Origin: Nitrososphaerota archaeon
Lineage (GTDB): Archaea > Thermoproteota > Nitrososphaeria > Nitrososphaerales > UBA57
NCBI GenBank assembly: GCA_022572285.1
Contig: JACZWF010000002.1
Coordinates: 1-34,932, forward strand
DNA length: 34,932 nucleotides
Direction of reading: 5' to 3'
Shown here: positions 1 through 34,932 of the stretch, piece after piece
Layout of the letters: each line of letters opens with the position of its first letter
How positions within the stretch are numbered: the stretch's first letter is position 1
Notes under the pieces: model-generated
What the model saw: only the letters and a program-made list of their open reading frames with translations
Databases searched by the model: none
What the model was told of the DNA's origin: nothing
Made by a program: the position numbers and the translations under genes

Positions 1-504
1 TTCGATGTTAGTTCCGTTTGCTGCGGAGGTCTTATCGAAGAATGTAGAAGATGTAATGGTTGTGCCTGAGCGAGTTCGAGACCCATTGGACGATATTTCA
101 AGAATATCTTGCTGATTCCCGAGAGTTGTATTCCCAACGTCGAGAGCGAGAGTAGTCCCGTCATCGCTACCTACCGCTCCGAAGTTTGGGCTTAGTGTAA
201 TTGCTCCAATTATTAGGTCTCCTATGAGTTGCCTCCCTACCGTCGTGATAATGTTGCGGGAAGGGAGATATTGCCAAAGGTGTTTGGGTAACCACTTCGG
301 AGGGTGGACTATCTTGCTGTGTGGTTGCTCGAGAACCCTCTCTTTCAGAAGTTCAATCTCCCTGTTAAGCTGGATGTCCCTGGTTATTGAATGATATAGG
401 ATTTCTTCGAGTTGTCGGTAAGTATCGTAGTCGGGAACTTGGTCACCTTTGAAGACCCAGACTTCTCCAGAACCTTCAATTCCTATTTTGGATTTTGTTT
501 CCAT
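1..504 (-). CDS. hypothetical virion protein, N-terminal 168 codons (gene runs off the window start)
   Basis: ATG at 504-502 overlaps the TGA of the gp10-like gene (ATGA). The frame stays open for all 168 codons down to position 1 (METKSKIGIEGSGEVWVFKG...AANGTNIE). It is absent from the ORF track because no stop lies in the window. No family recognised. Confidence 0.5.
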   Translation of the reverse strand, partial: METKSKIGIEGSGEVWVFKGDQVPDYDTYRQLEEILYHSITRDIQLNREIELLKERVLEQPHSKIVHPPKWLPKHLWQYLPSRNIITTVGRQLIGDLIIGAITLSPNFGAVGSDDGTTLALDVGNTTLGNQQDILEISSNGSRTRSGTTITSSTFFDKTSAANGTNIE

Positions 505-842
505 CATACTCGAGTCTGCTCCTTAATCATCTGTTTCAACCATTTCTTTCCATCTCTAATTGCTGGACCCAAAAAGGGGTGTGGGGGCCTTGTGCTAGTT
601 CCTTCTTCTTCAAATCTCGCGTAGTTCGCGGAGGCCCCTACTGTGATACTCGTCTCATCTTCACCGAAGACATCGATTGTGGACTTCAAGTGACCTGTGA
701 TTACATGCACATTGAGTCTTGCTTTCACTTTGATGATTTTTCCCAGATTTGTTTTGTTTTTGGGAAGTCTCTCGATCGCATTGGCTAGCTTGACATTGCG
801 ACCGATTGACCTTTGCATGTTTCTCTCTTTAAGCCGAGACAT
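504..842 (-). CDS. HK97 gp10-family neck / tail-completion protein
   Basis: Signature blocks ITGHLKSTIDV ... VGASANYARFEEEGTSTRPPHPFLGPA are typical of the HK97 gp10-like family. The preferred start, ATG 842, has GGAGGA 5 nt upstream (the track start is 854). Confidence 0.75.
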   Translation of the reverse strand: MSRLKERNMQRSIGRNVKLANAIERLPKNKTNLGKIIKVKARLNVHVITGHLKSTIDVFGEDETSITVGASANYARFEEEGTSTRPPHPFLGPAIRDGKKWLKQMIKEQTRV

Positions 843-1095
843 TCTTTCCTCCATGCTTCGCGTAGAAATCTGATGTTGCCTGATCCTGTTTGGACTTCTC
901 TTCTAGCAAGCTGAAGGTTTGGTTGGCCCAATATTCATCGCTTGGTTTCATTGCATCCACGAATTGAATCGGAATTCCTCGCTGAAGCCAGTTAACATTT
1001 CTGATTGCCCTTCTTAGGACCGGGTCTTTCGCGAGCTCTTTGTATTGTCCTGTGAGGATTGCCTTTCTAAGAGTTGTAGTTCTACCCCTTTTAAA
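829..1095 (-). CDS. -1 frame coding extension (86 codons, no start codon of its own) reachable from the 139-aa ORF
   Basis: Hand translation of the -1 frame from the slippery site gives KRGRTTTLRKAILTGQYKELAKDPVLRRAIRNVNWLQRGIPIQFVDAMKPSDEYWANQTFSLLEEKSKQDQATSDFYAKHGGKNVSA*. There is no ATG/GTG/TTG near its 5' end. It ends 14 nt inside the next gene, like other genes here. Confidence 0.45.
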   Translation of the reverse strand, partial: FKRGRTTTLRKAILTGQYKELAKDPVLRRAIRNVNWLQRGIPIQFVDAMKPSDEYWANQTFSLLEEKSKQDQATSDFYAKHGGKNVSA

Positions 1096-1433
1096 CCGAA
1101 GATGTGTTCATTCATCCATCGGATTAAGATGTTGACATGCTTGGGGTGATATCTCGCCCATTGTTCATCTTTGAGGGTTACTTCTGCGGTCTCTTGTTCT
1201 ATGTTTGCTTTGATCATACCGGGGTCGTTATGCTCTTCGGTATGAGTTACCATGGTGACCTTACAATACTTTGAGAGAATTTCATAAGTTCCCTGGAGTC
1301 CGCTTGTGTTCCTTTCAACTATCTCATTGATTTCTCCTGCGACTGGAATCGTGAAGTAATACCGATAGTCGTCTATCGCGATTCTTTCAACACCGAATTT
1401 AGGAGGCATGAAGCCTTCTGGAAATTGTGACAT
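1014..1433 (-). CDS. hypothetical protein, 139 aa (chaperone-like position; zero-frame product of a possible two-frame gene)
   Basis: ATG with GGGGGTGA 4 nt upstream. The zero-frame tail after the slippery site (KGVELQLLERQSSQDNTKSSRKTRS) is low-complexity. Confidence 0.6.
   Translation of the reverse strand: MSQFPEGFMPPKFGVERIAIDDYRYYFTIPVAGEINEIVERNTSGLQGTYEILSKYCKVTMVTHTEEHNDPGMIKANIEQETAEVTLKDEQWARYHPKHVNILIRWMNEHIFGLKGVELQLLERQSSQDNTKSSRKTRS
1089..1095 (-). other. candidate programmed -1 ribosomal frameshift heptamer T_TTA_AAA
   Basis: The zero-frame codons GGT TTA AAA GGG (G113 L114 K115 of the 139-aa ORF) fit the X_XXY_YYZ pattern. It sits exactly where the -1 frame opens. Confidence 0.4.
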
Positions 1434-1444
1434 GAATTCACCCC

Positions 1445-2341
1445 CTAAGCGATAGTAGCAGAGTTGGCATTGAAACCAAGTTTCATAGCAATTGATTCAG
1501 TTGCGTTTGCGTCGGGGTCCCTACCTGAGATATTGAAGAGTTTTGCATTGGTGATTGTTAGGGCTATTGTATCGTTGAGATTGTAGACGAATGTCCTAAG
1601 CGTCTGAGCTCTCAGATCGTCTTCGAGTGAGACACTTGCGTCGGTATTCCATTCAACCGTAAAGTCCCCGGCTATCTTTCGCATTGTCGGCCTCTGGAAT
1701 TTGATGAGTGGATCCCCAATGGGTCTCTTGTTACTGATATTGCGGGTGACTGTCAGATTGAAGTCTAGGATATCTTGCTCAACTGCGTTCCAGGTGAACG
1801 GTGTAGTTGGGTCGGCTCCCGTAATGGGTGCTGTTGTGCCTGGAGTATGATGTGACCCTAATCCAATAAAGTCACTGGTTGATGGGTCCGTAATTTGTGC
1901 TGAGACTATGTCGGCGCTGCATTGCAGTTCGTCACTCTCTGAATCGAGATGCAGGCGCATTGCTTCGATCCTGCTACCAAGCATTTGAATGAAGTTCTCT
2001 ACTCCATCGATCTCAATGGAATAAGCCATCGCTAAGGACCTGTCGTTTGTTCCTGCTCCTGCTCTTGCATTGATTCCGTATGCTAGGAAAGTAAGCGCAT
2101 TGACTCCGAAGTCTATTGTGGATTGATAGTCCTCGCGGGTATTGAGGTATTTGTAAGCGTCCTCAGATCCCATTCTTCGAAACTCCTTTTGTGGGAAGTC
2201 TATTGTGTGAACTACTTTCGCGACTTCGGCAACTTTCAGCATGGTTGGATTCGTTGGCATTATCCTAAAGGATGCTGCTGCCTCTTCCACATATTCGAGT
2301 TGTTCGATTACTTGACCTGCATGAGTTGATTCAAGACTCAT
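1445..2341 (-). CDS. abundant virion protein, possibly major tail/tube protein
   Basis: 298 aa. The ATG overlaps the upstream TGA (ATGA) and has AAAGGAGAG 8 nt upstream. It is Thr/Ser/Asn-rich and looks beta-rich, and an ORF carrying a slippery site follows. The functional call rests only on context. Confidence 0.4.
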   Translation of the reverse strand: MSLESTHAGQVIEQLEYVEEAAASFRIMPTNPTMLKVAEVAKVVHTIDFPQKEFRRMGSEDAYKYLNTREDYQSTIDFGVNALTFLAYGINARAGAGTNDRSLAMAYSIEIDGVENFIQMLGSRIEAMRLHLDSESDELQCSADIVSAQITDPSTSDFIGLGSHHTPGTTAPITGADPTTPFTWNAVEQDILDFNLTVTRNISNKRPIGDPLIKFQRPTMRKIAGDFTVEWNTDASVSLEDDLRAQTLRTFVYNLNDTIALTITNAKLFNISGRDPDANATESIAMKLGFNANSATIA

Positions 2342-2484
2342 GGTTTAGTCTCTCCTTTCTTTTTGCCTTCGTAAGTGAAGGCTCCACATCTGCTACAACG
2401 CCTGGCAATTCTTCCGTCCGGGATTTTCCCATCTTCGGAATATCCCGTAAAGAGAACGGCTTTGCCCTTGCAGTTATTTAGCAT
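2338..2484 (-). CDS. zinc-ribbon miniprotein (48 aa from ATG 2484; track ORF starts at TTG 2568)
   Basis: MLNNCKGKAVLFTGYSEDGKIPDGRIARRCSRCGAF... has a C..(20)..CxxC arrangement. Its stop overlaps the next ATG. Confidence 0.45.
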   Translation of the reverse strand: MLNNCKGKAVLFTGYSEDGKIPDGRIARRCSRCGAFTYEGKKKGETKP

Positions 2485-2506
2485 GTGGGCTTTATTTTCA
2501 GTTTTT

Positions 2507-2541
2507 GGCTCCTCGCCTAGTTTGCTAATCGGCTCCTCGCC
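2507..2541 (-). repeat. direct repeat GGCGAGGAGCC x2 (24-nt period)
   Basis: On the plus strand ggctcctcgcc occurs at 2507-2517 and 2531-2541. The repeats lie upstream of ATG 2484, or encode GEEP..GEEP if the TTG 2568 start is real. Confidence 0.6.
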
Positions 2542-2576
2542 TCGGTTGAAGATATGGACGAATAGCAATTAAAGAA

Positions 2577-3002
2577 CTATGTGATTACTTTGTTGTAATT
2601 CAGCTCGACTGTAAAGATAGAGTGAAAGATATCCTGCTGTCGGTCTTCTGAGTTCTGTGCTGCTTGCCTTGGGCCTGTCCAAGTTAGATATTGGACTCCG
2701 GTAAATGGGCTGTTCGTATTCAATGCAAGAATTCGTTGAACTTCGAGCTCCATCTTCCAGAGTTTATCCTTCCCACCTTTACCTCTACTGAATAAGTGAA
2801 TGTCGTGGGGGTCCTTGTGTCGAAACATTCCGCCACCTATGCGCTTGGGAATTATGTCGACGTCGCCTTTTCTAACATGGATTGAATACCAAGATTTTGT
2901 GTCACTTACCCAAGTTGTATTGATTTTAATCTCTTCTTTTGTCGGAGTCTTATCTGCTAAACTCCCCGGGGGAATGTCCCAATTATCTCGAATCAACTCC
3001 AT
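2577..3002 (-). CDS. hypothetical structural-module protein, 141 aa
   Basis: Clean ATG ORF in the structural gene string. No family recognised by eye. Confidence 0.6.
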   Translation of the reverse strand: MELIRDNWDIPPGSLADKTPTKEEIKINTTWVSDTKSWYSIHVRKGDVDIIPKRIGGGMFRHKDPHDIHLFSRGKGGKDKLWKMELEVQRILALNTNSPFTGVQYLTWTGPRQAAQNSEDRQQDIFHSIFTVELNYNKVIT

Positions 3003-3064
3003 GACTGAAATATTTGGATCCGTCGCGAAGTCTTTAGACTGCCCTGCGGGAACGTATTTGGTGC

Positions 3065-3418
3065 TTATGTCGGTCCACCTTGCTTGACTATGAAGTCTGC
3101 TGGTAGTGTTCTTTCAAACACGCCTGACTTTACATGCTCCACCGTGTATTGATATCTCTTGCTCCCATCTGTGGCGAGTGAATCGAATACTCCTGCTACA
3201 ACATTGTATCGAGCTATCGAGCCTGAGGGTTGAGTCATCGATTCGTCGACAACTGCGATATCTTCGAAATCGATATCCCAAACGATTAAGCTGAATCCTG
3301 TATAGGTGCTGAGGTCCTTTAGAGTCCCGTCGAAGTTCTTGATTGTGATATCCAAATCATACCCGGATTCTTTCTGGAAGATGGGACTGATTAGTTCGGA
3401 TTTGCTAGTTATTGGCAT
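3065..3418 (-). CDS. Ig-like / BppU-N-like beta-sandwich protein, 117 aa
   Basis: The pattern DLDITIKNFDGTLKDLSTYTGFSLIVW...GSIARYNVVAGVF...YQYTVEH resembles Ig-like domains of phage baseplate and decoration proteins. Confidence 0.45.
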   Translation of the reverse strand: MPITSKSELISPIFQKESGYDLDITIKNFDGTLKDLSTYTGFSLIVWDIDFEDIAVVDESMTQPSGSIARYNVVAGVFDSLATDGSKRYQYTVEHVKSGVFERTLPADFIVKQGGPT

Positions 3419-3422
3419 CTAT

Positions 3423-5945
3423 TTATTCAGCGACCTCCGTCGAAGAATCATACTCTCGGTCTGCCACTCTAGCGTTAAATTCCCTATCTCCTACTAGGCT
3501 ATCGTAATCCCTATCTGCGACATACGCAACCACTGAGATTGTTCCACCGATAACGGCGATTGTGCCAGCGCGATAGATTGCACCGTCGAAGACTATGAAT
3601 CTGGGAATTCTTCTCTTCGGTAGCCGATATATTCTGTGAATGACTGGTTGATGGATTCTGACTTCAGGTTCGGCTTGATGATAGATTGCTCCATCGTATA
3701 TTCTAGTTATGACTCGCTGGACCGATGGCTTTCTAAAGAATTTGGTAATTCTTGATTCTTGGATTCTCGGCTCTTCACCACTATGCCGGAGTGATTCATC
3801 GAAGACCTGGGTTTTACCACGCCTTTTTGGATAGACGAGGCTCCGAATGAAACTTATTGGAGGGAGATGTTCTGGTGCTACGCTATCGGGATGGAATACT
3901 GAAGAGTCATAAACAGTGATCCTTGGCCTAGCCTTCTTTGGTATAGGTAGTTTTCGGATGAAGGACCGAGGTAGAATTCCCGCGACTTCGGCTTCTCCTC
4001 CTGTGTGTTCTAATGATTCGTCAAAGACCTTAGTTTTACTCTTGATTATCTTGGCTCGTTTCGGTTTGTCGAAAGATGGAGGGGTTCGGACCTGTTGTCC
4101 TGTATTAACGACTGATTGGTCATAGACCTTTGTTTCTGATTTGATCTCCTTTGCCTTCTTTGGTGAGTCGAAAGATGGAGGAGTTCGAACTTGTTCGCCT
4201 GTTTTTAACACATCATAGATTTTGGTCTTAGTTGTTATCTTTTTAGATCTGCCTCGGTAGATTACTGGTTCGAAGGATGGGCCTGATACTTCAGGTTCTC
4301 CACCAGTGGCAAACAAAGCACCGTCGAATATTTGGGTTCTCTTGTAGGGGATTGGTGGTTTGGGAATGTAAGGTTTATCGTAATTCACAACAAATTCGTT
4401 TGCTGCTTCTGCTGCAAGCTCCATACTAACCGCGAACAGGGTTCTATCTTCAGCCTGGGAATTTGTGCCACTATTACTACCTCCATCCATGTCGATTGTT
4501 TTGTTTCCAGTGGTTAGACTTTCGATTGTCTGAATTTGCCAAATAACTTCGTCGGTGCTATCCCACCCTCGAAATATGAGTTCGTCGGAGGTTTGCGTGG
4601 CTGGCTGATCTGCATTTTCAACCTGTAGCCTTAGCATGGATAGATTAGTGCTAGTATTGATATCGATTACAGATTGCGCGAAAATCCAAACATCGTGAGT
4701 TGCGCCCGGGTCGATTGTTATACTATCGATTAGATTACCAAAGGATGATGTATCGAGAGTAACAGCGCCAGTATTCCAGGATTCTGATTCAACGTCGAAC
4801 TTGCTGAGGTTAAGGGCGAAGGCTTGGCTATCGGTTCTTACACCATTAGTTCCACCAGATTCTTGTCTGCTCTCTGCCTCGAATGTGTTGCTTGATGCGC
4901 CGAGTTGAAATACTCTTGCCAACATTAGCACCATAAAATCAGTAGCGGTATCTTCACCCTCTTGACTCGTAAATGGATCGGCATCGCTAGCTTCACCCGA
5001 ACGCTGAATGTGATGCTCGATTTGATGGCCCGAGCTATTCACATTGATTCTATCGCAAACTAATACGAGCCATTCGTCGTTCGCAGTTCCTGGGGTGAAT
5101 GTGACAGTTCCGTTGCTGTCAGTGGTAAAATCTGTGCCTAGCGTCACGCTTTGAGAGAGTTGTGGATCATGATGCCAGTCGGTATTCTCGGTTAGATCGG
5201 CCTCTAGGTTGATGGCGACCATTGTCAAGTTATCAGCTTTTCCTGTGACACTTCCGCTAACAGCAAATTGAACATCTACATCTTCAGCAGTTGCGGGCTG
5301 ATCAAAAACTACGAAGCATGAATAGGTCCACCTTCGAGTTGTGGTTCCATTGTGAGCTTCGATTATAGATTCGCTTTCTGCAAATGCTGTCGGCGTGGTT
5401 CCATGAGTTAGACGCATACTGAGCTGTTGTTGTGAATCACTAGCTCCGACATGAGCTGTTATCACTATCAACCACTTGTCATTTGCTGTCATCGCTGAAG
5501 CAAGTATTTGAGCTCCCGATATGTCGGCATAGGTGGAAGAGGTTGTAGTCTCTGCCGTAGTTACATCCTTGAAGGCGTGACCGATCTCTGCTGCATGATA
5601 TGAGAAGATTATATCATATCTTGAATTGCATGTTTTTCGATGGGTTGCTATCGTGTCATTGATGGCTTTCCAAAGAGCTTCGCCTGTCTTAATCCCTCCA
5701 ACCTTATTCTTAGAGCATTTTGCTCGACATTTGAAACTAAAACCGTGTCTCCTATCAAGAAACTTATGTGGATATTGGGAGCCTGAAGCAAAGGAGCCAA
5801 TAGGTTTGATCTTGGAATCTAACCCAATGACCGATTCTATTCGTTTTTGGTGACGGTCGATCTGCTTTCGGATTTTCTCCTCCATCTCAGGAGGTAGATT
5901 GGTGAACCTACTGAGTAGGAGACTAGATAACAACCTCGTCCACAT
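3423..5945 (-). CDS. large virion-associated repeat protein (840 aa): three tandem beta-rich domains plus a basic 8-unit repeat tail
   Basis: It is the longest ORF in the window. Three ~125-aa segments share the landmarks (N/H)D(K/E/V)W(L/I)(I/V/F) ... LSMRL / IEHHIQR / LSMLRLQ ... (A/T)(I/L/V)(N/S)(L/M)(E/S). The C-terminal 317 aa is made of repeats. Confidence 0.8.
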   Translation of the reverse strand: MWTRLLSSLLLSRFTNLPPEMEEKIRKQIDRHQKRIESVIGLDSKIKPIGSFASGSQYPHKFLDRRHGFSFKCRAKCSKNKVGGIKTGEALWKAINDTIATHRKTCNSRYDIIFSYHAAEIGHAFKDVTTAETTTSSTYADISGAQILASAMTANDKWLIVITAHVGASDSQQQLSMRLTHGTTPTAFAESESIIEAHNGTTTRRWTYSCFVVFDQPATAEDVDVQFAVSGSVTGKADNLTMVAINLEADLTENTDWHHDPQLSQSVTLGTDFTTDSNGTVTFTPGTANDEWLVLVCDRINVNSSGHQIEHHIQRSGEASDADPFTSQEGEDTATDFMVLMLARVFQLGASSNTFEAESRQESGGTNGVRTDSQAFALNLSKFDVESESWNTGAVTLDTSSFGNLIDSITIDPGATHDVWIFAQSVIDINTSTNLSMLRLQVENADQPATQTSDELIFRGWDSTDEVIWQIQTIESLTTGNKTIDMDGGSNSGTNSQAEDRTLFAVSMELAAEAANEFVVNYDKPYIPKPPIPYKRTQIFDGALFATGGEPEVSGPSFEPVIYRGRSKKITTKTKIYDVLKTGEQVRTPPSFDSPKKAKEIKSETKVYDQSVVNTGQQVRTPPSFDKPKRAKIIKSKTKVFDESLEHTGGEAEVAGILPRSFIRKLPIPKKARPRITVYDSSVFHPDSVAPEHLPPISFIRSLVYPKRRGKTQVFDESLRHSGEEPRIQESRITKFFRKPSVQRVITRIYDGAIYHQAEPEVRIHQPVIHRIYRLPKRRIPRFIVFDGAIYRAGTIAVIGGTISVVAYVADRDYDSLVGDREFNARVADREYDSSTEVAE
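3564..4376 (-). repeat. eight degenerate 32-37-aa tandem repeats inside the 840-aa ORF
   Basis: The units run KRTQIFDGALFATGGEPEVSGPSFEP / KTKIYDVLKTGEQVRTPPSFDSPKKAK / ETKVYDQSVVNTGQQVRTPPSFDKPKRAK / KTKVFDESLEHTGGEAEVAGILPRSFIRKLPIPKKAR / RITVYDSSVF...PPISFIRSLVYPKRRG / KTQVFDESLRHSGEEPRIQESRITKFFRKP / TRIYDGAIYHQAEPEV...RLPKRR / FIVFDGAIYRAG. A short ADRDYDS / GDREFNA / ADREYDS triplet follows. Confidence 0.8.
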
Positions 5946-6144
5946 CGTCGCCCGTTGGATTGTGATAATGTAATATCAGTGACGTAAAATGATTGGCGTT
6001 GTTTGGGTTCTTGAATTTCTGCCTCAGTTTGGTTAGATGATCGTCTAGCGAATCTTGGAGCTCTTGCTCAAACTGCGCCTCGGTAAGGTCGGTTACTGCG
6101 ACGACAACTACCTTGAGATTTATCTCCCTTAGTATGAATGGCAT
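5923..6144 (-). CDS. hypothetical protein, 73 aa
   Basis: ATG ORF abutting the upstream stop. Acidic and helical. No family recognised. Confidence 0.5.
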   Translation of the reverse strand: MPFILREINLKVVVVAVTDLTEAQFEQELQDSLDDHLTKLRQKFKNPNNANHFTSLILHYHNPTGDDVDEVVI

Positions 6145-6501
6145 TTAGAAGCCTCCTCTGACTTCGGACCACATGGCTCCTTCTCTTGCCAGGAGTCTTT
6201 GCATGACTCCCCTTTCTAATAGGAAGCTCATATCTTGCTTCTTGTCACATTCGAGATTGATTGTCCCGTAATATTGCCCGTCGACCGGGCTTTGGTCGAA
6301 TTTGATCGGAGGTATTATTCGATGGTATCCCGGCATGTCGGTAGGTTCGGCGGTTCGATTATAGTCCGTTAGCTCAAAGTAGCAATAAGGGCAGGGTCCC
6401 ATGATTCTCCTCTTGCCATTGAGCTTAGATGTGATCTTGAGTAAGACACCCGTTTCTCTAAACTTTTGAGTGAATCGAAATGCTTGATAGAACTCCGCCA
6501 T
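6145..6501 (-). CDS. hypothetical protein (118 aa from ATG 6501; track start is TTG 6513)
   Basis: Contains CPYC plus a distal Cys (GPCPYCYFEL...NLECDKK). Confidence 0.5.
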   Translation of the reverse strand: MAEFYQAFRFTQKFRETGVLLKITSKLNGKRRIMGPCPYCYFELTDYNRTAEPTDMPGYHRIIPPIKFDQSPVDGQYYGTINLECDKKQDMSFLLERGVMQRLLAREGAMWSEVRGGF

Positions 6502-6540
6502 GAGAGCGACCAAGCACCCCTCAGATATTAGTTAGTTAGC

Positions 6541-6993
6541 TTACTCTTCCCACTGTAAGTAATAGGAGCCGTTGATTGAAGCTCCCGGGGCTGTTATCGC
6601 TTTGAGACCGATTCTTAGAGCTCCCGAGATGATTATCTCGAAGCCTGGAACTGGAGCATATACGTGATGTGTCTGCGGATGAATGGCCCATCTCGGAAAG
6701 AAGTTATCGTCTGATGTTGGTTCGACTGTAAAATTCTCCTGACCGACTACTTGAGGTGTAAGGGGTTCTCCTCTATCTAATGTCTCTTCAGTTGAAGCTG
6801 AGGCCGTTCCTGCTCCTGTCTGATCTATGAGACCGAAGTCAAGTGGAACCGCCGTATTCGATACTCCTTCGAGACCGATTCCTACTTCTCCAACTGTTAC
6901 CCGGCGATTCGCAAGACCGAGAATCTGAAGGAAAGTCTTGATCGCGGTTCCAGTAGCGAATCTATTACCTATCTGAGCTTTGATTCCTCCCAT
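6541..6993 (-). CDS. hypothetical beta-rich protein (150 aa from ATG 6993; track start is TTG 7020)
   Basis: MGGIKAQIGNRF... The ATG lies 5 nt after the upstream TAA. No family recognised. Confidence 0.5.
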   Translation of the reverse strand: MGGIKAQIGNRFATGTAIKTFLQILGLANRRVTVGEVGIGLEGVSNTAVPLDFGLIDQTGAGTASASTEETLDRGEPLTPQVVGQENFTVEPTSDDNFFPRWAIHPQTHHVYAPVPGFEIIISGALRIGLKAITAPGASINGSYYLQWEE

Positions 6994-6998
6994 TTTCT

Positions 6999-7247
6999 TT
7001 AGCTCAACTCCATGTGGCAATCATGCCCACATTCTTCTGATTTTGGTTTCCCATTTTTGTAAAATCCTGGGTTATTGAGAGCTCTCGCATGAGCTTTGAG
7101 ACATCTGTCTTCATCACAAGACTTCTCCTTTGCAGTATCACGCCTCTTCCTTTGGGTAATTCTCTGGACGAGTTTGCCATCGACTATCGTTGGACCCCGG
7201 TCAAAATCTACGTCAATGTAGATAGCAGGATTTCTAGCGGTAGACAT
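6999..7247 (-). CDS. hypothetical basic Cys/His-containing protein, 82 aa
   Basis: ATG ORF. The C-terminal half reads KSCDEDRCLKAH...ECGHDCH. Confidence 0.5.
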   Translation of the reverse strand: MSTARNPAIYIDVDFDRGPTIVDGKLVQRITQRKRRDTAKEKSCDEDRCLKAHARALNNPGFYKNGKPKSEECGHDCHMELS

Positions 7248-7283
7248 TAATGGAGTCAGTTGATCTGCGTTGATTTAAGAGAA

Positions 7284-7553
7284 CTATCCACTAGCGAAGC
7301 GCGCTGCCTCGATTCCTGTTTGAATAAGGATTGTGATAATAGTCACTGCTCCGGCTAGAGTTCCATATTGCCGAAGTCTTGATCCGTTTGGTTCACTATG
7401 TTGATGATTCACCCGAGTTTGCAGTATGCCGATAGCCTTCTCAATGCTTGTTAATCTTTCGAATATCTTCGTGTGTTCTTTCCCTTGTTCTTCGTTTTGT
7501 AAATTGGCTCGTTCAAGTAGAGCTACCCTAGTCGCTAGGGTTTCACGAGGCAT
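7284..7553 (-). CDS. coiled-coil protein with C-terminal transmembrane helix (89 aa from ATG 7553; track start is TTG 7631)
   Basis: MPRETLATRVALLERANLQNEEQGKEH...LAGAVTIITILIQTGIEAA. An A/T box (CTTTTATCATAC) lies ~25 nt upstream of the ATG. Confidence 0.5.
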   Translation of the reverse strand: MPRETLATRVALLERANLQNEEQGKEHTKIFERLTSIEKAIGILQTRVNHQHSEPNGSRLRQYGTLAGAVTIITILIQTGIEAARFASG

Positions 7554-7574
7554 AAACTCGCACGTAGTTGATTG

Positions 7575-7615
7575 TATGATAAAAGAACGAAAACGAGGGG
7601 GAAGTGGTGTATTGG
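7575..7615 (+). promoter_or_regulatory. fifth exact copy of the promoter-like module, on the opposite (plus) strand
   Basis: TATGATAAAA (7575-7584), a 21-nt gap, then GGTGTATTGG (7606-7615), followed by AT-ATG and a 16-codon micro-ORF (7618-7668). It points antisense into the HExxH gene. Confidence 0.5.
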
Positions 7616-7702
7616 ATATGCCACGAAGCAAATCCCTCCCCCCACGCCAACCAATTTGGGTATGGTGATTCCTACTAGGATTTAGTCACTTAATAGATTT
7701 AC

Positions 7703-8299
7703 CTAATCGTATTTTCCACCGACGGTTAGATATCTTGCGTTTCGTTGATTCTTAGGCATGATTACTCGAACTCCTCCTATAGTCCAATAGTCTTTTATCC
7801 CTCTGCTATCGTTTCGATGGACTTCGCTTATTCTTGTGCTTGTGTGCTTGCCGAGTATTTTCAGGCCCAGATGAAGTAGCTCGTGTGATATGCTCCAAGT
7901 TGCTGCCTTATTCCATCCCCTATGCCACCATCTCACCTTGCTGAAGTATCCATAGACTAACTTCTGCCTATCGAAGAATCCCATCCAACTCCCGATTGGG
8001 AAAGTTCCCATGGCAATGATCCAGTCGAACTTTGTGTCATAGCCTTCTTGGTCGATTATTTCGTAGAAGTGATTTAGGTCTGTCCAGGGATATTGTAATA
8101 CCTGAACTGTTATATCGAAATCAAGACCCATCTTTTCCTTAAGCCATATTGTTAGGAAAACTGCGATCTCGAAGGCTGCGGTCTCATACTTTTGTATTCT
8201 TTGAGACCCACCGAACACCAAGTCCCAATAGGTGCTAGGGATAAGGACTTCTAGGAGAGCCGTTTGCTTACGCATTGGTGGTGGCTTACTACTTGCCAT
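7703..8299 (-). CDS. putative zinc metallopeptidase (HExxH motif); candidate lysin
   Basis: WSISHELLHLGLKILGKH contains HExxH plus a downstream His. The protein is aromatic-rich and looks globular. The start is taken at MASSKPP (8299); the track start is 8332. Confidence 0.45.
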   Translation of the reverse strand: MASSKPPPMRKQTALLEVLIPSTYWDLVFGGSQRIQKYETAAFEIAVFLTIWLKEKMGLDFDITVQVLQYPWTDLNHFYEIIDQEGYDTKFDWIIAMGTFPIGSWMGFFDRQKLVYGYFSKVRWWHRGWNKAATWSISHELLHLGLKILGKHTSTRISEVHRNDSRGIKDYWTIGGVRVIMPKNQRNARYLTVGGKYD

Positions 8300-8474
8300 T
8301 TGATTTTGAAGCCTTCCCGAACAAGTAACCAATTCCTGCGGAGGCTAACATTACAACGATCTGAGCGTCATTGATTGCTACCCCGTATAGCATACCAGTT
8401 ATGACTAGACCTGCCGCGACCCAATTTGCGATTTCAGCTCTTCCACCTTCAGTTACCTTATTGTCTTCCGGCAT
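8289..8474 (-). CDS. small two-helix membrane protein (holin-like)
   Basis: 61 aa with hydrophobic segments IANWVAAGLVITGMLYGVAI and IVVMLASAGIGYLFG, and a charged C-terminus KASKSNGK. Confidence 0.5.
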   Translation of the reverse strand: MPEDNKVTEGGRAEIANWVAAGLVITGMLYGVAINDAQIVVMLASAGIGYLFGKASKSNGK

Positions 8475-8475
8475 A

Positions 8476-8832
8476 TCAAGCGGTCTCGGGTCCAGTTGTC
8501 TTTAAGAGTTGTCCTTTGGTCGAGCCGGGAGTTGCGAGTGAACTGCTCTCCAAGAACATATCCATCATATCAGTGAATTTCTTCCAAAGCCATTCGCTCT
8601 TCTTCTCTGGGTCCTTGAAGTGGTCGAGAATTTGGGAGGCTGAGTAATAGTTAGACATTGCCTGGACGGTCTTGAAACCTGGGTCACTTGCCGTCCAAGT
8701 TCGCCCGGTTCTTTCGTTAATCAGATCGTCAGCTTTTGCTATTGCGTTATTGTATTGAGTTTCGTCTACCTCATCATCAGGGATATTTCCACTAAGTTCT
8801 TTCACTTCATCCCTTTGTCCGTAGACTACCAT
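8476..8832 (-). CDS. gp6-like head-tail connector protein
   Basis: 118 aa directly after the capsid gene. The block DDEVDETQYNNAIAKADDLINERTGRTW resembles the phage gp6-like connector family. AAGGAGT lies upstream. Confidence 0.55.
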   Translation of the reverse strand: MVVYGQRDEVKELSGNIPDDEVDETQYNNAIAKADDLINERTGRTWTASDPGFKTVQAMSNYYSASQILDHFKDPEKKSEWLWKKFTDMMDMFLESSSLATPGSTKGQLLKTTGPETA

Positions 8833-8947
8833 TTGCTTCTATAACTCCTTCCATCCTTTAAGGTCTTTTTTGACAATAATAAACAGAGTCGACGGGAGTT
8901 GTGCTTCTCCCGTCGTTGGGTTCTTGTGTGTTCTGGGGTGATTATGA

Positions 8948-10030
8948 CTAAGCAGTTCTGAAGGCCGTGATCTTGAAGCCTGCAAGATCTCTCTGCAATG
9001 CCTTTACCCATTGCATTGACATGACTGCCCCCTCAACACCTTCTCTAATATCGATGAAGTCTTCAATCTCCAAGTCTTGTCTGAGTCCTACTGCGACACA
9101 CTTCTGCTTGTTGACTACGATGACCGTTGCGCTAGTTGCTGCGTCTGCGTCTAGGATGAGAACTTCAACATTGCCCCGGGTGCCATCTATCTTCAGCTTT
9201 CCAGGTCCGGTGTTGTCGATCTTGTCGTTATACAATTTGTTCAGCCAGGGGAAGTTGCTGGTTGATTGGTCGATTCTCATGTGGGCTGCGTCAGTCGGGT
9301 GCATTAATGCGAGGTTGGGGATGAACTTGTTAGTTGGGATCCTGTCGTCGATTACTGTGAACATTGCCGAAGTCGCGATAGCTGGGGTTCCATCTAGGTT
9401 TGCCCTAGTATCGGTTTGAGTGAGGTTATTGATGTAAAAGTCGTTAACGTCTTTCTCAACCGTAACTGCGACGGCTTCTCCTGCGGACTCTAGCGTATCT
9501 TCGAGAGCTGGATAATTGGCATCTCTCAACCAGCTTCTCGGGATTGTAATTTCTCCTCTGAATAGACCGCTCTCTCCAGTTGCATCGAGTGAAGCCGTGG
9601 GAATCTGCCCACCCATCTTCGGAGCTCGAGTCTCTTGTCCTGCTGGATCGAAGCGGAAGTCGGTTCTGTCAGTGATTGGGATTTCTATCTTCGGGACGTC
9701 CATCGGGACCATTCTCGCCATATCCCTCCAGTCGATGAATGTCTCGGAACCCTTCAAGACGTCAGCCATGATTTTCAGGTTGACCAGGGCTGGGTCGATG
9801 AGGACTGATTCCTTCAGTATGACCTTTGCTCCCATTCGATAGCTTATCTCCTTCATTGAATTTCCAGAGATCTCGTGTCTATACTCGGTTCCGTTGAGAA
9901 TTTCCTTCCATCCAACATTGTTAAGGAATTCGTCAATGGTAATCTGGGCAGGCTCCAGAGTTTCCATTATGGAGGCTACGTTCGCCTCGCCGTATAGCTT
10001 CTCTCTCGTTATTTGATTACTATGTGGCAA
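8948..10030 (-). CDS. major capsid protein (HK97-fold expected)
   Basis: 360 aa in the canonical slot after the protease/scaffold and decoration-like genes and before the connector. The start is TTG with TAGGAGT 9 nt upstream. The call rests on size and gene order only. Confidence 0.7.
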   Translation of the reverse strand: MPHSNQITREKLYGEANVASIMETLEPAQITIDEFLNNVGWKEILNGTEYRHEISGNSMKEISYRMGAKVILKESVLIDPALVNLKIMADVLKGSETFIDWRDMARMVPMDVPKIEIPITDRTDFRFDPAGQETRAPKMGGQIPTASLDATGESGLFRGEITIPRSWLRDANYPALEDTLESAGEAVAVTVEKDVNDFYINNLTQTDTRANLDGTPAIATSAMFTVIDDRIPTNKFIPNLALMHPTDAAHMRIDQSTSNFPWLNKLYNDKIDNTGPGKLKIDGTRGNVEVLILDADAATSATVIVVNKQKCVAVGLRQDLEIEDFIDIREGVEGAVMSMQWVKALQRDLAGFKITAFRTA

Positions 10031-10041
10031 TTTCTATACTC

Positions 10042-10560
10042 CTAGACCGAGGTCCCACCCGTTTGCCTTACGTGAACTGCTATGATATCTCCGTCAGCAG
10101 TTGAAGCTTGGCAAGCCTTCGCGAATATGGATACGGCTGCGAGTATGGCTGTATTGATGTTTCCAGCAACATTGTCAGCTGTGTCATAGTCTACTTTGAC
10201 CGCTCTTCCATCGACTGTAGTGGTAACAAGTCCGTCTCCAATAGCAATGTTCACGGAGTTTCCGTTCACTTTGCACTTGGCGAATCCGAAGGTTACGACT
10301 CTAACATTCTCATCGGCTGCTGAGGCTGCGAGGACTGTAGTTTCCTTGCCTACTTCTCCCCCGACTGCTATACCAATTACTGTGGGTGTGTTCAGGACAG
10401 CAATAGGTTCGACATCAGGTAGATTGTCGGCTGTCACCGCAGGAGCTACTATTATGACCGGGGACCATAAGTCGATTGCCTCGTCACTTATTAGAACTTC
10501 AACAATTGCATTATCGTTGATAGTTCCCTTTCTTACGACTGTTCGGAATAAATCACTCAT
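10042..10560 (-). CDS. head decoration / cement-like protein (DUF2190-like pattern)
   Basis: Strong AGGAGGT upstream. The blocks VIGIAVGG...VRVVTFGFAKCKVNG...IAIGDGL...DGDIIAVHV resemble the DUF2190 beta-clip family. It lies between the protease and capsid genes. Confidence 0.5.
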   Translation of the reverse strand: MSDLFRTVVRKGTINDNAIVEVLISDEAIDLWSPVIIVAPAVTADNLPDVEPIAVLNTPTVIGIAVGGEVGKETTVLAASAADENVRVVTFGFAKCKVNGNSVNIAIGDGLVTTTVDGRAVKVDYDTADNVAGNINTAILAAVSIFAKACQASTADGDIIAVHVRQTGGTSV

Positions 10561-10573
10561 TTCTCATAACCTC

Positions 10574-11920
10574 CTAGTAGGACGCTCTCCTCGAACCTGG
10601 CATGCTAATCTTCCTTCCAGACTTGCCTACCACTTCTAGGGTCTTCGGCTCTTTCTCTCTATGTGTTCTGAGAGCGTTAGCCATGTTTTCAGGTTTTAGG
10701 GCTTCCTTCAGCTCACCAAGAGTTTTTTCCATCGCTCCAACTTGCGTAGCTACTTGTGGATAGCCGGTAAGTTGTGACAGGAGAGCTGGGTCTAGTCCGA
10801 TCATTTTACCCGTCTTCGCGTCCTTAAACTCAATCTTCAGGGACTTGAGAAGATCGTCTGCAAGACCCTCCTTCAAATTCTTGACATAACGATTGATTCG
10901 TTTAAGCTTCTCTGCCATTGGTTCAACAGGATGACATTCACCATCGGGTCCTCTTTCTTGGCCGATTGGACACTCTTGTTCCATCACGACACAAGTTCCA
11001 TCTGGTCCCATGACCTGACCTTCAGGACATTCTTGTTCAGTGATGACACAGGTTCCATCCGGTCCCATGTGCTGACCTGGAGGACATTCACCTGGATGTT
11101 CGGCTTCGCTGAATGTGTGTCTCGCCATTGCTCCAAAACCTAGTTTCAATTCAGGAGGCAAATTGGATTCATCCAGAGCTTTGATAATTGACGGTAAGGT
11201 GACTGCTCTAAAGTCGCTATCTGTCGGCATTGAGTGTGTCTTTGTATTTTCACCATTAAGAGAACTATCCCTCACTCCGAGAGTTTCGATCAAGCGTATC
11301 GAACTCTTTGGGTCTCCAGGGACTTCTCCTTCAGTTATGAGGGCGAGACCTTCGAAGATTAGACCCTTCGGAATTTGAGTTCCGTCGGCTGTGATTTCAA
11401 TCTCTCTAGGAGCTGGAGCTTGAATTGATACGTGTCTGACCTTTCCACTAGCGATTGCTTCCTGCGCTTCTTTGTCAGAGATTGCAGCAATGGCTTCTAT
11501 GACTCCAGACTTTTCACTCCATTCAGCATCAAGGATATCGTTGTGTCCTTCCTTTAGCTTCTCCTTATGGTTCCAATTAATGAATCCACCTATGAGAGTT
11601 CTTGCAGATCTTATGAGTTCGTCGCTACTGTATTTTCTACGGCCGTGTCCTATGTTCTTTGGGTCTGTAATCATTTCATGTAAGGCTTCGATTGCGTAGA
11701 TTTGGGTGTCTGGGTTTGTTTTATTGAAGAGTTTGATTCTCTCCATATTAGGGACCCATTCAAAAGCCTCCTTCCATTCCTTCTCGCTCGCAAGTGGACG
11801 AATGAGAGCCTTACCTTCGAATTGAGCTTGGAGAGCTCCGCACTTGGCTCGACTTTCAGGGGTATCGCCACCCATTGCGATTAGGCATTGATCAAAGGTA
11901 TCGAAGCCTGCAAACGGCAT
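10574..11920 (-). CDS. prohead protease - scaffold fusion protein
   Basis: The N-terminus FDTFDQCLIAMGG...AKCGAL and the blocks FINWNHKE and GKVRHVSIQ resemble HK97-type prohead proteases. The C-terminal ~110 aa is charged and helical (MAEKLKRINRYVKNLKEGL...). It sits between the Mu-F-like and capsid genes. Confidence 0.6.
   Translation of the reverse strand: MPFAGFDTFDQCLIAMGGDTPESRAKCGALQAQFEGKALIRPLASEKEWKEAFEWVPNMERIKLFNKTNPDTQIYAIEALHEMITDPKNIGHGRRKYSSDELIRSARTLIGGFINWNHKEKLKEGHNDILDAEWSEKSGVIEAIAAISDKEAQEAIASGKVRHVSIQAPAPREIEITADGTQIPKGLIFEGLALITEGEVPGDPKSSIRLIETLGVRDSSLNGENTKTHSMPTDSDFRAVTLPSIIKALDESNLPPELKLGFGAMARHTFSEAEHPGECPPGQHMGPDGTCVITEQECPEGQVMGPDGTCVVMEQECPIGQERGPDGECHPVEPMAEKLKRINRYVKNLKEGLADDLLKSLKIEFKDAKTGKMIGLDPALLSQLTGYPQVATQVGAMEKTLGELKEALKPENMANALRTHREKEPKTLEVVGKSGRKISMPGSRRASY
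10934..11089 (-). repeat. three tandem 57-bp / 19-aa Cys repeats (ECPxGQxxGPDGxC)
   Basis: ECPPGQHMGPDGTCVITEQ / ECPEGQVMGPDGTCVVMEQ / ECPIGQERGPDGEC. The repeat is visible at DNA level as well. Confidence 0.85.
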
Positions 11921-11956
11921 TGATCTCTTGAAAGTGGAATTTGGTTAAGAGAACAA

Positions 11957-12388
11957 TTAGGAAGGTTTATTGAGACGTCTAAAGTGTTTTGCGACTTTGA
12001 CTCTCATATCTGACGGAGGTATGCTTCGCTTAAAGATCTTGGCAATGGTGACTCTTGTATCTGGGATTTCTGCCCTGCGCGGTGGCTGACTGGTCCTCAC
12101 CTTCTTGGCGTCTTGATGATCTGTGAACCCTTTGGTCCTCATCTGATTTCTTAGCGTTGCTGTAAATGGTTCGAGTCTGCACCTACAGTTGTAATGAATG
12201 GGAGGTTCGAATGTTGGTGGGAATTCTTGAGCTTGCCAAACCTTTCGATTGAGACGTCTGCACCTATCAGTTGTTCGGCTATCCATTTGGGCGACATACC
12301 TGACGAATTCCCTAGGTTTGTCGAGAGCTTTGATTACTTCGAATATCCTATTGAGCTGGCTTGCTTGCTCTTGTAACTGCTCGCTCAC
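11957..12388 (-). CDS. head morphogenesis protein (Mu F / SPP1 gp7-like)
   Basis: Signature DSRTTDRCRRLNRKVW...PPIHYNCRCRLEP. It follows the portal gene. Confidence 0.75.
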   Translation of the reverse strand: MSEQLQEQASQLNRIFEVIKALDKPREFVRYVAQMDSRTTDRCRRLNRKVWQAQEFPPTFEPPIHYNCRCRLEPFTATLRNQMRTKGFTDHQDAKKVRTSQPPRRAEIPDTRVTIAKIFKRSIPPSDMRVKVAKHFRRLNKPS

Positions 12389-13757
12389 GAATAATCACCC
12401 ATTCTTCAGTTCCGGGTAGTTTCATCTCCATTTCTGGGGCTTCTTCAGGGTCCATCCGTTCGGCGTCGGTGTCTTTCATCAGCTCGAGACCCATATTCTC
12501 AGCATTGCGTCTGAATTCCTTTAACGTAATTCCCCTTGATTCGAGAGCTCCTAAGATGAACTGTGGATCTGGATCAGGTGGATCCATCGGATTCCAATGT
12601 AGTTCTATGTTTGCTGATTCCCATGGCTCGATTGCTATATCGGGGTGACTTCTCCACCATGGCTCGATTATCTTAGAGGTGATTTCTAGGGCCATGATTG
12701 TTTGATATCCTCGATAGTTCAGCTTGGCAAGATGGATTGCTGCCTCAGATGAAGCTCTATTGAAGTCGGGTCTTGTGAATATTCTGGGTGCCGGAGTTTG
12801 AAGAGCCTTTAGGATTTCAGCTTGCTGCAAGTCCATGAAAGACTCGACGTCCATGACTCTACCCCTAGAACCCATCTCTTGAACTTCAGCTCCTTCTCCG
12901 ACTACAAAGTCTTCTCCAGGCTCTAGCACTTTGAGAGTTGACCGATTGGCGTCGAGTTGCTTTTCAGTTGCGCCTGGGAATTTGTAGATGTTTCTCGGGA
13001 CATATCTCCGAATGAGCAGACGGGATTCATCTAGGATCTGAGACTTTGCGTCCATTATTGAGACTGCGAAACGGGTCTCGAACTGGTCTTTGACTTTGAC
13101 GGAATAAGGTCGGTCGATTGTCAGGGCATAAAGGAGACCGAGGCCGTAAATTCCACTGTTAGACTTTCCCCAGGTGAAATGAATGACCTCTTCGGCAGGG
13201 AGCATTTGACTCTTGGTTCCTCTGAGATCATAGGCGATTAGCTTGCCTGTGCCTTTTTCAAACCATACTCTCTTGAAGTCGGATATTGGTAACCAGTTTA
13301 GATCGGAGAAGTTGTTCGCTTCTTTCATCCACCACAAGTTGTTGCCGTATGCGATCGTCTCGAAGACTATGCCATCATAGATCTTTTGATAGAGGTGGGT
13401 TCGCTTCGAGAATTCTTCTATAACTGGGAGAGAGTCTTTGCTTCCAGTGAAATAGATCCCAGGGCCCGCGATTGAATTGCGGGTCCAGTCTAGGGCAAGC
13501 CTGGCGTCTCCGTCATTTTCATACCAAGAGACCTGAGCTGAAAAGGGAGCCTTCGGAGCTAGTGATAGCTTTGCGCTTGTAATGTTACGAAAGTTCGCGG
13601 GGAAGGCTTCGGCTATGCTGATACGATTGTGCAGGATCATATTCTTGTAAGCAGCCATTGAGAGGCGCGTCTTCTCTCTCTCATCCTTTACCGGGGTAAT
13701 TACTGGAGCTTGATTCAAGCTTGGAACACCTTCGTGTAGTAATTGCATGAAGGTCAT
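12348..13757 (-). CDS. portal protein
   Basis: 469 aa between the terminase and Mu-F-like genes, with an acidic C-terminal tail (DPPDPDPQ, MDPEEAPEMEM). The call rests on position and size. Confidence 0.7.
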   Translation of the reverse strand: MTFMQLLHEGVPSLNQAPVITPVKDEREKTRLSMAAYKNMILHNRISIAEAFPANFRNITSAKLSLAPKAPFSAQVSWYENDGDARLALDWTRNSIAGPGIYFTGSKDSLPVIEEFSKRTHLYQKIYDGIVFETIAYGNNLWWMKEANNFSDLNWLPISDFKRVWFEKGTGKLIAYDLRGTKSQMLPAEEVIHFTWGKSNSGIYGLGLLYALTIDRPYSVKVKDQFETRFAVSIMDAKSQILDESRLLIRRYVPRNIYKFPGATEKQLDANRSTLKVLEPGEDFVVGEGAEVQEMGSRGRVMDVESFMDLQQAEILKALQTPAPRIFTRPDFNRASSEAAIHLAKLNYRGYQTIMALEITSKIIEPWWRSHPDIAIEPWESANIELHWNPMDPPDPDPQFILGALESRGITLKEFRRNAENMGLELMKDTDAERMDPEEAPEMEMKLPGTEEWVIIRERAVTRASKPAQ

Positions 13758-13954
13758 GTCTTTTTGGCTCCAGGCATTTTCATCATTATGTTGACATATT
13801 CAATTACATTCTCATAAAAGTAGAATTGCGTATCGCAGTCCGAGCATTTATACCGGGGGAAAATGAACTTTGGGTCGATAGGTGATAGATTGAGCTCTTC
13901 GTGTTCTGTCCTGATGTTGGTTTTTTTACACCGAGGGCAGGAGAGACTACCCAT
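13754..13954 (-). CDS. zinc-ribbon protein, 66 aa
   Basis: CPRCKK ... CSDCDTQF. Its stop overlaps the portal start. Confidence 0.55.
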   Translation of the reverse strand: MGSLSCPRCKKTNIRTEHEELNLSPIDPKFIFPRYKCSDCDTQFYFYENVIEYVNIMMKMPGAKKT

Positions 13955-14112
13955 CTTTGGTTATCTCTTCTTCTCTTAGAATATTTGCAGATGGTGTATT
14001 GTCGATTGCTTCTCTAATGTAGATAAATTTGGATTTATCACATTCCAGAGTGATTTTAATTTTAGTTTTATCGAGAACCATCTAAGACAACATCGTATTT
14101 GCTAGCGCGCGC

Positions 14113-14343
14113 TTAACGTCCACGACGCTTGCAGGGTAAGTCATCTTGTCGGTCCTTCGTGTCACTAGTTGCCGATAGCTCACATCTCGAGCAGGTGAGA
14201 TTCATGGCTCCTGATTGAGTTCTTACTCCGGTCTCTTCCCATGGGTGCTTGTATTCCTTTTCAACTTGTGGAGTTTCCGCAACTGCTACCTCTTTCTTTT
14301 GGCTACCCTTTTGTCCTTCATCCAGAGTATTTTCCTTCGACAT
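14113..14343 (-). CDS. hypothetical charged protein, 76 aa
   Basis: The ATG abuts the stop of the terL nuclease ORF. Contains CSRC. Confidence 0.5.
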   Translation of the reverse strand: MSKENTLDEGQKGSQKKEVAVAETPQVEKEYKHPWEETGVRTQSGAMNLTCSRCELSATSDTKDRQDDLPCKRRGR

Positions 14344-14967
14344 TCAGATTCGATATACCCCTAGATCGACCATGCCTAAAAGTCTTGGTTTGGCAATATG
14401 GCATAAGATTGAGGTCGCTTGAAACCTGTCGTCGTGGGTTCCGCTTGGATGACCGTATTTTGGGCTTGCGGTTCCCTTGCTGACTAGCTCCTGTTCTTTC
14501 AGCTCTCGTTCTAAGGCTCCACCCTTTGCCGATTCGGGTATAATGAAGATTTTGTTTGACATGAAGAATCGCAGATCTGTAACCATCTCATGTTTGAGCT
14601 GTTGACTGTATTTGAGAGGTTCGACGGGAACTCCGGACCGTTGAATGAATTCTGCTAGGGCTACTTCACTGGTCGCGTCAATGCCCAGCTTCAAGAAGGT
14701 TGAGTATTGTCTGATTTCTTGCTTGACATCCTGGGCAATGATTGGGTAAGCCATGTGATCCCATACTTTCAGTCTCTTCAGTAGTAGCCTATTAGATATG
14801 TCCATGAATCTAGGCTCCTGGTCGGGGTCGGGTTGAACCCTTACTCGTATGGGCTGTTCGGTGTGAATGATGGCTCCGATTGCTAGAGCTGTAAAGTCCC
14901 TAGTTCTTGCGACGTCCATGCCTCCCAAATGGCAGAGGGTTTCAAATTGGCTTTCCAAATGGATCAA
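14344..14967 (-). CDS. terL: terminase large subunit, C-terminal RNase H-like nuclease domain (separate ORF)
   Basis: Acidic-triad blocks GGMDVARTRDFTALAIG, LGIDATS and GTHDDRFQA. The track start is TTG with no SD. The frame is closed by a TGA 8 codons upstream of that TTG. Confidence 0.75.
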   Translation of the reverse strand: MIHLESQFETLCHLGGMDVARTRDFTALAIGAIIHTEQPIRVRVQPDPDQEPRFMDISNRLLLKRLKVWDHMAYPIIAQDVKQEIRQYSTFLKLGIDATSEVALAEFIQRSGVPVEPLKYSQQLKHEMVTDLRFFMSNKIFIIPESAKGGALERELKEQELVSKGTASPKYGHPSGTHDDRFQATSILCHIAKPRLLGMVDLGVYRI

Positions 14968-15154
14968 CTGGTTGAGGTATTGGCTCTCTCTTCATCCGTA
15001 TTCTTGACCCTTCTCTCATTTGACGCTTAAACCAAGCTTGGTATTTCCCACACTTCGCCCAATGATTCTCGATTATAGTTTCAAGTCTATCTTCGGATTT
15101 GGCTCCGAATGGAGTCCCGCAGAATTGACATCTCTGCCTGACGAGTTCGCTCAA
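14942..15154 (-). CDS. zinc-binding miniprotein, 70 aa (TTG start)
   Basis: CQFCG...H..KC. Its 3' end overlaps the nuclease ORF start by 26 nt in another frame. Confidence 0.45.
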   Translation of the reverse strand: MSELVRQRCQFCGTPFGAKSEDRLETIIENHWAKCGKYQAWFKRQMREGSRIRMKREPIPQPVDPFGKPI

Positions 15155-15198
15155 TGCTTAATCAGGAATTAAGTCAACCTCTATCTCTGGGAACAGTC

Positions 15199-15390
15199 TC
15201 AACTTGTCGGTGTCGCTTCTTCAATGGTTTGTTGGCCTACTGCTTTCTGACATGCCATCTTCAGACCCAGCATGATTTCTTGTGCTTCCTCCTCTGACTC
15301 GATTCCTGATATTCCTGCGCTGACTGTCCAACCATCTACACCTTTCTTAGTTCGCTTATAGGCTCTCCCAACCGTATATTCTTCTGTCAT
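15199..15390 (-). CDS. hypothetical protein, 63 aa
   Basis: The ATG abuts the upstream stop. A CTTAAT-N5-ATTAAG hairpin (15157-15173) follows. Confidence 0.45.
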   Translation of the reverse strand: MTEEYTVGRAYKRTKKGVDGWTVSAGISGIESEEEAQEIMLGLKMACQKAVGQQTIEEATPTS

Positions 15391-15585
15391 CTATTCACCC
15401 CCTACGTTGAATTCCGTATTCATGTTGATTCGTAGTTTTTGGATCTCGTTTGTAAGTCTATCGATTTGCGTGACCTGTTTAGCGATCAGATTAGCGATCA
15501 TGATGTTTTGTCTCTCAACCATACTTTGTGATTCTTGAGCTCGACCCTTCCAATAGTCGTAATTCGCTTTATTGTGCTTGTTCAT
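15391..15585 (-). CDS. coiled-coil protein, 64 aa
   Basis: Heptad-like sequence MIANLIAKQVTQIDRLTNEIQKLRINM. TAATG overlap with the upstream ORF. Confidence 0.45.
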   Translation of the reverse strand: MNKHNKANYDYWKGRAQESQSMVERQNIMIANLIAKQVTQIDRLTNEIQKLRINMNTEFNVGGE

Positions 15586-15752
15586 TATATTGGAATCGCC
15601 ATTCGGTCAGTTGCCTTTTCATCTGATTTCGTTCCTTTCCTGATACCTGTTATGTCATAGAACCCTCCGTCTTCATCCCATTCGGTCTGTTCTACTTCAA
15701 ATGCTACTTGTTTCGAACAATGTGGGCAAATTAAGACATCTGTTCTTTTCAT
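15585..15752 (-). CDS. miniprotein, 55 aa (not in track)
   Basis: Hand translation: MKRTDVLICPHCSKQVAFEVEQTEWDEDGGFYDITGIRKGTKSDEKATDRMAIPI*. ATGA overlap upstream and TAATG overlap downstream. Confidence 0.45.
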   Translation of the reverse strand: MKRTDVLICPHCSKQVAFEVEQTEWDEDGGFYDITGIRKGTKSDEKATDRMAIPI

Positions 15753-16012
15753 GGTCTTGCCTCTTTGATTCTCTGAGGTTCAGGTGGATTCTTCCGTTCC
15801 TCTTCTAGTCTTCGCATGCGGTTGACGAGGGGTTTGCCTTCAATCGAGGCAATGACTCGGTAGAGTTCGAAGTTGTTTGCTTCAAGACTCTCGCACCTGA
15901 ATTCTTCGAGTAGTTCATCATGAGTTGGGATGAAGTGATCATTTCCGAGTTTCCCGTATAGGAGTTTGTAGAGATCGGGCCATGTAAAAGAGAATGAAAA
16001 GGACTTATTCAT
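15749..16012 (-). CDS. hypothetical protein, 87 aa
   Basis: The ATG lies directly after the upstream TGA. No family recognised. Confidence 0.45.
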   Translation of the reverse strand: MNKSFSFSFTWPDLYKLLYGKLGNDHFIPTHDELLEEFRCESLEANNFELYRVIASIEGKPLVNRMRRLEEERKNPPEPQRIKEARP

Positions 16013-16351
16013 TCAGCCTTCCTCCTCAGGTCTTACAGGCATAAACTCATTGCTCTCGAGTCCAAGTGCATGACAGATCTTCCTAACCCCTCCATGCTTC
16101 TTGCATCTCTGAACGAGATGGCCCTCGAATGTGGCGATGGTCTCCTGATCGCATTGCGGAATGCAGGTTTTGATTACGCTATCCATTATTTTCCCCGGTG
16201 AGATATGTTGTAGGTTCGGCTTGAATTGTGTTCCGCAATCACATTCGCATGGACCTTCATGGATTCCTATTATGTTACAGAAGCAGACGGGTATTTGCTC
16301 TCCATCTTTTTCATAGGTTTCAAAGAATTCGCTTTCAGGTAAGTTACTCAA
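16013..16351 (-). CDS. Cys/His-rich protein, 112 aa (TTG start)
   Basis: CFCNIIGIHEGPCECDCG...CIPQCDQ...CKKHGGVRKICH. The TTG overlaps the terL-ATPase stop. I could not find an HNH, GIY-YIG or LAGLIDADG signature. Confidence 0.5.
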   Translation of the reverse strand: MSNLPESEFFETYEKDGEQIPVCFCNIIGIHEGPCECDCGTQFKPNLQHISPGKIMDSVIKTCIPQCDQETIATFEGHLVQRCKKHGGVRKICHALGLESNEFMPVRPEEEG

Positions 16352-17297
16352 TTACACCACTGTCGAACTCTTCAAAGGCTCCTTCTATAATACTTTCCGA
16401 TATCGCTGATTGTTGGCTTGTGATGAATTGAGCTTCGAATTCCTGAGCGAATAACGGCCCTAAAGTCTTGGCCCTGTCTTCAATGAACTCTCTCGAGATG
16501 AGTTTGTCGAGAGCTACGTGATATGGATATTCACGTTTCCAGGCATTGACCTTTCCTTCTTCGACTTGACGGACTCTTCCATGGAACCATCCTCTCTGAC
16601 CCTTTGGAGTCGAGACGGCCCACAAGTCTCCGTTAGTGTTTGCAAGTCGACCGATTGCTGCTGCAAGAACCTCGTCGTCGTTAATGAGTCCATAATGGGC
16701 TGCTTCATCCAAGAAGACCGCAATCACTCGATACCAAGAACGCATTGAGGAAGCTGACCCGGGGACCTCGATGTATTCTGTTCCGTTTGTTAGTCGAAGT
16801 CTTGAGGAGGACCTATCGTCTTCTATGTATGTAGAGAGTCGGTCCGAATTGCGAAAGAGTTCATGGAGTCGACGCATGTTCTCGATTGATATCTCTTCCC
16901 TGTGACTACCCATTAAGATCTGATAGCCGGCGTAAGGTCCACCGGGGGCGCCGTTTTGAGCTAGGCCTCTGAGTATGGTTTCTGTGATTCCTATCTTGTT
17001 TGACTTTACGATTAGACCTTCGTGATACCTTCTCTGAGTCATGGTCTTCAGGATATCTAACTGGTATTGATAGAGACCTGTGGGTTTGTTCGTTAATGGG
17101 TGTATGGGGAGACCTATGGCTTCATTCCATATTCGAGGGTCCCTGGGGAGCTCTCCTGTCGATAGGAGTCGAGCCTTATGTGCTAATGCCTGAGCTAGTA
17201 ACTGCTTTGCTTCCAGCCTCGATTCGTTTAATGTCGGCAAGAGTTTCCCGTAACTCCTCCAAGTCTCTTTCCATTTCCATTTGAATGTTGCTGACAC
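16344..17297 (-). CDS. terL: terminase large subunit, N-terminal ATPase domain (separate ORF)
   Basis: Deviant Walker A KSNKIGIT (compare lambda gpA KSARVGYS), Walker B VIAVFLDEAAH, and the inter-domain linker block LFAQEFEAQF. The stop follows soon after. The start is GTG and overlaps terS by 122 nt. Confidence 0.8.
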   Translation of the reverse strand: MSATFKWKWKETWRSYGKLLPTLNESRLEAKQLLAQALAHKARLLSTGELPRDPRIWNEAIGLPIHPLTNKPTGLYQYQLDILKTMTQRRYHEGLIVKSNKIGITETILRGLAQNGAPGGPYAGYQILMGSHREEISIENMRRLHELFRNSDRLSTYIEDDRSSSRLRLTNGTEYIEVPGSASSMRSWYRVIAVFLDEAAHYGLINDDEVLAAAIGRLANTNGDLWAVSTPKGQRGWFHGRVRQVEEGKVNAWKREYPYHVALDKLISREFIEDRAKTLGPLFAQEFEAQFITSQQSAISESIIEGAFEEFDSGVIE

Positions 17298-17619
17298 CTG
17301 TTAGTCCTTCGAGGTCTGTCAACATCTTGTTTGCTCTGAGAGCTTGTTGATGCCACCTGACTTTGATCTCTCCGTCAGTCTTGCCATAGTTCTTCCAGGC
17401 TTCTCTAATTAGCTCGTAGATTGCTCCCACTCTGACGTATAGATTGTTGTGAGTTCGCTGTTCCCTGGTTTGATTCTCGCGATACCATTTACCTGCTTTG
17501 GTTCGAACTACTCGTAGATCGTTATCCACGGTCTTCTCTGAGATTTTGAGAGCTTTCGCCATCTGTCTGATAGTTGTTCCGCGATATAGTAGACCTTCAA
17601 TTTTTTCACGCCTGAGCAT
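17176..17619 (-). CDS. terS: terminase small subunit (HTH)
   Basis: 147 aa immediately upstream of terL, with the N-terminal HTH TTIRQMAKALKISEKTVDNDL and a helical C-terminal half. Confidence 0.55.
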   Translation of the reverse strand: MLRREKIEGLLYRGTTIRQMAKALKISEKTVDNDLRVVRTKAGKWYRENQTREQRTHNNLYVRVGAIYELIREAWKNYGKTDGEIKVRWHQQALRANKMLTDLEGLTGVSNIQMEMERDLEELRETLADIKRIEAGSKAVTSSGIST

Positions 17620-17734
17620 TACCGCTTCGGCTGTAGTAGATACTGGAGACTTCTTTCTCTTGGAGACCGTAATGGTTGAGAATTAACGAAGCCTAGATTT
17701 AAGTTATTTTGTCAAAAGAGTTTCGGGGTTCAGT

Positions 17735-17941
17735 TTAGTTTGTATGCTCTTCTTGGTTGTGTCTCATCATAACAAGTCCTCCTCCGCTAACGTTGTGCTC
17801 TTCACAGTAGAATAGACAAGCTCTCGTATGAAGGACTCTGCTCGGCCTGAGTGATGTTCTACCTTGATCTCTGACTAGCACTCGATGATATTTCTCCCAT
17901 TCTCTTGGAACTCTGATTCTTATTGAGATTGCAGGTGTCAT
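17735..17941 (-). CDS. C2H2-like zinc-finger miniprotein, paralog 3
   Basis: C-terminal sequence ACLFYCEEHNVSGGGLVMMRHNQEEH (C-x3-C-x14-H-x4-H). Confidence 0.6.
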   Translation of the reverse strand: MTPAISIRIRVPREWEKYHRVLVRDQGRTSLRPSRVLHTRACLFYCEEHNVSGGGLVMMRHNQEEHTN

Positions 17942-18102
17942 TATGCCCAGACCTTCTTTCTCTTCCTTGCTTCTTCCTTGTATCGTTCACATCGTTTGCT
18001 CTTACATTTCTGACAAGTCTCTGCCCCTTTAGTCATTTTTCCGTTGCATGTGGGACACTTGTCGTATAGGTAATCGTGTCGACTTTTGGTATTTAGCACC
18101 AT
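17941..18102 (-). CDS. zinc-ribbon miniprotein, 53 aa (not in track)
   Basis: MVLNTKSRHDYLYDKCPTCNGKMTKGAETCQKCKSKRCERYKEEARKRKKVWA*. TAATG overlap with the next gene. Confidence 0.5.
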   Translation of the reverse strand: MVLNTKSRHDYLYDKCPTCNGKMTKGAETCQKCKSKRCERYKEEARKRKKVWA

Positions 18103-18131
18103 TAGATTGAATTGGTTTAGCTAGCGCGCCT

Positions 18132-18341
18132 CTAATTGAGGTGTTCTTCCGATTGATGTTTTTTCATTTTCAGTATTGAAGTTTGGAATGTGGGATGTTT
18201 GTCGCATTGAAAGATACAACGGTTTGAATGTCTAGGAGACAGCCAACTAGAATACGTTCTCTTGTTATTGTCTTGATCATTGTCAATTGTCTTATCATGG
18301 AAGATCTCTTCTGCTCCTATGATTCTTAGGCTACCGGTCAT
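18132..18341 (-). CDS. C2H2-like zinc-finger miniprotein, paralog 2
   Basis: C-terminal sequence RCIFQCDKHPTFQTSILKMKKHQSEEH (C-x3-C-x15-H-x4-H). Confidence 0.6.
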   Translation of the reverse strand: MTGSLRIIGAEEIFHDKTIDNDQDNNKRTYSSWLSPRHSNRCIFQCDKHPTFQTSILKMKKHQSEEHLN

Positions 18342-18342
18342 T

Positions 18343-18555
18343 TCAATAGCTATGATCTTCTTTCAGATGCCCCAAAAAGACTCTTGCTCCTCCGCTTAGG
18401 CCCCATGGAGGATTATGCTCTTCGCAGAAGAAGAGGCAACCGCTTGTGTGCTGAATTGTATCTTCGATATTGTGGACGCTATGATACTTGGAGTCGAATA
18501 AAATCCTTTGTTCGTGATAAACTTCGTATTGACTACCAGCCTTTATGGCTCTCAA
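18343..18555 (-). CDS. C2H2-like zinc-finger miniprotein, paralog 1 (70 aa from TTG 18555; track start is 18627)
   Basis: C-terminal sequence GCLFFCEEHNPPWGLSGGARVFLGHLKEDH. The TTG start gives a TTGA overlap with the upstream zinc-ribbon ORF and a size matching the other paralogs. Confidence 0.55.
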   Translation of the reverse strand: MRAIKAGSQYEVYHEQRILFDSKYHSVHNIEDTIQHTSGCLFFCEEHNPPWGLSGGARVFLGHLKEDHSY

Positions 18556-18713
18556 GTTCCGTCGTATCTCACTACTATTGGCTTGAAAAGTTCTACTTCT
18601 TTTGTTTTGCTGTGAGTGAATCCGCATCTATGACAAAAACCTTCTATTAGAGAGCCATCCATTCTTTCGATTTCTAGGTATCGACCTGAACCGCAAGCCG
18701 GGCATTTCTTCAT
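18552..18713 (-). CDS. zinc-ribbon miniprotein, 53 aa (not in track)
   Basis: MKKCPACGSGRYLEIERMDGSLIEGFCHRCGFTHSKTKEVELFKPIVVRYDGT*. ATGA overlap upstream. Confidence 0.5.
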   Translation of the reverse strand: MKKCPACGSGRYLEIERMDGSLIEGFCHRCGFTHSKTKEVELFKPIVVRYDGT

Positions 18714-18862
18714 ATTAGTAATTGAGTGTCACAGGTGTTGCATAGGATTACAGTTCTATCCCCATGATTGAAGACTCTATAATGTTCTCTGTTAATCTCA
18801 TTCTCATGGTTATGTTCTTTCACGAAGTCGAATAATCGCACCTGATAGATTGTTTTTATCAT
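18710..18862 (-). CDS. His/Cys miniprotein, 50 aa (not in track)
   Basis: MIKTIYQVRLFDFVKEHNHENEINREHYRVFNHGDRTVILCNTCDTQLLI*. ATGA overlaps at both ends. Confidence 0.45.
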   Translation of the reverse strand: MIKTIYQVRLFDFVKEHNHENEINREHYRVFNHGDRTVILCNTCDTQLLI

Positions 18863-19020
18863 TGTGGATTTCCTACTTCAAGAAGTCGTGCCGGTGTATA
18901 ATCGCAGACGCAATGATCCCATATTAGGGGACCGAATGAGTTTTCGGCATATCCCGAGTCTGGATTGTATCCCCGGGGTTGTCTTAGCTTACAATGTAAA
19001 TGACAGATGTGCTCACTCAT
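18859..19020 (-). CDS. Cys/His miniprotein, 53 aa (not in track)
   Basis: MSEHICHLHCKLRQPRGYNPDSGYAENSFGPLIWDHCVCDYTPARLLEVGNPQ*. ATGA overlaps at both ends. Confidence 0.45.
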   Translation of the reverse strand: MSEHICHLHCKLRQPRGYNPDSGYAENSFGPLIWDHCVCDYTPARLLEVGNPQ

Positions 19021-19145
19021 CCTACTCGCTTCCTAGTTCTTGGATTCCAAATACGACCACATGAAGGACAAGCTACTTCGGTATATTCCACATTGGTTTT
19101 TGTAATGAATCCATCGTATGGGCATGGGATATCGCCAAATGTCAA
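19017..19145 (-). CDS. zinc-ribbon miniprotein, 42 aa, TTG start (not in track)
   Basis: (L)TFGDIPCPYDGFITKTNVEYTEVACPSCGRIWNPRTRKRVG*. TTGA overlap with the upstream stop. Confidence 0.4.
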   Translation of the reverse strand: MTFGDIPCPYDGFITKTNVEYTEVACPSCGRIWNPRTRKRVG

Positions 19146-19327
19146 CCCAAATCTACCCGATCCCCTAGAGTGGAATTAATTTTGTCTCTGATTTCCAATA
19201 GTTCATCTTCAGTTAGCATTGATATTCTAGTGGTGCTTTCTACCGATTCATCTGCTATTGTTATGACTAGAGTGAATATATGCGAAACCATTCTGCCAGT
19301 TTTATCTTCATCGATTTCGAATTTCAT
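19142..19327 (-). CDS. hypothetical acidic protein, 61 aa
   Basis: The ATG overlaps the stop of the MazG-like gene. No family recognised. Confidence 0.45.
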   Translation of the reverse strand: MKFEIDEDKTGRMVSHIFTLVITIADESVESTTRISMLTEDELLEIRDKINSTLGDRVDLG

Positions 19328-19689
19328 TTTGATCTGCCCAAGTCTCGGGGTAGACCACCGAAGGCCCTATTCTCAATCTTCGTTAAGCACTTCTCCATAC
19401 CTTCGATGATTTGCTCGTTACTGGCTCCGAGAAGGAACATTGCCGTAAAGGTGCTATACATGATATCCCAACCTTCATCCAAGAATCCAGCCATTTCGTC
19501 GCGCTTGAGTCCATGGATCGGAGTCATTATTTCTAGGGCTTTCATGGCTCTAATATCTTCGAAGAATTCTGAGGCTTCGCTATGGATGTGAGCTATTTGG
19601 CTTCCCATTAATTGAAAGGGTCTTCCGACATGTAACTTTTGATGGACTACTCGAAGGTCGTCAAGTAGTTCGTTGAGTCCCTTAGTCAT
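19324..19689 (-). CDS. MazG-like all-alpha nucleotide pyrophosphohydrolase
   Basis: HIHSEASEFFEDIR (an ExxE-type block) and LDEGWDIMYSTFTAMFLLG...KCLTKIENR resemble phage MazG proteins. Confidence 0.45.
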   Translation of the reverse strand: MTKGLNELLDDLRVVHQKLHVGRPFQLMGSQIAHIHSEASEFFEDIRAMKALEIMTPIHGLKRDEMAGFLDEGWDIMYSTFTAMFLLGASNEQIIEGMEKCLTKIENRAFGGLPRDLGRSK

Positions 19690-19819
19690 TGCTTTTGACG
19701 CCTACCGCATGAGATTCGCCACAATGAAACATTCTCACATCACCTGCACAATGAAGATGTTCACTAAGCCTTTCTTGACAACAGGTGCATCCTTCGCAAA
19801 AGTCAAAATATTTAGTCAT
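19682..19819 (-). CDS. Cys-rich miniprotein, 45 aa (not in track)
   Basis: MTKYFDFCEGCTCCQERLSEHLHCAGDVRMFHCGESHAVGVKSND*. AAGGAGAAG lies upstream. Confidence 0.45.
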   Translation of the reverse strand: MTKYFDFCEGCTCCQERLSEHLHCAGDVRMFHCGESHAVGVKSND

Positions 19820-19853
19820 TTCTTCTCCTTTCGGTTTTTGAGTTCTTTTTCAA
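19812..19853 (-). CDS. possible 13-codon leader micro-ORF (TTG) abutting the promoter motif
   Basis: GGTGTATTGGA-TTG AAA AAG AAC TCA AAA ACC GAA AGG AGA AGA AAT GAC TAA. Its end overlaps the ATG at 19819. Confidence 0.25.
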   Translation of the reverse strand: MKKNSKTERRRND

Positions 19854-19854
19854 T

Positions 19855-19895
19855 CCAATACACCGTCTGCATGAGAAAGTTGCTGATTAATATAT
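19855..19895 (-). promoter_or_regulatory. promoter-like module D: A/T box + invariant GGTGTATTGG
   Basis: Minus-strand reading: AAAAAATAACATATATTAAT, 21 nt, GGTGTATTGG(ATTG). It lies directly after the C5-MTase stop. Confidence 0.6.
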
Positions 19896-19903
19896 GTTAT
19901 TTT

Positions 19904-20500
19904 TTAGCTCGCCTCGGTTACCAGGTGTATTGTATCTCTGATTATGCAGGCGATTGGATAAGGGATTTTCGCTCTCAATTTACTCGCTTCGTCAAAACCG
20001 AATTTCATATATTCTGGCGCTTCCATTCTCTTGTGTGAGATATAGTGTGGTGTTAGACCGATGGGGATGTTACCCCATAAGAGCCGGTGTCCTCTGACTG
20101 ACATCATAAAGTGCCAAATGGGTTTCCTTGGATAGAATTTGCTCAGACGTTTGACATTCTCCATGGCCCAATATTTGGGATTTGCTTCTTTGATTATCCT
20201 GTTGAATTCATCGACAAGTCTCATTCCTCTAGCGGGGTTTGGTGGTTTGCGTCCATGTCTGCTCTTATTCGCTTGGGATGCAGTCGTGAAGTCTGTGCAT
20301 GGTGGGGAGCCAATGATTAGATCGAAGCCTTGGAATTTGCAACCGTCGAGAGTCTTAATGTCTTGAATAATCAGTTCTCCAGGGTAGCCTTGATTTTTGA
20401 TATCGATACCGACAACTTCGTCACCATCTTCTATGAATGGAATACTCCATCCTCCCATTCCGCAAAATAGATCTAGGACCCTAAGTTGACTGGTTGTCAT
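19904..20500 (-). CDS. miniature DNA (cytosine-5) methyltransferase (~198 aa)
   Basis: Motif I VLDLFCGMGGWS, motif IV GSPPCTDFT (catalytic Cys present, T where Q is usual), motif VI AMENV, and a motif X-like IPYPIACII. There is very little room for a target-recognition domain. ATG 20500 lies inside the last codons of DUF488. Confidence 0.75.
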   Translation of the reverse strand: MTTSQLRVLDLFCGMGGWSIPFIEDGDEVVGIDIKNQGYPGELIIQDIKTLDGCKFQGFDLIIGSPPCTDFTTASQANKSRHGRKPPNPARGMRLVDEFNRIIKEANPKYWAMENVKRLSKFYPRKPIWHFMMSVRGHRLLWGNIPIGLTPHYISHKRMEAPEYMKFGFDEASKLRAKIPYPIACIIRDTIHLVTEAS

Positions 20501-20945
20501 ACTCGCGCGCAATCAAGTGAAATCCCGCCTGGTTGTGATTTGTAACTTCTTCGCCTCGGGGTAGTGGGAAGAGATGTTCTACGGTTTCGCCCAGTTTCAT
20601 CAGGTCTGGAGTGATCCATTGACCTCGGTGACACTCTTCAGGCTTTCTCTCGAGACACATGAAGGCGATATTGATGTGTTCGTCAGGGTATTCCATTACT
20701 TGAAGTGAGTGAAGAGCCTTTGCATATTCAGGTCCTCTTTCTCCAGTTTTTCCCCCAAGTCTTGGATCGTGAATGTATGAGATTCCATGATGGATAAGCG
20801 AATCTCTGAGGTATGCCTTATTGAAGTATTTGACCCGAGATCTTGGGATAGTTCTGACATCAACAAGAGTCGCTATGTCCCTGTCTTTCAGGACTTTGAT
20901 GAAGTTCGGGAGGGAAGTAAGCGAATAGCCAATGCTATAAAACAT
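20481..20945 (-). CDS. DUF488-family protein
   Basis: MFYSIGYS..., LVDVRTIPRSR, ISYIHDPRLGG and FMCLERKPEECHRG match the DUF488 pattern. The start is taken at ATG 20945 (TAATG overlap); the track start is GTG 20954. Confidence 0.75.
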   Translation of the reverse strand: MFYSIGYSLTSLPNFIKVLKDRDIATLVDVRTIPRSRVKYFNKAYLRDSLIHHGISYIHDPRLGGKTGERGPEYAKALHSLQVMEYPDEHINIAFMCLERKPEECHRGQWITPDLMKLGETVEHLFPLPRGEEVTNHNQAGFHLIAREYDNQST

Positions 20946-21067
20946 TAGAGCCACTTTTCCAGATAGATAGTCCCGTTCCGATTCTCAACCCGGTAGCCCT
21001 CACCACATAGAAGGCACTCGGCAGTTGTTGAGTTTGCTTCTATTGATATTGAGCTGTGGCTACACAT
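20945..21067 (-). CDS. miniprotein, 40 aa (not in track)
   Basis: MCSHSSISIEANSTTAECLLCGEGYRVENRNGTIYLEKWL*. It overlaps both neighbours. Confidence 0.35.
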   Translation of the reverse strand: MCSHSSISIEANSTTAECLLCGEGYRVENRNGTIYLEKWL

Positions 21068-21170
21068 TCCTAATCTCATCCCTCTTAAGAGAATTTAGTT
21101 TCCGTTCAGCTAGCCATAACTGCGCCTTCAGGATTCCATCTCGTTGTAGTAACTTTTCAATTCGTTTCAT
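21060..21170 (-). CDS. helical miniprotein, 36 aa, first ORF of operon A (not in track)
   Basis: GGTGTATTGG-ATG: MKRIEKLLQRDGILKAQLWLAERKLNSLKRDEIRNV*. Confidence 0.4.
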   Translation of the reverse strand: MKRIEKLLQRDGILKAQLWLAERKLNSLKRDEIRNV

Positions 21171-21211
21171 CCAATACACCAAGTTAGTATTAACTCAGGG
21201 TGTTTATATAA
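21171..21211 (-). promoter_or_regulatory. promoter-like module A: A/T box + invariant GGTGTATTGG
   Basis: Minus-strand reading: AAAACATAAGTTATATAA, 23 nt (containing CCTGAGTTAA), GGTGTATTGG-ATG. Confidence 0.6.
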
Positions 21212-21236
21212 CTTATGTTTTACCTAAAGTATCACT

Positions 21237-21710
21237 TTAGGGATTTGTTATTATGGCTCTAAAGGTGATTTCACCTGTAAAGTCAAAGAAGCTCAGCTCG
21301 GGGTCAACGGGGGCAATTACGAAAACAATCACTTGTGCAAGTAAACCAGTATTCGCGCTGATAATCCGTTCGTCGCCTTCGAGCCAATCTACATCATTAA
21401 TGCGCAGGATCGCACTTGCAGGTAAGAGATTGCTGGGGTTTGCGTTTGCCAAGTCCCAGATTATAGAGAGGTCTCGTGTAGTAGGATTCTCGATTATGAT
21501 ATCATATGTGATAGCGTCGCCCCCTCCAACGATACCGATACTCTGTAGTTCAGGGGTTACATTCAATGTGATTTCAGAGTAGGTTCCAGTGAACCTGATC
21601 TTCGCAACTGTTACCTGAGTAGTGAATTGTGAGTAGGCAGATCCTATGAAGAATATTATCAGGATTGGTATGATTATCCAAACGAAGAGATTTACTGGAT
21701 CCCGTTTCAT
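21237..21710 (-). CDS. secreted or membrane-anchored beta-sandwich-like protein, 157 aa
   Basis: N-terminal hydrophobic helix NLFVWIIIPILIIFFIGSAYSQ, followed by a beta-rich domain. It is the last gene of operon B. Confidence 0.55.
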   Translation of the reverse strand: MKRDPVNLFVWIIIPILIIFFIGSAYSQFTTQVTVAKIRFTGTYSEITLNVTPELQSIGIVGGGDAITYDIIIENPTTRDLSIIWDLANANPSNLLPASAILRINDVDWLEGDERIISANTGLLAQVIVFVIAPVDPELSFFDFTGEITFRAIITNP

Positions 21711-21717
21711 GGTATGT

Positions 21718-22089
21718 TTAATCCAGTTTAACCAGGTCGTGTATTTGAACTTGTTTTTGATTCAGGCCCCAATCGTCCGTTCCGTCGGTAGCCTGGAGTA
21801 TTGTATTGATTGAAGTGACATAGGTTCCCTTTCCTGATTCGCCAAAGTCCACGTAGAATTTGACGACTGTTGCTCCCTTCTTTTGGGCGTCGATTATGCA
21901 ACTCTCAGTTATCGAGAGAGTGGGACATTCACCTTTCTTTTTGTGCAGAGGACACCATACGTTTCGTAGGATCAGCGTATTGTATCGTTTGACCTCGAAA
22001 GTGTTAGTGGTGCGGTCTGCTGTGACTTCTCCAACTCTTCGCTTCTTGGTTGCGTCCTTTGGGTGTTGAAGCCATATTTGGATTCCCAT
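21718..22089 (-). CDS. hypothetical protein, 123 aa
   Basis: ATG ORF with a TAATG overlap upstream. No family recognised. Confidence 0.5.
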   Translation of the reverse strand: MGIQIWLQHPKDATKKRRVGEVTADRTTNTFEVKRYNTLILRNVWCPLHKKKGECPTLSITESCIIDAQKKGATVVKFYVDFGESGKGTYVTSINTILQATDGTDDWGLNQKQVQIHDLVKLD

Positions 22090-22256
22090 TAGGCTTCTTC
22101 TCGATAGACTAGCAAGTTATTGCATTTTGGGCATCGTGTTGGTCTCTGGTTGTTCTCTCTGGGTTTCCAGATGTGACCGCACTCTTTATGATTGAAGATA
22201 AGGGTGGTTCCTACATGCCCAATTTCGACGGGACCGCTACTCTTTGGCTTGGGCAT
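22089..22256 (-). CDS. zinc-ribbon miniprotein, 55 aa (not in track)
   Basis: MPKPKSSGPVEIGHVGTTLIFNHKECGHIWKPRENNQRPTRCPKCNNLLVYREEA*. Confidence 0.45.
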   Translation of the reverse strand: MPKPKSSGPVEIGHVGTTLIFNHKECGHIWKPRENNQRPTRCPKCNNLLVYREEA

Positions 22257-22523
22257 CTATCGTTCTATCCCCTTTTGAACGAGTTCGCCTATGGTTGAGT
22301 GGACTAGATAGAAGGCTTCGACCATTCCTCCTTTCACATCGTCCTTTTCGAAGACTCTGAATTCAACGGCAAGCATGACTCCAGATATTGTTGCTGAGGA
22401 TTTTACTAGGTAACGGCCCTGTTTGTATTGTTCCTGACCTTGCTTCTTTTTCTTTGGGCAATCATGTCCGAAGTTGGCTGCATAACGTGTTCCGCAGTCG
22501 TCGCATTTCTTCTCGTCTACCAT
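22257..22523 (-). CDS. hypothetical protein with N-terminal zinc knuckle, 88 aa
   Basis: KKCDDCGTRYAANFGHDCPKKKK. Confidence 0.5.
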   Translation of the reverse strand: MVDEKKCDDCGTRYAANFGHDCPKKKKQGQEQYKQGRYLVKSSATISGVMLAVEFRVFEKDDVKGGMVEAFYLVHSTIGELVQKGIER

Positions 22524-22871
22524 TTAGCTGACCTCGAATATTCCATCTGGATGAATTGCGCACCATGAAAGAAGGATGGAAAGAGCGTATCCGACATTAC
22601 CTTCTGAGGCTTCCCAATAGTCGTCGACTCTCTCGGTTCCGAGCTCCTTCACCGCTTTTCTTAAAGTCTCTTCGACATCTCGCGCCTTCTTTCCGTTGAG
22701 TTGTTTAAGTCCTTCCTCTGGAGAGTATTTCCAAATATGCTTACTGTAATTGTAGGTTACATTTAGCCAGGCGTCCGTTGTTCCACCTATCATTTGAGTT
22801 CCTCCTTCTTGATGATTTGGAACCTCTAGGCTTTCTCCAGTAGCCGACCGTAAATAGACATCGTGACTCAT
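22524..22871 (-). CDS. hypothetical protein, 115 aa
   Basis: ATG ORF. No family recognised. Confidence 0.5.
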   Translation of the reverse strand: MSHDVYLRSATGESLEVPNHQEGGTQMIGGTTDAWLNVTYNYSKHIWKYSPEEGLKQLNGKKARDVEETLRKAVKELGTERVDDYWEASEGNVGYALSILLSWCAIHPDGIFEVS

Positions 22872-22876
22872 TTCAA

Positions 22877-22963
22877 TCAGTCTCTCCTGTTATAGCATGT
22901 CAGGCATACGCTTAGGTAGGATTTGGTGATCTTGCGACCGCAGTTTGGGCAGAGTCGAGCCAT
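22877..22963 (-). CDS. zinc-ribbon micro-protein, 28 aa (not in track)
   Basis: MARLCPNCGRKITKSYLSVCLTCYNRRD*. TAATG overlap upstream. Confidence 0.35.
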   Translation of the reverse strand: MARLCPNCGRKITKSYLSVCLTCYNRRD

Positions 22964-23181
22964 TAGTCCACATCCGTTGATATGGCTGGTGTCGCTGTGT
23001 TCTCTCCATAAACTCGATGAATGTGACTTGTGAATTCATCTTGGCTTCGTGCTAGTCGTTCTTCCAGAAGTTGAATTCGATTTGAATGTTTCTCTACGAG
23101 TGATAAGAGTGTCTTGATTTGTAGTTCGGATAGTTCGTAATTCTTTTCTATCTTTTGAAGTCGCAATTCTAAATACGACAT
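22963..23181 (-). CDS. coiled-coil protein, 72 aa
   Basis: Heptad-rich sequence LRLQKIEKNYELSELQIKTLLSLVEKHSNRIQLLEERL. Confidence 0.5.
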   Translation of the reverse strand: MSYLELRLQKIEKNYELSELQIKTLLSLVEKHSNRIQLLEERLARSQDEFTSHIHRVYGENTATPAISTDVD

Positions 23182-23324
23182 TATAGTTTATTCCACGTTC
23201 CATCTTCGTTTAGCTGGATCAGCATTCCTTCTTCGAGGCCGTCTATTCCCTCAGAGTCCATAGTGCTATATTCCTCGTTGACCGTCGCACTCACCCACCG
23301 CGCGCGGTCTTCATTCATCTCCAT
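23181..23324 (-). CDS. acidic miniprotein, 47 aa (not in track)
   Basis: MEMNEDRARWVSATVNEEYSTMDSEGIDGLEEGMLIQLNEDGTWNKL*. Confidence 0.35.
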   Translation of the reverse strand: MEMNEDRARWVSATVNEEYSTMDSEGIDGLEEGMLIQLNEDGTWNKL

Positions 23325-23458
23325 CGCTCCAGATTAGAGTCCAGATATTCGGTCCTGAATCCGAGCTTCTCCATTTGTGCATGTAACTCGTTATCTATTT
23401 CTTGCTGGGCGTGTTTCACAGCTCTTTCATATTCTTCGTTAGTTAGTCGTTTAGTCAT
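23315..23458 (-). CDS. helical miniprotein, 47 aa, first ORF of operon B (not in track)
   Basis: GGTGTATTGGAAC-ATG: MTKRLTNEEYERAVKHAQQEIDNELHAQMEKLGFRTEYLDSNLERWR*. Confidence 0.4.
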   Translation of the reverse strand: MTKRLTNEEYERAVKHAQQEIDNELHAQMEKLGFRTEYLDSNLERWR

Positions 23459-23461
23459 GTT

Positions 23462-23502
23462 CCAATACACCAGTAGAGGGTTAACTCTAGGGGTATTAAT
23501 AT
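23462..23502 (-). promoter_or_regulatory. promoter-like module B: A/T box + invariant GGTGTATTGG
   Basis: Minus-strand reading: AAAGATAACATATTAAT, 23 nt (containing CCTAGAGTTAA), GGTGTATTGG-AAC-ATG. Confidence 0.6.
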
Positions 23503-23519
23503 GTTATCTTTAACGTAAG

Positions 23520-24044
23520 TTATGCTGTTTCTTTGGTCTGTTTGATGAGGAGTGCGACCCTCTTGGCTGAGACATGATATTCTTTTGCTAGGAACCTTAC
23601 CGATTCACCCTGGGACCTTCTGAGCATTTCAAGTAGTTCCATGGCTTCGACCTTCTGCCTCTTGTCTAGGAGTTCTCTAACCTGTTTTTGACCGGCTTCC
23701 CATTCGTCAGCCTTTCTTTGCATCTCTTCCGTATGGACTGAATCTCCGAGTGTCTTATCCATGGCATCGACAACTTCTTGGTGATTGGTTGACTCCTCGG
23801 CTAGTTTGCTCCAGAGCAGATAATCGTTGTAAGCTAATTGTGGGAACCGTCGCATTGTCTTTACCCATGGTTTATCCTCAAAGTCCGAATTCGGACTTTC
23901 ATCTTTCGTGTATGACCGCTTCCATTCTTGGGGTGCGTGATCATAGAGAGTTGATTTTGCTAGGCCGTTAAAGTCTTCGAGAAGTTTCTGACAGATATCC
24001 TCTTTTGGGTGGCCTCTTAATTCAAGATTTTGACCGGCTGCCAT
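23520..24044 (-). CDS. putative DNA-binding regulator with C-terminal HTH, 174 aa
   Basis: The C-terminus reads GESVRFLAKEYHVSAKRVALLIKQ. TAAGGAGAT lies 5 nt before the ATG. It is the last gene of operon C. Confidence 0.45.
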   Translation of the reverse strand: MAAGQNLELRGHPKEDICQKLLEDFNGLAKSTLYDHAPQEWKRSYTKDESPNSDFEDKPWVKTMRRFPQLAYNDYLLWSKLAEESTNHQEVVDAMDKTLGDSVHTEEMQRKADEWEAGQKQVRELLDKRQKVEAMELLEMLRRSQGESVRFLAKEYHVSAKRVALLIKQTKETA

Positions 24045-24157
24045 GACGATCTCCTTAGTCTTACCATACCACGACTTGAACGTAGTATCCCATTGATTTC
24101 TCAGAGAATTATACTCGGTTAGTAATCCATCGTCTATCAGAGTTAGGTCTTTGAAGA

Positions 24158-24328
24158 TTAGCTGGTATGTCTATTTACCCTTTGCGCTTCCTCATCAGCT
24201 ATTTTCTGTTCGTAGGCTCTATCCTTTGCCTTTTTTTCTGTATCGCATTGAAGGCATTGCCACGTAAAGAAGATATTATGCTTCGTGCAGTATTGCTGAT
24301 TTTCATATCTGGATTTTATTTTACCCAT
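24158..24328 (-). CDS. miniprotein, 56 aa (not in track)
   Basis: MGKIKSRYENQQYCTKHNIFFTWQCLQCDTEKKAKDRAYEQKIADEEAQRVNRHTS*. Confidence 0.4.
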   Translation of the reverse strand: MGKIKSRYENQQYCTKHNIFFTWQCLQCDTEKKAKDRAYEQKIADEEAQRVNRHTS

Positions 24329-24351
24329 GAGAATTTAGACTCTTGCTCGCG

Positions 24352-24540
24352 CTAATGGGCAGGTCTTCCCACCTTTTTGTTGATCGGTTTCTTTCTCCAG
24401 AACTTCATTTTGACGTATCTCTCCCGTCCACCCATCTCTCTAAGATCGAGTCTAACGTCCAAATAGTTCTCTTTCTTCATTCGGTTGAGAACTTTATCTA
24501 CTTCGTAGTCTCTACAGACGATTGTAATTATTCCAGGCAT
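24352..24540 (-). CDS. basic protein, 62 aa (ATG 24540; track start is GTG 24567)
   Basis: MPGIITIVCRDYEVDKVL...KKPINKKVGRPAH, with an AT-hook-like GRP at the C-terminus. Confidence 0.45.
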   Translation of the reverse strand: MPGIITIVCRDYEVDKVLNRMKKENYLDVRLDLREMGGRERYVKMKFWRKKPINKKVGRPAH

Positions 24541-24672
24541 GACTTGACACCAAAAGAGGGGAGCCACTTGACCACGGAACCCCCATCATAGGCTCTATGA
24601 TAAGCCTTATGGTTTAATTATTCAATAGACTACATAATTCCTGCTTCGTATGGGCCCTTTAGTTCAACATTT

Positions 24673-25761
24673 CTAAGATATGTTTTCAGGCATGATGGTA
24701 TCTCTGTTCATTAATGCCTGCAACTCTTTTTTTGTAGGTTTTGGGCTTTTGATCTTGGATCGTCTAGGCTTCGTCCCTCGGCTCTTGATTGACTTCTTGA
24801 ACACCATGTAGAACGTAAGAATTGGCTGCGGGTGAGGGACTTGGTGGACCATCGGTCTCACGCCCTTATAGAATATTCGACTGACCCATTCGAACTGACT
24901 CTGCTTGTTCCATCGGTGATCGTAGAACATGGCTGCTTCAAAATCTCCAGGATAATAGTGCCACTCTTTATGATATTCTCCTATCTTGACTATCAGGCCA
25001 TCTCTTGATACTCGGTTGAATTCTGCCCATGTATTCTGAAAGTTCAGATATGGACGGACGAATTGATTCGAGAGATGTGATCCCGTTGTGCGGTTTGCGT
25101 GGATGAATCTATGAATAGGGTTCTTGGACTTGCCCATTATTGGAGCTGCGTTACGGACATAAGTATCGGCTCTGCTTTGTTTGTTTTGCTGGATTAGTGC
25201 GAGAGTATTCCCGGGTCTCATTCGGGGATTAGGTGATTCCCAATACTTCGAAATATCGTGTTGGAGTCCCATATAGAGTTGTTCGTTTCGTGTGATTTTC
25301 GTTCTCCCTCCATCCCTGATAAAAGCCATTGAACTCTTGCCACCCTTTCGCTTGCTTAGATCTTCGGAATTTAGTTCCGCAGGTCCCGTTTGGTAGAAGA
25401 GTCTAGGATCGCGGGAGTAGTGAGCTTCGAGTCTGGGATCGTTGAGTCTATCATCCATTAAGGACGGAGTAAAGGGGAAGTCGCAAAATATGACGTCGAC
25501 TGAATTGTCGGCGAAGGGTAACTGCCAAGCATGGGCTTGTATGATATCTTTGGCTTGTGGCGATATGTCCATGAATGTAACATCGTAGCCTCTCATCTTT
25601 CGATTGAATAGCGTCTCTCGATTATTGATTCCTAGAAATTGCTTCCATACGAGCTTTCGCCCTGCGGTGACATCGAGGATTGTAGTAGGAGCTGGCCAAA
25701 AGAAGGGTATGATCTTACGTAGAGTCTGACCGAGTGGTATATTGAGTAATAGATTATACAA
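24673..25761 (-). CDS. putative SAM-dependent DNA methyltransferase (N6A/N4C type)
   Basis: Motif I-like ILDVTAGR and motif IV-like VIFCDFPF (DPPY-type) lie within the first ~100 aa. The basic C-terminal tail reads KPRRSKIKSPKPTKK. Confidence 0.5.
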   Translation of the reverse strand: MYNLLLNIPLGQTLRKIIPFFWPAPTTILDVTAGRKLVWKQFLGINNRETLFNRKMRGYDVTFMDISPQAKDIIQAHAWQLPFADNSVDVIFCDFPFTPSLMDDRLNDPRLEAHYSRDPRLFYQTGPAELNSEDLSKRKGGKSSMAFIRDGGRTKITRNEQLYMGLQHDISKYWESPNPRMRPGNTLALIQQNKQSRADTYVRNAAPIMGKSKNPIHRFIHANRTTGSHLSNQFVRPYLNFQNTWAEFNRVSRDGLIVKIGEYHKEWHYYPGDFEAAMFYDHRWNKQSQFEWVSRIFYKGVRPMVHQVPHPQPILTFYMVFKKSIKSRGTKPRRSKIKSPKPTKKELQALMNRDTIMPENIS

Positions 25762-26074
25762 CGAGCTTCACGTTTTGCATCTCTGTCGCTAGATCATGAA
25801 TCTTTAGCCGACCCTTGATATAGAACCACACTTGCACTCGTATGTTGTCAGCACTTATTTTACTCCAATATTCTTCTATTACTTTTCGCTCTTTTGGATT
25901 AATGTAATCTTTTTTGACTTGTATCAGAAGGACTTGGCTAGGGAAGATTGCTATCAGATCAAATATACCTTTGCTTGCATAGGCTCTCATGACAGTTAGA
26001 GCTCCCATTTTACGAAGTCTTTTCATGGCTCCGTATTCTCTGGCTCGGCCCTTCGCGTAATTTGTAAGAGTCAT
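25754..26074 (-). CDS. hjc: Hjc-type (archaeal Holliday-junction resolvase-like) PD-(D/E)xK nuclease fold protein with QxK variant
   Basis: KGRAREYGAMKRLRKMGALTVMRAYASKGIFDLIAIFPSQVLLIQVKK aligns by eye with the Hjc pattern KGxxxERExxxxLxxxGFxVxRxxxS...DLxA......IEVK. The start is taken at MTLTNY (ATGA overlap); the track start is 26143. Confidence 0.6.
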   Translation of the reverse strand: MTLTNYAKGRAREYGAMKRLRKMGALTVMRAYASKGIFDLIAIFPSQVLLIQVKKDYINPKERKVIEEYWSKISADNIRVQVWFYIKGRLKIHDLATEMQNVKLVV

Positions 26075-26211
26075 TCGAAGCCCCACCTTCCATGATTCCT
26101 GATGACTGGAACTCCTCTCCTTATTTTGTAGCAGTTTCCACACTCCCTAGCTTGGCGGGTCTTGAGTTTCAGACAGTCGGGGTTTGAAGTCTCATTCGGA
26201 CATGGTCTCAT
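26071..26211 (-). CDS. zinc-ribbon miniprotein, 46 aa (not in track)
   Basis: MRPCPNETSNPDCLKLKTRQARECGNCYKIRRGVPVIRNHGRWGFE*. Confidence 0.4.
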   Translation of the reverse strand: MRPCPNETSNPDCLKLKTRQARECGNCYKIRRGVPVIRNHGRWGFE

Positions 26212-26218
26212 TCCATTA

Positions 26219-26551
26219 TTACTCATTGACAAGCCATCTCTTCGTGACTGCGTTTCTAATATCGTCTGGAGATTGCTTCAAAGCGTCTATGAGAATTTTC
26301 AGAGAGAGTCCTATGAGAGCGCCGTTTGCGTCTGAGAATTCAATGGCTTGTTGATTCAAATTTAGCTGTTGATCTTCATCTAACAACATTTCACCGGTCC
26401 CTAGTCTTTCCCATTCTAAGGATTTGAAGTATGTCTCTTTCAGGTCTCCGAGGAATTTCACCGAGACCGCAACGTGAACTCGATCACATTTCAGACAAGT
26501 CCACAATAAGCCTCCGTCGGATCTTAGTTTAACTGTCATCTCTCTTCTCAT
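26219..26551 (-). CDS. hypothetical protein, 110 aa
   Basis: N-terminal sequence WTCLKCDRVH. No family recognised. Confidence 0.5.
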   Translation of the reverse strand: MRREMTVKLRSDGGLLWTCLKCDRVHVAVSVKFLGDLKETYFKSLEWERLGTGEMLLDEDQQLNLNQQAIEFSDANGALIGLSLKILIDALKQSPDDIRNAVTKRWLVNE

Positions 26552-26928
26552 TCGCGAGCTCTCCGGACTATTTCATCGGTCACTCCCTGAGGGTCTGCTA
26601 AGACTCTTTCGTTTTTGAATCGGAGAGGTTGCTTGAATCCTAGTCTTATGACATGATCGTCAGCCTTCTCGTCCCTTCGGATCTGCCTAGGTTTGTCATG
26701 GATTGATCCGTCGAAATAGACGGGTAGGATCTCGTTCACCCTCATATCGGGGAAATGGGCATAGTCACATATCGAGCAAGCTATGACCGCGCCATCCTCG
26801 GAGACGAATGAAACTGGTGGCTTCACTGCCTGAAGATAAGGGATCATGTGGATGTGCGCTGGAGTGTATTGGGAGACCGTAGGAAAGTCTGAACGTCTCG
26901 AACTCGTGCCTTTACCCCATTGATTCAT
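26548..26928 (-). CDS. hypothetical protein, 126 aa
   Basis: 4-nt overlaps at both ends. No family recognised. Confidence 0.5.
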   Translation of the reverse strand: MNQWGKGTSSRRSDFPTVSQYTPAHIHMIPYLQAVKPPVSFVSEDGAVIACSICDYAHFPDMRVNEILPVYFDGSIHDKPRQIRRDEKADDHVIRLGFKQPLRFKNERVLADPQGVTDEIVRRARE

Positions 26929-27386
26929 AATGTTACGACTCTCATGGCTTGAAGTCCTAAGTGTCTGGTATCGACGATGATAGCAATAGCATCAGGGAGT
27001 GACGCACTCTCTAATTCTAGATCAGGTATGAAATACTTGCGTGGGATTACGAGAGGGATCTGGGGTAAGGAATGGTGTCGTTTGACTATTATAGGCTCTT
27101 CTTCTTGTGAAGACTTGATTACTTCCTTCTCTATTTCTCCTTCCTCATGATTTGAAGTAATTTCATTAATTAGTATCCGAGTCCTTTCGCTCAGTAGAAT
27201 CTTGTCTGGATAGAAGCCTTCATTCATCATCTCATGGATGGCTGCTGTGATTTTTTCTTCGAATGGAGTTATGTTCAGTAGTTTGTCGAGGTCGATAGGT
27301 GCGATTCCCATGCTATAGCCTCCATGAATTAGAACCCCCTCCCATTTCTTGAATTCGACAACTCTTGCTGTGGTGCGCGTCTCCAT
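26925..27386 (-). CDS. hypothetical protein, 153 aa
   Basis: ATG ORF with an acidic central linker. No family recognised. Confidence 0.5.
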   Translation of the reverse strand: METRTTARVVEFKKWEGVLIHGGYSMGIAPIDLDKLLNITPFEEKITAAIHEMMNEGFYPDKILLSERTRILINEITSNHEEGEIEKEVIKSSQEEEPIIVKRHHSLPQIPLVIPRKYFIPDLELESASLPDAIAIIVDTRHLGLQAMRVVTL

Positions 27387-27462
27387 TCAAATATCCTCGT
27401 AGGGATATTCCACAAGAGTCACAAGTCCAGATATCGATAGGATGTAATTTTGCCATACACAC

Positions 27463-27717
27463 TCACACAATCGGGACGAATGATGGGACGGCTTTAAGCT
27501 GTCCATCTATCTCTACGACTGAACCAACAGCTATCAAGACATTAAGGTATTCATTGAATCGAGCTCTCGAAGCGAATCCTTGGATATCTAGGGCATTGGC
27601 TAAGTTATCTCTATCTGAACCTGTAGGACTCTTAGCTATCAGTTGTCGAAGGTGTTCGATTCTCCTAGCTCTCTCTATTGCTTTTGGGTTTGCCATACCG
27701 GGGGAGAATTGAGTCAT
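27463..27717 (-). CDS. small winged-helix-like DNA-binding protein, 84 aa
   Basis: RARRIEHLRQLIAKSPTGSDRDNLANALDIQGFASRARFNEYLNVLIAVGSV has the helix-turn-helix plus wing pattern. Confidence 0.4.
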   Translation of the reverse strand: MTQFSPGMANPKAIERARRIEHLRQLIAKSPTGSDRDNLANALDIQGFASRARFNEYLNVLIAVGSVVEIDGQLKAVPSFVPIV

Positions 27718-27809
27718 TGGTGTTTATACTCCATGGAACCGCAGCAGCTACATTCATTCTCTAAACAATCGATCTCAGTATGCCCCTCACAAGAAATGCA
27801 ATGAGTCAT
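27714..27809 (-). CDS. Cys-rich micro-protein, 31 aa (not in track)
   Basis: MTHCISCEGHTEIDCLENECSCCGSMEYKHQ*. ATGA overlaps at both ends. Confidence 0.35.
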   Translation of the reverse strand: MTHCISCEGHTEIDCLENECSCCGSMEYKHQ

Positions 27810-28018
27810 CTTGGGACTTTCCTCTTCTTAGCGCAGGGCTTACAAAACATGTCATCGGTTAATGACTTTAGAAAGTTGGTCCCAAAGTTCTCGCTGTTTG
27901 ATCTACCACCAATACCGAAGCTGTTGCATATGGGGTCTGTCTGTCCTTTCGAAAAGAAGTGTATTTTCCAGCCACCACCAAGTTTATTCCACCCGGCCGT
28001 TTCGTCTGCCCCTTTCAA
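27806..28018 (-). CDS. hypothetical protein, 70 aa (TTG start, TTGA overlap)
   Basis: Gly-rich, with C-terminal FCKPCAKKRK. Confidence 0.4.
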   Translation of the reverse strand: MKGADETAGWNKLGGGWKIHFFSKGQTDPICNSFGIGGRSNSENFGTNFLKSLTDDMFCKPCAKKRKVPR

Positions 28019-28509
28019 TTACCTGCCTCCAGTTGAGGAGCGTCTATCGTGAATGTTGGGAGAATACTCGAACTGTTTGGGTTTGCTATCATCTCCACCG
28101 CCACCTCTCCAATGGTTCCTACTTTTCCACCTGGCAGATTCGTTAGAACTGAACTCAGGAATTCTTTCTCAAAGGATTCAAGTCCAAATCTGACGGCCTC
28201 CAACTTCACTTTAAGATACCACCACATTAGTCGAAGAGATGCTTCCATGTTGACTGAAGTAACTCCGGCCTTATTCGTATGAGCTAGAGCTGGAGGCGTC
28301 ATTTTGAAGCCGATCGTTCGACTCACCCCTTTAATCTCTAGTTTCATAATAAACTGTAGAGTTGGGGGTTGACCGAGTTCATAGTCTTCCGTCCACTGTG
28401 CTGCTTTGGCTCCTGTCTTTTTCAGCAGGCTTTCAATATCTGCTTTCGTTCTCTCCGGTGGGATTGTCGTATCTTGATATGGAATACGTGGCTGTTTGGG
28501 TCTCCTCAA
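28015..28509 (-). CDS. hypothetical early protein, 164 aa (TTG start)
   Basis: First sizeable gene after promoter module C. No family recognised. Confidence 0.55.
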   Translation of the reverse strand: MRRPKQPRIPYQDTTIPPERTKADIESLLKKTGAKAAQWTEDYELGQPPTLQFIMKLEIKGVSRTIGFKMTPPALAHTNKAGVTSVNMEASLRLMWWYLKVKLEAVRFGLESFEKEFLSSVLTNLPGGKVGTIGEVAVEMIANPNSSSILPTFTIDAPQLEAGN

Positions 28510-28559
28510 GACATCCCATTCCCGATTGTATGTATGCGTATGCGTAACTCTTTAGCCAT
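28506..28559 (-). CDS. possible 17-codon leader micro-ORF
   Basis: GGTGTATTGG-ATG: MAKELRIRIHTIGNGMS*. Its TGA overlaps the TTG start of the next gene (TTGA). Confidence 0.3.
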   Translation of the reverse strand: MAKELRIRIHTIGNGMS

Positions 28560-28598
28560 CCAATACACCACATTTTCAGGCGTGGGTTCCCAATATAA
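28560..28598 (-). promoter_or_regulatory. promoter-like module C: A/T box + invariant GGTGTATTGG
   Basis: Minus-strand reading: AACCTTATATTG, 21 nt, GGTGTATTGG-ATG. Confidence 0.6.
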
Positions 28599-28616
28599 GG
28601 TTAGTGGCTTGATCTT

Positions 28617-28727
28617 TTAGAGCGGGAAGAACAATAAATTCAACAGATTCAGCATCCCAATAGCGACTGCTGCAAGAGTTAGGAGTATGAAAATTGCGTT
28701 CAGTTGGTCTTTCTTCCTTTGCTCCAT
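28617..28727 (-). CDS. single-pass membrane micro-protein, 36 aa (not in track)
   Basis: MEQRKKDQLNAIFILLTLAAVAIGMLNLLNLLFFPL*. It lies between the tail block and promoter C. Confidence 0.3.
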   Translation of the reverse strand: MEQRKKDQLNAIFILLTLAAVAIGMLNLLNLLFFPL

Positions 28728-28783
28728 AGTCAATTTAAAACGACTACCGATATTAAAGGTATGTATGTTTCATCTGCGACAAT

Positions 28784-30406
28784 TTAATCAATGAAATCGA
28801 GCGCGGTAAATCTCATTACTGATTGTCCGAGATCTTTGTGAGTTAGATCGAAGCTCATGTCTATCAATTCCATGAGGCTGTTGACTCCTGTGCTTGGAGC
28901 CTTCTGTTGATGGACCTGAACCATGGTTCCTATTTGGGGGACGTCATCGGGCGCGTATGAAGTGAATGTTATGATTCGCTTCTGTTTGGAGAGTCTTGCT
29001 ACCTGTTCAGAGATCAGTTGTTGCATGGTTTCCCTTTCTCGTATTGCTGGATTGCTGAAGACGTCTTCTCTCAAACCATATTTTTCAATAGAATCGTCCT
29101 CGGCAGCAGTTGTTAGAAGTCGGTTAGATGAAAGGGTTCTGAAGCCGTAACCTACTCCAGTCGAGTCGACGGTCCAAGTTGAACCATTAGCTGAAAAGGC
29201 TGAGGTGTGAGTTGTGAGAGCGTCATGAAACCACCTGTAGGTATTTCCTGCGCTTCCTACTTTGTTGAGAATGAGCCAATAGTTCTGCTTCGTGTTTAGG
29301 AATTCAGCTCCTATGTCAATGTAATACCAGGCTTGACCTGAAGCGATCTTGTCTTTCCCAAGAGCAAATGCTTTGACGATGGCGCCATTTGGATCGTCTG
29401 CATCGTTGTCGTCGTCGAAGGTTTCTCTGACTTGTCCCTGGAGATCTACGAGTGGCGTTCCTGTTTTGTCGATATTGATTGCGATGTAAGCAAGTTTGTT
29501 TTTATCCGGTGTAAATTTGATAGCTCGAAAGTTCGCGTCCAGAGCATCGGGTCCTCCTGTGACAGTCTCTTGGAATTGGTCTTTCTCTAGTTCATCTCCA
29601 CCAAGTCCGAAGAGTCGGTTGATCGTATAGCCTTCGATTATCTCGCTGACTGTGAAAGGTTCATCGTCAACAATAATACCTTTCAGAGTTTCGTCGTGAG
29701 TTTCATCGGGGTCGTCGGTGAATAGGACCCCGGAGTTAGAAGTCTCTGGGTCAGTGAATTGTAGGACGCCTAGGGTGTCTATCCAGAAGTCTTTGCCATC
29801 CACTTCAGAAAGTTCTTTGAGAATGTCTGAAATGGGTTTCATCTCTCCGAAGTATTGAGGTATCTTTTTGGTTGAAAGGGAGACTCCTGCAACTGAGATC
29901 CCTTCGTCTTCCATGGTTGGCTCTCCAGTTGGATAAGCGTCTTCTTCTTGGATTAGGTCTTTCACTAGGTTATCGATTCGGGTCTTCGTGTCTGTGTTAT
30001 CTTGCGTAACTCCGTCTGCTTGTCGATCTTGGATTCTTAGGAGATTACCTATTCGATGGAATAGTCGGTTCGTGATACCGAGACCTGTGAGCTCATAGAC
30101 TAGCTCATTGGCGTTTCTTCGGTGTCGCTTGACTTGTTCGACTCGGCCCAAGAAGTGAGGTTGAGTTGGGAAGGTTGACGTCTTCGAGAGGAATACTTTG
30201 ACGGTGTTGCCATTTCCGAAGGCGTTCAGTAGTGCTGCTGCTGAGTCTTCTATCTCTAGGATTAGTCGAGAAGCTTTCCCCTGGATTTGTGGATTGAAAG
30301 ACGTCCTCAGTAAGTTGAACTGGTGAGTTGGTGGGAAGGGGTCGAAGGTTCGGGTTTGCGTTCCTGTTATGGTGACCTTTGCCTTGACTGGATCTTCATT
30401 AACCAT
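28784..30406 (-). CDS. tail protein immediately downstream of the tape measure (distal tail / baseplate-type)
   Basis: 540 aa. Its ATG abuts the tape-measure stop. The call rests on position only. Confidence 0.5.
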   Translation of the reverse strand: MVNEDPVKAKVTITGTQTRTFDPFPPTHQFNLLRTSFNPQIQGKASRLILEIEDSAAALLNAFGNGNTVKVFLSKTSTFPTQPHFLGRVEQVKRHRRNANELVYELTGLGITNRLFHRIGNLLRIQDRQADGVTQDNTDTKTRIDNLVKDLIQEEDAYPTGEPTMEDEGISVAGVSLSTKKIPQYFGEMKPISDILKELSEVDGKDFWIDTLGVLQFTDPETSNSGVLFTDDPDETHDETLKGIIVDDEPFTVSEIIEGYTINRLFGLGGDELEKDQFQETVTGGPDALDANFRAIKFTPDKNKLAYIAINIDKTGTPLVDLQGQVRETFDDDNDADDPNGAIVKAFALGKDKIASGQAWYYIDIGAEFLNTKQNYWLILNKVGSAGNTYRWFHDALTTHTSAFSANGSTWTVDSTGVGYGFRTLSSNRLLTTAAEDDSIEKYGLREDVFSNPAIRERETMQQLISEQVARLSKQKRIITFTSYAPDDVPQIGTMVQVHQQKAPSTGVNSLMELIDMSFDLTHKDLGQSVMRFTALDFID

Positions 30407-31795
30407 TTAGAAGACACTATTGGTTTCCTCGGATAACATTTCACTTAATGACCTAGCCAGCTCTCTCTCTGTTACGACATTACCCGCGACGAAGACTTGG
30501 ATGATCCTGCCTCCGAGTTTGTTATTTGGTATTACGTTACTACCTTTCGGAAGATTGAGAACTTCAGGACCACCTTCTCCTATCAATGCTAGACCACCTC
30601 TAAAGTCTTCGACTCCTTGCTGCAACCGTGGGATTTCTTTGAAGGTCCCAACTCTGGGAATTCCAGGGGGAAGGATGGCATTGAAGGCTCTGATGCTTGC
30701 GTTAATTGCCCTGACTCCTGCGTTGAGTATGTTAATCATAAAGTTGATGGCTGTCTTGATTGAGGTTCCTATGATTTGACCGAAGGCTGCTCCCCATATC
30801 TTGATTCCATTGAGGACGTTCGTTCCCCAATTCTTGAATTTGTTCGCAGCGAGGATTGCCCAGATTGCTATTTGTATAGAAAAGCCTTGAAGTCCTTCCG
30901 TAATTATACCGTTGACATCTGCGAATCCCTTCTCAAAAGCCATAGTGAAGGGTAGAAGGTTGATTGAGATCTGATCAGACAAGAGGGTTAGCTGGGCTGC
31001 TAGCTCGCCGAGTGGCCCGGGTAGACTCTTCCACGCTTCTCTTGCTGCCTCGATTGTGACGTTGCCTATTCCCATCTTTTCCTGAAGATTGACGGTCTTC
31101 GTGAATATGAAACCCATGGCGATACCCGCCCCTATGATAGCTCCTCCTAGAAGTCCAGCAACCCCTCCGACACGCGATAATACACTACCTAGAAGTTTAC
31201 TTGCTCCTTTGAGTTTGTCGGACATTATGAGAGCTAGGAGTCCTTGAGCTGCTACGATTCCAAGCTGAGCTCCGACCGCAATCATATTGGTAACTGCTCT
31301 TTGCTGATTCTGCGATTCGGTTTTGGCTGCTCGATCGATCTCGGCTAAGAGTCTATTGCGCTCTTGTTCGAGAAGGTTAATTGCTACTAAGTTAGGAATG
31401 GCTTGATCTCTTGCGATGGCTAGTTCCTTCTCGACATTAAGAAGATCTTGTTCGAGTCTTGCGGTTTCTGCACTCTTGTCGCCAAGAGCTAATGTCAGTA
31501 GGTTGATGGAGTCGAAGGCACTCTTTACGGTCGAGACTAGGGTTCCGACCCTAGCTAGAGCTCTCTCGAAGGTTGCTACGTTTGGGTGAGCTGACCTGAA
31601 TGAGTTTCCCACTCGAGTAATGGATCCTGCTACTTTGGAGTTTGCCGTATCCAGTTTTTGTAACGCTAGGTCAACCTCGGTGACTGTGGCTTTCCCTTCT
31701 CTGAAGGCTTGAGTTGTAGCGTTGAGGTCGGACTTGGCTTTCTGCGCGCCCGTAATTTGAAGGTCCCAGATTATGCTGTTGGTTTCGCTACTCAT
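30407..31795 (-). CDS. tail tape measure protein
   Basis: N-terminal coiled coil and central Gly/Ala/Ile-rich hydrophobic stretches (GGVAGLLGGAIIGAGIAMGFIF). The start is taken at ATG 31795 (ATGA overlap); the track start is GTG 31810. Confidence 0.75.
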   Translation of the reverse strand: MSSETNSIIWDLQITGAQKAKSDLNATTQAFREGKATVTEVDLALQKLDTANSKVAGSITRVGNSFRSAHPNVATFERALARVGTLVSTVKSAFDSINLLTLALGDKSAETARLEQDLLNVEKELAIARDQAIPNLVAINLLEQERNRLLAEIDRAAKTESQNQQRAVTNMIAVGAQLGIVAAQGLLALIMSDKLKGASKLLGSVLSRVGGVAGLLGGAIIGAGIAMGFIFTKTVNLQEKMGIGNVTIEAAREAWKSLPGPLGELAAQLTLLSDQISINLLPFTMAFEKGFADVNGIITEGLQGFSIQIAIWAILAANKFKNWGTNVLNGIKIWGAAFGQIIGTSIKTAINFMINILNAGVRAINASIRAFNAILPPGIPRVGTFKEIPRLQQGVEDFRGGLALIGEGGPEVLNLPKGSNVIPNNKLGGRIIQVFVAGNVVTERELARSLSEMLSEETNSVF

Positions 31796-31890
31796 ATTCC
31801 TACTCTCCACTCATATCTAAGGTCTGGATCTCCATGCCAATCTCCAATCTTATCACATCTATCTGTGGGTGTGTGTTTTTCTTTGCTCAT
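31792..31890 (-). CDS. micro-protein, 32 aa (not in track)
   Basis: MSKEKHTPTDRCDKIGDWHGDPDLRYEWRVGI*. ATGA overlaps at both ends. Confidence 0.35.
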   Translation of the reverse strand: MSKEKHTPTDRCDKIGDWHGDPDLRYEWRVGI

Positions 31891-32030
31891 GTGAACAACT
31901 CCACGATATCAGCCAGGATTTCTTTCATTCTGACCGGGGTGACTACTATCAGATTGTCCCTCTTATCGATTAGGTCTTTCAGAGCTTCCTGCTTTCTATT
32001 CAGTTTTAGCTGACCCTCGCTGGAACTCAT
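31887..32030 (-). CDS. helical miniprotein, 47 aa (not in track)
   Basis: MSSSEGQLKLNRKQEALKDLIDKRDNLIVVTPVRMKEILADIVELFT*. ATGA overlaps at both ends. Confidence 0.4.
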   Translation of the reverse strand: MSSSEGQLKLNRKQEALKDLIDKRDNLIVVTPVRMKEILADIVELFT

Positions 32031-33010
32031 GCTGTTATCAACATCGTTTTTGTTCTAATGCGCATGACGAAGATTTGGATTTGGCGCGCTGCTACTGAGA
32101 CTCTTTCAACATAAACAAATGGTTGCATATCTGTCGCTGTAGCTGGGAGGTTGGTAGTTTTTGTTCCGATTAGACCGTCATTTCTATAAAGTCTGATTTC
32201 GTTAGCTGAACCCTCTACTGAATCATCTAGTTCTAATCTCCACCTGCTTCGGTTTGTGCTTGCTGGAAGATAGCCTGTGTCGAAGTGACTGCGGGTTCCA
32301 TCATTTGATTCTATGAACACGTTGTTACTACTATTGACTACTGAGTCTATTTCCCAACATGCGTAATTGCCTCCTTGAGGCCAAGCAGTGGCATTTGACA
32401 ATGCGCCGTCAGTGAATCCGACTCTCATCTCCATGTTGTTGCTAATAGTTGAGAGGTCAGCGATCCACTCCATTACTATGAGAGATTGCCTTCGATAATT
32501 ATCGACGTTGTTATGACAAATGATTACCCTATCACCATTTGCTCCCGCCGTCAGACCTATTTTTGATGTCTGCCCTCCAGATATGCTAACAATGCCTCCG
32601 CCAAAAACGAATGATACCCATGGGAAATTGTCTGTCAATGTTGGAGCGATGAAATTCCAATAATCCCATTGATTTGCAAAGGCCCCAACTAATGTTGCAT
32701 GGTCGACTGGACCTTGAAAGCGATTGAGATCAAGACCAACGAAGAGATTGGCATCGAAGGCTCGACCATTTGAAACGTCAGCCATTTCTTGCCAAGCTGT
32801 ATCTGCATTGTTACGTCGATAGACTTTATTGATTGTGAAACCTGAACCAGTCGCGGAAATGAACGCTTCTTGTCCGGGGTGAGGACCGTCATCTCCTGAC
32901 ATCGCTGAAACTTCGGCTCCAGTCCCTCGGAACCGAGTCTTCTGATTCATCTTTGCGACTTTGCCAGTCCCAACCATATTCTCCCCGGCGGTAAAGGCGT
33001 CTCCTGCCAT
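32027..33010 (-). CDS. jelly-roll / lectin-like putative receptor-binding protein, 327 aa
   Basis: Beta-rich and rich in Asn, Gly and Trp (WDYWNFIAP, YACWEIDSV, RWRLELDD, IRLYRNDGLIG), which suggests a concanavalin-like fold. Confidence 0.4.
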   Translation of the reverse strand: MAGDAFTAGENMVGTGKVAKMNQKTRFRGTGAEVSAMSGDDGPHPGQEAFISATGSGFTINKVYRRNNADTAWQEMADVSNGRAFDANLFVGLDLNRFQGPVDHATLVGAFANQWDYWNFIAPTLTDNFPWVSFVFGGGIVSISGGQTSKIGLTAGANGDRVIICHNNVDNYRRQSLIVMEWIADLSTISNNMEMRVGFTDGALSNATAWPQGGNYACWEIDSVVNSSNNVFIESNDGTRSHFDTGYLPASTNRSRWRLELDDSVEGSANEIRLYRNDGLIGTKTTNLPATATDMQPFVYVERVSVAARQIQIFVMRIRTKTMLITA

Positions 33011-33265
33011 CTACTTCTTCACCTCTATCGGTATGAAGTCATCTTGGTCTTTAATTCTTCTTTCAAGAAGATCGGCTGCCCACTTTGCTCCTATCGATTC
33101 TTCGCCCTTGATCTTGACGACTACCTTAAGATCATCTCTAGCTCCGCTTATGAGTTCTTGATTCATGTATTTGATTTCTCTCCCACATTCTTCTCGAGTC
33201 TTCCAACCTTGAGGTCCAGAGACGGCCCCACGTTCAGGTTTTGACTTTCTTCCTATAAACCACAT
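33011..33265 (-). CDS. hypothetical protein, 84 aa (ATG 33265; track start is 33349)
   Basis: MWFIGRKSKPERG... begins 2 nt after the LamG gene stop. Confidence 0.45.
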   Translation of the reverse strand: MWFIGRKSKPERGAVSGPQGWKTREECGREIKYMNQELISGARDDLKVVVKIKGEESIGAKWAADLLERRIKDQDDFIPIEVKK

Positions 33266-33267
33266 AA

Positions 33268-34830
33268 TCAAAACGCCCATTGTGTTCCTATTATAAGGTC
33301 GCAATCGTTTGATCCCCCTGGGTTCGTTCCTATGTAGAACGCGGTGCAAGCTCCTGAGCTTGAACCTTCAGAAGCAACAGTTTCCGTTTCTTCCATCGTA
33401 AAGTCTCGGAGGCTTGGCCTGATATTGTTGAATAGATCTGTTACTTCAGTTGCCGTCAGAGCTCTGGAATATATCCGAACTTCATCGAGAACGCCCGTAA
33501 TATGTTCTGCACCTGCCGGACTCGCGCCTAGAGTAAGAGCCAAAGTAGTGTTAGGTAAATCTCTGGTGCTAGCTAATGGACTAGACGATTCTTCGACCGC
33601 GTCACAAAACACTCTCATTTGGGTTCCGTCAAACGTGCATACCACGAAAGTAAATCCAGTATCGCTAATAACTATACTGCCAGTCAGGGTATCATTCCCC
33701 CCTCCTGAATCTCTTCGTCTGAATCTGACAAAGTTGCTGCTAGTCTTTCTTATTTGCCAACCTCCGTCTCCTGATGAATGTTTGCTTATGATGTCACCAT
33801 CGACTGCATCATTGCGTTTAATCCAAAATGATACACTAAAGGGAACGACTCCATCAAAATCTAAAATGTCGCCAATCGTAACGAGTTGAGAGCTAGCAGC
33901 CACAAATTGTATAGCCTTACCAAGTATTCCATCCACGTAGATAGGTGAGCCTGTTTCAGTCCCATTATTGACGAATCCACTCATGTCTTCAGTGTGACCT
34001 TCGAGAGGGTAGAACGCGGAAAGAAGATGTTCGGGTTCGAATTGGTGTGGTTGTGGTTTTGGATATGTGAAAAGTTCGAGAACTTCGACATCGGTGAGAG
34101 CTCTGCTCCATATTCTGACTTCATCGATATCTGCATTGAGTTGATTACCTCCTCCTGATTTCCTTCCAATTTCTAAAGTTAAGGCGTTGGTTGACGTTCC
34201 TCTTGAATGTGCTGTCGGAGAGAATGACGATTCCACTCCATCAACGTAAGCTCGAAGATTACCTGAAGTCTTTACGGCGACAAGATGTTTGTATCCTGCA
34301 TAATTATTACCAGTATTGAACCTGACATTTGATCTTCCTCCTGAATCTGAGTATTCAAAATGAATATCGGCTGGCGAACTCGCGATTCCAATCTGATAGC
34401 CTGCCCCTACTGCGAAAAAGAGTCCTTTTGATATTATGACTTGAGAGCTTGCTACGTTGTCTCCTTTCAACCATAACGATATTGAGAAATCACCAGTTCC
34501 GAAGTCGAATGGATCATCAGATAGAGCGACATATTGGTCAACACCGTCTAATGAGATCGCAGAGCCTTCTTTTCCTGATACAAATGTTGGCGAGTTGAAA
34601 GTAGTCCCATGATTCTTTTTGTCACTCTTGTCTCTTACACTCCCTTCCATCCTAAGCCATAATTCGAGAGAGCTAGTATCTAGGAGATTGTATCGTTCTT
34701 TGACAGATCTTATTGTATTGAGAGTAATTGAATCGTCTCTCAGCTTGGTTCCTGTTTCGAGTTTATTGACTCTGCCTCGTATCTCATTAAGTTCGTCGGC
34801 TAGCGTCTTCCGTCTCCTGAGAGTCGACAT
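33268..34830 (-). CDS. tail fibre-like protein with two LamG (Laminin_G_3 / concanavalin-like) domains
   Basis: The two domains carry the same blocks: ISLDGVDQYVALSD...DFSISLWLK...LRAYVDGVE...DEVRIWSRALTDVEVLELF and IQFVAASSQLVTIGD...PFSVSFWIK...MRVFCDAVE...DEVRIYSRALTATEVTDLF. The N-terminus is coiled coil. Confidence 0.85.
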   Translation of the reverse strand: MSTLRRRKTLADELNEIRGRVNKLETGTKLRDDSITLNTIRSVKERYNLLDTSSLELWLRMEGSVRDKSDKKNHGTTFNSPTFVSGKEGSAISLDGVDQYVALSDDPFDFGTGDFSISLWLKGDNVASSQVIISKGLFFAVGAGYQIGIASSPADIHFEYSDSGGRSNVRFNTGNNYAGYKHLVAVKTSGNLRAYVDGVESSFSPTAHSRGTSTNALTLEIGRKSGGGNQLNADIDEVRIWSRALTDVEVLELFTYPKPQPHQFEPEHLLSAFYPLEGHTEDMSGFVNNGTETGSPIYVDGILGKAIQFVAASSQLVTIGDILDFDGVVPFSVSFWIKRNDAVDGDIISKHSSGDGGWQIRKTSSNFVRFRRRDSGGGNDTLTGSIVISDTGFTFVVCTFDGTQMRVFCDAVEESSSPLASTRDLPNTTLALTLGASPAGAEHITGVLDEVRIYSRALTATEVTDLFNNIRPSLRDFTMEETETVASEGSSSGACTAFYIGTNPGGSNDCDLIIGTQWAF

Positions 34831-34837
34831 TCTCTTG

Positions 34838-34932
34838 CTACCATCCCCACCTATTATTTACAGTGACGGTATTGGAGGACGTCTTTGCTGCGACTGGAAT
34901 AACGAAGCCTCGACCGAAGAGATTACCTGAGC
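34838..34932 (-). CDS. 3' end of an upstream gene entering from the window end (frame ambiguous)
   Basis: Two minus-strand frames are open from 34932. One reads ...SGNLFGRGFVIPVAAKTSSNTVTVNNRWGW* (stop 34840-34838). The other reads ...AQVISSVEASLFQSQQRRPPIPSL* (stop 34860-34858). Confidence 0.35.
   Translation of the reverse strand, partial: SGNLFGRGFVIPVAAKTSSNTVTVNNRWGW

Follow-up and report, generated by a model that had tools for sequence, protein, structure and literature searches.

The window, by which we mean the whole stretch of DNA analysed (34,932 nucleotides from a Nitrososphaerota archaeon), encodes its large terminase (TerL) in two ORFs that are broken in the inter-domain linker, the halves being separated by six small genes (Table 1). 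This layout had been proposed in a first-pass annotation of the sequence and was confirmed by profile searches and by the coordinates. Nowhere in the window's terminase do the two domains occur together in a single ORF.

Table 1. Genes of the packaging module in the window. L005 is a related locus, about 89% identical, used for the comparisons.
Feature	Coordinates	Strand	Remarks
Small HTH protein, candidate small terminase (TerS)	17176..17619	-	directly upstream of the ATPase gene
TerL-N, putative stand-alone terminase ATPase subunit	16344..17297	-	317 aa from GTG 17297; identified by profiles, invariant motifs and fold
i1, Cys/His-rich	16013..16351	-	112 aa; overlaps the ATPase stop by 8 nt
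i2	15749..16012	-	87 aa; 93% identity to L005; dN/dS 0.15; no family match
i3, CxxC miniprotein	15585..15752	-	55 aa; weak zinc-ribbon-like matches
i4, coiled-coil	15391..15585	-	64 aa; 81% identity to L005; dN/dS 0.41
i5	15199..15390	-	63 aa; no family match
i6, CxxC...C protein	14942..15154	-	70 aa; stop overlaps the start of the nuclease gene
TerL-C, putative stand-alone terminase RNase H-like nuclease subunit	14344..14967	-	207 aa from TTG 14967
Three small ORFs	13754..14343	-	76, 44 and 66 aa, with CxxC pairs in the third; lie between TerL-C and the portal
Portal protein gene	12348..13757	-	Pfam Phage_portal (7.4e-6) and PHROG portal matches; closes the packaging module

Profile, motif and fold matches agreed that the upstream ORF corresponds to a complete TerL ATPase domain, as had been claimed. 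It matched the terminase families GpA_ATPase in Pfam (1.6e-5) and phrog_7579 among the PHROG terL families (1.3e-9), and the profile of its own family matched the ATPase domain of T4 gp17 in a PDB profile search (4.4e-9). The AlphaFold model (pLDDT 83.8) matched the fold of the isolated ATPase domains of T4 gp17 and P74-26; an Avs3-terminase complex (8dgc) was also among the fold matches of this model. In an alignment of homologues, the motifs picked out in the first-pass annotation were found to be invariant in the family, namely K98/G103 in KSNKIGIT, D197-E198 in VFLDEAAH and Q285-E286 in AQEFEAQF, and so were S229/P231. TerL-N has the Walker A, Walker B (hhhhDE) and coupling motifs of an ASCE P-loop packaging ATPase, its Walker A following the pattern K-S-x-[KR]-[IV]-G-x-[ST], as in lambda gpA. 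The protein ends 31 residues past the invariant Q285-E286, and all of the 20 database homologues (214-314 aa, identity down to 27%) end at a common point in the linker, give or take a few residues. Its translation likely starts at TTG 17240, giving 298 aa, as in P0001 (94% identity).

The downstream ORF was likewise found to encode a complete TerL domain, the RNase H-like nuclease, from profile, active-site and fold matches. Its matches to the PHROG terL families were weak; its family profile matched the G20c/P74-26-type TerL nuclease at 2e-26 and T4/RB49 gp17 at 6e-10, and its model (pLDDT 81.1) matched over the whole of the G20c nuclease domain (5m1f). The conserved acidic active site of an RNase H-like nuclease is present, the residues invariant in the family alignment being D18, D24, D97, K125 and H178-D179-D180. 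The in-frame TGA upstream of this ORF and its TTG starts are as first described, and the ORF has no ATG before strand beta1 and no obvious SD. The likely start is TTG 14958 (204 aa). An ATG occurs within one codon of this position in the nuclease genes of two close relatives, P0021 and P0022, and in that of L005. More generally, in relatives an ATG opens the nuclease ORF 2-5 codons ahead of beta1 (e.g., MRIAGIDSGK, MVMHYAGLDLAR). Since an ATG is found there in the relatives, and since TerL-N of this virus does not start with ATG either, the absence of ATG and SD from TerL-C is a local detail.

The two genes are part of a packaging module with a TerS-like HTH ORF upstream and the portal gene downstream, in the same order as in L005 and L006, and the virion genes around the locus include, besides the portal, tail tube and tail-fibre-like genes. 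No terminal repeat that would mark the window as a complete genome was found. The HTH ORF (90% identity to L005, dN/dS 0.10) had weak HTH, sigma-70 region 4 and PHROG terminase-small-subunit matches, and its location, typical for TerS, suggests such a function; the portal is 93% identical to that of L005 (dN/dS 0.08). HMM searches over all stop-to-stop ORFs of the window, together with Pfam and PHROG scans of its large ORFs, recovered no second terL, intact or otherwise, and no other candidate terminase nuclease was found in the window.

The six small ORFs between the halves are all present on the minus strand, within the size range first reported, although the description of them as tightly overlapped does not extend to i5 and i6, which are separated by a 44-nt gap. 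None of the six could be assigned to a family in Pfam or PHROG. Compared with L005, i1 is 78% identical over its N-terminal 60 aa (the ORF being shorter there, 59 aa; dN/dS 0.19) and i6 is also 78% identical (dN/dS 0.15); with i2, they are under purifying selection (dN/dS 0.15-0.19). Considered as a possible conserved third component, i4 aligned with the coiled-coil ORF of the marine clade at an hhalign probability of 32%, and its counterpart in L005 is broken by an in-frame stop. Neither i3 nor i5 was present in L005 or in any other compared locus. A frameshift fusion of i6 with the nuclease gene was considered and excluded, as the two are about 300 bp apart in L005, with two additional small ORFs in the interval. 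Since three more small ORFs lie between the nuclease and portal genes, of which two are 68-70% identical to L005 and the 44-aa one is missing there, small variable ORFs are a feature of the packaging module beyond the terL gap.

To compare the architecture among relatives, we used 94 related loci that had been gathered with an ATPase-only profile, so that the proportion of split forms given here is biased upwards: ATPase and nuclease were on separate ORFs in 73 of the 94 loci, fused in 11, and the ATPase was alone in 10. In the split loci, the halves range from overlapping to 5.2 kb apart (1.38 kb in the window), with overlap in another frame, halves in frame but for one stop, after which comes an ATG, or spacings of 0.1-5.2 kb. 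Because these arrangements are so diverse, separate genes fit all of them and no single recoding or splicing mechanism does. In the NJ tree of the ATPase, the whole clade of the window consisted of split or ATPase-only loci with no fused form, the fused forms being confined to a distant clade. In fused relatives, the match to the nuclease HMM starts where the ATPase match stops (297/298 in L087, 282/281 in L088), so that no sequence is missing at the break.

The first-pass annotation had attributed the split to the 1.4-kb insert, and the relatives contradict this. Relatives of 25-47% identity are broken at the same place, whether their halves abut or overlap (L006, L089, L063 and others) or are kept apart by inserts of quite another content, and the insert-free members of the window's clade, L006 and L089, still have two ORFs; the split is older than the insert. 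L005 has the same layout with a different insert, in which i3 and i5 are gone and extra DNA brings the length to 1.95 kb. The insert of the window shares nothing with those of other clades, each with recurring insert genes of its own. An assembly artefact was rejected, the same ORF boundaries being recovered in independent metagenomes (10 members in P0001, 7 in P0021, and the layout of L005). Stand-alone halves were also recovered from large databases: of the matches stronger than about 1e-47 in a library of 1.84 billion representatives, all but one were 120-333 aa long, and among the 3,512 proteins obtained with the TerL-C profile, the best 120 were all stand-alone (189-244 aa). Both terL halves are under strong purifying selection, with dN/dS values against L005 of 0.04 for TerL-N and 0.06 for TerL-C.

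An intron of group I, group II or the archaeal bulge-helix-bulge (BHB) type that carries the six genes, and whose splicing restores a terL mRNA, could be suggested from the fact that group I introns account for many of the known terL interruptions (RNA-seq has confirmed the splicing in Jug phages), and from the beginning of nuclease homology shortly after the in-frame stop. However, no Rfam intron family, group I and group II included, reached the gathering score in the window or E<=10 in 13700-17700, where only two chance-level miRNA/snoRNA matches and no ribozyme core were recovered. Pairing at the junctions was ordinary (75% of random window pairs are at least as stable), and the two relaxed BHB-like matches both join the halves out of frame. 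The insert-free relatives still have two ORFs, often in different frames, their nuclease ORFs bear their own ATG, and the ORFs of the insert show the evolution of coding genes and differ from one close relative to another. Neither a homing endonuclease nor a maturase was detected in the six ORFs (HNH, GIY-YIG, LAGLIDADG and reverse transcriptase all unmatched). We thus consider the intron with six genes evoked in the first-pass annotation highly improbable. Joining at the protein level, by a split intein or by recoding (frameshift, readthrough or bypassing) into a single TerL, seems to us extremely improbable. It has a precedent in the fractured terminase of metagenomes (Dassa et al., 2009; PMC2677866), which also has two terL ORFs with a gene between them, a split intein and a free-standing endonuclease gene, and whose two initial polypeptides are rejoined by trans-splicing through intein fragments of 88-122 and 33-54 aa. 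Split-intein parts (88-105 aa and 33-54 aa; PMC2677866) have no room in the window, where the ATPase stops so shortly after Q285-E286 and the nuclease starts at most 16 aa before beta1, and no Hint, intein or endonuclease match was obtained in either half or in the insert ORFs, in agreement with the lack of such signatures noted at first. Recoding could be imagined in L064, L075 and L089, whose halves are in frame with one stop between them, but an ATG directly follows this stop, and the halves of the window have 1.4 kb with six ORFs between them.

Decay of terL in a defective provirus, leaving one or both halves as non-functional remnants, would account for the ten ATPase-only loci, in which no nuclease was found in the fetched stretch and of which some (L001, L007) have a plainly cellular context, for L090, with a truncated nuclease after two stops, and for the non-ATG start of the nuclease ORF in the window. 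Yet the dN/dS values of the two halves are as low as that of the portal, every catalytic residue is intact in both, a full virion module surrounds the locus and the same architecture is kept in dozens of viral contigs, which makes decay very unlikely. We also find it unlikely, if less so, that the ATPase alone is the motor, as in phi29, and that the TerL-C-derived nuclease has another job, such as resolution of replication intermediates or degradation of host DNA. The distance of up to 5.2 kb between halves, the lone ATPase genes and the very large number of stand-alone nuclease genes would be in line with this possibility; on the other hand, in all 73 split loci the nuclease gene follows the ATPase gene on the same strand within the packaging module, the nuclease retains the full terminase-type active site, and no alternative candidate for a terminase nuclease was found in the window.

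We conclude that the large terminase most probably consists of two independently translated proteins, that their split is ancestral and that the small ORFs did not cause it. Of the two options raised in the first-pass annotation, the separate ORFs found throughout the relatives thus favour two polypeptides. In the scenario that we propose, a gene fission in the flexible inter-domain linker would have occurred in an ancestor of a large lineage of tailed viruses, to which proviruses of Nitrososphaerota (Thaumarchaeota) genomes also belong. TerL-N (about 298-317 aa) would be the packaging ATPase and TerL-C (about 204 aa) the RNase H-like nuclease, cleaving concatemeric DNA when packaging begins and when it ends. 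Translation of each half would begin at a separate start codon, TTG in the window and ATG in relatives, perhaps coupled to the stop of the upstream ORF, and the two proteins may join the TerS-like protein and the portal non-covalently to form the packaging holoenzyme. Conserved synteny and purifying selection are indirect hints that both may be made and may assemble on the portal. The six small ORFs would fill the space between already separate genes, the terL gap being a putative hotspot of fast turnover for small accessory genes, often encoding zinc ribbons. The hosts are probably ammonia-oxidising archaea, an assignment taken from MAG titles. When expressed apart, the domains of T4 gp17 reportedly keep their ATPase and nuclease activities and do not package DNA together; because of this failure, a non-covalent two-subunit motor would need compensating interfaces.

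A bolder extension, which we regard as doubtful, is that a large and ancient lineage of tailed viruses, archaeal and bacterial, has an obligate two-subunit TerL, with a nuclease recruited non-covalently to a motor of ATPase alone, so that the covalent link which present motor models assume would be dispensable, the fission perhaps being adaptive and the gap a protected slot. Fission could permit separate dosage or timing of the nuclease, and could weaken sensing by immune proteins that read the two-domain TerL fold, e.g., those of the Avs family. Under this adaptive reading, the gap would be a protected, late co-expressed slot for accessory or anti-defence miniproteins.

The canonical TerL of T4 (gp17), P74-26/G20c and lambda (gpA) has the same ATPase motifs (Walker B DE, STP coupling and QE[FY]E), the same nuclease active site (D...D...HDD) and the same gene order (TerS, TerL, portal), but is one two-domain protein, whereas the halves are separate gene products in the window and its clade. 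In crAss-like and Jug phages, terL genes interrupted by introns or inteins likewise comprise several ORFs with others between them. Their breaks, however, fall inside conserved motifs, are accompanied by homing endonucleases and by ribozymes or Hint domains, and are mended by splicing; that of the window falls in the linker, is free of such elements and persists in relatives with nothing between the halves. Group I introns or inteins also interrupt terL in Staphylococcus and Bacillus phages. The terminase gene of herpesviruses, pUL15, has two exons with unrelated genes in the intron, and thus resembles the window in that an ATPase-nuclease gene is in two pieces with viral genes between them. 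Nevertheless, pUL15 is one protein produced by spliceosomal splicing and its intervening genes are on the opposite strand, while the window lacks a splicing signal, has its intervening genes on the same strand and probably yields two proteins. Like TerL-N, phi29 gp16 is a packaging ATPase without a covalently attached active nuclease; phi29, however, packages unit-length protein-primed DNA that needs no cutting, whereas the window keeps a complete terminase nuclease as a neighbour gene. Another thaumarchaeal terminase module, limited to TerS and TerL, lies beside VapBC/PIN genes in the integrated element NitKor-E1 of Nitrosopumilus koreensis (PMC6563490). L007 and L008 resemble it, with a TerS-like gene and an ATPase-only gene beside PIN genes. 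Such elements have lone terminase genes and no virion module, in contrast to the window with its portal, tail and other virion genes. The fused C-terminal nuclease is treated as universal in Caudovirales in a review (PMC7824862). Tblastn searches of 50,697 GenBank phage records with the halves of the window and with bacterial-type halves recovered a few distant fused TerLs and no precedent in isolated phages; the "Terminase, ATPase subunit" of Meiothermus phage MMP17, examined as a possible one, is a 415-aa fused protein. No description of a two-gene TerL divided at the domain boundary was found in the full-text literature within reach, which leaves out many subscription papers; what was retrieved concerned intron-split or split-intein genes or was irrelevant. 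The first-pass annotation had called such a split unusual; this holds for the searchable literature but not for sequence space, in which TerL halves standing alone abound.

TerL is a hallmark gene of tailed viruses and is described as a single two-domain protein. The two-gene TerL is apparently the normal and ancient, and seemingly undescribed, format of a whole virus lineage. TerL-based detection, completeness estimates and phylogenies that expect about 450-600 aa will truncate or miss such viruses, or mis-call them as fragmented or defective. In the "inchworm" model of T4, the nuclease domain takes part in translocation in cis, whereas in the ATPase-ring models (P74-26, phi29) it mainly docks and cuts. 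The split lineage thus lends itself as a natural experiment on the need for a covalent link between nuclease and packaging motor, and it makes testable whether a ring of ATPase alone translocates DNA, which half binds the portal and how cutting is coupled to head filling. In the viruses of ammonia-oxidising archaea, the gap between terL-N and terL-C would in addition be a hotspot of gene novelty.

The 317-aa TerL-N ORF, the ATPase half of the large terminase, matched GpA_ATPase and a PHROG terL family, and a profile built from this protein and 20 homologues matched the ATPase domain of T4 gp17 (4.4e-9). The best superpositions of its AlphaFold model (pLDDT 83.8) were with the ATPase domain of T4 gp17 in isolation (E 2.6e-11, TM 0.67) and with that of P74-26 TerL. 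The positions invariant across the family (K98/G103, D197-E198 and Q285-E286) coincide with the ATPase motifs picked out in the first-pass annotation. In the Walker A region (TerL-N residues 98-105), the profile alignment placed Ile or Val family-wide where T4 gp17 has lysine, with the invariant lysine (K98) six residues upstream of this position; this K-S-x-[KR]-[IV]-G-x-[ST] motif would be the ‘deviant’ P-loop type of lambda gpA. All 20 homologues were short (214-314 aa, with identity to the window down to 27%) and ended in the alignment 18-33 residues past the invariant Q-E of QE[FY]EC.F, nearly all of them at 18-22 residues (P0020 being the outlier), with a conserved acidic tail, [DE][DE][YF]-x-[DE]-x-x-[LW]. 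Two of them carry Nitrososphaerales names, and matches in genome collections came from Thaumarchaeota, Nitrososphaerota and Nitrosopumilaceae MAGs. The TerL-N gene has no usable ATG and starts at TTG 17240, which fits the 298-aa homologue P0001, or at GTG 17297.

The 207-aa TerL-C ORF, the nuclease half, gave by itself only weak matches to PHROG terL, and a 26-sequence profile matched the G20c/P74-26-type TerL nuclease (2e-26) and T4/RB49 gp17 (6e-10). The TerL-C model (pLDDT 81.1) aligned over the full length of the G20c nuclease domain (E 5.7e-6), and residues D18, D24, D97, K125 and H178-D179-D180 were invariant. Nuclease ORFs of nearly all split relatives possess an ATG of their own 2-5 codons before strand beta1. 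The closest relatives start at the same site as the window (P0021, MPTEEYETLCHLGG; P0022, MSEYETLCHLGG), where the window has TTG 14958, giving (M)ESQFETLCHLGG, in agreement with the non-ATG start proposed earlier. ATG 14919 is an unlikely start, since it would remove beta1. A non-ATG start is no sign of decay in this virus, the TerL-N gene being in the same situation. The initial reading of terL as two ORFs was upheld, both being complete TerL domains by profiles, fold models and invariant motifs, and the search for a second terL returned no other stop-to-stop ORF of the window matching either HMM.

All genes of the 34.9-kb window are on the minus strand, and three further small ORFs lie between the nuclease and portal genes (see table). 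Other genes of the window, for tail-tube, tape-measure-like and ConA-like fibre proteins, indicate a tailed virus. The window contained no tRNAs or Rfam families. The fibre-type and tail-tube genes are at opposite ends, so that the tail module wraps around them, pointing to a genome that is circularly permuted or incomplete; the window showed no terminal repeat. The C5 cytosine DNA methyltransferase ORF encodes just 202 aa, matching only positions 2-118 of a 324-position Pfam profile with the FCGMGG, PPC and ENV motifs present; its target-recognition and C-terminal part is absent or located elsewhere, and it may thus be another truncated or split enzyme. The DUF488 gene just upstream is kept in L005 (positions 205-636), a close relative with ~89% nucleotide identity.

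Coordinates of the terminase region, other genes of the window and selected genes of related loci
Feature	Position	Strand	Remark
HTH protein, 147 aa	17619-17176	-	TerS position; first in coding order
TerL-N ORF, 317 aa	17297-16344	-	3' of the HTH gene
i1	16351-16013	-	small insert ORF
i2	16012-15749	-	small insert ORF
i3	15752-15585	-	small insert ORF
i4	15585-15391	-	small insert ORF
i5	15390-15199	-	small insert ORF
i6	15154-14942	-	small insert ORF
TerL-C ORF, 207 aa	14967-14344	-	after i6
Portal gene	13757-12348	-	
Tail-tube protein	1445-2341	-	
C5 cytosine DNA methyltransferase	19904-20512	-	
DUF488 protein	20481-20954	-	
ConA-like/Laminin_G_3 fibre-type protein	33268-34830	-	
Marine coiled-coil ORF	L009:3521-3712		
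Marine coiled-coil ORF	L012:1242-1430		
Marine coiled-coil ORF	L016:1944-2150		
ATPase-only TerL gene	L007:9341-10645		thaumarchaeal chromosome
ATPase-only TerL gene	L008:5091-6404		thaumarchaeal chromosome
ATPase-only TerL gene	L001:10001-10837		thaumarchaeal chromosome
ATPase-only TerL gene	L003:10001-10843		thaumarchaeal chromosome

We fetched 93 related loci (94 with the window) and scored their stop-to-stop ORFs with two HMMs, one for the ATPase and an iterated one for the nuclease. The two halves were separate in 73 of the 94 loci, a sample biased by having been fished with an ATPase-only profile: at most 50 nt apart, overlaps included, in 21 loci, 51-700 nt apart in 38 and 0.85-5.2 kb apart in 14. 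The ATPase gene was alone in 10 loci, with the nuclease absent from the fetched stretch, and in 11 loci the halves were fused in one ORF 420-500 aa long. Of seven fused controls checked with Pfam, five (L055, L067, L071, L087, L088) contained both Terminase_6N and Terminase_6C, and L073 and L083 the N-terminal domain only at the threshold used. In fused relatives the ATPase match ends where the nuclease match starts (297/298 in L087, 282/281 in L088), so that the break falls within the linker, with nothing lost. In the NJ tree of ATPase domains, the clade of the window (L005, L006, L089, MAG loci and a large marine group) was free of fused members even where identity fell to 25-30%, and fused and abutting-split forms were intermixed solely in a distant clade. 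Judging from these sequence comparisons, the split characterises the lineage and is not peculiar to the window's locus.

Library searches with the ATPase and nuclease profiles point in the same direction as the biased locus sample. Against an unbiased library of 1.84 billion representatives, all matches to the ATPase profile stronger than ~1e-47 were 120-333 aa long except P0038 (637 aa), and ~39 of the best 150 had at least 420 aa. The nuclease profile matched 3,512 proteins at E<=1e-5, of which the best 120 were all 189-244 aa long, most with PF17289 only and some from bacterial MAGs. In L096, one of these bacterial cases, 132 nt separate a 251-aa gene with Terminase_6N only from a 201-aa gene with Terminase_6C only. 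The pair is located at L096:4113-5606 on a 3.1-Mb contig (GCA_040769005.1) with an integrase and a methyltransferase nearby, but neither a portal nor a capsid gene lies within 5 kb; this may be a satellite-like element with a split terminase alone.

No gene for a nuclease, a portal or a capsid lies within 10 kb of the lone ATPase genes of thaumarchaeal chromosomes (L001, L003, L007, L008). Those of L007 and L008 follow a gene whose product is weakly homologous to the TerS-like protein of the window, and lie amid PIN/VapBC and HicB toxin-antitoxin genes. These loci resemble NitKor-E1, an ‘enigmatic’ element with only TerS and TerL (PMC6563490). In a Thaumarchaeota MAG (L090:6741-7188), the ATPase ORF is succeeded by two stops, and ~65 profile positions are missing from the start of the nuclease ORF, among them that of the beta1 aspartate; this looks like a decaying provirus copy.

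The two ORFs could in principle be rejoined by splicing, at the RNA or at the protein level. An intron carrying six genes, as envisaged in the first-pass annotation, found no favour: Rfam detected no intron between the halves, and for a bulge-helix-bulge intron the junctions paired no better than random window pairs, the two relaxed matches being out of frame. A split intein would have no room for its fragments, and Hint and endonuclease matches were nil, as the lack of an intein or homing-endonuclease signature had already indicated. The halves overlap in different frames in L006, L054, L058, L061, L063 and others, are in the same frame with one stop and an immediate ATG in L064, L075 and L089, and are hundreds to thousands of bases apart in other split relatives; no single repair mechanism fits this variety. 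Between the window and L005, the ATPase, nuclease and portal genes had dN/dS values of 0.04, 0.06 and 0.08, respectively. The large terminase is thus most likely made as two polypeptides and not a repaired gene, as far as sequences can tell. In ~20 marine loci (among them L009-L014, L019, L022, L025, L032-L034, L039-L041, L047, L050), a TGA closes the ATPase ORF and 141-168 nt later the nuclease ORF follows in the same frame, with the coiled-coil ORF crossing the gap in another frame; this arrangement is probably due to shared ancestry.

The six ORFs are indeed present between the halves and do not appear to be the cause of the break. The wording that an insert split the gene does not hold, the window's clade lacking fused members and its relatives being split with overlapping halves or different inserts. 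Purifying selection was observed for i1, i2 and i6 (dN/dS 0.15-0.19, window versus L005), and was less clear for i4 (0.41). The i4 homologue of L005 (5810-6007) is interrupted in frame by a stop that follows codon 14 (MNKRNKANYDYWKH*AQES...), so that i4 is dispensable or begins further downstream there. L005 retains i1 (shortened), i2, i4 and i6, lacks i3 and i5, and has additional ORFs, its gap being 1.95 kb versus 1.38 kb in the window. None of i1-i6 was found in loci other than these two. A conserved coiled-coil ORF of 62-70 aa (consensus MEITDLPTLFQIATAQESN...QQDLLDEIT) occupies precisely the interval from the ATPase to the nuclease gene in 32 marine loci, overlapping both ends, and could be a third terminase component or adaptor; a possible similarity to i4 has an hhalign probability of 32%, and an ~82-aa ORF accompanies it in 15 loci. 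Gaps of 2-5 kb contain up to ~20 small ORFs, among which CxxC pairs are common, as well as some ~220-aa genes. As insert content differs between the window, L005 and other clades, the gap is best read as a fast-turnover cargo slot, presumably made possible by fission.

The two genes are conserved and under selection, each with a complete domain and an intact active site, and their orientation and order are kept inside the packaging module. TerL-N would be the portal-bound ATPase motor, and TerL-C would be recruited non-covalently and cut concatemers, possibly docking through the conserved acidic tail of TerL-N. The i6 and TerL-C ORFs overlap by 17 nt, and TerL-C may be translated by coupling to i6 termination. 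The T4 gp17 domains expressed apart are reported to keep partial activities and not to package DNA jointly. If so, either a stable interface must have evolved in the lineage of the window or an ATPase ring operates there with the nuclease outside the translocating unit.

The herpesvirus terminase gene UL15 is spliced. In crAss-like and Jug phages, terL is in pieces because of group I introns or inteins, with splicing shown by RNA-seq, and a ‘fractured’ terminase contains a split intein (PMC2677866). All these cases restore one protein, whereas the lineage of the window would produce two. A fused nuclease domain has been described as universal in Caudovirales (PMC7824862). The accessible full-text literature, incomplete in coverage, contained no description of a two-gene TerL divided at the domain boundary, and none was annotated in 50,697 GenBank phage records. 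Databases implicitly hold such proteins, as short PHROG ‘terL’ families and under the NCBI name ‘terminase large subunit domain-containing protein.’ The split first considered unusual is so with respect to the literature found and not to sequences, among which it is widespread. From these comparisons, the window is an ordinary member of a widespread, apparently undescribed architecture and not a unique oddity; the significance of this architecture lies in the packaging-motor mechanism and TerL-based virus detection rather than in the six-gene insert.

Follow-up and report, generated by a model that had tools for sequence, protein, structure and literature searches.

Why does one exact 10-mer, GGTGTATTGG, recur beside start codons in the genome of a virus, each time at a similar distance from an A/T-rich box? 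The window, i.e., the whole 34,932-nucleotide stretch of DNA analysed here, derives from a tailed virus of about 35 kb, whose hosts are probably ammonia-oxidising archaea of deep-sea sediment. Named relatives of its portal protein belong to Thaumarchaeota/Nitrososphaerota, Geothermarchaeales, and Woesearchaeota or are called simply "archaeon"; all are from archaeal MAGs, mainly of Nitrososphaerota. Terminase relatives with 41-47% identity carry the name Nitrososphaerales archaeon, and one relative comes from 3104-m deep-sea sediment. The archaeal affiliation of the virus is thus shown indirectly, by names of MAG proteins at 30-47% identity. No provirus or CRISPR spacer link to a host was found.

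Five exact copies of GGTGTATTGG were present in the window, while 0.02 were expected from shuffles; when up to one mismatch was allowed, nine matches were obtained against 1.19 expected. Four copies are located on the gene (minus) strand, exactly at the coordinates reported in an earlier note on this DNA, which overlooked the fifth copy on the plus strand (7606-7615). The raw 10-mer count alone is weak evidence, because in a look-elsewhere control 10 of 100 Markov shuffles yielded some 10-mer at five copies. Four occurrences were recorded for the extended 12-mers TGGTGTATTGGA and GGTGTATTGGAT, and no 12-mer exceeded three copies in 200 shuffles; an 11-mer at five copies was seen in 1 of 200. 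As the earlier note had claimed, every copy is intergenic: all five fall into the 8.0% of the window that lies outside ORFs, the chance of which is 0.08^5, or ~3e-6.

The copies were compared with those of viral relatives sharing about 75-90% nucleotide identity (L005, L003, and L133). The four gene-strand sites, designated P4 to P1, and two associated sites are as follows.

28592-28605, minus strand: P4 BRE/TATA-like box ACTAACCTTATATT, at −36 to −23 from the motif; 14 of 14 positions identical in L005
28560-28569, minus strand: P4 motif GGTGTATTGG, predicted +1 to +10, with an ATG directly after it at 28559; conserved in L005 at 2549-2558
28506-28559, minus strand: P4 leader ORF of 17 codons, MAKELRIRIHTIGNGMS, whose stop overlaps the TTG start of a 164-aa gene
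23494-23507, minus strand: P3 BRE/TATA-like box ATAACATATTAATA; 14 of 14 positions identical in L005
23462-23471, minus strand: P3 motif; an ATG at 23458 opens a 47-aa ORF; L005 counterpart at 6527-6536
21203-21216, minus strand: P2 BRE/TATA-like box ATAAGTTATATAAA, identical in L005 and L133
21171-21180, minus strand: P2 motif, with an ATG directly after it at 21170; conserved in L005 (8937-8946) and L133 (837-846)
19887-19900, minus strand: P1 BRE/TATA-like box ATAACATATATTAA, as read from the sequence
19855-19864, minus strand: P1 motif, followed by aTTG and a 13-codon ORF
24542-24551, minus strand: degenerate motif counterpart GGTGTCAAGT, without an A/T box, before an ATG at 24540
28750-28757, minus strand: motif-less candidate TATA box TTTAATAT, 22 nt before an ATG at 28727; conserved in L005

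Each copy in the window is preceded by an A/T-only block at −31 to −23 and by a T at −1, and is followed by a start codon after 0-3 nt. The A/T boxes, their distance of 21-23 nt from the first G of GGTGTATTGG (the predicted +1), and the proximity of the start codons read as described in the earlier note. Its short ORFs were likewise recovered (one of 17 codons at 28559-28506, one of 47 aa beginning at 23458, one of 36 aa at 21170-21060, and at 19853 a TTG ORF of 13 codons), and the spacer sequence CCT(A)GAGTTAA is indeed common to copies 2 and 3. In the case of P2, the 36-aa ORF is followed by a 44-aa ORF, a DUF488 gene, and a C5 methylase gene.

Ten copies (five from the window, four from L005, and one from L003) were aligned. 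The A/T content was 100% at −29, −27, −26, and −24 and 90% at −28 and −25, and ranged from 80 to 100% over positions −31 to −23 against a background of 55%. A C-rich stretch follows at −22 to −19. A T is present at −1 in eight of the ten copies and a G at the predicted +1 in all ten, which corresponds to a pyrimidine/purine initiator. The position of a BRE is occupied by ATAA(C/G) at −36 to −32 in only three of the six promoters (P1, P2, and P3); the element is shifted by 1 nt in P4, and is absent from P5 and from an extra L005 site. The orientation of GGTGTATTGG relative to the box and the start codon is identical in all six independent sites, and none of the aligned copies is more than 3 nt away from its start codon. 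At these sites, GGTG is found 6, 6, 7, 8, 8, and 9 nt before the ATG, i.e., within the 5-9 nt at which a Shine-Dalgarno core is placed upstream of a start codon, and GGTGA-type sites precede other genes of the same virus group.

Conservation of the motif and its spacing in related genomes, which the earlier note had proposed as a test, was observed. In the three promoters that are homologous between the window and L005, 42 of 42 positions of the 14-nt boxes and 30 of 30 positions of the motifs were identical (together 72/72), while the 22-nt spacer had drifted (54/66 identical), as had upstream sequence (89/102). P2 is also kept in a third genome, L133. The alignments thus demonstrate purifying selection on box and motif. 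No copy of GGTGTATTGG was found in a more distant relative, L130, whose portal protein is 48% identical; the motif is therefore lineage-specific, and the comparison has little phylogenetic depth.

Homology breakpoints are located at or adjoining five of the six cassettes, as at mosaic junctions of the PeSL kind (see below). In the case of P3, the window and L005 are homologous up to 2 nt past the motif, beyond which L005 has another gene. L133 homology begins about 45 nt before the P2 box; at P1, homology ends 13 nt before the box, and neither L005 nor L003 has the P1 cassette or the genes that follow it. The P4 leader ORF has equal length in L005, with three residue changes, yet the gene downstream is different. 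The extra L005 site is a full cassette ahead of the same gene that is preceded by the degenerate GGTGTCAAGT in the window, and there homology begins exactly at the ATG.

The fifth copy differs in its surroundings, and the following features were recognized in this part of the structural module.

7606-7615, plus strand: P5, the fifth exact GGTGTATTGG, followed by atATG and a 16-codon ORF (7618-7668), on a strand without genes
7577-7584, both strands: shared A/T box, reading TGATAAAA on the plus and TTTTATCA on the minus strand, a candidate bidirectional TATA box; conserved in L003
7595-7645, minus strand: predicted hairpin in the minus-strand RNA around P5, with G-rich and C-rich arms and a T-rich tract after them

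P5 points antisense, toward the gene at 7703-8299. Its motif is invariant in L003 (14469-14478) despite flank substitutions and a 2-nt indel. From the shared box it is 21 nt to the motif on the plus strand, and 23 nt to the ATG (7553) that opens an 89-aa gene on the minus strand. In the folds predicted for the window and L003, the anti-motif AAUACACCA is unpaired, and the arms of the hairpin show compensating differences between the two genomes, with z-scores that are not significant (−0.9 and −1.8). P5 is the only copy embedded in a hairpin; an 8-bp hairpin before P2 is weakened in L005. Rfam gave no match for the whole window at the gathering score, and none for 7400-7800 at E<=1.

In M. jannaschii, the TATA box has its 3' edge 23±2 nt away from the transcription start in 94% of the promoters, with a T at −1, a purine at +1, and a BRE just upstream (PMC2699501). 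Leaders of 9 nt are able to hold a ribosome-binding site. Thaumarchaeota, 11 of 11, were classed among genomes with a promoter box 22-24 nt from leaderless starts and a ribosome-binding site 6-8 nt from other starts (PMC6028130). The box-to-motif spacing was equated with the archaeal TATA-to-start distance in the earlier note, and the block at −31 to −23 fits the 23±2 nt rule; the first G of GGTGTATTGG is therefore where transcripts are expected to start, and the 10-mer would then be the entire 5' untranslated leader. Each copy of GGTGTATTGG is thus probably, as far as sequence can tell, one promoter-plus-leader cassette of an archaeal virus. The host TBP and TFB would bind the A/T-rich TATA box at −31 to −24, which in three promoters has ATAA(C/G) before it at the position of a BRE, and RNA polymerase would start 21-23 nt downstream of the box, going by the spacing alone. 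The GGUG of the leader, situated 6-9 nt before the start codon of a short first ORF that would overlap the next gene, would pair with the 3' end of 16S rRNA, which in the host is assumed to be like that of archaea in general. The five cassettes of the genome would form one promoter class, of which four members would head non-structural gene blocks and one would fire antisense from the shared TATA box in the structural module. The geometry, the rules of strand and position, and the selection on box and motif are visible in the sequences; where transcription starts, that ribosomes bind at GGUG, and that the five copies are regulated together are what we infer. The cassette is a genuine control element under selection, of a type already familiar, and not a new mechanism. 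Several points speak against this reading, among them the restriction of the BRE-like element to three of six promoters and the lack of the motif in L130. A Shine-Dalgarno sequence might also be inefficient when it is placed right at the 5' end of a leader of 10 nt, and at P1 the start after the motif is only the TTG of the 13-codon ORF, the next real gene (45 aa, start at 19819) having its own GGAG 35 nt further on.

The proposal that the copies partition the non-structural half into four operons found no support. A scan of the gene strand (15000-34932) revealed no intrinsic (hairpin) terminators, and no T-tract was seen by eye before the copies; and at least five other TATA-like candidate promoters lack GGTGTATTGG. 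The count of four copies was incomplete as well, the fifth being antisense to all genes. One of the motif-less promoters, TTTAATAT, would be of the leaderless type, and the ATG at 28727 opens a 36-aa membrane peptide. On present evidence, then, GGTGTATTGG marks one class of candidate promoters, and others do without it. The two proteins put forward as HTH regulators (23520-24044 and 27463-27717) had no significant HTH match (Pfam E=0.036 and 0.084); a PDB sequence search with the proposed regulators returned nothing relevant, and the AF2 model had a pLDDT of 51.

Promoter and Shine-Dalgarno function do not by themselves explain why six bases, TATTGG, are invariant. The most likely reason is added recognition, by a protein or an RNA, common to the class; TATTGG may act as an operator, as an operator of translation, or as the target of antisense pairing. 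Were the 10-mer a DNA operator, a viral or host protein bound at +1 to +10 of archaeal promoters would block or permit polymerase recruitment and switch all five together, in control of temporal class or lysogeny. This is unlikely; it is compatible with the promoter-plus-leader reading and would account for the invariance of GGTGTATTGG. TATTGG is needless for TATA or Shine-Dalgarno function. The site overlaps the predicted start, where archaeal repressors (e.g., MDR1, Phr, and SSV1 F55) commonly act, the existence of candidate promoters without the motif is as expected of a regulated subset, and small proteins are numerous in this genome, CxxC pairs being discernible by eye in some of them. 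However, comparison of GGTGTATTGG with its complement CCAATACACC revealed no dyad symmetry, and there is a single site per promoter, which does not suit a dimeric HTH or RHH protein; the one orientation fixed in 6/6 sites is not required of a DNA-only site, adjacency to the start codon is not predicted, and no DNA-binding domain was confirmed in the proposed regulators. Action of the 10-mer in mRNA, as an operator or antisense target, is very unlikely. Either a translational repressor protein would bind the leader, or the leader would pair with the complementary CCAAUACACC of the minus-strand (late, structural) transcript at 7615-7606, so that the four leaders would have their ribosome-binding site hidden by late transcripts; in the other direction, structural mRNA could be bound by the P5 transcript. 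On the gene strand, the exact complement occurs only here, within the conserved predicted hairpin of the structural transcript; it extends over 10 nt (12 nt in the case of GGTGTATTGGAT) and is kept in L003, and the unpaired anti-motif, the compensating arms, the start codon adjacency, and the strict strandedness all fit. Yet the plus-strand copy, having its own A/T box at the expected distance and its own start codon, is more simply a fifth promoter, the hairpin scores are not significant, the site is covered by two genomes only, and no known RNA family matches. It is quite unlikely that the invariant leader serves a riboregulatory switch encoded by the virus, in which a fifth, co-regulated promoter would fire in the opposite direction from the site of the complement, and early leaders and late transcripts would shut each other down by base pairing over the ribosome-binding site; if true, a single 10-mer would underlie a timing circuit in a virus that infects ammonia-oxidising archaea.

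Two further explanations dispense with an archaeal promoter or with selection. If the A/T box were a bacterial −10 element, transcription would start ~7 nt later, with the 10-mer as the 3' portion of a ~27-nt leader that includes the Shine-Dalgarno sequence. A TAnnnT hexamer is present in three of the six boxes, and the distance of GGTG from the start codon (6-9 nt) would suit a Shine-Dalgarno sequence of bacteria as well. This is hardly credible, given that the other three boxes contain no TAnnnT, neither a −35 nor a TGn element is conserved, σ70-like sites are not enriched (25 against 30.9 expected in a region-wide scan), the gene strand lacks intrinsic terminators over 15000-34932, the named portal and terminase relatives are all archaeal, and 50,697 phage records contained no relatives, with terminase matches of only 30-34% identity. 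It is highly improbable that the copies are a passive repeat, i.e., recent duplicates or cassettes homogenised by recombination in which the 10-mer is not selected. Such an origin agrees with the homology breakpoints at cassettes (P3, the extra L005 copy, P2 in L133, and P1), with the 164-aa gene, which follows P4 in the window and P3 in L005, and with the shared CCT(A)GAGTTAA. Within one genome, however, the spacers and boxes of different copies are unalike, and the copies are therefore not recent duplicates; moreover, 0/72 changes in motif and box against ~15% flank divergence would have a probability of ~1e-5 under neutrality.

The promoter-plus-leader cassettes proposed here can be set beside several known systems. 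PeSL cassettes of T4-type phages and lambdoid "boundary sequences" are conserved promoter cassettes at mosaic junctions, and are bacterial σ70 early promoters with stem-loops. The cassettes in the window are likewise situated at mosaic junctions, with genes exchanged between cassette-headed units, but are of the archaeal TATA type and have no conserved stem-loop at the four gene-strand copies. In T7-type class promoters and T4 RegA translational operators, a near-identical sequence is present at the start site or ribosome-binding site of many phage genes, as is the case here for the predicted start site or ribosome-binding site; unlike in those phages, we found neither an evident gene for a phage RNA polymerase nor a RegA-like protein in this genome. 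The F55 sites of SSV1, through which promoters are co-regulated, are repeated, are bound by a dimeric RHH protein, and overlap the start sites of early promoters. GGTGTATTGG is similarly a short sequence common to several virus promoters at or near the predicted start, but it is a single asymmetric site in fixed orientation. Promoters of the rudivirus SIRV have a conserved GTC just downstream of the TATA box; in both viruses a virus-wide conserved element is added to a host-type TATA promoter, but the element described here is located at +1 to +10 rather than beside the TATA box, is 10 nt long, and is linked to the start codon. The leaderless first-gene promoters typical of Thaumarchaeota (GeneMarkS-2 group D, PMC6028130) have the same box and the 22-24 nt rule, which two other candidate promoters of this genome follow exactly (22 and 23 nt from box to ATG). 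Unlike these, the motif class puts 10-13 nt, with a Shine-Dalgarno leader, between the predicted start site and the start codon. The archaeal BRE/TATA/Inr promoters of M. jannaschii (PMC2699501) share with the cassettes an 8-nt A/T box with its 3' edge 21-23 nt before the predicted start, the T at −1 and G at +1, in three of the six cassettes an A-rich element directly upstream, and a short leader with a predicted ribosome-binding site. While cellular initiators contain about 1 bit of information, the ten bases from +1 are invariant here, and make up the whole predicted leader.

The 10-mer GGTGTATTGG was found five times in the window, each copy forming part of a cassette that consists of an A/T box, a spacer of ~22 nt, the motif and a start codon. 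All genes of the window are on the minus strand. The earlier note had reported four copies; its minus-strand positions all proved right, but the plus-strand copy had been overlooked. Its description of the A/T boxes, their spacing, the start codons after the motif and the short overlapping ORFs agreed with what we observed. The exact copies are:

P1: from 19855, minus strand
P2: from 21171, minus strand
P3: from 23462, minus strand
P4: from 28560, minus strand
P5: 7606-7615, plus strand

In dinucleotide shuffles, 0.02 exact matches were expected against the five observed, and 1.19 against nine when up to one mismatch was allowed. Since any repeated word might have caught the reader's eye, a look-elsewhere control was performed with Markov shuffles of the window. 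In 10 of 100 shuffles at least one 10-mer had five copies, which makes the count, taken alone, a weak argument. An 11-mer with five copies appeared in 1 of 200 shuffles, while extended 12-mers around the motif have four copies each, against a 12-mer maximum of three in 200 shuffles. The position of the copies is a stronger argument than the word count: non-coding DNA makes up 8.0% of the window, and 5/5 copies fall inside it (~3e-6). The one-mismatch copies (four versus ~1.2 expected) all lie on the plus strand inside genes, lack a consistent A/T box, and were set aside as chance or coding constraint. One of them, GGTGTATTGT (19924-19933, plus strand), lies 17 nt beyond the P1 A/T box on its other side, a layout that mirrors the P5 arrangement. 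This copy is conserved in L005, a contig of a related virus; because it falls within the 3'-terminal part of the C5-methylase coding sequence, its conservation may reflect coding constraint.

Other repeats were also noted. TAACCGAG, seen near three promoters, is not enriched (three copies, equalled in 5/100 shuffles). The next most repeated 12-mer behind the motif, CGCGACTTCGGC, has three copies, all within structural genes (2219-2230 and 3981-3992, plus strand; 9366-9377, minus strand); it may be due to chance, as three copies were seen in 48/200 shuffles. Six reverse-complement 10-mers lie within 1.6 kb (3615-5178) of L009, a 460-kb IMG/VR contig, and are probably a coding or tandem repeat unconnected with this virus.

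Ten copies were aligned on the motif: the five of the window, four of L005 and a single one of L003, another related contig. An A/T-only block occupies positions −31 to −23, with A/T in 100% of copies at −29, −27, −26 and −24; it is followed by a C-rich stretch at −22 to −19 and, in P1, P2 and P3, preceded by ATAA(C/G) at −36 to −32. T is found at −1 in eight of the ten copies, the 10-mer itself is invariant, and the next position is A in nine. The motif is followed within 0-3 nt by ATG, replaced by TTG at P1. Promoters of M. jannaschii prefer T at −1 and a purine at +1, and have the BRE directly upstream (PMC2699501). If the first G of the motif is taken as the putative start, the cassette geometry is that predicted by the rule from the same work, which places the TATA box's 3' edge 23±2 nt from the start site. 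GeneMarkS-2 assigned all Thaumarchaeota (11/11) to its "group D", in which leaderless first genes have a promoter box at 22-24 nt and the other genes an RBS 6-8 nt ahead of them (PMC6028130). Leaders of 9 nt with an RBS are documented, and GGTGA-type sites precede other genes of this virus group. Two candidate promoters of the leaderless type obey the group D spacing exactly:

TTTAATAT: box-to-ATG distance 22 nt (ATG at 28727)
TTTTATCA: box-to-ATG distance 23 nt (ATG at 7553)

Conservation in related genomes, by which the earlier note had proposed to judge the motif, was borne out. L005 (13 kb, ~75-90% identical in blocks) spans the entire early region and carries four exact gene-strand copies, namely the counterparts of P4, P3 and P2 and one new site. 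The three homologous promoters were compared segment by segment.

Identity of homologous promoters P4, P3 and P2 between the window and L005
14-nt box: 42/42 identical
Motif: 30/30 identical
22-nt spacer: 54/66 identical
Upstream sequence: 89/102 identical

By our own arithmetic, 72 unchanged positions at ~15% flank divergence have a probability of ~1e-5 under neutrality. A conserved box together with a conserved motif is, as read from these alignments, the footprint expected of a promoter. A third genome, represented by the 1.5-kb contig L133, also retains the P2 box and motif, there behind a different upstream gene, and the plus-strand copy is retained in L003, where the spacer has substitutions and a 2-nt indel. 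Neither a copy nor an equivalent repeated motif was found in L130, a more distant contig (portal 48% identical). A scan of IMG/VR with the 14-mer TGGTGTATTGGATG gave only single chance matches without an A/T box; the few loci with two TGGTGTATTGGATG copies did not have the architecture. Thus only a narrow lineage has the motif, and the comparison of its conservation has little depth. We conclude that the cassette is a real, selected regulatory element.

At ~35 kb, the window represents essentially one entire virus genome, and contigs of 34,848 and 35,012 nt were obtained in independent assemblies. Its genes include a portal, a terminase ATPase, a long tape-measure-like gene and Laminin_G tail proteins. 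The cultured phage records searched contained no virus of this lineage. Of 50,697 phage records, none matched 19000-29000 in Megablast; tblastn of the portal against phages gave no match, and the terminase gave only matches of 30-34% identity (Thermus, Meiothermus and Microcystis phages). Most virus proteins have no PHROG match. The portal had no match in IMG/VR; scans of GTDB genomes with the portal and with DUF488, and of metagenome contigs with the 174-aa protein, found nothing. A full HMMER scan with the portal recovered 121 distant homologues, and every one with an NCBI name came from an archaeal MAG: Thaumarchaeota/Nitrososphaerota (two clusters), Geothermarchaeales, Woesearchaeota and an "archaeon", the last on a 321-kb contig with a decayed provirus. 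Terminase-ATPase homologues of 41-47% identity, on 106- and 140-kb contigs, are named Nitrososphaerales archaeon. One close relative came from deep-sea sediment at 3104 m in the Northwest Indian Ocean (PMC9235088). The count of sigma-70-like sites shows no enrichment (25 versus 30.9 expected), and the gene strand contains no hairpin-plus-T terminator in 15000-34932. No host link via a provirus or spacer was found. On the indirect evidence of the archaeal names of the portal and terminase homologues, the sigma-70 count and the absence of terminators in that region, we take the host to be an archaeon, probably one of the Nitrososphaerota.

Two further features were observed in passing. The terminase large subunit (16344-17297) appears as an ATPase-only ORF of 232-317 aa, depending on the start; homologues in L134 and L136 (278-298 aa, 41-47% identity) are single genes among cellular genes on Nitrososphaerales MAG contigs of 53-140 kb, pointing either to a terminase that is split throughout the family or to domesticated copies. 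A segment of ~93 nt is tandemly doubled inside the 840-aa tape-measure-like gene, and a ~73% identical copy lies inside a 448-aa head-module gene whose residues 275-330 match phrog_4454; the loci are 4014-4205 and ~10770-10862, and the segment may be a shared domain or repeat.

The best supported reading of the cassette, which we hold to be fairly probable, is that transcription would proceed from a host-type TATA promoter and start at the motif's first G, which would make the 10-mer the entire 5' leader of the mRNA. Its GGUG, 6-9 nt before the start codon (normal Shine-Dalgarno spacing), would serve as the RBS for a short first ORF overlapping the gene behind it. Promoter plus Shine-Dalgarno function can account for the box and its spacing, for T/G at −1/+1, for GGTG and for the adjacent start codon; it does not explain the constancy of TATTGG, which points to an extra recognition step shared across the class. 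Such a step could be provided by a DNA operator over the start site, a rather unlikely reading though compatible with the TATA-promoter model, or, less likely still, by an operator or antisense target at the RNA level. The orientation is fixed in 6/6 independent sites and the start codon adjoins the motif, so we tend to favour a role exerted through the transcript or at initiation over a symmetric repressor site.

Several other readings were rejected. Taking the box for a bacterial −10 element fails, since there is no −35 or TGn, TAnnnT fails in 3/6 boxes, and the affiliation is archaeal. Against iterons or an origin, the copies are scattered rather than clustered; against transposon ends, they form no paired inverted copies; every one is intergenic and adjoins a start codon, which argues against Chi-like sites. 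Neither a polymerase nor any other informative Pfam match was found in the large ORFs tested, against a promoter for a phage-encoded RNA polymerase, and no tRNA or known RNA family was found.

P5 is found on the plus strand, which has no genes, in a gap of 149 nt within the structural module. Its A/T box, TGATAAAA (7577-7584), is 21 nt upstream of the motif, and atATG is just downstream. On the other strand, the box is 23 nt from the ATG of an 89-aa gene and may thus act as a TATA box in both directions. Plus-strand transcription from 7606 would enter the gene at 7703-8299 in antisense, and P5 is most simply read as a fifth promoter of the motif class, one that gives rise to an antisense RNA. 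On the minus-strand RNA, a predicted hairpin encloses the site; its G-rich and C-rich arms carry compensating differences when L003 is set against the window, and in both genomes AAUACACCA, the anti-motif, is predicted to be unpaired. Fold z-scores of the hairpin were not significant and no Rfam family matched it; direct pairing between leader and hairpin is possible, but unsupported.

The proposal that the copies delimit four operons was not upheld: no T-tract was seen by eye before the copies, and no gene-strand hairpin terminator was found in 15000-34932, so the copies may be internal promoters on read-through transcripts. There are also at least five TATA-like candidates without the motif:

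28757-28750
7584-7577, minus-strand reading
24114-24107
~17710-17695
~24625

At 24108-24136 (minus strand), TAGACG-17 nt-TATAAT, which ranks second among the sigma-70-like matches of the scanned region, coincides with a TATA-like box located upstream of the 174-aa gene and conserved in L005; the site may be a promoter that lacks the motif and has a ~38-nt leader and a GGAG site. For the 174-aa and 84-aa proteins, which the earlier note took for HTH regulators, searches of Pfam, PHROGs and PDB sequences gave no significant DNA-binding domain (a single-sequence AF2 model of the 174-aa protein has pLDDT 51). "Intergenic" gaps or small ORFs at 18628-18709, 22872-22962 and 21079-20945 encode CxxC...CxxC zinc-ribbon-like peptides, e.g., CPACGSGRYLEIERMDGSLIEGFCHRCGF, unannotated small proteins that may bind nucleic acids.

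Homology between relatives breaks at or beside cassettes:

P3: homology ends 2 nt past the motif
Extra L005 copy: homology starts exactly at the ATG behind it (its window counterpart is only GGTGTCAAGTCATG, without an A/T box)
P2, in L133: homology starts ~45 nt before the box
P1: homology ends 13 nt before the box

A 164-aa gene (phrog_17260) lies behind P4 in the window (28015-28509) and behind P3 in L005 (6807-7307), with 72% nucleotide identity between the two; its placement is gene shuffling between cassette-headed units.

To our knowledge, nothing is known of how tailed viruses of Nitrososphaerota regulate their genes, and the cassette is the first concrete, testable regulatory signal for this lineage of uncultured thaumarchaeal tailed viruses. 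It predicts precise start points for five transcripts and marks a promoter class, co-regulated on our reading, one member of which lies antisense within the structural genes. The motif may be of use in fishing for its regulator, in recognising related viruses, and as an expression signal for thaumarchaeal genetics. The class is virus-specific and is built on a host-type archaeal core promoter, and is not a new principle. Compared with the leaderless default of group D, it adds a leader of exactly 10-13 nt. As module boundaries in an archaeal virus, the cassettes parallel, and behave like, the mobile promoter cassettes of some phages.
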